Assembly (NCBI GenBank): GCA_032718475.1
Contig: JAUCBJ010003147.1
Coordinates: 3,627 to 67,626, forward strand
Reading direction: 5' to 3'
Length of the DNA stretch: 64,000 nucleotides
DNA from: Nemertoderma westbladi
Taxonomy: Eukaryota; Animalia; Xenacoelomorpha
Part shown: one piece after another, positions 1 through 64,000 of the stretch
Numbering within the stretch: position 1 is the stretch's first letter
How the letters are laid out: each line of letters opens with the position of its first letter
Translations under genes and position numbers: made by a program
The notes under the pieces: model-generated
Told to the model about the DNA's origin: nothing
Databases searched by the model: none
The model's input: the letters and a program-made list of their open reading frames with translations, nothing else

Positions 1-3000
1 CCCGACCATTTCATTACGTACTCAGTTTTACTCACGACCAGTCAATAACACACTTAGTATATGAGCTCCGACCATTTAATAACGTACTCAGTTTTACTCA
101 CGACCAGTCAATAACACACTTAGTATGAACCCCGACCATTTAATTACGTTCTCAGTTTTACTAACTACCAGTCAATAACACACTTAGTATATGAGCTCCG
201 AACATTTAATAACGTACTCAGTTTTACTCACGACCAGTCAATAACACACTTTGTATGAACCCCGACCATTTAATAACGTACTCAGTTTTACTCACGACCA
301 GTCAATAACACACTTAGTATATGAGCTCCGACCATTTAATAACGTACTCAGTTTTACTCACGACTAGTCAATAACACACTTAGTATGAACCCCGACCATT
401 TAATTACGTACTGAGTTTTACTCACGACCAGTCAATAACACACTTAGTATGAACCCCGACCATTTAATAACGTACTCAGTTTTACTCACGACCAGTCAAT
501 AACACACATAGTATATGAGCTCCGACCATTTAATAACGTACTCAGTTTTACTCACGACCAGTTAATAACACACTTAGTATATGAGCTCCGACCATTTAAT
601 AACGTACTTAGTTTTACTCACGACCAGTCAATAACACACTTAGTATGAACCCCGACCATTTAATTACGTACTCAGTTTTACTCACGACCAGTCAATAACA
701 CACTTAGTATATGAGCTCCGACCATTTAATAACGTACTCAGTTTTACTCACGACCAGTCAATAACACACTTAGTATATGAGCTCCGACCATTTAATTACG
801 TACTCAGTTTTACTCACGACCAGTCAATAACACACTTAGTATATGAGCTCCGACCATTTAATAACGTACTCAGTTTTACTCACGACCAGTCAATAACACA
901 CTTAGTATGAACCCCGACCATTTAATTACGTACTCAGTTTTACTCACGACCAGTCAATAACACACTTAGTATATGAGCTCCGAACATTTAATAACGTACT
1001 CAGTTTTACTCACGACCAGTCAATAACACACTTTGTATGAACCCCGACCATTTAATAACGTACTCAGTTTTACTTACGACCAGTCAATAACACACTTAGT
1101 ATATGAGCTCCGGCCATTTAATAACGTACTCAGTTTTACTCACGACCGGTCAATAACACACTTAGTATATGAGCTCCGACAATTTCATAACGTACTCAGT
1201 TTTACTCACGACCAGTCAATAACACACTTAGTATATGAGCTCCGACCATTTAATAACGTACTCAGTTTTACTCACGACCTGTCAATAAATCACTTCGTAT
1301 GAACCCCGACCATTTAATTACGTACTCAGTTTTAATCACGACCAGTCAATAACACACTTAGTATGAACCCCGACCATTTAATTACGTACTCAGTTTTACT
1401 CACGACCAGTCAATAACACACTTAGTATGAACCCCGACCATTTAATTACGTACTCAGTTTTAATCACGACCAGTCAATAACACACTTAGTATGAACCCCG
1501 ACCATTTAATTACGTACTCTGTTTTACTCACGATCAGTCAATAACACACTTAGTATATGAGCTCCGACCATTTAATAACGTACTCAGTTTTACTCACGAT
1601 CAGTCAATAACACACTTAGTATGAACCCGGACCATTTAATTACGTACTCAGTTTTACTCACATCCAGTCAATAACACACTTAGTATGAACCCCGACCATT
1701 TCATTACGTAATCGGTTTTACTCACGACCAGTCAATAACACACTTAGTATGAACCCCGACCATTTAATAACGTACTCAGTTTTACTCACGACCAGTCAAT
1801 AACACACTTAGTATATGAGCTCTGACCTTTTAATAACGTACTCAGTTTTACTCACGACCAGTCAATAACACACTTAGTATATGAGCTCCGACCATTTAAT
1901 AACGTACTTAGTTTTACTCACGACCAGTCAATAACACACTTAGTATATGAGCTCCGACCATTTAATAACGGACTCAGTTTTACTCACGACCAGTCAATAA
2001 CACACTTAGTATGAACCCCGACAATTTAATTACGTACTCAGTTTTACTCACGACCAGTCAATAACACACTTAGTATATGAGCTCCGACCATTTAATTACG
2101 TACTCAGTTTTACTCACGACCAGTCAATAACACACTTTGTATGAACCCCGACCATTTAATTACGTACTCAGTTTTACTCACGTCCAGTAAATAACACGCT
2201 TAGTATGAACCCCGACCATTTCATTACGTACTCAGTTTTACTCACGACCAGTCAATAACACACTTAGTATATGAGCTCCGACCATTTAATAACGTACTCA
2301 GTTTTACTCACGACCAGTCAATAACACACTTAGTATATGAGCTCCGACCATTTAATAACGTACTCAGTTTTACTCACGACCAGTCAATAACACACTTAGT
2401 ATGAACCCCGACCATTTAATTACGTACTCAGTTTTACTCACGACCAGTCAATAACACACTTAGTATATGAGCTCCGACCATTTAATAACGTACTCAGTTT
2501 TACTCACGACCAGTCAATAACACACTTAGTATGAACCCCGACCATTTAATTACGTACTCAGTTTTACTCACGACCAGTCAATAACACACTTAGTATGAAC
2601 CCCGACCATTTAATAACGTACTTAGTTTTACTCACGACCAGTCAATAACACACTTAGTATATGAGCCCCGACCATTTAATAACGTACTCAGTTTTACTCA
2701 CGACCAGTCAATAACACACTTAGTATATGAGATCCGACCATTTAATAACGTACTCAGTTTTACTCACGACCAGTCAATAACACACTTAGTATATGAGCTC
2801 CGACCATTTAATAACGTACTCAGTTTTACTCACGACCAGTCAATAACACACTTAGTATGAACCCCGACCATTTAATAACGTACTCAGTTTTACTCACGAC
2901 CAGTCAATAACACACTTAGTATATAAGCTCCGACCATTTAATAACGTACTCAGTTTTACTCACGACCAGTCAATAACACACTTAGTATATGAGCTCCGAC

Positions 3001-3035
3001 AATTTCATAACGTACTCAGTTTTACTCACGACCAG
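1..3035. repeat. 64/66-bp tandem satellite, array 1 (~46 units, runs off the window start)
   Basis: Unit A (66 bp) ATATGAGCTCCGACCATTTAATAACGTACTCAGTTTTACTCACGACCAGTCAATAACACACTTAGT is interspersed with unit B (64 bp, begins ATGAACCCCGACC). Units are head-to-tail with no spacers. Confidence 0.98.
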
Positions 3036-3420
3036 CACCCCCACCCTCATCCCACCTCTTTACCATGTGCCCCACCGCCCTCCGGCCCCCCACAACCCGC
3101 CTCCAACCCCACACCCATCCCCGCCCCACCCCCCACCCCAACACAATCCCCACGCCCCCACCTCCACCCCTAACCCCACCCACAGGCCCCACCAGAACGC
3201 CTAACACTCATCCCCAGACCCCTACCGCACCCCCAACCCAAACCCTAACCTCCCACCTCACACCCCCACCCCCACACCCATCCAGCACCCCAAACCTCAT
3301 CCCACCTCTTTACCATGTGCCCTTCCTCCCTCCGGCCCCCCACAACCTGCCTCCAACCCCACACACCATCCCCACCCCAACCCCCATCCCAACACAACCC
3401 CCACACCCCCACATCCACAC
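3036..3420. repeat. C-rich low-complexity block with internal duplication (G-rich on minus strand)
   Basis: CCCCA/CCCAC runs; CCTCATCCCACCTCTTTACCATGTGCCC occurs twice; near-identical block at 15453-15945. Confidence 0.9.
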
Positions 3421-3711
3421 TTGTCTGGTTGGACGAGAGGAACAACTGTTGGTGAAACGAATTCATATACCCCGGGTTGTCCTCATTTAGTCGATATCCG
3501 ACCCGTCGACCCCTCCTATAGATTTGGAATATTCGGTTCCCGTTTCTGATTGTGTCTACTATGATCGACTCACCCGCAGGTAACTTTACACTCTTACAGC
3601 CATTATTTTCATATGTTTCATTGAAAAGTGCTATAAATAGACAATCACAAAAACCTAACCAAAATTTACGAAATTATATTTCATCCTGATTATTTCCGTC
3701 CTGATTGTCGT

Positions 3712-3915
3712 ACATTGTCAGTGCATACATATATGTGTTACATTAAGCCGTCCTGGTAGAACATTGTCAGTATACATACATATATGTGTTACATTAAGCC
3801 GTCCTGGTAGAACATTGTCAGTGCATACATATATGTGTTACATTAAGCCGTCCTGGTAGAACATTGTCAGTATACATACATATATGTGTTACATTAAGCC
3901 GTCCTGGTAGAACAT
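3712..3915. repeat. 49/51-bp minisatellite, ~4 units
   Basis: ACATTGTCAGTGCATACATATATGTGTTACATTAAGCCGTCCTGGTAGA in tandem; same family as 16483-17005. Confidence 0.95.
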
Positions 3916-6900
3916 CAGTCAATAACACACTTAGTATATGAGCTCCGACCATTTAATAACTTACTCAGTTTTACTCACGACCGGTCAATAACACACTTAG
4001 TATGAACCCCGACCATTTAATTACGTACTCAGTTTTACTCACGACCAGTCAATAACACACTTAGTATATGAGCTCCGACCATTTAATAACGTACTCAGTT
4101 TTACTCACGACTAGTCAATAAGACACTTAGTATGAGCTCCGACCATTTAATAACGTACTCAGTTTTACTCACGACCAGTCAATAACACACTTAGTATATG
4201 AGCTCCGACCATTTAATAACGTACTCAGTTTTACTCACGACCAGTCAATAACACACTTAGTATATGAGCTCCGACCATTTAATAACGTACTCAGTTTTAC
4301 TCACGACCAGTCAATAACACACTTAGTATGGGCTCCGACGATTTAATAACGTACTCAGTTTTACTCACGACCGCAGTCAATAACACACTTAGTATGAACC
4401 CCGACCATTTAATAACGTACTCAGTTTTACTCACGACCAGTCAATAACACACTTAGTATATGAGCTCCGACCATTTAATAACGTACTCAGTTTTTCTCAC
4501 GACCAGTCAATAACACACTTAGTATGAGCTCCGACGATTTAATAACGTACTCAGTTTTACTCACGACCAGTCAATAACACACTTAGTATGAGCTCCGACC
4601 ATTTAATAACGTACTCAGTTTTACTCACGACCGCAGTCAATAACACACTTAGTATGAGCTCCGACGATTTAATAACGTACTCAGTTTTACTCACGACCGC
4701 AGTCAATAACACACTTAGTATGAACCCCGACCATTTAATAACGTACTCAGTTTTACTCACGACCAGTCAATAACACACTTAGTATATGAGCTCCGACCAT
4801 TTAATAACGTACTCAGTTTTACTCACGACCAGTCAATAACACACTTAGTATGAGCTCCGACCATTTAATTACGTACTCAGTTTTACTCACGACCAGTCAA
4901 TAACACACTTAGTATATGAGCTCCGACCATTTAATAACGTACTCATTTTTTATCACGGCCAGTCAATAACACACTTAGTATGAGCTCCGACCATTTAATA
5001 ACGTTCTCAGTTTTACTCACGACCAGTCAATAACACACTTAGTATGAACCCCGACCATTTAATAACGTACTCAGTTTTACTCACCACCAGTCAATAACAC
5101 ACTTAGTATATGAGCTCCGACCATTTAATAACGTTCTCAGTTTTACTCACGACCAGTCAATAACACACTTAGTATGAACCCCGACCATTTAATTACGTAC
5201 TGAGTTTTACTCACGACCAGTCAATAACACACTTAGTATGAACCCCGACCATTTAATTACGTACTCAGTTTTACTCACGACCAGTCAATAACACACTTAG
5301 TATATGAGCTCCGACCATTTAATAACGTACTCAGTTTTACTCACGACCAGTCAATAACACACTTAGTATGAACCCCGACCATTTAATTACGTACTCAGTT
5401 TTACTCACGACCAGTCAATAACACACTTAGTATATGAGCTCCGACCATATAATAACGTACTCAGTTTTACTCACGACCAGTCAATAACACACTTAGTATG
5501 AGCTCCGACCATTTAATAACGTACTCAGTTTTACTCACGACCAGTCAATTACACACTTAGTATGAACCCCGACCATTTAATAACGTACTCAGTTTTACTC
5601 ACGACCAGTCAATAACACACTTAGTATATGAGCTCCGACCATTTAATAACGTACTCAGTTTTACTCACGACCAGTCAATAACACACTTAGTATATGAGCT
5701 CCGACCATTTAATAACGTACTCAGTTTTACTCACGACCAGTCAATAACACACTTAGTATATGAGCTCCGACCATTTAATAACGTACTCAGTTTTACTCAC
5801 GACCAGTCAATAACACACTTAGTATGAACCCCGACAATTTAATTACGTACTCAGTTTTACTCACGACCAGTCAATAACATACTTTGTATGAACTCCGACC
5901 ATTTAATTACGTACTCAGTTTTAATCACGACCAGTCAATAACACACTTAGTATGAACCCCGACCATTTCATTACGTACTCAGTTTTACTCACCACCAGTC
6001 AATAACACACTTAGTATATGAGCTCCGACCATTTAATAACGTACTCAGTTTTACTCACGACCAGTCAATAACACACTTAGTATATGAGCTCCGACCATTT
6101 AATAACGTACTCAGTTTTACTCACGACCAGTCAATAACACACTTAGTATGAACCCCGACCATTTAATTACGTACTGAGTTTTACTCACGACCAGTCAATA
6201 ACACACTTAGTATGAACCCCGACCATTTAATAACGTACTCAGTTTCACTCACGACCAGTCAATAACACACTTAGTATATGAGCTCCGACCATTTAATAAC
6301 GTACTCAGTTTTACTGACGACCAGTCAATAACACACTTAGTATATGAGCTCCGACCATTTAATAACGTACTCAGTTTTACTCACGACCAGTCAATAACAC
6401 ACTTAGTATATGAGCTCCGACCATTTAATAACGTACTTAGTTTTACTTACGACCAGTCAATAACACACTTAGTATGAACCCCGACTATTTAATTACGTAC
6501 TCAGTTTTACTCACGACCAGTCAATAACACACTTAGTATATGAGCTCCGAACATTTAATAACGTACTCAGTTTTACTCACGACCAGTCAATAACACACTT
6601 AGTATATGAGCTCCGACCATTTAATAACGTACTCAGTTTTACTCACGACCAGTCAATAACACACTTAGTATATGAGCTCCGACCATTTAATTACGTACTC
6701 AGTTTTACTCACGACCAGTCAATAACACACTTAGTATATGAGCTCCGACCATTTAATAACGTACTCAGTTTTACTCACGACCAGTCAATAACACACTTAG
6801 TATGAACCCCGACCATTTAATTACGTACTCAGTTTTACTCACGACCAGTCAATAACACACTTAGTATATGAGCTCCGAACATTTAATAACGTACTCAGTT

Positions 6901-9900
6901 TTACTTACGACCAGTCAATAACACACTTTGTATGAACCCCGACCATTTAATAACGTACTCAGTTTTACTCACGACCAGTCAATAACACACTTAGTATATG
7001 AGCTCCGACCATTTAATAACGTACTCAGTTTTACTCACGACCAGTCAATAACACACTTAGTATGAACCCTGACCATTTTATTACGTACTGAGTTTTACTC
7101 ACGACCAGTCAATAACACACTTAGTATGAACCCCGACCATTTAATAACGTACTCAGTTTTACTCACGACCAGTCAATAACACACTTAGTATATGAGCTCC
7201 GACCATTTAATAAAGTACTCAGTTTTACTCACGACCAGTCAATAACACACTTAGTATATGAGCTCCTACCATTTAATAACGTACTCAGTTTTACTCACGA
7301 CCAGTCAATAACACACTTAGTATGAACCCCGACCATTTAATAACGTACTCAGTTTTACTCACGACCAGTCAATAACACACTTAGTATATGAGCTCCGACC
7401 ATTTAATAACGTACTCGGTTTTACTCACGACCAGTCAATAACACACTTATTATATGAGCTCCGACCATTTAATAACGTACTCAGTTTTACTCACGACCAG
7501 TCAATAACACACTTAGTATATGAGCTCCGACCGTTTAATAACGTACTCAGTTTTACTCACGACCAGTCAATAACACACTTAGTATATGAGCTCCGACCAT
7601 TTAATAACGTACTCAGTTTTACTCACGACCAGTCAATAACACACTTAGTATATGAGCTCAGACAATTTCATAACGTACTCAGTTTTACTCACGACCAGTC
7701 AATAACACACTTATTATATGAGCTCCGACAATTTAATAACGTACTCAGTTTTACTCACGACCTGTCAATAAATGACTTAGTATGAACCCCGACCATTTAA
7801 TTACGTACTCAGTTTTACTCACGACCAGTCAATAACACACTTAGTATGAACCCCGACCATTTAATTACGTACTCGGTTTTACTCACGACCAGTCAATAAC
7901 ACACTTAGTATATGAGCTCCGACCATTTAATAACGTACTCAGTTTTACTCACGACCAGTCAATAACACACTTAGTATGAACCCCGACCATTTAATTACGT
8001 ACTCAGTTTTACTCACGACCAGTCAATAACACACTTAGTATGAATCCCGACCATTTCATTACGTACTCAGTTTTACTCACGATCAGTCAATAACACACTT
8101 AGTATGAACCCCGACCATTTAATTACCTACTCAGTTTTACTCACGACCAGTCAATAACACACTTAGTATGAACCCCGACCATTTAATTACGTACTCAGTT
8201 TTACTCACATCCAGTCAATAACACACTTAGTATGAACCCCGACCATTTAATTACGTACTCAGTTTTACTCACATCCAGTCAATAACACACTTAGTATGAA
8301 CCCCGACCATTTCATTACGTAATCGGTTTTACTCACGACCAGTCAATAACACACTTAGTATGAACCCCGACCATTTAATAACGTACTCAGTTTTACTCAC
8401 GACCAGTCAATAACACACTTAGTATATGAGCTCTGACCTTTTAATAACGTACTCAGTTTTACTCACGACCAGTCAATAACACACTTAGTATATGAGCTCC
8501 GACCATTTAATTACGTACTTAGTTTTACTCGCGACCAGTCAATAACACACTTAGTATATGAGCTCCGACCATTTAATAACGGACTCAGTTTTACTCACGA
8601 CCAGTCAATAACACACTTAGTATGAACCCCGACAATTTAATTACGTACTCAGTTTTACTCACGACCAGTCAATAACACACTTTGTATGAACCCCGACCAT
8701 TTAATTACGTACTCAGTTTTACTCACGTCCAGTAAATAACACACTTAGTATGAACCCCGATCATTTCATTACGTACTCAGTTTTACTCACGACCAGTCAA
8801 TAACACACTTAGTATATGAGCTCCGAACATTTAATAACGTACTCAGTTTTACTCACGACCAGTCAATAACACACTTAGTATATGAGCCCCGACCATTTAA
8901 TAACGTACTCAGTTTTACTCACGACCAGTCAATAACACACTTAGTATATGAGCTCCGACCATTTAATAACGTACTCAGTTTTACTCACGACCAGTCAATA
9001 ACACACTTAGTATATGAGCTCCGACCATTTAATAACGTACTCAGTTTTACTCACGACCAGTCAATAACACACTTAGTATGAACCCCGACAATTTAATTAC
9101 GTACTCAGTTTTACTCACGACCAGTCAATAACACACTTTGTATGAACTCCGACCATTTAATTACGTACTCAGTTTTACTCACGACCAGTCAATAACACAC
9201 TTAGTATGAACCCCGACCATTTCATTACGTACTTAGTTTTACTCACCACCAGTCAATAACACACTTAGTATATGAGCTCCGACCATTTAATAACGTACTC
9301 AGTTTTACTCACCACCAGTCAATAACACACTTAGTATATGAGCTCCGACCATTTAATAACGTACTCAGTTTTACTCACGACCAGTCAATAACACACTTAG
9401 TATGAACCCCGACCATTTAATTACGTACTGAGTTTTACTCACGACCAGTCAATAACACACTTAGTATGAACCCCGACCATTTAATAACGTACTCAGTTTT
9501 ACTCACGACCAGTCAATAACACACTTAGTATATGAGCTCCGACCATTTAATAACGTACTCAGTTTTACTCACGACCAGTCAATAACACACTTAGTATGAA
9601 CCCCGACCATTTAATTACGTACTCAGTTTTACTCACGACCAGTCAATAACACACTTAGTATGAACCCCGACCATTTAATTACGTACTGAGTTTTACTCAC
9701 GACCAGTCAATAACACACTTAGTATGAACCCCGACCATTTAATAACGTACTCAGTTTTACTCACGACCAGTCAATAACACACTTAGTATATGAGCTCCGA
9801 CCATTTAATAGCGTACTCAGTTTTACTCACGACCAGTCAATAACACACTTAGTATATGAGCTCCGACCATTTAATAACGTACTTAGTTTTACTCACGACC

Positions 9901-12900
9901 AGTCAATAACACACTTAGTATATGAGCTCCGACCATTTAATAACGTACTCAGTTTTACTCACGACCAGTCAATAACACACTTAGTATATGAGCTCCGGCC
10001 ATTTAATAACGTACTCAGTTTTACTCACGACCAGTCAATAACACACTTAGTATGAACCCCGAACATTTAATTACGTACTCAGGTTTACTCACGACCAGTC
10101 AATAACACACTTAGTATATGAGCTCCGAACATTTAATAACGTACTCAGTTTTACTCACGACCAGTCAATAACACACTTAGTATATGAGCTCCGACCATTT
10201 AATAACGTACTCAGTTTTACTCACGACCAGTCAATAACACACTTAGTATATGAGCTCCGACCATTTAATAACGTACTCAGTTTTACTCACGACCAGTCAA
10301 TAACACACTTAGTATATGAGCTCCGACCATTTAATAACGTACTCAGTTTTACTCACGACCAGTCAATAACACACTTAGTATATGAGCTCCGACCATTTAA
10401 TAACGTACTCAGTTTTACTCACCACCAGTCAATAACACACTTAGTATATGAGCTCAGACCATTTAATAACGTACTCAGTTTTACTCACGACCAGTCAATA
10501 ACACACTTAGTATATGAGCTCCGACCATTTAATAACGTACTCAGTTTTACTCACCACCAGTCAATAACACACTTAGTATATGAGCTCCGACCATTTAATA
10601 ACGTACTCAGTTTTACTCACGACCAGTCAATAACACACTTAGTATATGAGCTCCGACCATTTAATAACGTACTCAGTTTTACTCACGACCAGTCAATAAC
10701 ACACTTAGTATATGAGCTCCGACCATTTAATAACGTACTCAGTTTTACTCACGACCAGTCAATAACACACTTAGTATATGAGCTCCGACCATTTAATAAC
10801 GTACTCAGTTTTACTCACGACCAGTCAATAACACACTTAGTATATGAGTTCCGACCATTTAATAACGTACTCAGTTTTACTCACCACCAGTCAATAACAC
10901 ACTTAGTATATGAACTCCGACCATTTAATAACGTACTCAGTTTTACTCACGACCAGTCAATAACACACTTAGTATATGAGCTCCGACCATTTAATAACGT
11001 ACTCAGTTTTACTCACGACCAGTCAATAACACACTTAGTATATGAGCTCCGACCATTTAATAACGTACTCAGTTTTACTCACGACCAGTCAATAACACAC
11101 TTAGTATATGAGCTCCGACCATTTAATAACGTACTCAGTTTTACTCACGACCAGTCAATAACACACTTAGTATATGAGCTCCGACCATTTAATAACGTAC
11201 TCAGTTTTACTCACGACCAGTCAATAACACACTTAGTATGAACCCCGATCATTTAATTACGTACTCAGTTTTACTCACGACCAGTCAATAACACACTTAG
11301 TATATGAGCTCCGAACATTTAATAACGTACTCAGTTTTACTCACGACCAGTCAATAACACACTTTGTATGAACCCCGACCATTTAATAACGTACTCAGTT
11401 TTACTCACGACCAGTCAATAACACACTTAGTATATGAGCTCCGACCATTTAATAACGTACTCAGTTTTACTCACGACCAGTCAATAACACACTTAGTATG
11501 AACCCCGACCATTTAATTACGTACTGAGTTTTACTCACGACCAGTCAATAACACACTTAGTATGAACCCCGACCATTTAATAACGTACTCAGTTTTACTC
11601 ACGACCTGTCAATAACACACTTAGTATATGAGCTCCGACCATTTAATAACGTACTCAGTTTTACTCACGACCAGTCAATAACACACTTACTATATGAGCT
11701 CCGACCATTTTATAACGTACTCAGTTTTACTCACGACCAGTCAATAACACACTTAGTATATGAGCTCCGACCATTTAATAACGTACTCAGTTTTACTCAC
11801 GACCAGTCAATAACACACTTAGTATGAACCCCGACCATTTAATTACGTACTCAGTTTTACTCACGACCAGTCAATAACACACTTAGTATATGAGCTCCGA
11901 ACATTTAATAACGTACTCAGTTTTACTCACGACCAGTCAATAACACACTTTGTATGAACCCCGACCATTTAATAACGTACTCAGTTTTACTCACGACCAG
12001 TCAATAACACACTTAGTATATGAGCTCCGACCATTTAATAACGTACTCAGTTTTACTCACGACCAGTCAATAACACACTTAGTATGAACCCCGATCATTT
12101 AATTACGTACTCAGTTTTACTCACGACCAGTCAATAACACACTTAGTATATGAGCTCCGAACATTTAATAACGTACTCAGTTTTACTCACGACCAGTCAA
12201 TAACACACTTTGTATGAACCCCGACCATTTAATAACGTACTCAGTTTTACTCACGACCAGTCAATAACACACTTAGTATATGAGCTCCGACCATTTAATA
12301 ACGTACTCAGTTTTACTCACGACCAGTCAATAACACACTTAGTATGAACCCCGACCATTTAATTACGTACTGAGTTTTACTCACGACCAGTCAATAACAC
12401 ACTTAGTATGAACCCCGACCATTTAATAACGTACTCAGTTTTACTCACGACCTGTCAATAACACACTTAGTATATGAGCTCCGACCATTTAATAACGTAC
12501 TCAGTTTTACTCACGACCAGTCAATAACACACTTACTATATGAGCTCCGACCATTTTATAACGTACTCAGTTTTACTCACGACCAGTCAATAACACACTT
12601 AGTATATGAGCTCCGACCATTTAATAACGTACTCAGTTTTACTCACGACCAGTCAATAACACACTTAGTATGAACCCCGACCATTTAATTACGTACTCAG
12701 TTTTACTCACGACCAGTCAATAACACACTTAGTATATGAGCTCCGAACATTTAATAACGTACTCAGTTTTACTCACGACCAGTCAATAACACACTTTGTA
12801 TGAACCCCGACCATTTAATAACGTACTCAGTTTTACTCACGACCAGTCAATAACACACTTAGTATATGAGCTCCGACCATTTAATAACGTACTCAGTTTT

Positions 12901-15452
12901 ACTCACGACCAGTCAATAACACACTTAGTATATGAGCTCCGACAATTTCATAACGTACTCAGTTTTACTCACGACCAGTCAATAACACACTCAGTATATG
13001 AGCTCCGACCATTTAATAACGTACTCAGTTTTACTCACGACCTGTCAATAAATCACTTAGTATGAACCCCGACCATTTAATTACGTACTCAGTTTTACTC
13101 ACGACCAGTCAATAACACACTTAGTATGAACCCCGACCATTTAATTACGTACTCAGTTTTACTCACGACCAGTCAATAACACACTTAGTATGAACCCCGA
13201 CCATTTAATTACGTACTCAGTTTTACTCACGACCAGTCAATAACACACTTAGTATGAACCCCGACCATTTAATTACGTACTCAGTTTTACTCACGATCAG
13301 TCAATAACACACTTAGTATGAACCCCGACCATTTAATTACGTACTCAGTTTTACTCACGATCTGTCAATAACACACTTAGTATGAACCCCGACCATTTAA
13401 TAACGTACTCAGTTTTACTCACGACCAGTCAATAACACACTTAGTATATGAGCTCCGACCTTTTAATAACGTACTCAGTTTTACTCACGACCAGTCAATA
13501 ACACACTTAGTATATGAGCTCCGACCATTTAATAACGTACTTAGTTTTACTCACGACCAGTCAATAACACACTTAGTATATGAGCTGCGACCATTTAATA
13601 ACGGACTCAGTTTTACTCACGACCAGTCAATAACACACTTAGTATATGAGCTGCGACCATTTAATAACGGACTCAGTTTTACTCACGACCAGTCAATAAC
13701 ACACTTAGTATATGAGCTCCGACCTTTTAATAACGTACTCAGTTTTACTCACGACCAGTCAATAACACACTTAGTATATGAGCTCCGACCATTTAATAAC
13801 GTACTTAGTTTTACTCACGACCAGTCAATAACACACTTAGTATATGAGCTGCGACCATTTAATAACGGACTCAGTTTTACTCACGACCAGTCAATAACAC
13901 ACTTAGTATGAACCCCGACAATTTAATTACGTACTCAGTTTTACTCACGACCAGTCAATAACACACTTTGTATGAACCCCGACCATTTAATTACGTACTC
14001 AGTTTTACTCACGTCCAGTAAATAACACACTTAGTATGAACCCCGACCATTTCATTACGTACTCAGTTTTACTCACGACCAGTCAATAACACACTTAGTA
14101 TATGAGCTCCGACCATTTAATAACGTACTCAGTTTTACTCACGACCAGTCAATAACACACTTAGTATATGAGCTCCGACCATTTAATAACGTACTCAGTT
14201 TTACTCACGACCAGTCAATAACACACTTAGTATGAACCCCGACCATTTAATTACGTACTGAGTTTTACTCACGACCAGTCGATAACACACTTAGTATGAA
14301 CCCCGACCATTTAATAACGTACTCAGTTTTACTCACGACCTGTCAATAACACACTTAGTATATGAGCTCCGACCATTTAATTACGTACTCAGTTTTACTC
14401 ACGACCAGTCAATAACACACTTAGTATATGAGCTACGACCTTTTAATAACGTACTCAGTTTTACTCACGACCAGTCAATAACACACTTAGTATATGAGCT
14501 CCGACCATTTAATAACGTACTTAGTTTTACTCACGACCAGTCAATAACACACTTAGTATATGAGCTGCGACCATTTAATAACGGACTCAGTTTTACTCAC
14601 GACCAGTCAATAACACACTTAGTATGAACCCCGACAATTTAATTACGTACTCAGTTTTACTCACGACCAGTCAATAACACACTTTGTATGAACCCCGACC
14701 ATTTAATTACGTACTCAGTTTTACTCACGTCCAGTAAATAACACACTTAGTATGAACCCCGACCATTTCATTACGTACTCAGTTTTACTCACGACCAGTC
14801 AATAACACACTTAGTATATGAGCTCCGACCATTTAATAACGTACTCAGTTTTACTCACGACCAGTCAATAACACACTTAGTATATGAGCTCCGACCATTT
14901 AATAACGTACTCAGTTTTACTCACGACCAGTCAATAACACACTTAGTATGAACCCCGACCATTTAATTACGTACTCAGTTTTACTCAGGACCAGTCAATA
15001 ACACACTTAGTATGAACCCCGACCATTTAATAACGTACTCAGTTTTACTTACGACCAGTCAATAACACACTTAGTATATGAGCCCCGACCATTTAATAAC
15101 GTACTCAGTTTTACTCACGACCAGTCAATAACACACTTAGTATATGAGCTCCGACCATTTAATAACGTACTCAGTTTTACTCACGACCAGTCAATAACAC
15201 ACTTAGTATATGAGCTCCGACCATTTAATAACGTACTCAGTTTTACTCACGACCAGTCAATAACACACTTAGTATGAACCCCGACCATTTAATAACGTAC
15301 TCAGTTTTACTCACGACCAGTCAATAACACACTTAGTATATAAGCTCCGACCATTTAATAACGTACTCAGTTTTACTCACGACCAGTCAATAACACACTT
15401 AGTATATGAGCTCCGACAATTTCATAACGTACTCAGTTTTACTCACGACCAG
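3916..15452. repeat. 64/66-bp tandem satellite, array 2 (~175 units)
   Basis: Same A/B units as array 1. Ends at the same junction (CACGACCAG|CACCCCCACC) as array 1. Confidence 0.98.
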
Positions 15453-15945
15453 CACCCCCACCCTCATCCCACCTCTTTACCATGTGCCCCACCGCCCTCC
15501 GGCCCCCCACAACCCGCCTCCAACCCCACACCCATCCCCACCCCCCACCCCAACATAATTCCCACGCCCCCACCTCCACCCCTAACCCCACCCACAGGCC
15601 CCACCAGAACGCCTAACACTCATCCCCAGACCCCTACCGCACCCCCATCCCCAACCCAAACCCTAACCTCCCACCTCACACCCCCACCCCCATACCCATC
15701 CAGCACCCCAAACCTCATCCCACCTCTTTACCATGTGCCCTACCTCCCTCCGGCCCCCCACAACCCGCCTCCAACCCCACACACCATCCCCACCCCAACC
15801 CCCATCCCAACACAACCCCCACATCCACCCCCAACCCCACCCCCACCAAAACCCCCACCACCCATCCCCACACCCCTACCGCACCCCCAACCCAAACCCT
15901 AACGCCCCACCTCCCACCCCCACACCTATTCAGCACCCCCACCCT
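15453..15945. repeat. C-rich low-complexity block, second copy
   Basis: Homologous to 3036-3420 and somewhat longer. Confidence 0.9.
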
Positions 15946-16482
15946 GATCTCGTGGATGTGCTGACGGCTACTTCGACTGTATTTGGTGCACCTTAAATAA
16001 CATTTCTGTATTTATTTAATTTGTAAATTATTGAGGTTGTCCAATTATTTATGTTACCTTGTGATAGTACTTTGTGCTAAATGACCTAAAACCATCTTAT
16101 GCACGGTCTGGATCCAATCTCCAAATGCAATCACAGATAACCCTGTCCACCACTCTGTTGTTTAAAATCCTAACTATATGTTTTTACTCAATTTAAACTA
16201 ATCCATAAGCTAAATACTGACATTATGGCTATTTTGCAATTATATTTATTATTTAAAAATTGTTCTTAAAGTAATACTTTCGGAAATTTTGCTTTAATTT
16301 TGTTTTTATATTTGAATTTACTTTAATTGTTAATTTGTGTACTGTATTATTATTAAAATTTATTTTTAGGTCTACTTGCAATAGCTAAATGTGTTTTATC
16401 ATTAGTATAAGCAGTAGTTAACCTACCACTACCAGTATGAATATTTATTTACTTGTATTGGTATGTAATTTTGATATCGAAA

Positions 16483-17005
16483 ACATATATGTGTTACATT
16501 AAGACGTCCTGGTAGAACATTGTCAGTGCATACATATATGTGTTACATTAAGACGTCCTGGTAGAACATTGTCAGTGCATACATATATGTGTTACATTAA
16601 GACGTCCTGGTAGAACATTGTCAGTGCATACATATATGTTTTACATTAAGCCGTCCTGGTAGAACATTGTCAGTGCATACATATATGTGTTACATTAAGC
16701 CGTCCTGGTTGAACATTGTCAGTGCATACATATATGTTTTACATTAAGACGTCCTGGTAGAACATCGTCAGTGCATACATATATGTGTTACATTAAGACG
16801 TCCTGGTAGAACATTGTCAGTATACATACATATATGTGTTACATTAAGACGTCCTGGTAGAACATTGTCAGTGCATACATATATGTGTTACATTAAGCCG
16901 TCCTGGTAGAACATTGTCAGTGCATATATATATGTTTTATATTAAGACGTCCTGGTAGAACATTGTCAGTGCATACCATACATATATGTGTTACATTAAG
17001 ACGTC
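16483..17005. repeat. 49/51-bp minisatellite, ~10 units
   Basis: Tandem ACATTGTCAGTGCATACATATATGTGTTACATTAAGACGTCCTGGTAGA. Confidence 0.95.
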
Positions 17006-17260
17006 CACCCCACCCCACCCCACCCCACCCCACCCCACCCCACCCCACCCCACCCCACCCCACCCCACCCCACCCCACCCCACCCCACCCCACCCCACCC
17101 CACCCCACCCCACCCCACCCCACCCCACCCCACCCCACCCCACCCCACCCCACCCCACCCCACCCCACCCCACCCCCACCCCACCCCACCCCACCCCACC
17201 ACCCACCCCACCCCACCCCACACCCCCACCCCACCCCCCCCCCCCACCGCCACCCCCAAC
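17006..17260. repeat. (CCCCA)n microsatellite; (TGGGG)n on minus strand, G-quadruplex-capable
   Basis: More than 30 perfect CCCCA units, degenerating toward 17260. Confidence 0.97.
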
Positions 17261-17358
17261 ATCCGCACTCCGACGCACTGTTTTCTGTTATTTTCATTAT
17301 GTGATTGTGGGACCCTTAATTAAAAGAGCCACTCATAAATTAGGACTTACTGTGGGCG

Positions 17359-17976
17359 CTACACCACAGCAAGTAGAGCATGGCGGATAATGCTATAGAG
17401 TTTGGCATGGCCAAGGTCACTCAGGTGTATACCATCGGAGTGCAGCAAGGTTCCTCCCTGCACCCGATGGCATAATGCACCTTGCATTTTAATTAGAACG
17501 CCGTTCTGGGCGTGGTTGAACCACGCCGCCATCCGCATATTTGTGGCGACACGACGTGAATCATAATCGGGGTCCACAGACACACCTTTAGGGCGCATTA
17601 ACCTGGGGAACATTTGTGTCCATAACACACAGGAAGCACCATTGGAAGAATATTCCTGAATCATTGACTTTAATTTAGAGACAACGTAATCTGTGTCTCT
17701 CACACACAGATCGTTGCTTCCAAATAGAAGTACAATGAAACAAGGTTTATTGTCCCAATTGGCCATCACCTCCTGCGCGTTATGGGTGTCAAATATTCTC
17801 CCTGACCGCAGCTGAAAGGTAACTTTGGCAACTGTTGGACAGATACCAAAGTTACGATTGTGGCCGCGGTTGTTGTGGTCAAGGTACCGAAAGAGGTGGT
17901 CTGGGTGTGAAGACCCAACGATTATAATTTCATGTACATGATTGACAGTACAAATAGCTTGGACCGGTAGTGGCAT
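17359..17976 (-). CDS. SGNH/GDSL-type hydrolase (esterase), intronless, 205 aa
   Basis: Block I IIIVGSSH, block II SG, block III LLFGSNDL and block V HSDGIHLSDLG are in the correct order and spacing. First ATG is at 17976 (the ORF track starts at an upstream TTG). Confidence 0.88.
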   Translation of the reverse strand: MPLPVQAICTVNHVHEIIIVGSSHPDHLFRYLDHNNRGHNRNFGICPTVAKVTFQLRSGRIFDTHNAQEVMANWDNKPCFIVLLFGSNDLCVRDTDYVVSKLKSMIQEYSSNGASCVLWTQMFPRLMRPKGVSVDPDYDSRRVATNMRMAAWFNHAQNGVLIKMQGALCHRVQGGTLLHSDGIHLSDLGHAKLYSIIRHALLAVV

Positions 17977-18019
17977 AATATCGACTGAATAGAGCAAATA
18001 AGTGGAGAGAAATGGGTAA

Positions 18020-18420
18020 AGTGATGATTTAATATGATACAGCGTTCCGTTTATATAGAAAATTGTAAAGCATATTGATGGTGGAGACAGTTGTTAATTC
18101 AGCGTGTGTATGGTTACGGTGTACATTACGGTGATAATTAGTAATTGATATTGGTTTGTAAATGTGCTGCAATGCAGTCAGGCAGTTGTTTCTCTAAGGC
18201 ATAACCTTCCAATCCAATAATACCATATATGGTAATAATTCCCTTGGTTGCATCATGAAGCCTATTCATTGGTCGTAACATTGAGTAATTCTAACTGCAG
18301 CATACAGTGATATTCCTCTGACAATTTTGTTGGCGGGTTGTGATTGGCTTGCTGGCTGTAATTGGATATAGCTTCAGCCTTCAGCTATATAATTAAATAT
18401 TCAGTTGCCATACTTCATTC
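18020..18420. promoter_or_regulatory. Divergent Pol II promoter region
   Basis: Minus strand: TATATAAA at 18057-18050 with TCA about 30 nt downstream (~18027). Plus strand: TATATAA at 18386-18392 with Inr-like TCATTC at 18415-18420. Several CCAAT/ATTGG boxes lie between (~18209, 18267, 18343, 18361). Confidence 0.6.
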
Positions 18421-18524
18421 ATTATTGAATTTGTTATCTCGCAAATATTTGGCAAATTATACATAATTATTTGCGTATTTCTTCTCCGTATTTTTCGCTC
18501 TGTTTTAACTTTAACACTTCTAAG
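18417..18524 (+). other. Putative non-coding first exon of the multi-exon gene
   Basis: Follows the TATA/Inr pair and ends in a consensus donor AAG|GTAAGT (18525-18530). The next clear acceptor is at 20734, 8 nt before the ATG. Confidence 0.55.
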
Positions 18525-19782
18525 GTAAGTTTAATGTTACCCAAGGTGATTTGCACTTGCAGATTCAGATAAACCTGCTTGCGTGCTGGACTGTTCTGAT
18601 ACCTACTGCAGTACTGGTAGCCTTACATTACTGCATTATACATACAGCCATATGTTTTTGAGTGAAAAGGTCAATGCAGCAATGTTTGTGTTCCTGTCTG
18701 TGTAGACGTAGAACTGGTAGGCTAGTACAGTACCAAGCAAGGCAATTACCGGTACTGATCTACCGGAAACACAGTAAGCAAAACCAAAAACATGCCGATG
18801 TACATAGGCTACAGATATACATACGGATGTACTGATATAGGCCATACCTACTGCCTTGCCTACTGTACTAGTTTTCCCCTGTTGAAAGGTTTTATTTTCT
18901 GCGCCAAACGCTGTGTTATTTTAAGTGAATAAAATCCTTTGCCGGGTAGATGCAAAGCTTGTGCTGAGCGGACCTTTTGGCACCTTGTCCGGCGTAGCAC
19001 ATTTCTGCACCAGCTCCCGCCGCAAGTAGAAATGCTGCGCCAAAATAAGGCGTACAGACAGGCAGGTAGGCCTAACACTTTTCAATTGGCTGATAGGGGT
19101 ACAGGCCCAGTCTGACCGTCCCGTTACAAAGTTTTACACATACGGACTGACGGACGCAGAGCATGTAACGGTCTGCCGGTATTGTGCAATACTGCAATTC
19201 AGTTTAAATAGGCCTAGCCGTAATAAAATGTAAAGGTCTGCCGGTATCGTGCAATTCAGTTTAAATATCCCTAGGTAATAAAATCACAGTAATCTCTCAC
19301 ACGAACACGAAGCAGCCAAAGCAGAAAAACAATTCTTATTTTTATTTTTTATATCTGTAGGCAGATAGGCCTGGTGCCTGGATTGTTATTTTTTTTGTTT
19401 ATTCTTTGTAACATGCTCCATTCTGCCATTACAGGTTAGGTAGGTAGGCCGACCACTGTTACACTGCCTTGTCTTGTCTTGCCTACTATTTTTACTCATT
19501 CCTATAGGCAATAAGATAACTTCCATCTATTTTACATTACGCCTACTATTTTGTTGTGTTAAAACAGAACTGTTACCTGCCAGTCCTGCCTATACCTAGC
19601 ACTGTGGCACCCTAGCAAGCGGTCTAGCGGCAGAACGGCCAAATTATTACGAGTAGGCCTACAGATCTGCCGATAGGGCTACAGGTCAGCAGGTACCGGT
19701 ACGAACCGGTCCGGTACTTATATTTTATACCAAATTTATTAATAGGTACGGTATTCTACAGTTCTATGTACCGGTACCCGTA

Positions 19783-20419
19783 CCGGTGTATCAGAATTTT
19801 CACTCCCCATGTAAAATCATTTCATTTTTAAACTTCCCTAGTGCTGTAGTGTATTCTCATTCCCATGGTGTATTTTGTCTAGTGTATTTTATCCCCCTCA
19901 AGTGAAAACTCAACCCTGCATTTATATATTTTCGTATTAAGCAGATCCATCCCCAGTTAAATTGCTAAGGGCTACCGCTATTAATTTATGGATTATTAAT
20001 ATATTTAAAAAAAATTTCAATTTAAAATATGAACACCATAATCACCATATGCCATACGCATACACCCTCTACAGTACTTTACTATATACAAATCTACAGC
20101 GTGTTTTTTTCTGTCTACTACAGCACCCTATAGATGATAGGATACTGCGGTCATCTATTCATTTAACTGAAGGGTTAGAATTATATCGAATTTAAATTAC
20201 ATTGAAATTTAAAATATATATAATGCTGTAATGGGGTAGGAATAAGCTGAGGGGAGTTACATTTCACTAAAAAATCACCCGGAGTATTTTCATCCCCCGT
20301 TAAATATCCTAGTGAATTCTAACCGGGGGTGAAAACTGAAAGACAGCTAGACCTTGTGAATATTAACTGGGGGGTGAATTTTTAACTGTTTAGAGGGTGA
20401 TGATTTTCTGCTACACCTG
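19783..20419. mobile_element. MITE-like non-autonomous DNA transposon, 637 bp, TA-flanked, in the first intron
   Basis: Left end CCGGTGTATCAGAA; reverse complement of right end CAGGTGTAGCAGAA. TA on both flanks (19781-82, 20420-21). Subterminal AGTGWATT..CCCC-type repeats near both ends. Confidence 0.65.
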
Positions 20420-20742
20420 TACTGGTACTGGTAGCGTATTCTTTCTTCGTATTCGTACAGGTATATATATATTTATATATACCGGTATATATATTTGTGT
20501 CATTGTAATGCTCGAATGAATGTTTAGCCCTAATCGTTCCGAATTTTGGTGGTGTCTTCTGTTTTGTATGTAGCGGTACCGTTATTTTATTTTTATTTCT
20601 ATTTCGTTTTGCCTGTTCATTGCACATAATTAAATATATAGGGTCATAAATAGACATGAATGCGTAGGCCTATGCTGTTCTCTAGATCGGTTGTATTTTG
20701 TTAAATTATTTCTTTAATTTATTATTTTTTATAGATAACGTT

Positions 20743-20991
20743 ATGCCAAAACGAAAGCAATCTTTTGTTTGCTCGTACTGCCAAGGTCGCTGTGGCAAGA
20801 AGCGACACAACAAGGCAACCTGCCCTATGCGCATCGAACATCTGCGGAAAGGGATAGATGCCGCCAACATGGACGCCGGTAGAGAGTTGGAAATAGGTGG
20901 CGTTGGTGACCAACCCATCGGTATTCATGTAGAGATTCCGGGAAGCGCCGATGTCCATCAGACCGGCCGTTTACACGCGGTGGAAGCCAAT
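20743..20991 (+). CDS. Coding exon 1: MPKRKQSFV-CSYCQGRCGKKRHNKATC zinc knuckle
   Basis: Acceptor TTTTTTATAG at 20734, ATG at 20743, donor GTAAGT at 20992; 83 codons. Confidence 0.85.
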
Positions 20992-23900
20992 GTAAGTTTT
21001 ATTTAGGACTAACTTATATTAAGTATTATTCTAAACAGAGGCATGCTTAATACACTGTTTGTACGGCCTGCATACTGTATCTGGGAAACACACCATTATC
21101 TGCACACTATTTAACCCACTTATCTATACCAGGAGATCTGCCATCGTGAGTTACCCTCCTTGATAACCAATCTTGATTTGACTTTTAATCTTACCCACCA
21201 TTGTAACTCTATCTATATTGTCTTTTTACCAGCCATTGTCTACCTCCCTGTTTACCTTCCACCTTATTTGGTAAAGCTCCATTATAAATGTATATGTGCT
21301 GTGGGTCGGAGCTTTAAGGAGAAGGACTTCGATCCAATGTAACATAATAAATTGTGTAATGTTGTAGTATTATGTTGTGCTAATATACTAATTACTATAA
21401 ATTCTACGTACTCCTTATTGTTGCTGTGAAGTGCGGTCATTTCTTTAGTATAGTTTCGTTATAATATGTTATTGTTATTCTTATTTATAATTACAGAATA
21501 ACTATAAGTACCGGTATACTTATGGAACTATAACACCCCCCCTCCCTCACTTAAACGGAATATAAATTTTCTAAAATTAAAAAATACCTACCTATCTCTT
21601 TTTGTTGTTTGAAGTCAGTATAAGTATATCTCTCCGTGTCATTATTTTAAACTGCTACTTTCTAGGTGGAGTTGGATCGCGAGACTCCGGAGGTAGCGGT
21701 CGGACGCGAGACTCCCACTTCTCCATCCTACGCGGACGCGTTGAGATCGCCTCCACGGCCAAGTATCTGTTCTCCGCTGCAACCAACCCCGGTAGGACGC
21801 GGGACTCTCGACGTCACGGTGGGACGCCAGACTCCCCCTACATCTCCATCATACGCCGACGCGTTGAGATCGCCTCCACGGCGACGTACTACCCGTCCGC
21901 CAACACCACCAACGCCGGTTAGTTTAACATATATAAATATGTGGACCTACTTTGTCATTTTATATTTTGTTTCGGTGGTTTTCTAATACAATTACTGCAT
22001 AAAACGATTAGCTGAAGCAATATATACAGTATATACCAGTATATACCTCCCAACACTCTACCCAGAGTCTCTCTTGACTCTTCACCCCGACCCCTCCCCC
22101 ATTAATTCATTGAATCGTACATATTTGTTACATTTTTCTTCTATTTTTTCTCTTCTATCTATTATTTTTAAATTATTTAGGTCGCCAATTCAAAGAGTTG
22201 GTTCCGCCAGGTCGCGGACGATCTCAACCTGGATGTGGTCGACATACCAAACCACCCACTGGCGCAGTTATCTGCGGTTTCAACGGCTGCGGGCTGGGGG
22301 ATATCAGCCACCTATCTGAAACAACACGTGGCCGACTTCATGTTGCTGAGAACGGCCAAGTATTCGCGGCAGTGGCTCTTCCGTACGGGAGGGCCGCAAT
22401 CGTTCGCCGCCTACTTACTTTCATTGGCGTCGGATGATTGCCAGGTTAACGACATCAACCTGGAGGCCATAAGAGATATGGAGGAGATGGAGATCACGGT
22501 CCATCGGGCGCAGCACCGAAACGCGCCAAGTTGTTACTGCGCCCCCCCAAGGAGACGAGGTGGTGCCATCCATATCGGTGTGGACGGCGACCGATACGTC
22601 GCGTTTGTTTCGAGGTCTATCTCGACCCAGTCCGGCCGCGTGACCGAGTCGGAACCGATGGTTAGTTAATACTCTCCCTATAATGTTTCACTGTGTTTTT
22701 CAATAATGTTTGTGTTTATGTCACTGTTACATTAATGTTTGTATAAAAAGTATGTAACAAATACCATGAAATGTCTACAAAATAATTATATTTCCCGAAT
22801 AGACGATGTTACACGGCTATTAATTAATTGAGACGTCGTCATTATTTTTATAGCTTCATATTAATTCCAAATTATTGGTACCGACAATTAAAAACTCCAT
22901 TTCGTTAATAAATATACATTTAGAATTCCTTTAAATACATTTAATATACATGGAATATTAAAATGGAATATGGAATATTATAATACACATTGAATGTACC
23001 TTTAATTTCTTATTAAGTAAATATCAATTATCTCAAACTCCATATTTATAATTAATTGTTTAGGTTCTCCAGGAAGCTATTAAACCTATGGAGGACGTAC
23101 ATAATATCTCAGTCGCAACGGAGTTATTTACTACCGTTGTAGAATCTGATCTGCCCCGTAGATCCTATACGGTGTCCGGCCGTTTAGCTTCCAAACCTCC
23201 GACTGTAAGTGAATCTATATTATATATGTAATATCATATATTCATATATTATTTATTTAATTTGTTAAGAAATAATTTCTTAAATTGTCAGAGGTTAGCT
23301 AAAATGTCACCCTATTTATAATTTATATGCACTTCGACATTTTACAATAATTCCACACTATAATAATATATTTATATAATATTGATTATCGTTATTTTAG
23401 AGTTTTTTTTTGAATTCCCACTTGAACCACGGCGTTTATTTTGAATTGATGAGGAAAGTAACTTTATAATTTGTATTAATATATTAACCTACAGGAGCTG
23501 CATTTAGTTGATAATATTATACGATATAATTTAACCGATATAATTAATTATTTAATTGTTATTTCCACAGAGAACGTCGTCACGTAAAGGGAAGAAGAAA
23601 TTATCAGCTCTGCAAGACGCAACTGATATCAGAGGTGACGCTATGTCTGAATGTTCAGATGTAGGTAGTATCGGCTCTGTCGGTAGTATCGGTTCTATTC
23701 GTAGTGTCGGTACTGCCGGTAGTGTTGGTTCTGTTAGCAGTATGGCGTCTAACGAGTCAACCCGTAGGAGGAACGCCGCTCAAAAGTCCGGCTGTCCGTC
23801 TTCCCGTCCAGAAATCGTAAGTTTACTCAATAAATTATGTAATTAATTAATTATACAGAAACCTAATTAAATGATATTTTTTGTATAATGTATTTAATTA

Positions 23901-26900
23901 ATGGTAACTAACAGAACTCTTGTAAATATTTAATAATTTTTGTACAAATTAAATGACTGGAATACAATTGCATTTCGGTGCTTTAAAACTGAAAATATAA
24001 AATATTTTGTTTTAACTAATTCATATTTTCCCATTTAAATAAAGTTTATTTTATATAATTATTAATATTCCATACGAATGGTAACTTAATTATTTGTTTA
24101 AATTTTAAAGACTATTTTATTCCATAATTTTTAATTTATAGCGTTTATTTTAAAATATTTAATTTAACTAACAGTTAATTATATAATCAACATCAATTAT
24201 TATTTTTATTTTAGTTCACTAAACCAACTAAACGAAAGGGAGGCCAAACGTGTTCCTATTGTCAAGGACGTTGCGGGAAGAGGTCGCATAAGAAACAAAC
24301 CTGTATTATGAGACTCTTCCATGAGAGTAAGGATATATGGGTGGCAAATATGGATGCGGGCATTCTTCTGGAAGTAGTACAGGACGCTGAGATGGACGAA
24401 ATGGCCGCAGAGCCAGAGAGTACTGCTGATATGGACGCGGAATTCTTACAGGATATCGAACACGCGGAATTCTTACAGGATATCGAGATGTTCGATATCG
24501 AGGCCGCCGAGAGTGGCGCTGTCCAGACCGGCCGCGTATCTGATCCAGAACCGATGGTTAGTTAACTTAAATATATCCTAAGCTATATTTACTAAATAAC
24601 CCATAATATTGTCTATATTTCGGCGCACACGTACTGCATCCTATATACACGTTTGTACCATGTACAAATGTAGTGCGTGGATGTACACATGTAGTACATG
24701 GATGTACACATGTAGTACATGGATGTACACATGTACACATGCAGAATACACATGTGGTACATGGATGTACACTAGAGTTGCAACAGAGACCTGTTTTTCT
24801 TAATCCCGGTAAACCAGAGCCCTACCCAGAGAATTATTTTGAAAAATACCGGAGACCAGAGCCAGAGATCAGAGACTTGGCTTATTTTTGTTCTTCCATT
24901 TTGATTAGTCCCATAAAGCACAAACAGGTACATATGGATGGACTGAAACTATTTTTATATGGTTGAATTACAGTAACTCCAACCCATATGAACCCTTACC
25001 AATTGAAATAAAATAAGCGCACGTACAGTTTACTTAATTAATATTAATTTGGTTATTTGTTTATTAATTCGTTCTTATTTTGTCATTGTTAATAATATGT
25101 TACATAAATTTGTTTTGCGCCATAGGTACCGGTACTTTGTTAAGTAAAGGCACTTATTTTACAATTGTTCAAATCATATACATTTCAATAGACTATAAAC
25201 TTAGTAAATTACGAATACAGTGCACAGGTATGGTACTCTACTCGCCCCATATGCAAGCCTCGTTACGCTCGTTCTCTTCATTTGGTCTTCATATTATCTA
25301 TCCTACAACAAGTTGAACGGAGATCAGCCCTTTCTTTCACTTTTAAACATTATGGGTGCTCAAATTAAGCACCTTTATCCTTAAATAAGAACGACCTTTA
25401 GGTGCTAATTTAATTTAAAATTAAACGCACCTTAAATTAATAAATGTAAATATAATTATTATCGGTACATTTAGTTTGAGTCAGATTTAGAGTTAGATTA
25501 AAAACAGTGTAAAAGTGAATGTATAATTTTGTTGAAGCTGAGTATTAAAAATAAAAATTAAAGAAATTATTAATTGTAAAAAATTTGTGAAAAATAATCT
25601 TCATTTCACATTTTGTGTTGTACAGGATCTATTTTTAAATATCTATTTTTAATTTGTAAAATCACTGATCTCTGGGTAAAATGTCTGTTTTCAATACCCG
25701 GGAACCAGAGACCCATCCAGAGACTAAAAAATTACCCGGAGAATCCAGAGATCAGTGACAGGTCTCTGTTTCAACTCAATGTACACATGTGGTACATGGA
25801 TGTACACATGTGGTACATGGATGTACACATGTGGTACATGGATGTACACATGTGGTACATGGATGTACACATGTGGTACATGGATGTACACATGTGGTAC
25901 ATGGATGTACACATGTGGTACATGGATGTACACATGTGTTACATGGATGTACACATGCGGTACATGGATGTACACATGTAGTACATGGATGTACACATGT
26001 ACCGCACCCTATATACACGATTGTACCATGTACAAATGTAGTACGTGGATGTACACATGTAGTACATGGATGTACACATGTAGTACATGGATGTACACAT
26101 GTACACATGCAGAATACACATGTGGTACATGGATGTACACATGTGGTACATGGATGTACACATGTGGTACATGGATGTACACATGTGGTACATGGATGTA
26201 CACATGTGGTACATGGATGTACACATGTGGTACATGGATGTACACATGTGGTACATGGATGTACACATGTGGTACATGGATGTACACATGTGGTACATGG
26301 ATGTACACATGTGGTACATGGATGTACACCTGTGGTACATGGATGTATACATGTGGTACATGGATGTACACATGTGGTACATGGATGTACACATGTGGTA
26401 CATGGATGTACACATGTGGTACATGGATGTACACATGTGGTACATGGATGTACACATGTGGTACATGGATGTACACATGTGGTACATGGATGTACACATG
26501 TGGTACATGGTTGTACACATGTGGTACATGGTTGTACACATGTGGTACATGGATGTACACATGTGGTACATGGATGTACACATGTGGTACATGGATGTAC
26601 ACATGTGGTACATGATGTACACATGTGGTACATGGATGTACACATGTGGTACATAGATGTACACATGTGGTACATGGATGTACGCATGTGGTACATGGAT
26701 GTACACATGTGGTACATGGATGTACACATGTGGTACATGGATGTACACATGTGGTACATGGATGTACACATGTGGTACATGGATGTACACATGTGGTACA
26801 TGGATGTACACATGTGGTACATGGATGTACACATGTGGTACATGGATGTACACATGTGGTACATGGATGTACACATGTGGTACATGGATGTACACATGTG

Positions 26901-29900
26901 GTACATGGATGTACACATGTGGTACATGGATGTACACATGTGGTACATGGATGTACACATATGGTACATGGATGTACACATGTGGTACATGGATGGTACA
27001 TGGGTGTACACATGTAGTGCATGGATGTACACATGTAGTGCATGGATGTACACATGTAGTGCATGGATGTACACATGTAGTGCATGGATGTACACATGTA
27101 GTGCATGGATGTACACATGTAGTGCATGGATGTACACATGTAGTGCATGGATGTACACATGTAGTGCATGGATGTACACATGTAGTGCATGGATGTACAC
27201 ATGTAGTGCATGGATGTACACATGTAGTGCATGGATGTACACATGTAGTGCATGGATGTACACATGTAGTGCATGGATGTACACATGTAGTGCATGGATG
27301 TACACATGTAGTGCATGGATTTACACATGTAGTTCATGGATTTACACATGTAGTTCATGGATTTACACATGTAGTTCATGGATGTACACATGTAGTTCAT
27401 GGATGTACACATGTAGTTCATGGATGTACACATGTAGTGCATGGATGTACACATGTAGTGCATGGATGTACACATGTAGTGCATGGATGTACACATGTAG
27501 TGCATGGATGTACACATGTAGTGCATGGATGTACACATGTAGTGCATGGATGTACACATGTAGTGCATGGATGTACACATGTAGTGCATGGATGTACACA
27601 TGTAGTGCATGGATGTACACATGTAGTGCATGGATGTACACATGTAGTGCATGGATGTACACATGTAGTACACTGGATGTACACATGTAGTACACTGGAT
27701 GTACACATGTAGTACACTGGATGTACACATGTAGTACACTGGATGTACACATGTAGTACACTGGATGTACACATGTAGTACACGTACACATGTAGTACAG
27801 TACACGTACACATGGAGTACAGTACACGTACACATGGAGTACAGTACACGTACACATGGAGTACAGTACACGTACACATGGAGTACAGTACACGTACACA
27901 TGGAGTACAGTACACGTACACATGGAGTACACTACACGTACACATGTAGTTCACTACACGTACACATGTAGTACACTGGATGTACACATGTAGTACACTG
28001 GATGTACACATGTAGTACACTGGATGTACACATGTAGTACACTGGATGTACACATGTAGTACACTGGAAGTACACATGTAGTACACTGGATGTACACATG
28101 TAGTACACTGGATGTACACATGTAGTACACTGGATGTACACATGTAGTACACTGGATGTACACATGTAGTACACTGGATGTACACATGTAGTACATGGGT
28201 GTACACATGTAGTACATGGGTGTACACATGTAGTACATGGGTGTACACATGTAGTACATGGATGCACACATGTAGTACATGGATGCACACATGTAGTACA
28301 TGGATGCACACATGTAGTACATGGATTTACACATGTAGTACAGTAATACACGTACACATGGAGTACAGTAATACACGTACACATGGAGTACACTACACGT
28401 ACACATGTAGTACACTACACGTACACATGTAGTACACTGGATGTACACATGTAGTACACTGGATGTACACATGTAGTACACTGGATGTACACATGTAGTA
28501 CACTACACGTACACATGTAGTACACTACACGTACACATGTAGTACAGTACACGTACACATGTAGTACAGTACACGTACACATGTAGTACAGTACACGTAC
28601 ACATGGAGTACAGTACACGTACACATGGAGTACAGTACACGTACACATGGAGTACAATAATACACGTACACATGGAGTACAGTAATACACGTACACATGG
28701 AGTACACTACACGTACACATGGAGTACACTACACGTACACATGTAGTACACTACACGTACACATGTAGTACACTGGATGTACACATGTAGTACACTGGAT
28801 GTACACATGTAGTACACTGGATGTACACATGTACAGTACACGTACACATGGAGTACAGTACACGTACACATGGAGTACAGTACACGTACACATGGAGTAC
28901 AGTACACGTACACATGGAGTACAGTACACGTACACATGGAGTACAGTACACGTACACATGGAGTACAGTACACGTACACATGGAGTACACTACACGTACA
29001 CATGTAGTACACTACACGTACACATGTAGTACACTACACGTACACATGTAGTACACTACACGTACACATGTAGTACAGTACACGTACACATGTAGTACAG
29101 TACACGTACACATGTAGTACAGTACACGTACACATGGAGTACAGTACACGTACACATGGAGTACAGTAATACACGTACACATGGAGTACAGTAATACACG
29201 TACACATGGAGTACACTACACGTACACATGTAGTACACTGGATGTACACATGTAGTACATGGGTGTACACATGTAGTACATGGATGCACACATGTAGTAC
29301 ATGGATGCACACATGTAGTACATGGATGCACACATGTAGTACATGGATTTACACATGTAGTACATGGATTTACACATGTAGTACATGGATTTACACATGT
29401 AGTACATGGATTTACACATGTAGTACATGGATTTACACATGTAGTACATGGATTTACACATGTAGTACATGGATTTACACATGTAGTACATGGATTTACA
29501 CATGTAGTATTTCCGGTAGCTATCATAGTATAATTAATTGTAATTAACACTTAATTTTTTTTCCTTTTAGGATACGGATACAAACACTCCAATTCGTTTA
29601 GATTCATTAAGAACACGTATCCTTTTGGGACCCACCTGCATGCTCCCTAGTGTCTCACCATTAGTCGTCCCTTCATTCTCCCCTAGAATGGAGACTCCTG
29701 CCTTTTCACCATTGGCTAGATGTACTCCCACGTTTTCCCCACTCGTGGATGTTTCTCCTGGTGGCTACTCTGATCAGTCGCAGTCGACGCCGGGCATTCT
29801 ATCACCGTTTTTGAGGATGTCTGCAGTAGAGACGCCCCCTCGCTCACAATCCCGTCGACCAAAGCCACTGAACATTCGTCCACGGCGGGAGCGAGGGGGT

Positions 29901-30735
29901 CGTATAATCGGGGTGAGTTGATATAATTTTGTAGTAAAGCTTTTGGTTGAGTCGAATGAATTAAAAGTATTTTGTATAGTTGTTTGTTTTTCTATGGTTT
30001 TAGTGAATGTTGATTAAGATGCTTATTGATATATATAACGAAATTGTTTCTATTTCAATTTAATGCTTTCTAAGTCTGTTATTTATTTATTTATACTGAA
30101 ATTATTGTATTTTTCTGTATATTCTATAAATAATAATCACCCAATAATTACAGTTAATGAAACACAGCTAATTCAATAAGCATATTTCTATAGTCAATGA
30201 AACACACAGATTGGTGATTGCAGTATAGCTGTTTTTGTTGTGGCATTATTCGTTATTTCAGAGGTACTTACAGTTTGATTTATGTTTATTTTAGGATCCA
30301 ACTGGTTCAGGAACCTGTACCCCTTTCTCCACCCCAACTATGAGTCCTCGCACAGATTCTCCCGTGTTTCGGTTTGACGATGACTCAATTCGCCGGCTTA
30401 ATTCTAAGTCCGGGAAGGATACTCCTCCCCGATTTCTATCACGGCGACTATCTCCCTATGTTGTTCTATCACGTAAGGATATTGTATCAAGTCCAACACC
30501 GGATGTTGGACTAAACGCAGTACCATCTCCACCCGACGTGTTACCCAGCACAGAAATTGTACCTGGAGTGTTACCAACCGCGCCTCGTGCAACACGACAC
30601 ACACCCAGTGCGGCACCACAATCTAGTTCTAGAACACCACACACATCGACCTCAACACCCCGCCCGTCGGGTGCAACAACACAGCCTTCAAATGCAAATC
30701 CGCAGCCTTCAACATCGGGCGGGGTCCCGTCAATG
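20743..30735 (+). CDS. Spliced gene, at least 831 aa and 3'-incomplete: join(20743..20991,21666..21917,22181..22660,23064..23204,[23401..23457],23571..23816,24215..24556,29571..29912,30295..30735); two zinc knuckles, pseudo-OTU domain, S/P/T-rich regions
   Basis: GC-richer open exons sit in AT-rich introns. Each has a pyrimidine-rich YAG acceptor and a GTAAGT/GTTAGT/GTGAGT donor. Every coding exon length is a multiple of 3 and the joined frame has no stop. Confidence 0.85.
21666..21917 (+). CDS. Coding exon 2: Pro/Ser-rich, duplicated TSPSYADALRSPPR motif
   Basis: Acceptor TTTCTAG, donor GTTAGT at 21918; 84 codons. Confidence 0.82.
22181..22660 (+). CDS. Coding exon 3: OTU-like cysteine protease fold lacking catalytic residues
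   Basis: Acceptor TATTTAG, donor GTTAGT; 160 codons. LNLDVVDIPNHPLAQLSAVS...LKQHVADFM...FAAYL..L..D...DINLEAI...ITV...IHIG..GDRY follows the OTU pattern. Confidence 0.75.
23064..23204 (+). CDS. Coding exon 4 (47 codons, VLQEAIKP...SGRLASKPPT)
   Basis: Acceptor TGTTTAG, donor GTAAGT at 23205; open in phase 0. Confidence 0.8.
23401..23457 (+). CDS. Possible 19-codon mini-exon (SFFLNSHLNHGVYFELMRK)
   Basis: Acceptor TATTTTAG, weaker donor GTAACT; open in phase 0. Confidence 0.4.
23571..23816 (+). CDS. Coding exon 5: basic patch plus (V/I)GS tripeptide repeats
   Basis: Acceptor TTTCCACAG, donor GTAAGT at 23817; 82 codons. Confidence 0.82.
24215..24556 (+). CDS. Coding exon 6: second zinc knuckle CSYCQGRCGKRSHKKQTC plus acidic region
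   Basis: Acceptor TTTATTTTAG, donor GTTAGT at 24557; 114 codons; paralogous to coding exon 1. Confidence 0.85.
24629..24772. repeat. Start of the 21-bp intronic satellite, separated from the main array by a MITE
   Basis: GTACACATGTAGTACATGGAT units; this block recurs at ~25999-26140. Confidence 0.85.
24773..25778. mobile_element. hAT-like MITE, ~1.0 kb, with 8-bp TSD
   Basis: Left TIR TAGAGTTGCAACAGAGACCTGT; right end ACAGGTCTCTGTTTCAACTCA. ATGTACAC flanks both sides (24765-72, 25779-86). Multiple subterminal CCAGAG motifs at both ends; no transposase. Confidence 0.8.
25779..29508. repeat. 21/22-bp intronic minisatellite with sequential variant domains
   Basis: GTACACATGTGGTACATGGAT, then GTACACATGTAGTGCATGGAT, then 22-bp GTACACATGTAGTACACTGGAT / GTACACATGGAGTACAGTACAC, then TTACACATGTAGTACATGGAT. 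Confidence 0.98.
29571..29912 (+). CDS. Coding exon 7: S/T-P rich (repeated FSP motifs)
   Basis: Acceptor TTCCTTTTAG, donor GTGAGT at 29913; 114 codons. Confidence 0.83.
30295..30735 (+). CDS. Coding exon 8: S/P/T-rich, ends in an open donor with no in-phase downstream exon found
   Basis: Acceptor TTTATTTTAG, donor GTGAGT at 30736; 147 codons. Confidence 0.83.
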
Positions 30736-30767
30736 GTGAGTTTTATGCTAATTTAATTAATCATATT

Positions 30768-31836
30768 GTGAATCAATTGTCACGTAATTATGTAAGTGAA
30801 TCAATTCCCATGTAATTATGTAAGTGAATCAATTGCCACGTTATTATGTAAGTGAATCAATTGTCGCGCAATTATGTAAGTGATTCAATTGTCGCGCAAT
30901 TATGTAAGTGAATCAATTGTCACGTAATTATGTGAGATAATGAATTGTCATGTAATTATGTTAGTGAATAAATTGTCATGTAATTATGTAAATGAATAAA
31001 TTGTCGCGCAATTATGTAAGTGAATCAATTGTCACGTAATTATGTAAATGAATCAATTGTCATGTAATTATGTAAGTGAATCAATTGTCACGTAATTATG
31101 TGAGATAATGAATTGTCATGTAATTATGTTAGTGAATAAATTGTCATGTAATTATGTAAATGAATCAATTGTCGCGCAATTATGTAAGTGAATCAATTGT
31201 CGCGCAATTATGTAAGTGCATTTGTCACGTTATTATGTAAGTGAAACAGTGAATCAATTGTCACGTAATTATGTAAGTGAATCAATTGTTACGTTATGTA
31301 AGTGAATCAATTGTCACGCAATTATGTAAGTGAATCAATTGTCACGTAATTATGTAAGTGAATCAATTGTCACGTTATAATGTAAGTGAATCAATTGTCA
31401 CGTAATTATGTGAGATAATGAATTGTCATGTAATTATGTTAGTGAATAAATTGTCATGTAATTATGTAAATGAATCAATTGTCGCGCAATTATGTAAGTG
31501 AATCAATTGTCGCGCAATTATGTAAGTGCATTTGTCACGTTATTATGTAAGTGAAACAGTGAATCAATTGTCACGTAATTATGTAAGTGAATCAATTGTT
31601 ACGTTATGTAAGTGAATCAATTGTCACGCAATTATGTAAGTGAATCAATTGTCACGTAATTATGTAAGTGAATCAATTGTCACGTAATTATGTAAGTGAA
31701 TCAATTGTCACGTTATTATGTAAGTGAATCAATTGTCACGTTATAATGTAAGTGAATCAATTGTCGCGCAATTATGTAAGTGAATCAATTGTCACGTAAT
31801 TATGTGAGATAATGAATTGTCATGTAATTATGTAAG
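30768..31836. repeat. 28-bp minisatellite (~38 units) with a 310-bp higher-order duplication
   Basis: Unit GTGAATCAATTGTCACGTAATTATGTAA; the variant GTGAAACAGTGAATC occurs at 31241 and 31551. Confidence 0.96.
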
Positions 31837-33422
31837 ACAATCAAGTCTCACACATAGATCTCGTTTTACGTAGAATTTGTAATACCCAAAGACCTTTTGG
31901 AGGAAAGTTATTTATTGGCTGTGGAGATCACAAACAGCTAGAGCCAGTTGAGGGTAGAGTTGTCTGGCTTAGTACACACTTTTTAACAACCTTTAAAGTA
32001 GCTGTTTGTAGACATTTTGTCCGTAGTGCCAACGATCAAGAATTACAGCTTGTTATAAATATCTTGCGGTCAACAAATCCATCTCCAAATGAAATTGATC
32101 AAATGATTAATATCCTAAAGAGGCGTTGCAATTTTGTTGATACCTGGGAAGATGTCCCAGATGATGTGTTAAAGGTTGTAGGCACTAGGGCTGGTGAGCA
32201 GGAGGTATTAAAGAAATATCTGGACCGGCACCGAAATGAGTACGGAACTGTAATTATTGATAGTATTGATCAGGTCAATAACGGTAATCCAGCGGAGGAG
32301 CAATCTTGGAAAGAAACGCAAGCTACAAACATTATTACCTCAATAACAAAGTCTTGTCGTGAACCAAGACAATTGGTGTTATTTCTTAATCAGATTCTCC
32401 GATTTACATTTAATCGTTATTCTGTGCAACCACAATTTTCAAATGGTCAATTACTCTTTGTTACAAAGGTACCCACTGATAGAACAGATAGATTACATGG
32501 GGCTATTGTCCCTAAAGGTTGCCGCCGTGTCAATTCAGAGGTTGCACAAACCTGGCCTATCGTTAAACTAGAGCAGCGTAAAATGCCCCCTCCTACTACT
32601 GTTGGTTATGGTAGGAATACTATCATGGGGAGGCGAATACAATATCCTGTACGTTATTTTGGAGCGAGCACTATTCATGGTGTTCAAGGTCAAGGTACAC
32701 CTTCTATAGCAACCCAGATAACTATGGACAAACAGAGTACATATAAAATTTGGCTTAAAACCCAAGTAACAACTTTAATCTCAAGAGTATATTTCCTTGA
32801 CCAATTTACGTTTGTTGGGCCCACGGATGAAACTTTTAATTGTGTTAGGGTTTTAGCTAATAGAAAATCTCCAAATCAAGAGTATGTAGATCAGTTACTG
32901 CATAGTCTCAATATTCTTGATGGGCCACCACAGGAGCCAATAGCACTTGCTGACCATCCTTTCTTGCCATACTATATCGACATTCCTTCATCCCATACGG
33001 GATTTGTATATATGTTGATTAGCGTCAGATTTCCTAATGTTGTTACTTATATAGGGCAAACTGAGGAACTGAAAGCTCGGTTAAATGCTCACCAGAATAA
33101 GACAGGGTCTGAATTCACAAGAAATCCAGCCTACCATCCCTGGGCGCTTTATGCATTTGTAAGTGGCTTTCCTGGTGAAGCAAAGAGTGCACTCAATACT
33201 GATTACCGTAAGGAATTTGAGACTCAATGGCACCATGATACTGATACCAACAGAAGTGGTGGTAATACAACTCATAGTAGAGAATATATCTATAACATTG
33301 GGATTGAGATTGTACGTCAGTATAACACTGATCATTTATATCATGATGAAAATGAAGATCCTCAGAAATTTGAATTGATAATGGTTCAATGTCAACGTAT
33401 AAATGTTATTGCCAATGAATAA
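31836..33422 (+). CDS. 5'-truncated PIF1-family (SF1B) helicase fused to an SLX1-like GIY-YIG endonuclease; 528-aa stop-to-stop frame
   Basis: The frame is open upstream of the ORF-track start: HIDLVLRRICNTQRPFGGKLFIGCGDHKQLEPV (motif III), HFVRSAND (IV), RRIQYPVRYFGASTIHGVQGQ (V, ~32631), QVTTLISRV (VI, ~32763). From 33000: GFVYMLIS..TYIGQT..LKARLNAH..GSEFT..PWAL..VSGF..FETQW. Walker A/B absent. Confidence 0.88.
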   Translation, partial: DNQVSHIDLVLRRICNTQRPFGGKLFIGCGDHKQLEPVEGRVVWLSTHFLTTFKVAVCRHFVRSANDQELQLVINILRSTNPSPNEIDQMINILKRRCNFVDTWEDVPDDVLKVVGTRAGEQEVLKKYLDRHRNEYGTVIIDSIDQVNNGNPAEEQSWKETQATNIITSITKSCREPRQLVLFLNQILRFTFNRYSVQPQFSNGQLLFVTKVPTDRTDRLHGAIVPKGCRRVNSEVAQTWPIVKLEQRKMPPPTTVGYGRNTIMGRRIQYPVRYFGASTIHGVQGQGTPSIATQITMDKQSTYKIWLKTQVTTLISRVYFLDQFTFVGPTDETFNCVRVLANRKSPNQEYVDQLLHSLNILDGPPQEPIALADHPFLPYYIDIPSSHTGFVYMLISVRFPNVVTYIGQTEELKARLNAHQNKTGSEFTRNPAYHPWALYAFVSGFPGEAKSALNTDYRKEFETQWHHDTDTNRSGGNTTHSREYIYNIGIEIVRQYNTDHLYHDENEDPQKFELIMVQCQRINVIANE

Positions 33423-36400
33423 GTTATTGACTTTCTGAATATTATTAGGCAATACTTTTGACCATTTTTATCAATTTATATCTCGTAAATTATAGCCATT
33501 ACTTATATAGGGATACGCATTTAATATTGTGAGTAATCTTAGGAAAACATTTGCGTATCACAACATATAATATAGATATTCTATTGTAAAAAAAATAAAG
33601 AATATCATTATATTCATATATATTATTATAGCAATGTCAATATATATTATCATAGCTTAAGATAACACTTAAAGCTACTTATAATAGCTTAAGATAACAC
33701 TTAAAGCTACTTATAATAATCTGGGAATATATCACTCTTAATAATTGATACTAAGAAAGGCTATCAATAACATAGATATTCTATTATGAAAAACTGCTTT
33801 AAAGTATATGAAAAGCTTAACAAAGAATATCATATATTATGAATATATATTATTATAGCAATGTGAATATATATTATCATAGCTTAAGTGTTATATGGCT
33901 CAAATTCAATTTTTATCAAATTTTACTTTTGATACTTTTTATACATACTTTTTATACAATTCCATATTTTAAGTAATGATTTATCAGCTGATGAAGTTTT
34001 GAACATTTTTAACCAATGGCAAGTGATGATTTATGCTAAAGTGAAGCACTATATCCTAGTGAACATTACTTTACTGCAGAAAAGCCCTTGGGCAATATTT
34101 TACTGCAGAAAGGCCCTATATGTCTCTAAATTTATTCTTCTGAATAATTTCAATGGCTCCTGAATAATTTCAATTTTTACTTAATTATTGAATAATATGT
34201 GCTTAATTTACTTCTATTTTTGAACCTTATAACACTTAAAGCTACTTACATTATAAACTGGGTAGATATCACTCTTAAATGATACTAAGAAAGGCTATCA
34301 ATACATTAGTATCTAACTTTAACTGTACCCAGTTAATACTCAGTCATTAGTTGAGACTGGCATTAGTGTCTAAGCCAATTTAAAATATTCATAATAATAA
34401 GAATATAGCTTAGACTAAAATATGAGTATGCCACAATGTTTATATACTTATAATCTATAATCTAATAATAATAAATAATATAACTAATAGAAAATACTAT
34501 AAAATAATTTATATATATTATATATCATATAGTTTTTAAAATTAAATTATGATTTTTAAACTTTAATTTAATGTAATTTTTTTATATAGTAAAAAATTTG
34601 AATATATTTTATACCTATTTATTTTATATAAAATTTGAATATATTTTATACTTCTATTTTTATTTTTCTATATTTTTATTTAATATATTTATAATTTTAT
34701 ACTTATAATTTTATATTTATTTATATATTTATTTATATATTTGATATATATTGTTTTCTATAACGAATGAAAAATTTAAACAAATTGTTAAATGAATATA
34801 TTCTTTTGATAAATTGCTGTTTAATTTGTTATGACAATTTGGTGCAATATTGTCTTACAGCCATTCATTTCATCCATCTGTGCTCTAAGTAACCCTATAA
34901 ACGGCTCTGCTGAACAGTATAGATTACAGTAGAAAATCATATCATCTTCACTCACTTTCCCTAAAGTTAGCTGAGTCATATCATTGGCTGTTAAAATGAT
35001 TGTTTGCATCACATTGAATGGTGACATACTAAAACAGCATTATATATATTCTAATAATAATTCAATTTGTTAAAATTATCTTGATTCACTATATAAACAA
35101 TCTATATATCAAATATAATAAATAAATAATACTATTCATTATTTATATTTTATTTTAGTAATAATTAAATTATGAAATAATAATTATAATAATTAATTAA
35201 AAAACAAATAATTATATAACTAAATAAATTAGATATTGTGGCATACTTTATCCTGGTTTCTATTGCCAGAGTTTTATTGCCAGTTTACTTCACAGTAAAC
35301 TGAAATATTATACTGTAGCACAGTATAATATTATATTGGTGAGGATAGGTATGGCTAATGGGGAGATGGGAGGCCATACTCATAACAATATGTTATGATA
35401 TAATAAAGTGCTATAGTATAATATAATTTGGTGAGGATAGGTATGGCTAAAGGGGAGATGGGAGGCCATACACTCATAACAAATTGTTATGATTATATTC
35501 GATTTCATAAATTGACGAAATCATATATAAAACACCCTAAAATGCTTAGATGTAACTTATAGAGAACCCAATAATTGAGAGTTTCTCCATTGCGGTACTG
35601 AAATGTATCCATATCATTGATCTACATATTAGGGTGTTTTAATTTTAAACTTAAACTTTTATTCAAAATTGTTAGTATATCTTTAACTATTAATTAATTT
35701 ACAGTACTATAATTATATAATGGTTTTCTATAGAATAAGGTAGTATTTTATAAACTTTTATATTTTTTTCTTGACTCATTTTCAGCTTGTCGATCATCAT
35801 CAATTATTAGCAATAACTGCCATATTATCATTCTTCATCATCATCATCAATCATATGTGCTTCATCATAACTAATCTGAAGTAATCTTATATCGCAAATA
35901 ATAAGTTCTAATTAAAATATTTTGGAGTAGTATATAGTTTGTATATTATTTTGCAAAGCCTGAAATAGCCATTCTTATAAATTGACATTTCAAAACTATT
36001 TTGTGATATTGACCATTCTCAAAAATGGTCTTCAATTATACAAATATAATATTGACAAAATTATATATGAAACACCCTAAAATGCTTAGATATAACTTAA
36101 TAAATGGAATAGTTTGAGTCAAAAACTCAACAGGAACCCAACAATAATTGAGAGTTCCAGGACTGAAAAGTCCTTATCTAATTTCCATTGTGGTACTGAA
36201 ATGTATCCATATCATTGATCTAACATATTGGGATGTTTTAATTTTTTATCAAAAATTTTAAGTATATCTTGAACTATTAATTAATTTATAATATTATATT
36301 TACTTCATGGGTTTTTATAGCATAAGGTAGTATTTTATAAACTTATATATTTTTTTTGAACTTATTATTATTAGGTTGTCCATTATCATCAATTATTACC

Positions 36401-36900
36401 AATAACTGCTATATTATCATTCTCCATCATCTACCAAATCTGTTACATCATAACCAATTTCAAGTAATCCTGTATCATAAATAATAAGTACTACATTATC
36501 ATTAATCATAAGTTATCTAGTTCTCTATTATTATTATTTTATTACCAGTGATCATAACTGTGATTATAATGAATTTACTTTGATTAATTTCATCTCTTAT
36601 TATAAATTATAGTATTGCTTTTCTTAATATTATTATTATATTATTAATATTATTATATTAATATTATTATTCATTATTAATAGCTTACAAATTTTAATAT
36701 TCAAATATATTATATTAGAATGATATACTTATATTTAATACTTCATTAAAATTGTTTTGAAGTAATTACTATATATCATAAATAATCTTCATTATCATCA
36801 ATCATAAGTGCTCCAGTTCTCTATCCATCAACTATCAATATTTGCTAGTACTCAATTATCATAAGTGCTTATTATCAAAAATATATTATAATAAATATTA

Positions 36901-37529
36901 GGCACTAGTAAAGGAAAAGAATCCATAAATTATTTTTTCTAATATAAATTTTATTGTGAATAATTCTTGGATATATATTATGATTTGATTGTTACATAAA
37001 TCTTGTTACATCTTTTGAGAGACATTACCTATTTTTGTTAATAAAAGCAAGTTTTTTTAAGGCAACTCTTTTTAAAATTATAAACCCAATTTTTATTACC
37101 TACTTTTTAATAAAAACATTAGACTTTTAATAGATTTTTTTCATTTTTTTTTGTTCTAGAATATAAATTTTTCCCTCTATGCTATATATTGTTTTTTTAT
37201 GTAATATTTTTAATATTATAATAGAAAATTTCAGTGCGTATAGAATTTTCTTACTATCTAATTAATAATAGGTACTATCTAATAGAAAAATTAAATTACT
37301 GATATTCCTTATAATTTGATTTTTACTGCTCAAAATTGATTTACAATTTCTATATTATAATTATAATTTTTTTAATTAGCTAATAATAAGTAGTAGGTAA
37401 TGAATTTCTTATTCTAATTTAGACCTCATATAAAGAAAAACAAATTTTTTTCTATATACCTTTAATAATTATAATATAAAGTAACAAAAACACATTTTTA
37501 TTTTGGATTTGTTTTCCTCTACTAGTGCC
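36901..37529. mobile_element. Old AT-rich MITE-like element (possibly PIF/Harbinger), copy 1
   Basis: GGCACTAGTAAAGGAAAA ... TTTTCCTCTACTAGTGCC inverted termini. Left flank TTA, right flank AAA (TSD imperfect). Confidence 0.6.
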
Positions 37530-38476
37530 AAATATAGGTGAGGTACGGTATGGCTGAAGGGGTGTTGGGAGGCCATATATTATAATATTTTTTTATAATA
37601 CTGCCAACATAACTTCTTTATCATCATGAATCATATCTCGAACTATGCTCCATCATTACATTACCAATCTGAACTAATCCTCTATAAAGTTCCCATTATC
37701 AATCTATCATAAGTAATCATAAGTATTACTTTTCTTAATAATATTATTATATTATTATTATTATTATATTATTATTATTATTAATTATTCATTATTTATT
37801 AATAGCTTATAATTTTTAATATTCAAACTATTAGAATAATATACTTATATTTAATACTTCATTAAATTTGTTTTGAAGTAATATACTACTATTACTGATA
37901 AATTCATCCATTGACAAAATTATATATGAAACACCCTAAAATGCTTAGATGTAACTTAATAAATGGAATGAGTCAAAAACTCAACTGGAGCCCAATAATT
38001 GAGAGTTCCTCCATTGTGGTACTGAAATGTATCCATATCATTGATCTAACATATTAGAGTGTTTTAATTTTAAACTTAAACTTTTATCCAAAATTTTAAG
38101 TATATCTTGAACTATTAATTAATTTATATTATTATATTTACTATAATTATTATTATTATATTAATATTCATTATTAATAGCTTATAAGTTTTAATTGAAA
38201 CTAAACTTGAAATACTAATTAATTTACATTTTTATATTTACTTCATGGTTTTGTATGTAGTACTTTATAAACTTTATATTTTTTTGGAACTCATTATTAG
38301 CTACCAATAACTGCTATATTATCAGTCTCTATCATCACCTACCAAATATGTTCCATCATTATCATTAATCATAAGTGCTCCAGTTCTCTTTATCTTCAAT
38401 TATCAATATTTGCAAGTACTCCATTGTTTACAAATCATAAGTGCTTATTATCAAAAATATATTATAATAAATATTA

Positions 38477-39119
38477 GGCACTAGTAAAGGAAAAGAATCC
38501 ATAAATTATTTTTTCTAATATAAATTTTATTGTGAATAATTCTTGATTATATATTATGATTTGATTCTTACATAAATCTTGTTACATCTTTTGAGAGACA
38601 TTACCTATTTTTTTTTAATAGAAGGTAAGTGTTTTTTAAGGTAGCTCTTTTTAAAATTATATAACCAATTTTTTCAATCTATCAATAATTTCAATCAATA
38701 ATCCAATCTAGAACATAAATTTTTCCCTCATGGTATTTTGTAAGAAGTGTTTTTTAAGGTATGTTATGTTTTTAATATTATAATAGAAAATTTTTGTGAG
38801 TATAGAATTGTTCTTACAACATAATAATAGGTACTATCTTATAGAAAAGTTAAATTACTGATATTCCTTATACTTTGTTCGAATTTAGACCTCATGAAAC
38901 ATAATTATTTTTACTAGTTCAAAATTGATTTACAATTTACATATTATAATTATATATTTTTTTAACTATCTAATAATAATTAGTAGGTAATGTCTTCTTT
39001 ATTCCAATTTAGACCTCATGTAAAGAAAATCAAAATTTTTTTTCTAATGTACCTGTAATAATTATAATATAAAGCAACAAAAACACTTTATTTTTGGTCC
39101 GTTTTCCTCTACTAGTGCC
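38477..39119. mobile_element. Old AT-rich MITE-like element, copy 2 (carried by segmental duplication)
   Basis: Same termini and same flanks as 36901-37529. Confidence 0.6.
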
Positions 39120-42044
39120 AAATATAGGTGAGGTTCGGTATGGCTAAAGGGGAGTTGGGAGGCCATATATTATAATATATTTTTTATAGTACCCTTAATA
39201 TACCTTCTTTATCATCATGAATCATAACTGCTTCATTATTTATACCATACTACATCATAAATAATAAGTTCTCCATTATTTTACTTCATGCTTTTGCATA
39301 GAAAAAAATAAGGTAGTAGTACTTTATAAACTTCTATATTTTTTTCTTGATCTGAAAGCTTTTAATTTTTTGGTAAGCTTGCATCATCATCAATTATTAC
39401 CAACACCTGCTATATTATCCATCACCAATCATATGCACCATCATTACCAATCTGATAAGTAATCCTATATCATAAATAATAAGTTCTGCATTATCATCAA
39501 TCATAAGTGATCCAGTTTTCTATCATCAATTATCAAAACTATATTATATAATTATGATTATTATTCTTGATTCTTGATTTTTATTATTTATTTTTATTAT
39601 TATTATTCTTATTTTTTTTTAATACTTCATTTAATATTTAGCATTTAATAATATTTATATTATAGGAATTAAGCAGTCTTTGTATACAATTTAGTATGGG
39701 TCAATTAGTATAGTGCTTTTTATATTTTATTCAAATCCTCTATAAAATAGTACATTATTTTTTTATATTTATTTAGATAATTTTATTTCTAATTCATTTA
39801 TAATTTAATCGTAATTATGATAGTATTTATATTTATGTAAGTGTATCATATAACTATATAGTATATTATAGGAACTTCTACTCATACTTCTATTTACTAG
39901 TATATATGCTCGACTATATAAAATTGTTTTACTATTATATAACAGTAGAAAATACTACAAACATTAGAAAATAAATAATATACAAAAACTAATTAAAATT
40001 TATATTCAACACTATTCTATAAAAAATACATATGCAATACAAATTTACTATTAGTGATAGTAAGGGAATAGTTTATAGGATATTTTCAAGACTAAGAACA
40101 ACTTAATAGTAATAATTTAATTTTAACTTATATATTTTTCCTTTAATTCAGATGTTTATACAAAAGTTATTGTTAAGGATAAGATGTCATGATATTATTA
40201 CTATCCATTATTGAATTACAAATGAATATAAAATGAGCTTATACAGATCATACATATCTTAAGTCAGCTATTTATAGATAAAGATATTAGTTTACTTCAT
40301 AATATTTACAAATATCAATGATGAAGCAAGTATAAAGATCACATCATAATCATACTCATCAGGAATGGCAATGAAAGAGTAATCAACAATTAAGATTAAA
40401 TATAATCAACTTCTATCACATGAAGCAAGTTATAAAGATCACATACTGGTAATCAAAGTGTAACCCTTTTTTTATCTTTTTTTTTTGATCCAGTTCCCTA
40501 TCATCAATTATTAATACTTTTATATAATTATAATTATTCTTTTAATAATTTATTTATTATTATTATTATTATCCAGAATATTTACAAACTCCATATTGTA
40601 CAGTAGACCAAAAATATAATGAGATATTAATCTTCTTTGTATTGAGTAAATTTATATGAGAATAAATTCATGAACCACTTTTATCTAATTATGAAACGTT
40701 ATAGGAAAAATACAATATTGTAGACCAACAATATATGTAATTCTACAATAAAAGGATAATTATACACAGCATAGTAAGAGTAAAATACATTTAATAAAGT
40801 AGATATTATATACTGTATGTTAAATCAAGTCACCAGTAAATTATAGTTTTGCATTATATGAATTCGTAGTATCACTGCTGTTTGCTGTTGTTATGCTTGT
40901 ATTTTAAGTAATTTGGTATGGGTCTTTAGCATTTTTTTATGGTCCAATCAATATAGTATTTTTATTTAAAAGAGTACTATTTGAATTATAAGATTCCTTA
41001 TCAATGCCCAGATAATTTTTATATATTTTATTATTTATATTCAAGTTGTAAGCTAATTTTATTTAAAAAATATTATACTTATACTTAATTTATTATTAAT
41101 TTATTATTATAGTATATATATATTTCTAAAAAAATTATATATTATAGGAACCTGTACTCATACCCCTACTTATAGTATATATGCTAGGGGCTATGTATAA
41201 TTATTAAATATTTTAAACTAGGAATAATATAACACTAAATTATATTGTAGTTCAATATATATTTTTTTTCTTTTATTCAGATTATATTCTAATGATATTT
41301 ATTAATGGGGATTTGTAATGATTTAACACCCTCGATATGATTGTCTACAATGTTTAGCAACTATGTAAAGATTTTGTATATTCTTCAATAACAATAAGGA
41401 TAAAACCACTCTTGATAGATATTCATCAATAATGCAAGCAATATATATAACAAAAAATTTGATATGCATTTGAAATATAATTTCAAAATTAAATAATGGT
41501 CCTTGCATTCCTAATATATGGTCGTGCCATCTGGGATGTAGTATGGCTCCGTTGGAAAAGTAAGAAATTTTATTTCATTTATTGTTTTGGTTCTATGTAA
41601 TATATTTTTATTTTTTTGTCATCTTTGTATTTCTAGCATCATTAAGAATTAGATATATATGGCAGTGCAAGCGAAAAGGTTACCTTAAGGTTAAAATGTT
41701 GTTTTGATAAAATTGCACTTTAAGAAAGCGTCTCATCTGGAGTGTATTGTTGTATCGTTGCAAAGTAAGAAATTTTGCTTTATTTATTGTTTTGGTTCTA
41801 TCTAAAGGTTAAAATGTTATTTATTGTTTTGGTTCGATCTAAAGGTTAAAATGTTGTTTTGATGAAATTGCACTTTAAGAAAATTTAATTTAAAAGAAAT
41901 TTAAAAATGTTAAATTTCTTTATTTTTTTGTTATATATGTCCAATATAATATAATAATATAATATAATATGTGTTTGAGATAGTCCACTTTGAAGGAATT
42001 TAAATTTTTATTTAAAAATATTCAATTTCGTTATTTTTTCTCGT

Positions 42045-43905
42045 AGTTTTCTATTAGGAATCCAAATCTGGTTCTGGCATGTTAATGGTAAATTAGGTTT
42101 TAAAATAATGCACCTTGAAGGAAGAGTAGTTGTAAGTTATGAAATTTAAATCTATAATGGTAAAAAATAATAATTTATAAATAAAATATATAATAAATCT
42201 CGAAAATATAATAATTAGCTTAGTTGTTCAGGTGCTGGTCGAAGTTTCAAACTAGATAAATGTTTTCTATTGGGAATCCAAATCTGTTAATGGCGTATCA
42301 ATAGCTAAATTAGTTTTTGAGATAATCCACTTTGAAGGAAGAGTATTCAAAATTTATGAGATTTAAATCTATAGTAGTAAAAGTAATAAAATAAATAATA
42401 ATTTAAGTAATAAATGTATAATCTATATTAGTTAGCTTAATTGTTTACATGCTGCTTGAAGTCCCAATTTAGATGTCCAGCATGCTTAGTTATTCATATT
42501 CTGCTTGAAGTCCCAAACTAGATAACCAGTTAGCTTAGTTATCCATGTGCTGCTTGAAGTCCCAAACAAGATAACCATTTAGATTAGTTGTTAACATGCT
42601 GCTCTAAGTCTCAGACTAGATACCCATAGCTTAGTATATCATGTTGAAATATTGCACCTTGAAGGAAGAGTAGTTGAAAGTTATGAAATTTAAATCTATA
42701 ATGGTAAAAAATAATAATTTATAAATAAAATATATAATAAATCTCGAAAATATAATAATTAGCTTAGTTGTTCAGGTGCTGCTCGAAGTTTCAAACAAGA
42801 TAAATGTAGTTTTCTATTGGGAAACCAAATCTGTTAATGGTGTATCAATAGCCAAATTAGTTTTTGAGATAATCCACTTTGGAGGAAGAGTAATCAAAAT
42901 TTATGAGATTTAAATTTATAGTAGTAAAAGTAATAAAATAAATAATAATTTAAGTAATAAATCTATAATCTATATTAGTTAGCTTAATTGTTTACATGCT
43001 GCTTGAAGTCCCAATTTAGATGTCCAGCTTGCTTAGTTATTCATATTCTGCTTGAAGTCCCAAACTAGATAACCAGTTAGCTTAGTTATCCATGTGCTGC
43101 TTGAAGTCCCAAACAAGATAACCCTTTAGATTAGTTGTTAACATGCTGCTCTTATGTCTCAGACTAGATACCCATAGCTTAGTTTATCATGTTGAAATAA
43201 TGTACCTTGAAGGAAGAGTAGTTGAAAGTTATGAAATTTAAATCTATAATAGTAAAAAATAATAATTTATAAATAAAATATATAATAATCCTCGAAAATA
43301 TAATAATTAGCTTAGTTGTTCAGGTGCTGCTCGAAGTTTCAAACTAGATAAATGTAGTTTTCTATTGGGAATCCAAATCTGTTAATGTCGTATTAGTAGC
43401 TAAATTAGTTTTTGACATAATCGTCTTTGAAGGAAGAGTAATCAAAATTTATGAGATTTAAATCTATAGTAGTAAAAGTAATAAAATAAATAATAATTTA
43501 AGTAATAAATCTATAATCTATATTAGTTAGCTTAATTGTTTACATGCTGCTTCAAGTCCCAATTTAGATGTCCAGCTTGCTTAGTGATTCATATTCTGCG
43601 TGAAGTGCCAAACTAGATAACCAGTTAGCTTAGTATTAGTAGCTAAATTAGTTTTTGACATAATCGTCTTTGAAGGAAGAGTAATCAAAATTTATGAGAT
43701 TTAAATCTATAGTAGTAAAAGTAATAAAATAAATAATAATTTAAGTAATAAATCTATAATCTATATTAGTTAGCTTAATTGTTTACATGCTGCTTGAAGT
43801 CCCAATTTAGATGTCCAGCTTGCTTAGTGATTCATATTCTGCGTGAAGTGCCAAACTAGATAACCAGTTAGCTTAGTTATCCATGTGCTGCTTGAAGTCC
43901 CAAAC
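42045..43905. repeat. ~545-bp tandem repeat (~3.5 units) with ~40-bp internal subrepeats
   Basis: CCTTGAAGGAAGAGTAGTTG at ~42113, 42657 and 43205; subrepeat GCTGCTTGAAGTCCCAAACTAGATAACCAGTTAGCTTAG. The unit resumes at 46270. Confidence 0.92.
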
Positions 43906-46057
43906 CTAGTAACAATAACCTTATAGAACACGTCATCCCTCACTAACGTAGTAACAATAAACTTATAAAACACGTAATCCCTCACTAACTTAGTAAGAAT
44001 AAACTTATAGAACACGTCATCCCTCACTAACGTAGTAACAATAAACTTATAGAACACGTCATCCCTCACTAACGTAGTAACAATAACCTTATAGAACACG
44101 TCATCCCTCACTAACGTAGTAACAATAACCTTATAGAACACGTCATCCCTCACTAACATAGTAACAATAAACTTCTAGAACATGTCATCCCTCACTAACG
44201 TAGTAACAATAAACTTATAGAACACGTCATCCCTCACTAACATAGTAACAATAACCTTATAGAACACGTCATCTCTCACTAACGTAGTAATAATAAACTT
44301 ATAGAACACATCATCCCTCACTAACGTAGTAACAATAAAATTCTAGAACACGTCATCCCTCACTAATGTAGTAACAATAAACTTATAGAACACGTCATCC
44401 CTCACTAACATAGTAACAATAAACTTATAGAACATGTCATCCCTCACTAATGTAGTAACAATAAACTTCTAGAACACGTCATCCCTCACTAACGTAGTAA
44501 CAATAAACTTATAGAACACGTCATCCCTTACTAACACAGTAACAATAAACTTATAGAACATGTCATCCCTCACTAACGTAGTATAGAACATGTCATCCCT
44601 CACTAACGTAGTAACAATAGAACACGTCATCCCTCACTAACGTAGTAACAATAAACTTATAGAACACGTCATCCCTCACTAATGTAGTAACAATAAACTT
44701 ATAGAACACGTCATCCCTCACTAACGTAGTAACAATAAACTTATAGAACACGTCATCACTCACTAACGTAGTAACAATAACCTTATAGAACACGTCATCC
44801 CTCACTAACGTAGTAACAATAACCATATAGAACAAGTCATCCCTCACTAACGTAGTAACAATAAACTTCTAGAACATCCCTCACTTACATAGTAACAATA
44901 AACTTATAGAACACGTCATCCCTCACTAACGTAGTAACAATAACCTTATAGAACACGTCATCCCTCACTAACGTAGTAACAATAACCTTAAAGAACACGT
45001 CATCCGTCATTAACGTAGTAACAATAAACTTATAGAACACGTCATCCCTCACTAACGTAGTATCAATAAACTTATAGAACACGTCATCCCTCACTAACGT
45101 AGTAACAATAACCTTATAGAACACGTCATCCCTCACTAACGTAGTAACAATAAACTTCTAGGACACGTCATCCCTCACTAACGTAGTAACAATAAACTTA
45201 TAGAACACGTCACCCTAACTAACGTAGTAACAATAAACTTATAGAACATGTCATCCCTCACTAACATAGTAACAATAACCTTATAGAACACGTCATCCCT
45301 CACTAACATAGTAACAATAACCTTATAGAACACGTCATCCCTCACTAACGTAGTAACAATAACCTTATAGAACACGTCATCGCTCACTAACGTAGTAACA
45401 ATAAACTTATAGAACACGTCATCCCTAACTAACGTAGTAACAATAAACTTATAGAAGACGTCATCCCTCACTAACGTAGTAACAATAACCTTATAGAACA
45501 CGTCATTGCTCACTAACGTAGTAACAATAAATTTCTAGAACACGTCATCCATCACTAATGTAGTAACAATAACCTTATAGAACACGTCATCCCTCACTAA
45601 CGTAGTAACAATAAACTTAGAGAACACGTCATCCCTCACTAACGTAGTAACAATAAACTTGTAGAACACGTCATCCTTCACTAACGTAGTAACAATAAAC
45701 TTCTAGAACACGGCATCCCTTACTAACGTAGTAACAATACAACACGTCATCCCTCACTAACGTAGTAACAATAAATTTATAGAACACATCATCCCTCACT
45801 AACTTAGTAACAATAAACTTATAGAACGCGTCATCCCTCACATAGAACACGTCATCCCTAGCTAACGTAGTAACAATAAACTTATAGAACACGTCATCCC
45901 TCACTAACGTAGTAACAATAACCTTATAGAACACGTCATCCCTCACTAACGTAGTAACAATAAACTTATATAACATGTAATCCCTCACTAACTTAGTAAC
46001 AATAAACTTATGGAACATGTAATCCCTCACTAACTTAGTAACACTAAACTTATAGAA
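43906..46057. repeat. 42-bp minisatellite (~50 units)
   Basis: AGAACACGTCATCCCTCACTAACGTAGTAACAATAAACTTAT in tandem. Confidence 0.97.
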
Positions 46058-46869
46058 TAGAGTATTCTCCATTGATTATAACTAGTGTATAGTTGCTATA
46101 GTAACTGCAATTAATCGCTGATGGGCAAAATGTATGATGTGTATGATATGATAAATGTGTGATGGGCAATGATGTAAATTTGTAAATATTAATTTCGGCG
46201 GAAACTTTAATTTATTAAAAATATGCCTTGAAGGCGGCGAAATGTTGGTTAATATCACTAAAAGATAGAAAGATAACCATTTAGATTAGTTGTTAACATG
46301 CTGCTCTTAAGTCTCTAGATACTAGATACTCATAGCTTAGTTTGTCATGTGCTGCTCAAAATCTTAAACTGTATTACTGTCCCACTTTATAGATTTTGAT
46401 AATAGATAGCAAATTAATCTATTCCTAATAACATCAATAAACGACGAATATTCAAAATTAACTTAACATTAAACTTTAAAGGCAATTTACTCAGAACAGG
46501 TGTATTTGACAACTAATGAAAATAACTTAGTATGTTTTTTAGCTCTAGGATGTTGGCAAATTATATTCAATATCTAACTCAAAAACCTCAGAACCAACAT
46601 TCAAACTTAACTTAACACTAAACTTTAAATGCAATTTACTCAGAACAGTATATTTGATAACTAAGACAAATAACTCTCAATCTACTCCACCAATTAGTAT
46701 ATTTTTTAGTTCATTAGAGACCTGGGATGTTGGCAAATCACATTCAATATCTAACTTAAAAACCTCTCAATATCTAACTTAAAAACCTCATTTTTACCAT
46801 AAGGTACCTTTTTGCTTGTACAAAAACCTCATTTTTACCATAAGGTACCTTTTTGCTTGTACTGCCACA

Positions 46870-47095
46870 TATCGTTGTCTTCTTAGTCGTCGTCTTCTTA
46901 GTTGTTGTCTTCTTCGTCATCGTCTTCTTTGTCGTCATCTTCTTCGTCATCGTCGTCTTCTTCATCGTCGTCTTCTTCTTCGTCGTCATTGTCTTCTTCT
47001 TCGGTGTCGTTCGTTATCCTTTTCTTTGTTGTCTTCGTTGTCTTCGTTTTTATTGTCTTCGTCGTCTTCTTCTTTTTTGTCTCCTTCGTCTTCTT
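46870..47095. repeat. Degenerate (TCT/TCG)n trinucleotide microsatellite
   Basis: TCTTCTTCGTCATCGTC runs. Confidence 0.9.
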
Positions 47096-47099
47096 TTTT

Positions 47100-50000
47100 T
47101 TATCAACACTATTAATTATCAACATCATCAACAATACAGTTTAATAATGAATACTCATCAACAATTACGTTTATTCAGGTTTAATCATCAAAGAATCAGG
47201 ATTAATTGTCAAACTATCAGGTTTAAATATCAACAATCAACTTTAATTATCAATATCAACAATCAAATTTAATTATCAAAAGTTCATCAACAAACAAGGA
47301 TAAATTATCAAAAAACATCAATCAAGTTTATTCAGTTTTAATCTTCATAGGTTTAATCAACAATAATCAACTTTAATAATTAAATTTAATTATCAAAAAA
47401 CATCAACACAGTTTTATGATCTCAACATTCAAAACATCAACAATGCAGTTTAATAATAATCAGAATCAACTTTCATCAACATTCAGGTTTATTCAGATTT
47501 AATCTTCAAAAATTATGATTAATCGTCAATCAGGTTTAATCATCAACAATCAACTTTAATTATCAACATCAATAATCAAATTTCATTATCAAAAAACATC
47601 AACACAGTTTTATGATCTCAACACTCATCAATACATCTTCTTCATCGTCTTCTTTTTCTATTAACCGTTTCAATTATCAACATCAAGTTTATTATGGCTT
47701 AATCTTCAAAGAATCAGGATTAATCATCAAAAAATCAGGTTTAATTATCAATAATCAACTTTAATTTTCAACATCAACAATCAAATTTAATTATCAAAAA
47801 ACATCAACACAGTTTTATGATCTCAACACTCATCAAATCAGTTTTGTTCATCAACAAACAAGGATTAATTATCAAAAAACATCAACAATACCGTTTAATA
47901 ATCTTATCAACAATCAGAATCAACTCTCATCAACAATCAGGTTTATTCAGATTTAATCTTCAAAGAATCAGGATTAATCATCAAGGAATCAGGATTAATC
48001 ATCAACAATCAACTTGAATTATCAACATCAATAATCAAATTTAATTATCAAAAAACATTAACATAGTTTTATGATCTCAACACTCATCAACACATCTTCT
48101 TCATTGTCTTCTTTTTCTATCAACAGTTTCAATTATCAACATCAAGTTTATTAAGGTTTAATCTTCAAAGAATCAGGATTAATCATCAAAAAATCAAGTT
48201 TAATCATCAATAATCAACTTTAATTTTCAACATCAACAATCAAATTTAATTATCAGAAAACATCAACACAGTTTTATGATTTCAACACTATCGAATCAGT
48301 TTTGTTTATCAACAAACAAGGATTAATTATCAAAAAATATCAACAATACCGTTTAAAACATTCAGAATCAACTCTCATCAACAATCAGTTTTATTCAGAT
48401 TTAATCTTCAAAGAATCAGGATTAATCATCAAAGAATCAGGATTAATCATCAACAATCAACTTGAATTATCAACAATCAACTTGAATTATCAACATCAAT
48501 AATCAAATTTAATTATCAAAAAACATTAACAGTTTTATGATCTCAACACTCATCAACACATCTTCTTCATCATCTACTTTTTCTATCAACAGTTTCAATT
48601 ATCAACATCAAGTTTATTAAGGTTTAATCTTCAAAGAATCAGGATTAATCATCAAAAAATCAAGTTTAATCATCAATAATCAACTTTAATTTTCAACATC
48701 AACAATCAAATTTAATTATCAGAAAACATCAACACAGTTTTATGATTTTAACACTCATCAAATCAATTTGGTTTTTCAACAAACAAGGATTAATTATCAA
48801 AAAATATCAACAATACCATTTAATAATCTTATCAACAATCAGAATCAACTCTTATCAACAATCAGGTTTATTCAGATTTAATCTTCAAAGAATCAGGATT
48901 AATCATCAAAGAATCAGCATTAATCATCAATAATCAACTTTAATTATCGACATCAACAATCAAATTTAATTATCAAAAAACATCAATACAGTTTTATGAT
49001 CTCAACACTCATCAAATCAGTTTTGTTATCAACAAACAAGGATTAATTATCAAAAAACATCCGTTTAATAATCATATCAACAATCAGAATCAACTCTCAT
49101 CAATAATCAGGTTTATTCAGTTTTAATCTTCAAAGAATCAGGATTAATCATCAAAGAATCAGGATTAATCATCAATAATCAAATTTAATTATCAACATCA
49201 ACAATCAATTCAATTATCAAAAAACATAAACACAGCTTTACAAACTCAATACCAATCAACAATCAGTTTTGTTCATCAGCAAACATGGATTAATTATCAA
49301 AAAACATCAACAATACAGTTTAATATTCAATACTAATCCGGTTTATTCATCAGAAGTTGAATCATCAAAGAATCATCAGGCTATCAACAATCAACCTTAA
49401 TTGTCAATATCAACTATAGAGTTTAATAATCAATACTCCTTAACAATGAGGTTTATTCAGCTTTAATCATCAAAGAATCACGATTAATCGTCATACAATC
49501 AGGTTTAATCATCAACAATAACTTTAATTATCAACATCAACAATCAAATTTAATTATCAAAAAACATCACAAACAATATAGTTTAATAATCAATATTCAT
49601 CAACAATCAGGTTTATTTATCAGAAGTTGAATCGTCAAAGAATCAGTCTTAATCGTAAAGAATAAGTTTTATTCATCAATAATCAACTCTAATTATCAAC
49701 ATCAATTATAGAGTTTAATAATCAATACTCATCAACATTCAGGTTTATTCAGCTTTAGTCATCAAAGAATCAGGATTAATCAATCGTCAAACAATCAGGT
49801 TTAATCATCAAAGAATCAGGATTAATCATCAAACACAGGTTTAATCAATATTCATCAACAACCAGGTTTATTCATCAGAAGTTGAATCATCAAAGAATCA
49901 GGCTTAATCGTAAAGTATCAACATCAATTATAGAGTTTAATAATCAATACTCAACAACATTCAGGTTTATTCAGCTTTAATCATCAAAGAATCAGGATTA

Positions 50001-50208
50001 ATTGTCAAACAATCAGGTTTAATCATCAAAGAATCAGGATTAATCACCAAGCAATCAGGTTTAATCATCAACAATCAACTTTAATTATCAATATCAACAA
50101 TAAAATTTAATTATCAAAAACATTACAGTTTTATAATCTCAACACTCATCAACAATCAGTTTCATTCATCAACAATCAAGGATTAATTATCAGAAAACAT
50201 CAACAATA
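47100..50208. repeat. ATCA-rich compound repeat with ~450-470-bp higher-order units
   Basis: Recurring AAAGAATCAGGATTAATCATC and AAATTTAATTATCAAAAAACATCAACAC modules; blocks repeat at ~47620, 48070 and 48540. Confidence 0.9.
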
Positions 50209-51414
50209 TATACCAGAAATATTTTTAATATTATGAAGAAATCACTATATTGTATATAGTGGTATTACCTGTTTCCGAATACTGTTTAAACTCAATCATA
50301 ATTATTTTACATTTGTGCTTAGTTTATTTTTTATGTGATCTTTGATTCAATATGAATAATAATAAGAGATTATATGGCTTTGTTGGAGTATTACCAGCTA
50401 TGCCAAATAAATTATGACATACATTGAATATGAAAAAGTTATTAACAGTTCCCTATAGATTTACTGAACATAAAACATGTTGAACAGAAAACAGTAATCG
50501 ATAGAATTATATTATTGATTTATACTAAAAAAAATTAATCAGTCTCTGACACAATGCTGTATGCACGCTATGCAGTATGCATTAACAGTAGGCTATTTCG
50601 TAATTCTCAGTCTGTCTGTCTGTTCTGGTATTCTAGGTCAAATTCTGTAAATTTATTTCAAGTGCTTTTATTTTTATTATTATTGGTCATGTAGGTTATA
50701 ACAATTGGTGGTGGAATAATATTCGGTGCAATTATTTTTAATTAAATATAAATGTTTTTTGGTATTTTTTTGAAAGAAATTTATAATAAATGATTTATTA
50801 CATTAGAACAGTAGGCTATTTCAAAACTCTCACTCTGTAAGTTCATCAGTACTATTCTGATAGTTTAGGCCAAATTCTGTATATTTGTTATAACTGTTAT
50901 TATGTTTTTTATTATTGGTCGTCTAGGTTATAATAAATGGTGGTGCGATAATATTTGGTGCAATTATTTTGAAAATAAATTTATAATAAATGATTTATTA
51001 CCTTAGTAACCTACTGACTTATTAAGATTTAACCACAAACTAAAACTGAATAAACTGTTTTCTGTTCAGTATAATTTTGAGAGTTATTATTTGATATTCA
51101 GTGATGTAAATTTTAGATGACTGTTTATGTTCCTAATAAAACAATAGAGACTGTTTTATATTAAGTAAAGTCCAATGAAGTTTGTTTTATGTTCAGTATA
51201 TAAGTCTATATTCAGTCTTAATTTCTAGTTACTGAGTCAACCGATTTAATCTTTTAATAGCAATATTTTAGGCATTGTATACAATATCTTAATACTTATA
51301 ATCTATATTTATTAACCATATTTATGCACTAATATATTCCTCCTTTCCAGTATTATATATATATCCTTCTGAATATGATTTAGTAATCATTGTATTTTCT
51401 GGATATATTGATAA

Positions 51415-51418
<4 letters not shown>

Positions 51419-51446
<28 letters not shown>
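51419..51446. repeat. (TA)n microsatellite
   Basis: About 14 TA units. Confidence 0.9.
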
Positions 51447-51452
<6 letters not shown>

Positions 51453-53999
51453 ATGGATTCATAACTTTGATGCTTTATATCAGTAATACACAACAAGTGA
51501 TGGTAATTGTGGTGGCAATGACAAATGACAACAATTATTATACTTATAATGGTATAAAGATTCATCTTCTACTAACAACTTCTACTATAATGATCTTCAA
51601 ATTATTTATGTATACCTATGTTCTATATCAGTTATATATTACAAAGTGATGTCAATCAATATCATTAATTTAACTTGTAACAGTAAAAAGATTCATCTCC
51701 AACCATAATGAATGTATATCTCCAGTAATGATTATCAAGCGATCATCTTCAATTATTATTAAAGGTAAGTTTAAATTATATACTTGTGAATAAATTTTCA
51801 TACCCACAAATGGTATAGCAATAAAGCAGAAATATTTATATTTTGTTTGTTATTATTGTTGTTATATTGTTTAGATATAGTAAACCTTGTTAGCTAGGTA
51901 TAGTATTTGATTATATATATATATTTATAAATAATGTTCTGCTAATCTTTTAAATCTACTTATTAATATATAATTTAGAGTTTTCTTAGTAGTAGGGTCT
52001 GTTCTTTATTTATCCTAATATACCTAATTCTTACTATAGTGATCTTATAAAATAAATTTATTTCTAATTTTTATTTTGATCAATTTCTATATAGTTTGAA
52101 CCATATAATTCTTAATTAGTTCCCTTACTCAATTGTAGTTCCTGTCAAATTAAACAATATATTAAACTGGGACGTTTTTAAGGAATTAGGTATTAAAATC
52201 TAATTGAAATAATTTATGTTTATTGTAGTTCTACAAAATTTTTATTATAGTATAAAATTTTTATTGTAGTCGTACTATGAATATAGAAAAATAATATTAA
52301 TATATGGCACCTATTTACTTTAAATTATAAATATTAATTAATTTAAATGTGTAAAAGTAAATACTATTATTACGAAATTTTTATTGTAGTAATATAATAA
52401 ATATATAATAATAATGTATGGTACATATTATTAACTTTTAATTATGAGTAATAAATAAGTTAAATATTGGTTACTATGTGTTATATAGTATTTAGTTTTA
52501 ATTAGAAGTTTAAATTAATTAAATGTTTACTTTTATGCTATATTTATTTATTTTAATTATTTCTTTATATATATTATTATTATTATTTATTTAACATTCC
52601 TATGTCCTGGCCGTTTTCACGGTACTCTAATAGTATTTTTTAAATCCATAGCCTATGATATCCATGTTTTGGAATCTGGGATTGCACCTATGGCCCACGC
52701 AGGACATTTGGAAATTCTTTTTTACTGTTTTTTTTAAGAGGATACACAATTTTTTTTAAATGATTCATTTTACAGTTATGAATTTTTATGAAATATAACT
52801 TTGACAATAATATATTTGATATATTTGGAAATTATACTAATGAAACAAATGGATATACAATATCATACAAGTATACTTAAGTATATAAGTAAAATTATAT
52901 ATAGACAGACAGCTTTAAGTTTAAAGCTTTTATTTAAAATTTCTATAGTACTTTTTTAACCTGGTCTATAGAAATCCTTAAACTATTTAACAGATACAAC
53001 TTAATTCAACCATAATTTAAAGTGGTGGTCTTAACACACAGACACAGCATCAGCCAGCTATATATGAATTTAGATAATTTAAATTATTTTATACAGATAT
53101 ATCATAAATACATATACTTATATGGTCATTGACATATATTTCTAAGTCGATATGAAATAATTATAATATAATTTCAAAGCATAATGTAATTTTGTACTCT
53201 TATTTAAGTTACATTATGCTTTAGATTATGGATAAATGAAACATGGAAAACATGGATAAAATTACAATATAAAGACATTTTTATAATCAAGTAAATAGAA
53301 TGATAACTTGAAAATCTTACTTACGCAAAGAGAAACTTGAAATTAAAAAAAGTTTAACTTAAATATATAATTATTATTGAGATAAATAAACTAAAAATCA
53401 TAATTAATTAATTAATTATATTAAATTGTTTAAATGAAAAAAAAAGGGCTTACAATATTTTTCAAGAAAAATATAAATAGGATAATTTAAACTATTTTAC
53501 ATGGCAATATCTTGTATAATTGATATAATCCTAAGTATATATGAACCAATACTAACTAAATAGTATAGTATAGCATTTATATAGTCAAGTTTTAACTTAA
53601 AAAGTTAATATAGTATAGGTTTATTTTAAAAGGTGAACATGGGGATAACTACAACATAATGATGCAACTTAATCAAGTAAACAGATATAACTTAAACTCT
53701 GCATGTGTAAGGGATGAACTTAAACTTAAGTTGACATAAATATAGTGAATATTATAATGATGTATCCTCTTAATTTTTTTATATTTTTTTTTGAGTCGTG
53801 GGAACTGCGCTACTCATATCTTTATTTAATATTATGGTTATAATCAAAGCATAAATTTTTTATTATTATATATTTGCTTTGTTTACTCCAAATATTGAAA
53901 TAAATATGATAAATGAGTAATCGTCCAAAGCCGATTAAAGCAGGATGGCCACTTCCAAGTTTATCTTAAGTACATTTGAAGGTGAAATATTTACTTTAT

Positions 54000-56900
54000 G
54001 TAATGTTATTTTGAGTCATGCGGTCCATTTTCATGGCAATGGTGAGATCCCTGTCGAACGTTCCCCATGTATTGCAGTTTCCCATAAACAGGCCACCCAG
54101 CGCAGTTGCCCATCACCAGGGCAATGGTCATAACCCTGTGGAACCTCCCCCACCCAGCCCTCTAACTTTGTTTGCTGGAAAATTATAATTGGATAGATGT
54201 ATCAATATATCCTCCTCATCCTCATGAAAATAGTATTTTCTTCACTGAATGACTCTTGCATCACTAATCAATGTTATTGGTTATTATTTCAAATGTATGA
54301 GTTGTTTTCAAGAAAGATAACATTTCTTTATGCTGAGCTTCTTGCCAACAATCTCTTTCCAACATGTGGAATGTTTTTTTAAGTCCAGGATTGTTTTGAT
54401 AATGAGCAATTTTCATGAGCATTTTCATGGCAATGGTCACATCCGTGTGGAACCTTCCGCCACCCAGTACAGTTTCCCATAAACAGGCCCCCCAGCACAG
54501 CTGTCCATCACTAGGGCAATAGTCAGAATGCTGAGATGATTTTGAGGTTGTGCCTAATGTAGGATTGTTTCGATAATGAGGGTTTTTCAGTCAGTTTATC
54601 TGCTTGGTATCTTCTAACTTTGTTTGCTGGAAAATTATAATCGGATAGATGTATCCATATATCGTCCTCATCCCCTAACTATCCTATCATCTAACTTTGT
54701 TTGCTGGAAAATTATAATTGGATAGATGTATTCATATATCCTCCTCATCCTCATGAAAGTAGTATTTTCCTCACCCAATGACTGTTGCATCACTAATCAA
54801 TGTTATTGGCTATTATTTCAAAAGTATGAGTTGTTGGCAATAAAGATAACATTTCTTTATGCTGAGCTTCTTGGCAACAATCTCTTTCCAACATGTGGAA
54901 TGTTATTTTGAGTCCAGGATTGTTTTGATAATGAGCAATTCTCATGACCATTTTCATGGCAATGGTCACATACGTGTGGAACCTTCCGCCACCCAGTACA
55001 GTTTCCCATAAACATGCCGCTCAGCACCGCTGTCCATCATTAGGGCAATGGTCAGAACCCTGACATGATTTTGAGGTTGTGCCTAATGTAGGATTGTTTC
55101 GATAATGAGGGTTTTGCAGTCAGTTTATTTGCTTGGTCTGAAGCAGATTATCCTCTAATCATCTAACTATCCTATCATCTAACTTTGTTTGCTGAAAATT
55201 ATAATTGGATAGATGTATCCATATATCCTCCTCATCCTCATGAAAGTAGTATTTTCTTCACCCAATGACTGTTGCATTACTAAATGTTATTGGCTATTAT
55301 TTCAAAAGCATGAGTTGTTGGCAATAAAGATAACATTTCTTTATGCTGAGCTTCTTGCCAACAATCTCTTTCCAACATGTGGAATGTTATTTTGAGTCCA
55401 GGATTGTTTTGATAATGAGCAATTTTCATGACCATTTTCATGACAATGGTCAAATCCATGTGGAACATTCCACCACGCAGTGCAGTTTCCCATAAACAGG
55501 CCCCCCAGCACAGCTGTCCATCACTAGGGTAATGGTGAGAACCCTGAGATGATTTTGAGGTTGTGCCTAATGTAGGATTGTTTCGATAATGAGGGTTTTG
55601 CAGTCATTTTATATGCTTGGTCTGAAGGAGATTATCCTCTAATCCTCTAACTATCCTATCATCTAACTTTGTTTGCTGGAAAATTATAATTGGATAGATG
55701 TATCCATATATCCTCCTCATCCTCATGAAAGTAGTATTTTCTTAACGCAATGACTGTTGCATTACTAATCAATGTTATTGGCTATTATTTCAAAAGCATG
55801 AGTTGTTAGCAATAAAGATAACATTTTTTTATGCTGAGCTTCTTGCCAACAATCTCTTTCCAACATGTGGAATGTTATTTTGAGTCCAGGATTGTTTTGA
55901 TAATGAGCAATTTTCATGACCATTTTCATGGCAATGGTCACATCCGTGTGGAACATTCCATCACGCAGTGCAGTTTCCCATAAACAGGCCCCTCAGCACA
56001 GCTGTCCATCACTAGGGCAATGGTCAGAACCCTGAGATGATTTTGAGGTTGTGCCTATTGTAGGATTGTTTCGATGATGAGGGTTTTGCAGTCAGTTTAT
56101 CTGCTTGGCCTGAAGGAGATTATCGTCTAACTATCCTATCATCTAATTTTGTTTGCTGGAAAATTATAATTGGATAGATGTATCCATATATCCTCCCCAT
56201 CCTCATGAAAGTAGTATTTTCTTCACCCAATGACTGTTGCATCACTAATCAATGTTATTGGCTATTATTTCAAAAGCATGAGTTGTTAGCAATAAAGATA
56301 ACATTTCTTTATGCTGAGCTTCTTGCCAACAATCTCTTTCCAACATGTGGAATGTTATTTTGAGTCCAGGATTGTTTTGATAATGAGCAATTTTCATGGC
56401 CATTTTCATGGCAATGGTCACATCCGTGTGGAACATTCCATCACGCAGTGCAGTTTCCCATAAACAGGCCCCTCAGCGCAGTCAGTTTATCTGCTTGGCC
56501 TGAAGGAGATTATCGTCTAACTATCCTATCATCTAATTTTGTTTGCTGGAAAATTATAATTGGATAGATGTATCCATATATCCTCCCCATCCTCATGAAA
56601 GTAGTATTTTCTTCACCCAATGACTGTTGCATCACTAATCAATGTTATTGGCTATTATTTCAAAAGCATGAGTTGTTAGCAATAAAGATAACATTTCTTT
56701 ATGCTGAGCTTCTTGCCAACAATCTCTTTCCAACATGTGGAATGTTATTTTGAGTCCAGGATTGTTTTGATAATGAGCAATTTTCATGACCATTTTCATG
56801 GCAATGGTCACATCCGTGTGGAACATTCCATCACGCAGTGCAGTTTCCCATAAACAGGCCCCTCAGCACAGCTGTCCATCACTAGGGCAATGGTCAGAAC

Positions 56901-58648
56901 CCTGAGATGATTTTGAGGTTGTGCCTATTGTAGGATTGTTTCGATGATGAGGGTTTTGCAGTCAGTTTATCTGCTTGGCCTGAAGGAGATTATCGTCTAA
57001 CTATCCTATCATCTAACTTTGTTTGCTGGAAAATTATAATTGGATAGATGTATCCATATATCCTCCCCATCCTCATGAAAGTAGTATTTTCTTCACCCAA
57101 TGACTGTTGCATCACTAATCAATGTTATTGGCTATTATTTCAAAAGCATGAGTTGTTAGCAATAAAGATAACATTTCTTTATGCTGAGCTTCTTGCCAAC
57201 AATCTCTTTCCAACATGTGGAATGTTATTTTGAGTCCAGGATTGTTTTGATAATGAGCAATTTTCATGACCATTTTCATGGCAATGGTCACATCCGTGTG
57301 GAACATTCCGCCACGCAGTGCAGTTTCCCATAAACAGGCCCCTCAGCACAGCTGTCCATCACTAGGGCAATGGTCAGAACCCTGAGATGATTTTGAGGTT
57401 GTGCCTATTGTAGGATTGTTTCGATGATGAGGGTTTTGCAGTCAGTTTATCTGCTTGGCCTGAAGGAGATTATCGTCTAACTATCCTATCATCTAACTTT
57501 TGTTTGCTGGAAAATTATAATTGGATAGATGTATCCATATATCCTCCCCATCCTCATGAAAGTAGTATTTTCTTCACCCAATGACTGTTGCATCACTAAT
57601 CAATGTTATTGGCTATTAATTCAAAAGCATGAGTTGTTGGCAATAAAGATAACATTTCTTTATGCTGAGCTTCTTGCCAACAATCTCTTTCCAACATGTG
57701 GAATGTTATTTTGAGTCCAGGATTGTTTTGATAATGAGCAATTTTCATGACCATTTTCATGGCAATGGTCACATCCGTGTGGAACATTCCACAATGCAGT
57801 GCAGTTTCCCATAAACAGGCCCCCCAGCACAGCTGTCCATCACTAGGGTAATGGTCAGAACCCTGAGATGATTTTGAGGTTGTGCCTAATGTAGGATTGT
57901 TTCGATAATGAGGGTTTTGCAGTCATTTTATATGCTTGGTCTGAAGGAGATTATCCTCTAATCCTCTAACTATCATATCATCTAACTTTGTTTGCTGGAA
58001 AATTATAATTGGATAGATGTATCCATATATCCTCCTCATCCTCATGAAAATAGTATTTTCTTCACTCAATGACTGTTGCATCACTAATCAATTGGCTATT
58101 ATTTCATAAGCATGAGTTGTTGGCAAGAAAGATAACATTTCTGTTGAGCTTCTTGCTAACAATCTCTTTCCAACATGTGGAATGTTATTTTGAGTCCATG
58201 ATTGTTTTGATAATGAGCAATTTTCATGACCATTTTCATGGCAATGGTCACATCCGTGTGGAACCTTCCCCCACCAAGTGCAGTTTCCCATGAACAGGCC
58301 CCCCAGCACAGCTGTCCATCACTAGGGCAATGGTCAGAACCCTGAGATGATTTTGAGGTTGTGCCTAATGTAGGATTGTTTTGTTGATGAGGGTTTTGCA
58401 GTCAGTTTATCTGCTTGGTCTGAAGGAGATTATCCTCTATTCTATCATCTAACTTTGTTTGCTGGAAAATTATAATTGAATAGATGCATCCATATATCCT
58501 CATCATCCTCATGAAAGAAGTATTTTCTTCACCCAATGACTGTTGCATCACTAATCAATGTTATTGGCTATTATTTCAAATGTATGAGTTGTTGACAAGA
58601 AAGATAACATTTCTTTATTTTGAGCTTCTTGCCAAAAAACTCTTCCCT
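54000..58648. repeat. ~480-bp tandem repeat, array 1 (~9-10 units, one 390-bp deleted unit)
   Basis: Equivalent positions at 56178, 56568, 57048 and 57529; CTAACTTTGTTTGCTGGAAAATTATAATTGGATAGATG marks each unit. Confidence 0.97.
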
Positions 58649-59837
58649 ACCCGGTGCTGGTCTGCAACAGGTGCTCCTCCCCTACCCGGTGCTGGTCTGC
58701 AACAGGGAGCTGCTCCCTCATTGGCACTGGAAGTGTATGACGCCTGGGTGGTTTTATCTTAACAGTTGTTTGCCACTTATAAACCTGCGAATGTATGGAT
58801 TCATTCAAATAAGATTGGGCAGCAGTTATGTTGTTTAAGAGGGGGATTTTGTTAAACTAAAATTTAGCCGGACTCAACAACTTATCTTCATCAACATAAT
58901 TATGTTGTGACGTTTTTATTCGAGTCCATGTCCTCACCATATTTAGTTGATCGTTTCAACGACTACACCTTACCCAATATTCAATTTTATCTTCATCACT
59001 CTTAACCCGTTTTACCTCTCCCATTACAATCGTACTACCTCCAACCTGTGCATTGTGCAATCACTTAACTACATTTCAAACCCATGTTCCTAAAAAACTT
59101 ATTTCAAACCCATGTTCCTGAAAAACTTATTCATTCTACAACTCTTATCTTTATATGCACCTTTTACTTCTAATTAAACTAAAGAAGAGTCTATTAAAGA
59201 CGAGTATGGTATGGTATATCTTCAATTATTTATTAACTATTTATTATAACTGAGTCATATCAGAGCAATTATCATAATGTATTGCCCAGTGATGGTCCAG
59301 GTATAAATTCTGAAATATGTAAATAATTAATATTTACTATATTTAAAAATTATTACACAAAAAATGGCATGTATACTTGGCACTATACTTGTAATTGTCC
59401 ACTTGTCAGACTTCTTGGCATCTTGTTAATACAAAATATTCATATATTACATTATATTAGTTACTAATGAAGTAACTTCTGCCGGCGCAGGTCTCCAACA
59501 ACAGGGCGGACAGAACTCAGTGGCACCTCTGAATATATTCTTCCATTGGATGTATGCCTGAAACTGGGCGTTTCATCCAGCCTTGATGTATTGACTGCAT
59601 TAACTAGTAATATAATTGTTATTTTCATTTGTGGGAACTGCGCTACTGCATTTATATTTATTTATAATGGTCGTAATCATTAAATTAAAGCTTTAGCTTT
59701 AAATTGCCTTGGTTCCGTTAAATATTTTTAAATAAATATAAATGAGTAATCGTCCAAAGCCGATCAAAGCAGGATGGCCACATGATATCTACTTATTGGA
59801 ATTATTTAAGATATCTACATGCATTAACTGGTAATTG
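58192..59837. repeat. Segmental duplication, copy 1 (copy 2 at ~62350-64000, offset ~4.16 kb)
   Basis: Near-identical sequence including the last 480-bp unit and ~1.2 kb of flank. Confidence 0.95.
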
Positions 59838-60855
59838 TCCATTATACTCTGACTTATTGGCAGTTATTAATTCCTCAATAGTCATCATTTGCACTTTATT
59901 ATATATTTCATATGGGATGGCTACATCATATCTAGTTATTGGAATTATTTAAGATATCTACACGTTGTAATTATTTAAACTATTTTTACAATTTTTCAGG
60001 GTGAGTGAAAAATCTGGTTCTAAGCTAGTATGTACTTATTAGTACCAGCTTGTAATACTTATTTATACACTTATTTAATTAGTTGCTTTATGTCTCCTTA
60101 TATACTCATTTACATACTTCATGGTTAATTACTTATACTAAATTACATATGTATACAAGTGTGTGAAAATAAACATGTAAATTAAAAAGTGACAAAACAT
60201 TTAGGGACTAAGTACTTATACAGAACTTACTTATATAGTGTAGTTACTAATGAAGTAACTTCTGCTGGCCTTTTGAGTCCTGGTAGGTATATTTGCAGCA
60301 GGATGAGGAAGTCACTTTAACAATTGTAGAATGGCACAACACAATAATATAGGCCTAGAATATAACATGTGCCAGTAGGTCAGCAGTCTGACTGTACATG
60401 GTACTAAGCAAATGACAAGGATCAGTGACAGCACTGAACTGAGAGTTTGCTAATATTGAATCATATGAATTTCCTATTGCTCCAATAATACTACACAGTC
60501 TGACCATACATGATTCAGCTTTGAAAATGGTAAATCATAATATTAATTTGTCTATGTTAGTATTTCTGTTGTTGTCTATGTCAGTCTTTCTGTCTATGAA
60601 ATGATGGTGTCTAGAGTTATACACTTTCGGTGGCGATTCCATCTAGCAGTGAGAGAAATTTTCAAACAAGATTAGGCAATTTTTCAAATGTTTAAGAGCA
60701 GGATTTTGTTCAACTAATATTTTGCAAGACTCAACAACTCTTCATGTTGTTACGTTTTATTCGAGCCCATGTCCACACCAGTACTGGTAGACTGTATACA
60801 TAAGTGCATAACTCTGTTAATCTCTGGATTCATTAGGATAGGACAGCAGTTCTGT

Positions 60856-61200
60856 TTATCTATCTATCCATCCACATGCGTACATCCATCCATCGATCAT
60901 GAATTTTATGGCATCGATGACGGATTGTATAATTCCATGAATTCGAACAGGGCGAGAGGTCTCCTCCGGTTTTATGTGACGAGTTACGTGGGGGATTACC
61001 GGGTGAACTGAGTCGTTCGGAGTGCTAGCGGCGGTGCAGATCGGAGTTAGCGGGATGGAACACCAATTGGAGAACTCGGTGGAGAGGTCGACACGTAGGG
61101 CGATCTCGGGGGAGATATACAGGCCAACGCCGAACGGTTGCCGAATGTCGCACACACATTCTGTTTAGAGTCCCTGGTCCGGTTGTTTCTGGTCTGCCAT
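60856..61200 (-). pseudogene. Possible disrupted small ORF in a CpG-rich patch, product unknown
   Basis: ATG at 61200 (MADQKQPDQGL*TECVCDIRQPFG...) is in frame with the 99-aa ORF but has a TAA at 61167-61165. No recognisable domain. Confidence 0.25.
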
Positions 61201-61351
61201 TTCAGTTGTAGACGTTTTATGCCCTATTTGGAGTCCTCCTTGGAGATTTTGATAAAACTCCTAATTTTATTAATAAAATCTGACACGGTTTGAGATCCTT
61301 GTTAAATTTAATAAATGGTAGTTTCATTGCAGCATTGCTTTAGAAACAACT

Positions 61352-62806
61352 TTTTATGCTGAGCTTCCTGCCAACAATCTCTTTCCATGTGGAATGTTAT
61401 TTTGAGTCCAGGATTGTTTTGATAATGAGCAATTTTCATGACCATTTTCATGGCAATGGTCACATCCGTGTGGAACATTCCGCCACGCAGTGCAGTTTCC
61501 CATAAACAGCTGTCCATCACTAGGGCAATGGTCAGAACCCTGAGATGATTTTGAGGTTGTGCCTATTGTAGGATTGTTTCGATGATGACGGTTTTGCAGT
61601 CAGTTTATCTGCTTGGCCTGAAGGAGATTATCGTCTAACTATCCTATCATCTAACTTTGTTTGCTGGAAAATTATAATTGGATAGATGTATCCATATATC
61701 CTCCCCATCCTCATGAAAGTAGTATTTTCTTCACCCAATGACTGTTGCATCACTAATCAATGTTATTGGCTATTATTTCAAAAGCATGAGTTGTTAGCAA
61801 TAAAGATAACATTTCTTTATGCTGAGCTTCTTGCCAACAATCTCTTTCCAACATGTGGAATGTTATTTTGAGTCCAGGATTGTTTTGATAATGAGTAATT
61901 TTCATGACCATTTTCATGGCAATGGTCACATCCGTGTGGAACATTCCGCCACGCAGTGCAGTTTCCCATAAACAGGCCCCTCAGCACAGCTGTCCATCAC
62001 TAGGGCAATGGTCAGAACCCTGAGATGATTTTGAGGTTGTGCCTATTGTAGGATTGTTTCGATGATGACGGTTTTGCAGTCAGTTTATCTGCTTGGCCTG
62101 AAGGAGATTATCGTCTAACTATCCTATCATCTAACTTTGTTTGCTGGAAAATTATAATTGGATAGATGTATCCATATATCCTCCCCATCCTCATGAAAGT
62201 AGTATTTTCTTCACCCAATGACTGTTGCATCACTAATCAATGTTATTGGCTATTATTTCAAAAGCATGAGTTGTTAGCAATAAAGATAACATTTCTTTAT
62301 GCTGAGCTTCTTGCCAACAATCTCTTTCCAACATGTGGAATGTTATTTTGAGTCCATGATTGTTTTGATAATGAGCAATTTTCATGACCATTTTCATGGC
62401 AATGGTCACATCCGTGTGGAAACTTCCCCCACCAAGTGCAGTTTCCCATGAACAGGCCCCCCAGCACAGCTGTCCATCACTAGGGCAATGGTCAGAACCC
62501 TGAGATGATTTTGAGGTTGTGCCTAATGTAGGATTGTTTTGTTGATGAGGGTTTTGCAGTCAGTTTATCTGCTTGGTCTGAAGGAGATTATCCTCTATTC
62601 TATCATCTAACTTTGTTTGCTGGAAAATTATAATTGAATAGATGCATCCATATATCCTCATCATCCTCATGAAAGAAGTATTTTCTTCACCCAATGACTG
62701 TTGCATCACTAATCAATGTTATTGGCTATTATTTCAAATGTATGAGTTGTTGACAAGAAAGATAACATTTCTTTATTTTGAGCTTCTTGCCAAAAATCTC
62801 TTCCCT
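61352..62806. repeat. ~480-bp tandem repeat, array 2 (~3 units)
   Basis: Same unit as 54000-58648; equivalent positions at 61686, 62166 and 62642. Confidence 0.96.
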
Positions 62807-64000
62807 ATCCGGTGCTGGTCTGCAACAGGTGCTCCTCCCCTACCCGGTGCGTGCTGGTCTGCAACAGGGAGCTGCTCCCTCATTGGCACTGGAAGTGTAT
62901 GACGCCTGGGTGGTTTTATCTTAACAGTTGTTTGCCACTTATAAACCTGCGAATGTATGGATTCATTCAAATAAGATTGGGCAGCAGTTATGTTGTTTAA
63001 GAGGGGGATTTTGTTAAACTAAAATTTAGCCGGACTCAACAACTTATCTTCATCAACATAATTATGTTGTGACGTTTTTATTCGAGTCCATGTCCTCACC
63101 ATATTTAGTTAGATCGTTTCAACGACTACACCTTACCCAATATTCAATTTTATCTTCATCACTCTTAACCCGTTTTACCTCTCCCATTACAATCGTACTA
63201 CCTCCAACCTGTGCATTGTGCAATCACTTAACTACATTTCAAACCCATGTTCCTAAAAAACTTATTTCAAACCCATGTTCCTGAAAAACTTATTCATTCT
63301 ACAACTCTTATCTTTATATGCACCTTTTACTTCTAATTAAACTAAAGAAGAGTCTATTAAAGACGAGTATGGTATGGTATATCTTCAATTATTTATTAAC
63401 TATTTATTATAACTGAGTCATATCAGAGCAATTATCATAATGTATTGCCCAGTGATGGTCCAGGTATAAATTCTGAAATATGTAAATAATTAATATTTAC
63501 TATATTTAAAAATTATTACACAAAAAATGGCATGTATACTTGGCACTATACTTGTAATTGTCCACTTGTCAGACTTCTTGGCATCTTGTTAATACAAAAT
63601 ATTCATATATTACATTATATTAGTTACTAATGAAGTAACTTCTGCCGGCGCAGGTCTCCAACAACAGGGCGGACAGAACTCAGTGGCACCTCTGAATATA
63701 TTCTTCCATTGGATGTATGCCTGAAACTGGGCGTTTCATCCAGCCTTGATGTATTGACTGCATTAACTAGTAATATAATTGTTATTTTCATTTGTGGGAA
63801 CTGCGCTACTGCATTTATATTTATTTATAATGGTCGTAATCATTAAATTAAAGCTTTAGCTTTAAATTGCCTTGGTTCCGTTAAATATTTTTAAATAAAT
63901 ATAAATGAGTAATCGTCCAAAGCCGATCAAAGCAGGATGGCCACATGATATCTACTTATTGGAATTATTTAAGATATCTACATGCATTAACTGGTAATTG
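62350..64000. repeat. Segmental duplication, copy 2 (runs off the window end)
   Basis: Matches 58192-59837. Confidence 0.95.

Follow-up and report, generated by a model that had tools for sequence, protein, structure and literature searches.

The window, a 64,000-nucleotide stretch of a Nemertoderma westbladi contig, carries three coding units embedded in tandem repeats. A sequence-only reading had described them as an SGNH hydrolase gene on the minus strand, a divergent spliced gene with zinc knuckles and an OTU-like exon, and half of a PIF1 helicase fused to a GIY-YIG nuclease, all surrounded by satellites. Direct repeat analysis confirmed the satellites, which lie around and inside the coding block, and both outer coding units were recovered as described. 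Rfam and NCBIfam scans of the window returned nothing significant.

The SGNH/GDSL esterase gene is intact and intronless, running on the minus strand from an ATG at 17976 to a stop at 17359 (205 amino acids). Its product matched Lipase_GDSL above the cut-off in a Pfam scan (E 5e-6), and the catalytic blocks GSS, GSND and DGIH can be read directly in the sequence. Its membership in the element discussed below is putative. No homologue of the protein was found in a word-indexed search, which is insensitive and therefore weak evidence; no SGNH fusion occurs among 155 proteins examined, and a short metagenome piece of a relative (L006) has no SGNH gene downstream. To the left of the gene (15453 to 17256) are a C-rich block, a unique spacer, a 49-bp array and a CCACC array, which may or may not form the left arm of the element. 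The divergent intergenic region (17977 to 20742) holds an insert of ~0.6 kb with imperfect terminal inverted repeats, at about 19783 to 20417.

The spliced gene on the plus strand was modeled as eight exons from 20743 to 30735, comprising 831 codons without a stop; all seven introns are GT-AG and phase 0. Exon boundaries were chosen by eye from open reading frames, and the model leaves out a tentative further exon near 23400. Exon 1 (20743 to 20991) contains the ATG and a Cys/His zinc-finger-like motif, and exon 6 (24215 to 24556), paralogous to exon 1, contains a second; both have the form CxxCxxxC...H..xC. Between them are exon 2 (21666 to 21917), a Ser/Pro/Arg-rich internal repeat; the OTU-like exon 3 (22181 to 22660); exon 4 (23064 to 23204); and the Ser/Gly-rich exon 5 (23571 to 23816). 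Exon 7 (29571 to 29912) is Ser/Pro-rich, and exon 8 (30295 to 30735), which as an alternative to joining the transposase frame can be read through to a stop at 30754 to 30756, is Ser/Pro/Thr-rich. The exon 7 donor and exon 8 acceptor are used in contigs from one of four runs from other samples (X1 to X4): in three run X4 contigs, intron 7 (29913 to 30294) is spliced out exactly, GT to AG.

The divergent, spliced character of this gene stood, and its zinc motifs are present by eye, although no Pfam or NCBIfam model matched them. The OTU assignment fared less well. Exon 3 had no Pfam match and scored 3.1 bits against a profile of eight family OTUs, a score reached by 9 of 1,000 shuffles; the region lacks the catalytic Cys and His, both of which are replaced. 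The resemblance is weak, although it lies in register with the family OTUs, and exon 3 may be a pseudo-OTU. Exons 1, 3 and 6 had no significant match to any relative.

Within intron 6 (24626 to 29509), a 21/22-bp satellite is interrupted by a 1-kb insert (24773 to 25778) that has inverted repeats at its termini and has duplicated 8 bp of its target. A 28-bp satellite occupies 30768 to 31853 and is followed on the plus strand by an open frame (31836 to 33422) that matched GIY-YIG (E 1.5e-8) and PIF1 (E 5e-4) in Pfam. The first 18 bases of this frame are satellite; coding homology begins at 31854, just after helicase motif II, and ends with an SLX1-like GIY-YIG domain. The predicted fold of the frame superposes on Pif1 (Z 22.4, rmsd 3.7, 300 aligned) and on SLX1 (Z 11.8, rmsd 3.0, 121 aligned). 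Residues 380 to 521 account for the predicted likeness to SLX1 (PDB 7CQ3 and 6SEI; Z 11.8 and 11.5), which extends to the catalytic residues: Tyr, Gly, Arg, His and Glu are all kept. SLX1 has a Cys/His-rich RING; the window frame stops without one and, unlike SLX1, its GIY-YIG domain is fused to a transposon helicase; its nuclease activity is putative.

In a full HMMER search this frame, which belongs to a large protein family, matched 843 clusters at E ≤ 1e-3, of which 177 passed E ≤ 1e-30. Many among the best 150 of the 843 clusters are proteins of 2,200 to 3,600 amino acids that match the window at their C termini. A word-indexed search had found none of the longer proteins and one near-length match; HMMER later showed that index to be insensitive. 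In an alignment of 48 long relatives, which leaves out P0155 (a cluster-mate of P0032), the HUH Glu, His and His and the Walker A Lys are present in 48 of 48, and the two catalytic tyrosines of the Rep domain in 47 and 46. Pfam scans covering 37 of the 49 long proteins (cut-offs 1e-3 and 1e-4) detected PIF1 in 31, GIY-YIG in 30 and Helitron_like_N in 13, the last at only about 1e-3 to 1e-8; AP endonuclease, DUF6570 and Exo_endo_phos were each found in 0 of 37. The Pif1 helicase lies downstream of Rep in the same open reading frame, and a conserved Cys/His-rich region of ~800 amino acids forms the N terminus. Because the GIY-YIG domain is degenerate in some relatives (36 of 48 keep the Arg), the nuclease may not be essential.

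The family has the hallmarks of a Helitron-like element: Rep motifs 1 to 3, a downstream Pif1 and, as modeled for relative P0007, the Rep fold. The Rep-plus-spacer model of P0007 (pLDDT 83) had Helraiser (7LCC) as its only Foldseek match under 1e-3 (E 8e-8), with a Z score of 15.4 (rmsd 4.8, 463 aligned) against 6.5 for the next-best structure. Because hhalign of the family against the Helitron1 protein L150 aligned the helicase alone, the homology of Rep rests on motifs, Pfam and fold. These results bear out the proposal of a Helitron-related lineage with GIY-YIG in the position of the AP endonuclease. The other suggestion, a Rep-less class of element, was not sustained, since HUH Rep is present in every aligned long relative and it is the window copy that is deleted.

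We propose, with a probability of roughly three in four, that the locus is a nonautonomous copy, shortened by an internal deletion, of a giant Helitron-like transposon, intact members of which encode a single protein of 2,200 to 3,600 residues with the order HUH Rep, Pif1, SLX1-like GIY-YIG. The window frame matches only positions 1775 to 2284 of the 2,308-position family profile, i.e., the last ~510 residues of a core of ~2,300, with about 1,775 profile positions missing at the 28-bp satellite; it keeps 50 of 56 family-conserved residues. Contigs from other samples continue beyond both edges of the deletion. Upstream of 31854, one run X1 contig extends for 906 nt through sequence absent from the window, and downstream of 30761 a run X3 contig does so for 2,242 nt. 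In run X2, a loose end at 31854 (two contigs, agreement 0.67) reads in frame, and its translation lines up with the motif II region of the relatives. The window copy has lost Rep and the first half of the helicase at this satellite. In the four runs, exon 8 and the helicase are never joined by a contig; they are assigned to one element by their position and by the architecture of relatives. Four close relatives (P0041, P0022, P0015 and P0030) have a zinc-finger and/or OTU N terminus within the same open reading frame. Run X3 depth was 40 to 55 over exons 7 and 8 versus 166 over the helicase frame. The zinc-finger/pseudo-OTU gene is probably the N-terminal or upstream accessory frame of the element, and the SGNH esterase probably a passenger gene, at odds somewhat better than even.

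Where the lineage belongs is a separate question, and the HLE2 placement considered below also fits the deletion model. At present, Helitrons are divided between two groups. With Helitron1 (HLE1; Helraiser and L150) the family shares an HUH Y2 Rep before Pif1 in one frame, and the predicted Rep superposes as given above. It differs from L150 in the spacing from HUH to Tyr (165 to 207 versus 132) and from HUH to Walker A (624 to 779 versus 490), and from Helitron1 in its N-terminal region, its C-terminal GIY-YIG and its motif 2. In most of the 38 proteins (of 49) with a pattern match, motif 2 has the form E[FY]Q-x(3-8)-GN-x-[PS]HxH rather than E[FY]QxRGxPHxH; EFQxRGxPHxH is seen in L150/L160. 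The helicases also group apart: a helicase tree put 27 family rows on one side of a branch with support of 100/99, opposite 2 Helitron1 and 11 microbial or viral Pif1s. That separate clade is to be read with a long-branch warning and thin sampling. The tree contained no Helentron (HLE2) row; besides the two Helitron1 proteins, the Rep sequences retrieved for comparison were small and apparently of prokaryotic type. Left out of the tree were L064, which was 26% filled, near-duplicates among the microbial Pif1s, and P0104 and P0140, for which motif extraction failed.

The lineage could instead be a sub-lineage of Helentron/Helitron2 in which GIY-YIG replaced the AP endonuclease, a placement that we consider unlikely but the strongest of the alternatives. 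The two share a giant RepHel protein with a nuclease at its C terminus, an accessory OTU domain and tandem repeats inside the element; for Helentrons, the C-terminal nuclease and OTU frames are documented (PMC4067079), and no HLE2 sequence stood in the tree to separate them. In the HELIANO paper (PMC11417382), OTU and Ulp1 are given as domains captured by Helitron-like elements, and HelenSM92, an HLE2 family of the moss Sphagnum, carries GIY-YIG; among the papers found, HelenSM92 is the nearest described case. The stable-domain passage of the same paper does not name GIY-YIG, and in our family the domain is lineage-wide rather than a one-family capture. A typical Helentron has a C-terminal AP endonuclease and Rep motif 2 of the form EFQxRGxPHxH; the former was found in none of the 37 family proteins scanned, nor were DUF6570 and Exo_endo_phos, and motif 2 differs in most of the 38 proteins with a pattern match. 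The family's Pfam scores for Helitron_like_N also fall short of the 1.6e-19 (CDD) of a mite Helentron (PMC4067079). We found no description of this lineage in the literature within reach, which excluded Repbase, Dfam and most subscription papers.

Less likely still, the three units are unrelated neighbors in a satellite-rich repeat graveyard, with PIF1-GIY-YIG alone Helitron-like and the others derived from the host or from other elements, such as CR1/L2-type or Terminon-type esterases. GDSL esterases are known in Terminons and LTR elements (PMC6431247) and in CR1 elements (PMC4021074); other small inserts are nested at the locus, and neither a bridging contig nor homology ties the units together. 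However, strand and order match the zinc-finger/OTU-RepHel relatives, exon 8 and the helicase each run toward the other into non-satellite sequence in other samples, and the GC content of the block outside the 28-bp satellite is 37 to 47% versus 22% in the right flank. Of the features of Terminon/Penelope-like retroelements, a reverse transcriptase and hammerhead motifs, none was seen in what this copy retains (no reverse transcriptase in 12 frames scanned, no Rfam match in the window). Fish Helitrons, moreover, carry SGNH genes: the SGNH hydrolase gene texim adjoins a Helitron coding region (PMC4021074). Texim has several exons, and the Helitron lies 3' of the gene or within its last intron; the SGNH gene here has no intron and is divergent, with a putative linkage to the element.

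A Rep-less element, or a PIF1-SLX1 fusion gene of host or domesticated origin, would fit a window without Rep and an open frame that keeps its conserved residues, and is very improbable given Rep in the relatives, a frame that begins at a satellite without start codon or Walker A, and diverged variants that coexist within each of runs X1, X2 and X3. Least credible is derivation from a large DNA virus or a Polinton-like virus: Pif1 and GIY-YIG are both known from such viruses, with Atlas rows under 0.9, yet no family member was found in IMG/VR viral contigs, phages and plasmids gave helicase-only matches, the predicted Rep fold is Helraiser-like, and the locus has spliceosomal introns. Matches listed at 62 prokaryote loci were also helicase-only, and those listed at 62 metagenome loci included at least two short family fragments (L005 and L006).

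By analogy with Helitron biology, Rep of the giant transposon would use a phosphotyrosine linkage to nick an end of the element, and the helicase would peel off one strand, which would be circularized and joined into a new site. The GIY-YIG domain may, specifically in this lineage, cut the branched or flap DNA that forms at the target site or when replication ends, a step with which the Helentron AP endonuclease is assumed to help. The window copy would move only with transposase from intact copies. We speculate, at somewhat less than even odds, that the family is a third major, widespread Helitron-like group outside HLE1 and HLE2, its fused SLX1-type nuclease integrating or resolving the rolling-circle intermediate, and represented here by a recently amplified three-gene element of ~20 kb that has a spliced zinc-finger/pseudo-OTU gene and a divergent esterase and seeds satellites in introns and deletion scars of its own. 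A deep lineage in which an SLX1-like nuclease is fixed would be a second, independent nuclease fusion, offering a direct biochemical test of the role of the extra nuclease. The weak scores against current Helitron models imply that the family is probably under-annotated in repeat libraries.

Helitron-like elements occur as dispersed copies that share termini and make no target duplication. Helitron1 ends in 5' TC and 3' CTRR with a subterminal hairpin, and Helentron/Helitron2 has subterminal or asymmetric inverted repeats and a 3' palindrome and inserts at TT. No convincing 11- to 13-mer inverted match was found between 15453 to 20742 and the tail, and the true left end may lie elsewhere; hairpins in and just past the tail are weak (about -4 to -6 kcal/mol). 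Zero cover of 34294 to 34440 in all four runs is by itself uninformative. In the AT-rich 3' tail (33423 to 34303) there are two units of ~200 bp; a 340-bp insert bounded by inverted repeats lies in the second. Several variants occur per run and contigs end at 34245; the candidate interval for the right end is 34245 to 34303. Being broken, the window copy is not the best representative of the lineage; it adds a eukaryotic genomic context of introns, accessory genes and internal satellites.

Downstream of a 28-bp satellite, the open frame at 31854-33422 (plus strand) codes for the second half of a Pif1 helicase, followed by a GIY-YIG domain. Its predicted structure (pLDDT 91) matched Pif1 with a Z score of 22.4 (rmsd 3.7, 300 residues aligned) and SLX1 with a Z score of 11.8 (rmsd 3.0, 121 aligned). 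Of the 2308 positions in the profile of the protein family to which it is related, only 1775-2284 have a match in the window, and within this remnant 50 of the 56 family-conserved residues are kept, the nuclease residues among them. The window copy is likely internally deleted. Both the Rep and the Walker A motif are absent from it, so movement is possible only in trans, and the locus is a broken, non-autonomous copy.

A full HMMER search at E ≤ 1e-3 returned 843 clusters, 177 of which also passed E ≤ 1e-30; we examined the best 150, and of 155 proteins collected, 49 are at least 1,650 aa long. The sequence-only reading had proposed a Helitron-related lineage in which GIY-YIG occupies the AP-endonuclease position, and had suggested HMM scans of full-length copies. 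The proposal holds among the relatives: a Pfam scan of 37 of the 49 long proteins, made with two different cut-offs, detected PIF1 in 31, GIY-YIG in 30, Helitron_like_N in 13, OTU and Ulp1 in one each, and AP endonuclease in none. Across a 48-row alignment, the HUH Glu, both HUH His residues and the Walker A Lys are invariant, and the two Tyr are conserved in 47 and 46 rows, respectively. For one relative (P0007), a model of the Rep plus spacer (pLDDT 83) had the Helraiser structure 7LCC as its sole significant structural match (E 8e-8; Z 15.4, rmsd 4.8, 463 aligned); the next Z score was 6.5, with other HUH Reps below. From the motifs, the Pfam domains and this fold, the family is therefore one of RepHel transposases (HUH Rep and Pif1 helicase in one ORF) with a fixed C-terminal GIY-YIG.

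Four relatives (P0041, P0022, P0015 and P0030) carry N-terminal zinc fingers and/or OTU; a quick tree placed them close to the window protein, a grouping that a more careful tree did not resolve. The nearest Atlas cluster (0.93) is eukaryotic and has 114 members, 98% with GIY-YIG, diatoms being commonest among the 5 with known phylum. We also observed a Ulp1 protease or OTU-like motif added after the GIY-YIG in P0065 and P0032/P0155, and the transposase thus has ubiquitin-like proteases recurring at its N-terminal as well as its C-terminal end. On one metagenome piece, a family member is followed by a same-strand, unassigned ORF of at least 509 codons (L006:2880-4406).

Through these relatives the locus belongs to the Helitron-like superfamily, and it works like a Helitron. 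It fails as a Helitron1 and as a strict-sense Helentron, and may still fall within HLE2 (Helitron2) as a clade. In a helicase tree (433 columns, 40 rows, LG+G4) that carries a long-branch warning, 27 family rows including the window lie on one side of a branch with support of 100/99; on the other side are 2 canonical sequences of Helitron1 and 11 Pif1s from microbes or viruses. The PIF1 tree envisaged at the outset thus sets the family apart from these proteins, HLE2 proteins and cellular eukaryotic Pif1s not being among its rows. The canonical Helitron1 protein L150 differs from the family in motif 2 and inter-motif spacings, and scores 3e-38 against Helitron_like_N, whereas the family scores about 1e-3 to 1e-8. 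The HELIANO paper reports one moss HLE2 family with GIY-YIG, plus some unclassified HLEs, either of which may overlap this family (PMC11417382). A literature search, with Repbase and Dfam outside it, found no description of the lineage. The canonical Helitron1 RepHel genes L150:3832-8859 and L160 come from IMG/VR contigs that are classed there as giant-virus MAGs.

The domain order and motifs of the transposase are observed; its rolling-circle steps would be those of Helitron biology, as outlined in PMC6431247. The SLX1-like fold and the position of the GIY-YIG domain suggest that it may cut branched or flap DNA that forms as an intermediate during integration or termination.

Contigs of four runs (X1 to X4; three samples under one species label) were compared over 29480-34440, and none in that interval bridged the deletion gap. 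Upstream of 31854, an X1 contig extends 906 nt into other sequence, and downstream of 30761 an X3 contig extends 2,242 nt into other sequence; other copies therefore carry at least ~3 kb in place of the window satellite. A loose end formed by two X2 contigs, when translated, keeps the frame and lines up with the motif II region of the relatives, assuming that the sequence read adjoins the break. Diverged variants coexist in X1, X2 and X3, matching in patches only; the non-coding tail from ~33500 is common to them, and X1 and X3 contigs stop at 34245. We infer that element copies are dispersed in the genome; read depth is no measure of copy number.

The three coding units and the satellite surroundings of the sequence-only reading were both recovered in the window. 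The intronless SGNH esterase gene (17359-17976, minus strand; 205 aa) matches Pfam Lipase_GDSL (E 5e-6) and has visible catalytic blocks. By analogy with fish Helitrons, which travel with SGNH genes according to PMC4021074, it is probably a passenger of the element; its composition is unlike that of the right flank, but a homologue search and a check of the collected family proteins gave no support for linkage. Divergent from it, between 20743 and 30735, lies a gene of 8 exons joined by reading frame (7 introns, all phase-0 GT-AG; 831 codons without a stop). Its product has two Cys/His fingers paralogous to each other, long Ser/Pro-rich stretches and an OTU-like exon, for which the OTU assignment is weak (3.1 bits; 9 of 1,000 shuffles score as high; Cys and His replaced). 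Three contigs of X4, a DNA run by guess only, skip intron 7 exactly from GT to AG, representing either spliced RNA or an intron-less copy; in either case the exon edges flanking this intron are confirmed. X4 contigs also continue beyond the donor site of exon 8; a stop codon of its own, at 30756, may therefore terminate the gene.

The window is eukaryotic DNA rich in satellites; right of ~34.3 kb, GC falls to 22% and CpGs are few. A 1-kb insert at 24773-25778, inside a 21-bp satellite, carries inverted repeats at its termini, is flanked by an exact 8-bp duplication of the target and looks like a non-autonomous element, of what we take to be the hAT type. At 19783-20417, ~0.6 kb lies between imperfect inverted repeats, with internal motifs like GGGGTGAAAA; a 13-mer is common to this unit and the tail at 34051. 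The tail also contains a 340-bp insert (33884-34239), bounded by inverted repeats of 21 bp that end in TTAA. Many diverged contigs from each of the four runs match the core of this insert (33962-34127), which is therefore probably a distinct repeat of high copy number. A 15-kb CpG-rich 66-bp satellite (1-15452) has a CpG observed/expected ratio of 1.46 in an otherwise CpG-poor host and could be the left arm of the element or its insertion site. In or beside 66-bp satellite, the inserts 3036-3915 and 15453-17006 share a C-rich block (96% identical) and the same 49-bp array, and their unique middles differ; a 142-codon minus-strand frame in the former had no Pfam match. Further arrays at 42000-46100 and 54000-64000 have units of 49, 42, 243 and ~480 bp, the last with a recurring minus-strand frame of 107 to 108 codons.

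Follow-up and report, generated by a model that had tools for sequence, protein, structure and literature searches.

A run of phase-0 introns in an eight-exon block, probably the 5′ part of a Helitron-like transposon gene

Organization of the locus

The window (the whole 64-kb stretch of DNA analysed) contains two coding regions on the same strand, a block of eight predicted exons and a helicase–nuclease remnant, with 1.1 kb of satellite between them (Table 1). The exon-like units are GC-rich (n = 8) and the block is present in one copy within the window. All eight exons that the earlier note had proposed were found at the lengths it gave, and its description of their splice sites is borne out: the borders are GT–AG in 7 of 7 complete introns, all seven are phase 0 under the predicted splicing, and frame 0 is open in 8 of 8 exons, joining into 831 codons. 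Frame 0 is the sole open frame in seven of these, exon 2 being open in frame 2 as well. Only one 57-nt exon candidate passes the splice filter, perhaps a different one from the 57-nt exon noted earlier.

Table 1. Predicted exons, shared motif copies and other features of the window
Feature	Position	Strand	Description
Exon 1, coding part	20743..20991	+	249 nt from ATG; basic N-terminus and CxxCxxxCxxxxHxxxxC zinc-knuckle-like motif
Exon 2	21666..21917	+	252 nt; S/T/P-rich linker, internal duplication of 120-nt period
Exon 3	22181..22660	+	480 nt; OTU-fold domain (predicted inactive) and shared 11-codon tail
Exon 4	23064..23204	+	141 nt; short, bears shared tail motif
Exon 5	23571..23816	+	246 nt; basic, S/G-rich low complexity, shared tail motif
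Exon 6	24215..24556	+	342 nt; second zinc knuckle (putative), acidic stretch, shared tail
Exon 7	29571..29912	+	342 nt; S/P-rich, without tail motif
Exon 8	30295..30735	+	441 nt; S/T/P-rich, without tail motif
57-nt exon candidate	23401..23457	+	weak, phase 0; 33% GC, GTAACT donor
GWCCGGCYG copy 1	20961..20969	+	exon 1, 31 nt before donor
GWCCGGCYG copy 2	22630..22638	+	exon 3
GWCCGGCYG copy 3	23174..23182	+	exon 4
GWCCGGCYG copy 4	23786..23794	+	exon 5
GWCCGGCYG copy 5	24526..24534	+	exon 6
21–22 bp satellite	24660..29509		within intron 6; split by a TIR element of ~1 kb (24775–25777)
28-bp satellite	30768..31851		3′ of exon 8; last bases overlap the remnant start
Helicase–nuclease remnant	31845..33422	+	intact, 525 codons; Pfam GIY-YIG 1.5e-8, PIF1 5e-4

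The splice sites stand out when reading frame is ignored. A frame-blind score, composed of splice-consensus weights that we set ourselves and the GC step, ranks the eight predicted donors 1–8 among 548 GT sites and all eight predicted acceptors 12th or better among 403 AG sites; judged by the splice motif alone, the donors rank 2–10 and the acceptors 1–45. Exon 1 is preceded by a predicted acceptor of its own at 20735, 8 nt upstream of the ATG, and the intron there would be phase 1 if its upstream exon were coding. Exon 8 is followed by a strong GTGAGT donor with no partner acceptor, and unspliced read-through meets a stop at 30756. A Pfam scan of the eight exons gave no significant match and an NCBIfam scan of four queries no relevant one.

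The remnant consists of the C-terminal half of a PIF1-type SF1 helicase, intact but beginning just past Walker B and therefore lacking Walker A/B, followed by a GIY-YIG nuclease, and it covers positions 1874–2388 of the 2412 in the family profile. At a junction with microhomology, where 12 of 16 bases resemble the 28-bp satellite unit, about 1,700 codons of core are missing, Rep and Walker A/B among them. Within the window, matches to the family profile and to 156 proteins (tblastn) fall in the remnant region alone, and no Rep (HUH) domain is present; the fusion to Rep is visible only in relatives. Direct splicing of exon 8 into the remnant was rejected, as in-frame acceptors at 31780–32100 score at most 0.6, compared with 4.3–7.5 for the predicted exon acceptors. 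With the core absent and no good in-frame acceptor available, the exons here cannot join a full polyprotein. Helitron-like elements are marked by termini (5′-TC and 3′-CTRR with a hairpin, or asymmetric TIRs) and by the lack of a target-site duplication; an inverted-repeat scan for such termini was convincing nowhere in the window (a single copy), and no full-length element copy is seen within the 64 kb.

A shared exon end and the phase of the introns

Exons 1, 3, 4, 5 and 6 end alike. Each carries the motif G(A/T)CCGGC(C/T)G (GWCCGGCYG), in every case at precisely 31 nt from the donor, and neither strand of the 64 kb has a copy beyond these five. The spacer from motif to donor is an invariant 22 nt, and synonymous positions in the motif are constant beside adjoining codons that are saturated. 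The aligned tails have seven invariant columns, compared with a maximum of three in 3000 frame-preserving randomizations; without exon 6 there are still seven, against a null maximum of five, and a motif-plus-donor match arose in 0 of 100 shuffles. The tails of exons 6 and 3 are identical at 26 of 33 nt. The motif is not taken for a Helitron2 subterminal repeat, there being no shared hairpin 3′ of it. Its conservation at synonymous sites and fixed distance from the donor make it a testable candidate for a splicing enhancer or protein-binding site.

Duplication, which the earlier note had held to be open to such exons, extends beyond the tails. By sequence, exons 1 and 6 are paralogous putative zinc-knuckle exons (E = 6e-19; 61% amino acid identity over 49 residues), with pN 0.30 and pS 0.82 over 49 codons, and the internal repeat of exon 2 has pN 0.08 and pS 0.29. 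The duplicated exon sequence is under purifying selection.

These observations alter the reading of the shared phase. At a phase-0 fraction of 0.46 (a human value summed from Table 2 of PMC3632108, which may not be that of the host), the chance that all introns are phase 0 would be 0.004 for seven and 0.002 for eight, if they were independent. Their uniformity is, however, largely not independent: five introns probably descend from one ancestor, because five exons share the tail motif and exons 1 and 6 are paralogous, and with those five collapsed to one the chance rises to about 0.045 (0.46^4, again with the human fraction). A run of phase-0 introns is, on its own, unremarkable. Since the five exons end alike, equidistant from the donor, the uniform phase was likely inherited through repeated duplication of an exon–intron unit. 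The same-phase introns had been taken as a sign of free exon shuffling; they seem instead to result from duplication from a common ancestor.

Exon 3 as a predicted inactive OTU domain

Exon 3 likely encodes an OTU fold without the catalytic Cys and His and is predicted to be inactive. In the ESM Atlas, searched without the family alignment, 26 of 30 matches are OTU domains (0.92), and an AF2 model guided by the OTU alignment reaches pLDDT 87 and a Foldseek TM of 0.81 to DUBA. The single-sequence AF2 model has pLDDT 40 and no Foldseek match. The fold appears in this guided model; the Cys-His(-Asp) set does not, the catalytic Cys aligning to Ala, His to Arg and Asp to His. OTU deubiquitinases (DUBA/OTUD5, OTUD1, OTUD3) share the fold of the guided model at TM 0.75–0.81 but keep these three residues, and identity to them is about 15%. 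A 27-residue block ahead of the OTU active site matches relatives of the remnant, with 6 of 199,497 windows scoring as high, the block having been picked after the alignment was seen. By sequence only, the comparison of exon 3 with the family OTUs is not significant, whether by HMM (rank 2 of 1002, later 54), pairwise alignment (z < 0) or hhalign (P = 0.007). Protein searches with exon 3 returned no homologs among 505 candidates of longer lengths or 34 of near lengths, and PDB sequences gave no meaningful match.

Relatives of the remnant

The remnant belongs to a large Helitron-like family, matching 837 clusters at 50% identity. Helitron_like_N is found in 14 of 19 scanned relatives (6 above the cut-off), GIY-YIG in 15 of 19 at E ≤ 0.01 and Exo_endo_phos in none of 23 scanned; the Rep motif E(F/L/Y)Q...GN(K/L)PH.H, a loose pattern, occurs in 23 of 39 long relatives. 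Compared with Helraiser (7lcc), the family profile aligns over one stretch, the helicase, with a score below those of several stand-alone Pif1-type helicases. The profile of the C-terminal GIY-YIG nuclease matches SLX1. Three scans of viral contigs gave 0 loci, as did metagenomes queried with the remnant; querying metagenomes with the family alignment gave 9 loci, none extending to the N-terminal region.

Some family members start with one or more knuckles, with an OTU domain following after an S/P-rich linker. An N-terminal OTU is present in 6 of 40 relatives of at least 2000 residues, and in P0030 (5 of the 6 helped build the profile); a knuckle precedes it in P0022 and P0040 (2 of 39). Most relatives are without knuckle and OTU, though exons lying upstream would escape gene calling of the prokaryotic style. 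Exon 1 aligns to the N-terminus of P0040 with z = 5.0 (1 of 500 shuffles equally high), and its best ESM Atlas lead, below 0.9, is to zinc-finger clusters (0.86). A conserved [ST]GR peptide considered for the N-termini of relatives is present in 1 of 7 only.

A helicase–nuclease tree was built from 51 relatives of at least 1600 residues with more than 380 aligned residues, drawn from 156 proteins. It places the remnant within a clade of 23 of the 52 rows (SH-aLRT 99; IQ-TREE quick search, no bootstrap), which holds 5 of the 7 carriers of an N-terminal OTU. FastTree pairs the remnant with P0022 at 0.86, a pairing absent from the IQ-TREE quick tree. The suggestion that the exons may form the variable N-terminus of a larger Rep–helicase–nuclease protein is supported, since P0022 and P0040 begin with knuckle(s) and OTU in one polypeptide with Rep, PIF1 and GIY-YIG. 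The copy examined here is cut off from the rest of such a protein.

Interpretation and alternatives

We favor, with a probability of roughly two in three, the reading that the eight exons form the 5′ portion, broken up by introns, of the one long gene carried by a Helitron-like rolling-circle transposon, a gene whose middle is missing here. The order in that gene would be knuckle, linker, predicted-inactive OTU, knuckle and S/P-rich linker, followed by the core, Rep, PIF1 and GIY-YIG. The 3′ end of an exon may have been copied repeatedly, together with its intron, inside the disordered N-terminus; each new intron would inherit phase 0 because only in-frame copies would be kept. The loss at the 28-bp satellite, by microhomology-mediated deletion or assembly collapse, would exceed 5 kb and take in the core, Rep and Walker A/B, and this copy would therefore not be autonomous. 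The knuckles may be nucleic-acid binding, and the predicted-inactive OTU would have no role beyond binding ubiquitin or serving as a scaffold. Several observations count against this reading. With no full-length copy in view, the exons and the remnant are linked indirectly, and the two halves differ in composition. The sequence-only comparisons of exon 3, the differing placements of the remnant inside its clade, the scarcity of knuckle and OTU among relatives and the absence of convincing termini weigh on the same side. The tail motif is also absent from exons 2, 7 and 8, and GC content falls to 21–28% past 34 kb.

The exons and the remnant contrast strongly in CpG and GC3, with CpG o/e of 1.11 and 0.54, fourfold-site GC of 0.48 and 0.26, and C before G at 81 of 260 and 7 of 145 codon junctions (p = 4e-11), respectively. 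The locus could therefore be a chimera, in which recombination or an assembly error has brought together, at the satellite, the 5′ part of one element (a member of this family or some other transposon with an OTU) and, as the remnant, the 3′ part of another copy or family. Gene-body methylation could, however, give the same contrast through a 5′-to-3′ CpG gradient in one gene. The junction does lie within a tandem array, with microhomology, and OTU domains are described in intron-containing Ginger1 transposases (PMC2836005) and in HLE1/HLE2 (PMC11417382). Since the remnant's own subclade has a matching domain order and a matching helix ahead of the OTU, we regard a chimera as rather unlikely.

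Strong predicted splice sites, an intact frame and purifying selection would equally be expected of a host gene, or of a domesticated gene standing alone, that encodes a pseudo-OTU, zinc knuckles and disordered linkers and adjoins a Helitron fragment by chance, and disordered proteins from duplicated symmetric exons are described as common in host genes (PMC3632108). Such a gene is distinctly improbable, as no terminal exon follows the strong donor of exon 8 and the architecture fits the transposon relatives; that two protein searches returned no homolog of exon 3 is weak evidence where eukaryotic genes are concerned.

It is a long shot that GWCCGGCYG is a DNA site bound or nicked by an element protein, which would set a breakpoint 31 nt from the donor, yield in-frame exon–intron units and so build, through repeated copying guided by this signal, the N-terminus of a widespread, little-described RepHel–GIY-YIG lineage. 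Separate intron insertion, by introners (which exist, some Helitron-derived; PMC12130899) or guided by the motif at a fixed distance without exon-end duplication, could account for the invariant spacer and the constant synonymous positions but is very improbable, because the introns are mutually dissimilar beyond the exon 3/exon 6 donor (blastn), the homology is exonic rather than intronic and reaches around the motif in exons 1, 3 and 6, the folded tails show no evident shared hairpin, and zero indels over seven codons are plausible from descent alone.

Comparison with known systems

The family resembles HLE2 (Helentron/Helitron2) as described in PMC11417382 in having Rep (Helitron_like_N) and PIF1 in relatives, with OTU upstream of RepHel; an additional nuclease domain and tandem repeats within elements (PMC4067079) are further likenesses. 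Helentrons (HLE2 subgroup b) have a C-terminal AP endonuclease, whereas the nuclease here is GIY-YIG, and Helentron ORFs of mites are described as intronless (PMC4067079), whereas the N-terminus here is split into at least eight predicted exons. HelenSM92 of Sphagnum, compared by description, is an HLE2 element with a captured GIY-YIG (PMC11417382) and the sole passing description of RepHel with GIY-YIG among the literature matches listed, Repbase Reports and subscription journals lying outside that scope. A site-specific, Ssn-type role for the GIY-YIG domain (compare PMC11893778) is only an analogy; 'Helitron' and 'eukaryot' are not found in the main text of that source. The locus points to a large RepHel–GIY-YIG lineage.

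In Styela clava XP_039257388.1 (P0040) and in P0022, N-terminal zinc knuckle(s), OTU, core, PIF1 and GIY-YIG lie in one polypeptide, and both proteins share the helicase clade of the remnant; their OTU retains the GDC..HY catalytic residues, unlike exon 3. The disordered proteins of tandemly duplicated symmetric exons described in PMC3632108 are similar in their same-phase exon runs, low complexity and internal duplication. Here, in contrast, the bodies of the exons have no relation to one another, what they share being the final ~31 nt, and the gene is apparently that of a transposon. The locus preserves in clear form the way in which a same-phase intron run arises, one exon end having apparently been copied five times onto differing exon bodies, probably in a transposon gene.

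Exon anatomy and coding content

The earlier note described a multi-exon gene with every intron in phase 0, and the eight forward-strand blocks (exons 1–8) are as it described them: the introns are GT-AG, all junctions are phase 0 and the joined frame runs for 831 codons without a stop. The blocks form islands of 47–64% GC, compared with 16–33% in the six short introns and 39% in the satellite-filled intron 6. Under a score that is blind to reading frame, the predicted donors of the eight exons take ranks 1–8 of 548 and the acceptors fall within the top 12 of 403; the phase pattern is therefore not an artefact of boundaries picked to suit a frame. Replacement changes are far rarer than silent changes in duplicated exon sequence, as expected for coding DNA.

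Exons 1 and 6 encode a knuckle-like motif (CxxCxxxCxxxxHxxxxC), and exons 2, 7 and 8 each contain 11–12 SP/TP pairs. Exon 3 encodes a domain with an OTU fold: of its 30 ESM Atlas matches, 26 belong to the OTU set (score 0.92, recognition 2849), the exon is colinear in alignment with six OTU domains from relatives of the downstream helicase-nuclease frame (with Cys, His and Asp replaced), and an alignment-guided model (pLDDT 87), which was built from the OTU alignment and so is not independent evidence of the fold, matches DUBA, OTUD1 and OTUD3 (TM 0.75–0.81). Plain sequence tests of exon 3 against OTU gave no significant result and its single-sequence model was uninformative.

Because a predicted acceptor sits 8 nt before the exon 1 ATG, a further exon probably lies upstream. 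We take this ATG as the start because one relative, P0040 (XP_039257388.1, annotated as Styela clava), likewise begins about ten residues ahead of its knuckle. Alternatively, the upstream exon may be coding and joined by a phase-1 intron.

Features of the window by position
Feature	Position	Strand	Remarks
64/66-bp satellite	2–15452		15-kb array
CCCCA-rich and 49-bp-repeat block	near 3087–3915; again at ~15450–17257
SGNH/GDSL hydrolase-fold ORF	17362–17976	-	intronless, 205 codons, divergent from exon block
Exons 1–8	within 20743–30735	+	splice sites predicted
MITE-like element	24775–25777		~1 kb, non-coding, with 95% complementary 20-bp terminal inverted repeats; inserted in the 21-bp satellite that fills intron 6
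28-bp satellite	30768–31851		after exon 8 donor; directly abuts intact 525-codon frame
Helicase-nuclease remnant	31845–33422	+	525 codons
Low-GC stretch	~33400–54000		just past remnant; GC 21–28% in most bins, CpG o/e 0.24–0.43
42-bp array	43903–45841
20–26-bp-based array	47100–50100
~480-bp unit arrays	54670–58644; 61353–62802		~94% identity

A shared exon-end motif and the origin of uniform phase

With exon ends aligned on the donor, G(A/T)CCGGC(C/T)G occurs exactly at -31 in exons 1, 3, 4, 5 and 6, and the 64-kb window has no other copy on either strand. The motif was first spotted by inspection; its 7 invariant columns compare with at most 3 in 3000 randomisations covering all windows and subsets, and the motif-plus-donor match arose in 0 of 100 shuffles. 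Exons 1 and 6 are paralogous across the knuckle (61% amino acid identity over 49), and 26 of the last 33 nt of exons 3 and 6 are identical. Most simply read, introns 1, 3, 4, 5 and 6 would be descendants of one intron, copied along with the upstream exon end. Common descent would make the uniform phase much less improbable, with a chance of ~0.045 when the five introns are counted as one versus ~0.002–0.004 if introns are independent (the phase-0 frequency being the human value, obtained by summing Table 2 of PMC3632108). Descent from a copied intron would thus most simply account for the uniform phase 0. Disordered proteins are described in PMC3632108 as frequently assembled from duplicated symmetric exons. 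Introners (PMC12130899) were rejected as the intron source, the homology being exonic.

The stretch common to exons 1 and 6 lies 14 nt past the exon 1 acceptor and 15 nt past that of exon 6, an offset that would fit frame selection acting on the internal copy only. Three third-codon positions within the motif are invariant, although the knuckle codons of exons 1 and 6 are saturated (pS 0.82), which suggests that the nucleic acid itself is constrained, the simplest candidate being a splicing enhancer.

Relation of the exons to the helicase-nuclease remnant

The intact frame of the remnant encodes the latter half of a PIF1 helicase together with a GIY-YIG domain. Clustering at 50% identity gives 837 relatives, the long members being proteins of 2,000–3,600 aa with Helitron_like_N, PIF1 and GIY-YIG. 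The window covers only positions 1874–2388 of the 2412 in the family profile, beginning just past Walker B, and 1,530–1,961 aa (median 1,727; 31 relatives) separate the core CPxGC motif from the junction point. Of 16 bases at the junction, 12 agree with the satellite unit, a likeness that would fit microhomology deletion and assembly collapse equally; the remnant lacks a usable in-frame acceptor. The low-GC, low-CpG stretch past the remnant sets a boundary in base composition close to the satellite junction. At the locus of one relative (L001, 3130–3543), a tandem repeat of ~87 bp, seen by eye, starts directly after the RepHel-GIY-YIG stop codon.

That the exons form the variable N-terminus of a Rep-helicase-nuclease polyprotein, as the earlier note proposed, is probably right (roughly two chances in three), given relatives that carry knuckle, OTU, Rep, PIF1 and GIY-YIG. 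Relatives have N-termini of 56–684 aa ahead of CPxGC (32 proteins); an N-terminal OTU is present in 6 of 40 long relatives and knuckles in 2 of 39 (P0022 and P0040), in both upstream of the OTU. A tree of the helicase-nuclease part alone places the remnant inside a clade of 23 of 52 rows (SH-aLRT 99) that holds five of the seven N-terminal-OTU carriers, both knuckle carriers among them. Within the clade the two tree methods disagree on the remnant's closest partner: FastTree joins it to P0022 (0.86), and a quick IQ-TREE search does not. Counting against the link, CpG o/e is 1.11 in the exons (not depleted) and 0.54 in the remnant (depleted), C precedes G at 81 of 260 codon junctions in the exons and at 7 of 145 in the remnant (p=4e-11), neither a full copy of the element nor its termini were found in the window or in metagenome searches, and OTU domains are also reported from other transposons (PMC2836005).

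In relatives P0032 and P0146, the OTU domain is C-terminal to the GIY-YIG region rather than N-terminal. The ~1,000 aa before Rep form a conserved core in long relatives (CPxGC, WP..W..L and LYPEAxLFP motifs), a family domain set that has no name and drew no Pfam match in the scans.

Proposed mechanism and comparison with known elements

Building on the observed exon anatomy, paralogy, motif, remnant and family, we propose that an intact element would produce one long spliced mRNA. Its disordered N-terminus could tolerate in-frame duplication, the knuckles would bind nucleic acid, the exon 3 OTU would be non-catalytic, and Rep and PIF1 would carry out rolling-circle transposition, as is established for Helitrons (PMC8788227, PMC6431247). 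The copy in the window, as assembled, would be non-autonomous.

The element would work like a Helitron-type element. An OTU upstream of RepHel is known in HLE1 and HLE2, and GIY-YIG capture in HelenSM92 (PMC11417382). Helentrons proper are described with an AP endonuclease (PMC4067079), whereas the remnant's family is without one; HLE2 termini are documented (PMC3627910), but none were found in the window. The value of the finding lies in the conserved motif and in an under-described RepHel-GIY-YIG lineage.

The SGNH/GDSL ORF matches Pfam Lipase_GDSL (5e-6, stop-to-stop frame), and may be an accessory gene of the exon-block element or another mobile element.

Follow-up and report, generated by a model that had tools for sequence, protein, structure and literature searches.

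A probable non-autonomous Helitron-like copy with a predicted SLX1-type nuclease, of a little-described lineage, in Nemertoderma westbladi

Canonical Helitrons (HLE1) carry a 5′ TC and a 3′ hairpin plus CTRR and insert between A and T; HLE2 elements are marked by asymmetric terminal inverted repeats, hairpins and insertion in TT. SLX1 proper has a C-terminal RING finger that binds SLX4. To our knowledge, how Helitrons complete integration and why Helentrons retain an extra nuclease are open questions. The established scheme for Helitron movement, in which Rep nicks and binds an end, a helicase peels off a strand, and a circle forms and integrates, is summarised in sections of PMC13085455 and PMC6431247. 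Target nicking by the C-terminal AP endonuclease of Helentrons is hypothesised in the relevant part of PMC4067079. Where PMC3627910, PMC6431247 and PMC12910113 speak of GIY-YIG in the portions available, they do so for other elements only, and the available portion of PMC8788227 contains no 'GIY'. No description of an in-frame RepHel-GIY-YIG clade was found in the openly accessible literature that was searched. All that we found in print is one passing mention, in the accessible text of PMC11417382, of GIY-YIG in the Sphagnum moss family HelenSM92, which is likewise Helitron-like, is classed as HLE2 by its authors and is compared here by description only.

We analyzed a window of 64,000 nucleotides from a Nemertoderma westbladi contig and report that it probably contains a non-autonomous Helitron-like copy, one whose lineage has been little described and carries a predicted nuclease of the SLX1 type. 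Its core is an open frame of 528 codons, stop to stop, at 31836-33422 of the forward strand. An earlier note, made from the letters alone, had read this frame as an in-frame fusion of a PIF1 helicase and an SLX1-like GIY-YIG nuclease, and this reading was confirmed by Pfam, by structure prediction with Foldseek and VIA comparisons, and by the uninterrupted frame itself. PIF1 motifs III (GDHKQLEP), IV, V (TIHGVQG) and VI (QVTTLISR) are located at residues 30, 60, 279 and 310, and the nuclease landmarks are FVY at 390, YIG at 405, R415, H419 and E462. The distance from motif VI to FVY is 72 aa, in agreement with the linker of about 70 aa noted earlier, and the Tyr, Arg, His and Glu positions that had appeared intact are indeed so, including Y392 and Y405.

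Pfam assigned GIY-YIG to the 528-codon frame with E=1.5e-8 (35.2 bits, cut-off 22.6) and no RING finger after it, the frame stopping at residue 528. PIF1 scored 20.1 bits, below the cut-off of 25.9, as a weak piece at residues 6-39, because most of the PIF1 model is absent from the frame. The AlphaFold model (pLDDT 85, 32-row alignment) recovered both folds. Foldseek ranked Pif1 helicases at the top (E=2e-13), and in VIA, residues 1-359 matched Pif1 7otj with Z 21.1 (rmsd 4.2, 303 aligned) and the Helitron transposase 7lcc with Z 16.8, and residues 386-522 matched SLX1 6seh with Z 11.0 (rmsd 2.2, 105 aligned) and HIGLE with Z 10.8. In addition, when ten nuclease domains of the family were combined in a profile, SLX1 proteins were recovered with E values between 4e-13 and 7e-10 and UPF0213 with 2e-4 and 6e-4, which bears out the SLX1/UPF0213 branch that had been proposed. 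We annotated the C-terminal part of a PIF1 helicase, with motifs III-VI and without motifs I, Ia and II, at 31854..32909 (+; Foldseek, VIA), and an SLX1-type GIY-YIG nuclease domain at 33000..33404 (+; Pfam, VIA, profile against PDB, conservation). SLX1, At-HIGLE and UPF0213 resemble this domain in fold and catalytic residues; unlike them, the domain of the family, a predicted nuclease, ends the protein, is fused to a helicase and has no RING.

Word-indexed protein searches were nearly blind to relatives of this frame, with no longer relative and one of similar length found, and it was a HMMER scan of cluster representatives that revealed the family (843 matches at E<=1e-3, 177 at 1e-30). Among the best 150 of the 843 matches, 49 are proteins of 1500-3596 aa. 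Walker A is present in all 49. All 49 also have, in one protein, an HUH Rep upstream of PIF1, a count that rests on a profile built partly from those same 49 rows; 33 of them were also recovered by a profile made solely from HLE1/HLE2 rows. The Rep is absent in the window's copy. Residues of the Rep core were conserved in nearly all long relatives (E-x-Q in 49 and 48, H-x-H in 49 and 49, the two catalytic Tyr in 48 and 47), and hhalign to an HLE2-type RepHel gave 99.7%. When 18 long members were analyzed with Pfam, Helitron_like_N was found in 13, GIY-YIG in 15 and OTU in five. The unit size of this Rep-helicase-nuclease transposase is 2200-3600 aa. By these profiles and motifs, the family consists of putative Helitron-like RepHel transposases with a C-terminal GIY-YIG domain.

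The link to rolling-circle intermediates made in the earlier note is supported. Its self-standing unwind-and-cut module of two domains is not: the real unit is the three-part protein of 2200-3600 aa, and the window's copy has neither Rep nor Walker A/B. A related reading takes the fusion as a stand-alone enzyme of repair or recombination, with unwinding by PIF1 coupled to cutting by SLX1. In its favor, a single model shows good folds for both domains, and many matches of 400-800 aa cover helicase and nuclease only. However, the clusters of such short matches include longer forms (P0002 of 581 aa with P0155 of 1012 aa; P0006 with P0158 of 2467 aa), and for this reason they look like fragments. 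Among the best 150 matches, moreover, every relative of at least 1500 aa has Rep (49/49); together with the absence of Walker A/B in the window, this largely refutes the stand-alone enzyme, which we consider extremely improbable.

Conservation across the family argues against a one-off chimera. The GIY-YIG core is covered by 134 of 151 matches, and most of the remaining 17 merely end early. The four catalytic positions of the nuclease (Tyr/Arg/His/Glu) are intact in 97 of the 131 relatives that cover them, and at least one is missing in the other 34. In P0171, the member from hagfish, Pfam detects no GIY-YIG domain. These losses suggest that the nuclease may be dispensable. As for the helicase, canonical T[IV]HKSQG occurs in none of the 151 matches, and T279, H281, G285, S316 and R317 are kept in 146-150 of them; the deviant motifs V and VI are therefore a family trait, consistent with the divergent clade that had been suspected from these motifs.

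The one named family member is from the annotated genome of the hagfish Myxine glutinosa. In the Atlas, the top cluster is eukaryotic, with diatoms commonest among the five with a phylum. The same giant frames were detected in 22 metagenome loci, two of which have an Ulp1 protease added after the nuclease. That most members are environmental contigs with one giant frame, and that the gene in one of them (L018) is flanked by direct repeats of about 200 bp, could point to a viral or linear-plasmid replicon instead of a chromosomal transposon. However, a scan of viral contigs returned one distant helicase only, viral contigs gave no match to an HLE2 query and two Rep patterns, and no capsid or polymerase family was present among 31 frames from 14 loci. 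Members also occur in long contigs (657 and 724 kb) and in the annotated hagfish genome, and the window's copy lies amid spliceosomal introns and satellites. A replicon is thus highly improbable in our assessment, and we retain the chromosomal transposon.

Compared with the full-length relatives, the copy in the window is severely shortened. The 528-codon frame corresponds to positions 1747-2237 of their 2253-position profile, matching just the last fifth of the predicted Rep-helicase-GIY-YIG protein. Its first Met does not occur before residue 90. Helicase motifs I-II, with Walker A and B, are missing from the frame; for an active PIF1 helicase, Walker A and B would be expected together with motifs III-VI, and the window has III-VI only. 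Neither Rep nor Walker A was found in six frames of the whole window, and the rest of the window has no match to the full-length profile, the Rep profile or 77 relatives of at least 1000 aa. With Rep gone, and with it the half of the helicase that binds ATP, this copy is predicted to be incapable of unwinding DNA by itself as it stands. On the basis of the profile and the helicase tree, we annotated 31836..33422 (+) as the 3′ stump of a RepHel-GIY-YIG transposase gene.

The break adjoins a 28-bp satellite of 38.6 copies (30768..31851, unstranded; repeat analysis), and the frame start at 31836 falls within its final, degenerate unit. Homology to sibling copies, represented by contigs of sequencing runs X1, X2 and X3 from the same organism, starts only at 31854, and upstream of this point the contigs have sequence different from that of the window. 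The junction thus comprises six codons (31836..31853, +) that overlap the last satellite unit, which ends at 31851, and are not common to the sibling copies. One X1 contig has five differences from the window over 31854-32618 (765 bases) and then continues upstream with 906 letters of other sequence. In X2, 30 loose letters are, by eye, in frame, stop-free and similar to the stretch after motif II of the relatives.

These data are consistent with a likely loss of Rep and the front half of the helicase by deletion at the adjoining satellite. They could also result from an assembly mis-join inside the satellite, with an intact element as the true locus: near-identical contigs from other runs go on upstream of 31854 with other sequence, no contig bridges the satellite-to-frame junction among the matches listed, and the window is largely satellite. 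However, contigs lose rare variants, and bridging was judged only among the matches listed. In addition, the depth of exact contigs in X1 is 27-43 over the exons of an upstream gene and 106-117 over the frame; depth is not copy number, and this difference is compatible with several near-identical copies, a deletion being required in no more than one of them. We regard a mis-join as unlikely. Our main reading, which we hold with high confidence, is that what survives in this frame is the 3′-terminal fifth of a Rep-helicase-GIY-YIG Helitron-like gene, a non-autonomous copy whose Rep and front helicase half were likely lost by satellite deletion and which would be mobile only with the help of intact copies.

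Upstream of the stump is an eight-exon gene (20735..30735, +; exon model, X4 joins) whose exons 1 and 6 each encode a CCHC zinc knuckle and which also has Ser/Pro/Thr-rich exons. Exons 1-4 (20735-20991, 21666-21917, 22181-22660, 23064-23204) and 5-8 (23571-23816, 24215-24556, 29571-29912, 30295-30735) keep one frame, every intron being of phase 0, and many copies of 80-95% identity were detected when exons 1-6 were compared. The knuckles resemble the N-termini of the family proteins P0039, P0167 and P0020; for exon 1, 0-4 of 500 shuffles score as high against these targets, which were picked for having knuckles. Only three of 64 long proteins have zinc knuckles. Exon 3 is weakly OTU-like, with a profile score equalled by 8 of 2000 shuffles; it has no Pfam, PHROGs or BLAST match, and its single-sequence fold has pLDDT 34. 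A 21-bp satellite occupies 25779..29509 within intron 6 (unstranded; repeat analysis). Two long frames, 10051-11241 and 25728-29550, were rejected as satellite read-throughs.

A further upstream frame, on the reverse strand at 17359..18093, encodes an SGNH/GDSL hydrolase (Pfam Lipase_GDSL, E=5e-6). It is multi-copy in the same organism and is covered by diverged contigs in X1-X3; no homolog was found in 23 related loci. The whole 17.3-24.6 kb stretch is multi-copy, with 522, 843 and 321 contigs from X1, X2 and X3, mostly less than 99% alike. Within the element that gave rise to the stump, the eight-exon gene likely occupies the 5′ position, and the SGNH frame is possibly cargo. Overall, we think it probable that these upstream genes and the stump belong to one element.

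The window's frame is itself multi-copy: runs of one organism contain copies that are nearly identical to it and others at about 85%. Among the 33 best-supported in-frame differences, taken from pooled copies, 21 are silent, where 22% would be expected (p=3e-7), suggesting that the family was recently under selection for the protein. Run X4, catalogued as 'DNA?', has contigs joined across three predicted GT..AG introns of the eight-exon gene (20991-21666, 23816-24215, and exon 4 to exon 5). In the same run, one contig spans 32168-33608; its 5′ loose end resembles what we take to be a template-switch adaptor, and its 3′ end at 33608 is a loose end closing in AAA, just past AATAAA. These features point to X4 as likely cDNA, with the helicase-nuclease stretch of a sibling probably transcribed. 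The contig has 17 differences from the window and carries variants common to X3, which assigns it, by sequence, to a sibling copy or another individual.

The spliced upstream gene, the open frame with its intact catalytic residues and the cDNA-like X4 contig could also be read as a domesticated gene, in which the stump yields a short protein of helicase fragment and nuclease, either spliced to the eight-exon gene or begun at an internal start. However, the X4 contig appears to derive from elsewhere, as noted, and no strong in-frame acceptor was found near the frame start; in particular, exon 8 has no strong phase-0 splice acceptor that would join it to the 528-codon frame, which also speaks against our main reading. 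Another X4 contig begins where 'intron 8' does and extends into satellite, so that the eight-exon gene may be a separate one that terminates there. Moreover, an open frame is what one expects of a copy that is young and whose family is under purifying selection. Re-use of the stump is thus very unlikely, and we continue to regard it as the remnant of a transposase gene.

Downstream of the stump, a 3′ untranslated stretch (33497..33617, +) is common to diverged sibling families, whose contigs match 33497-33593. It contains a short inverted repeat (33504-33519 / 33552-33567) and AATAAA at 33594-33599, and a poly(A) site is likely near 33617. No convincing terminal repeat or hairpin pair that could mark the element ends was found in 33380-35600, by self-BLAST, or in eight related loci, a point against the main reading.

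Placement of the family was assessed with a careful Rep tree of 178 columns and 43 rows, in which each HLE reference group is thinly represented by five rows. Reference RepHel frames came from contigs of a prokaryote genome set, classed by Pfam, plus P0176. The family formed one clade (99/97) within Helitron-type Reps (100/100 against prokaryotic Reps), separate from HLE1 (100/99) and from the five sampled HLE2 rows (97/93). A quick tree of 65 rows had put the family outside HLE1+HLE2 (SH-aLRT 96); 22 rows were then dropped for long branches, one gappy row and close kin. We do not claim a position basal to both HLE1 and HLE2: the HLE1+HLE2 grouping that excludes the family received 91/72 in the careful tree, and AU tests, with five rows each, rejected neither one clade of family and HLE2 (p-AU 0.38) nor a sister position of HLE1 (p-AU 0.40). 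In a helicase tree, built without an HLE1 row and carrying a long-branch warning, the window protein fell inside the family (100/99), nearest to P0020 (87/91), a 3596-aa protein whose N-terminus comprises zinc knuckles, low-complexity sequence and an OTU domain.

The family resembles Helentrons (HLE2), as these are described in parts of PMC4067079 and PMC11417382, in having one large Rep(HUH)-PIF1 protein with a homologous Rep, a C-terminal nuclease and, in some members, OTU. It differs in carrying an SLX1-type GIY-YIG domain where Helentrons have the AP endonuclease; DUF6570 and AP endonuclease (Exo_endo_phos) matches occurred in none of the 18 long members analyzed with Pfam, and DUF6570 was present in three of five HLE2 references. 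By eye, the motif 2 region of the family Rep (GNxPHxH) is about 13 residues longer than in HLE2. Besides the separation from the five sampled HLE2 rows, Helitron_like_N scores were 15-33 bits in long members (cut-off 28.9) versus 93-100 in HLE2 references. Canonical Helitrons (HLE1; Helraiser 7lcc) share the Rep-PIF1 core and the helicase fold (Z 16.8) and, unlike the family, have no C-terminal nuclease; with the family helicase profile, Helraiser (70.8 bits) stayed within the range of cellular and bacterial Pif1 (60-79 bits). The third clade 'HLE Paramecium', in the sections of PMC13085455 that describe it, is similar in its 9-10 kb frames, its place outside HLE1/HLE2, its varied satellites and its frame-less derivatives; it differs in telomeric-repeat insertion, GIY-YIG is unmentioned in those sections, and the comparison with our family is by description only. 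We judge it evenly balanced whether the family is a third lineage of rolling-circle transposons in eukaryotes, ancient and widely distributed, distinct from HLE1/HLE2 and missed by current Helitron profiles, occurring from protists to hagfish, with a Rep-PIF1 protein of 2200-3600 aa, its own variant of motifs V/VI and a fused SLX1-type nuclease that would process a branched intermediate.

Motifs of the intact copies suggest how such elements could move. One end of the element would be nicked by the HUH Rep, which would become bound to it through a tyrosine; with the strand then displaced by the PIF1 helicase, a circle would arise and integrate. The window's copy would be incapable of the Rep and helicase steps itself and would need intact copies. 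Since the closest solved relatives of the SLX1-type domain are SLX1 and HIGLE, its likeliest job, and one that we moderately favor, would be to trim branched or flapped DNA, either at the fork where the strand is peeled off or at the insertion joint. Nicking of target DNA, by analogy with the Helentron endonuclease, ranks second and seems rather doubtful, and a role as dispensable cargo ranks last of the three. We infer from sequence that elements of the family transpose, as well as the activity of the GIY-YIG domain and its substrate.

The family represents a second, independent nuclease capture at the same C-terminal position as in Helentrons, with its catalytic residues kept in 97 of the 131 relatives that cover them, which suggests that a structure-specific nuclease aids a real step of rolling-circle transposition. 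As its members score at or below the Pfam Helitron cut-off, the family is probably under-annotated in eukaryotic genomes, and the locus in the window is a broken copy of this widespread, little-described lineage.

The eight-exon zinc-knuckle gene upstream of the helicase-nuclease stump carries signs of internal repetition. Exons 1 and 6 are paralogs (20743-20830 and 24215-24380), which resemble each other in the knuckle and in the residues that follow it, and exons 3 and 6 are identical over their last 43 bases. Taken together, these sequence similarities indicate that the gene expanded by internal duplication. On the other side of the stump lies an AT-rich region (33560-39500; GC 21-25%) made up of dispersed 80-330 bp duplications with 72-91% identity, and the 3′ end of the Helitron-like element may fall within it.

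Repeats were also found around genes for RepHel-GIY, the full-length Rep-helicase-nuclease relatives, on other contigs. In locus L018, direct repeats of ~200 bp (9240-9450 and 17960-18167; 96% and 81%) flank the entire gene and could be marks of tandem or circular forms. In locus L015, 134-bp inverted repeats with 97% identity (5781-5914 and 12731-12864) bracket 6.8 kb containing three unassigned frames, directly after the RepHel-GIY gene. In addition, some family members (L006, 2-6169; L011, 1-5412; protein P0030) have a Ulp1 (Peptidase_C48) or OTU protease C-terminal to the nuclease.

Helitron and Helentron RepHel frames of eukaryote type were detected on contigs binned as prokaryotic (L067, L071, L078, L088, L090, L100, L027 and L048), probably reflecting binning contamination. 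Numerous HUH Reps from prokaryotes (among L026-L103, many loci being actinobacterial) carry a WKxEFQxRGAPH motif similar to Helitron Rep motif 2; these Reps served only as an outgroup.

The window also contains a Pfam-based SGNH/GDSL hydrolase frame (17359-18093, minus strand), in which the Ser of block I, the Asn of block III and the DxxH motif were all recognized by eye. Several copies occur in run contigs from the same organism; coverage in the cDNA-like run X4 was zero, and no homolog was found in 23 related loci.

Satellites occupy much of the window. Arrays at 42046-62802 comprise 49/98/217/243-bp, 42-bp (47 copies), 459-bp and 480-bp units and a GTC/TCT run (46872-47099). A compound satellite (2-17257) consists of ~237 copies of a 66-bp unit, interrupted at 3040-3915 by a C-rich stretch that recurs with 49/51-bp repeats at 15455-17006, after the array, followed by (CCACC)x50. 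By analogy with Paramecium Helitrons, which contain satellites (PMC13085455), this compound satellite may lie inside the element.
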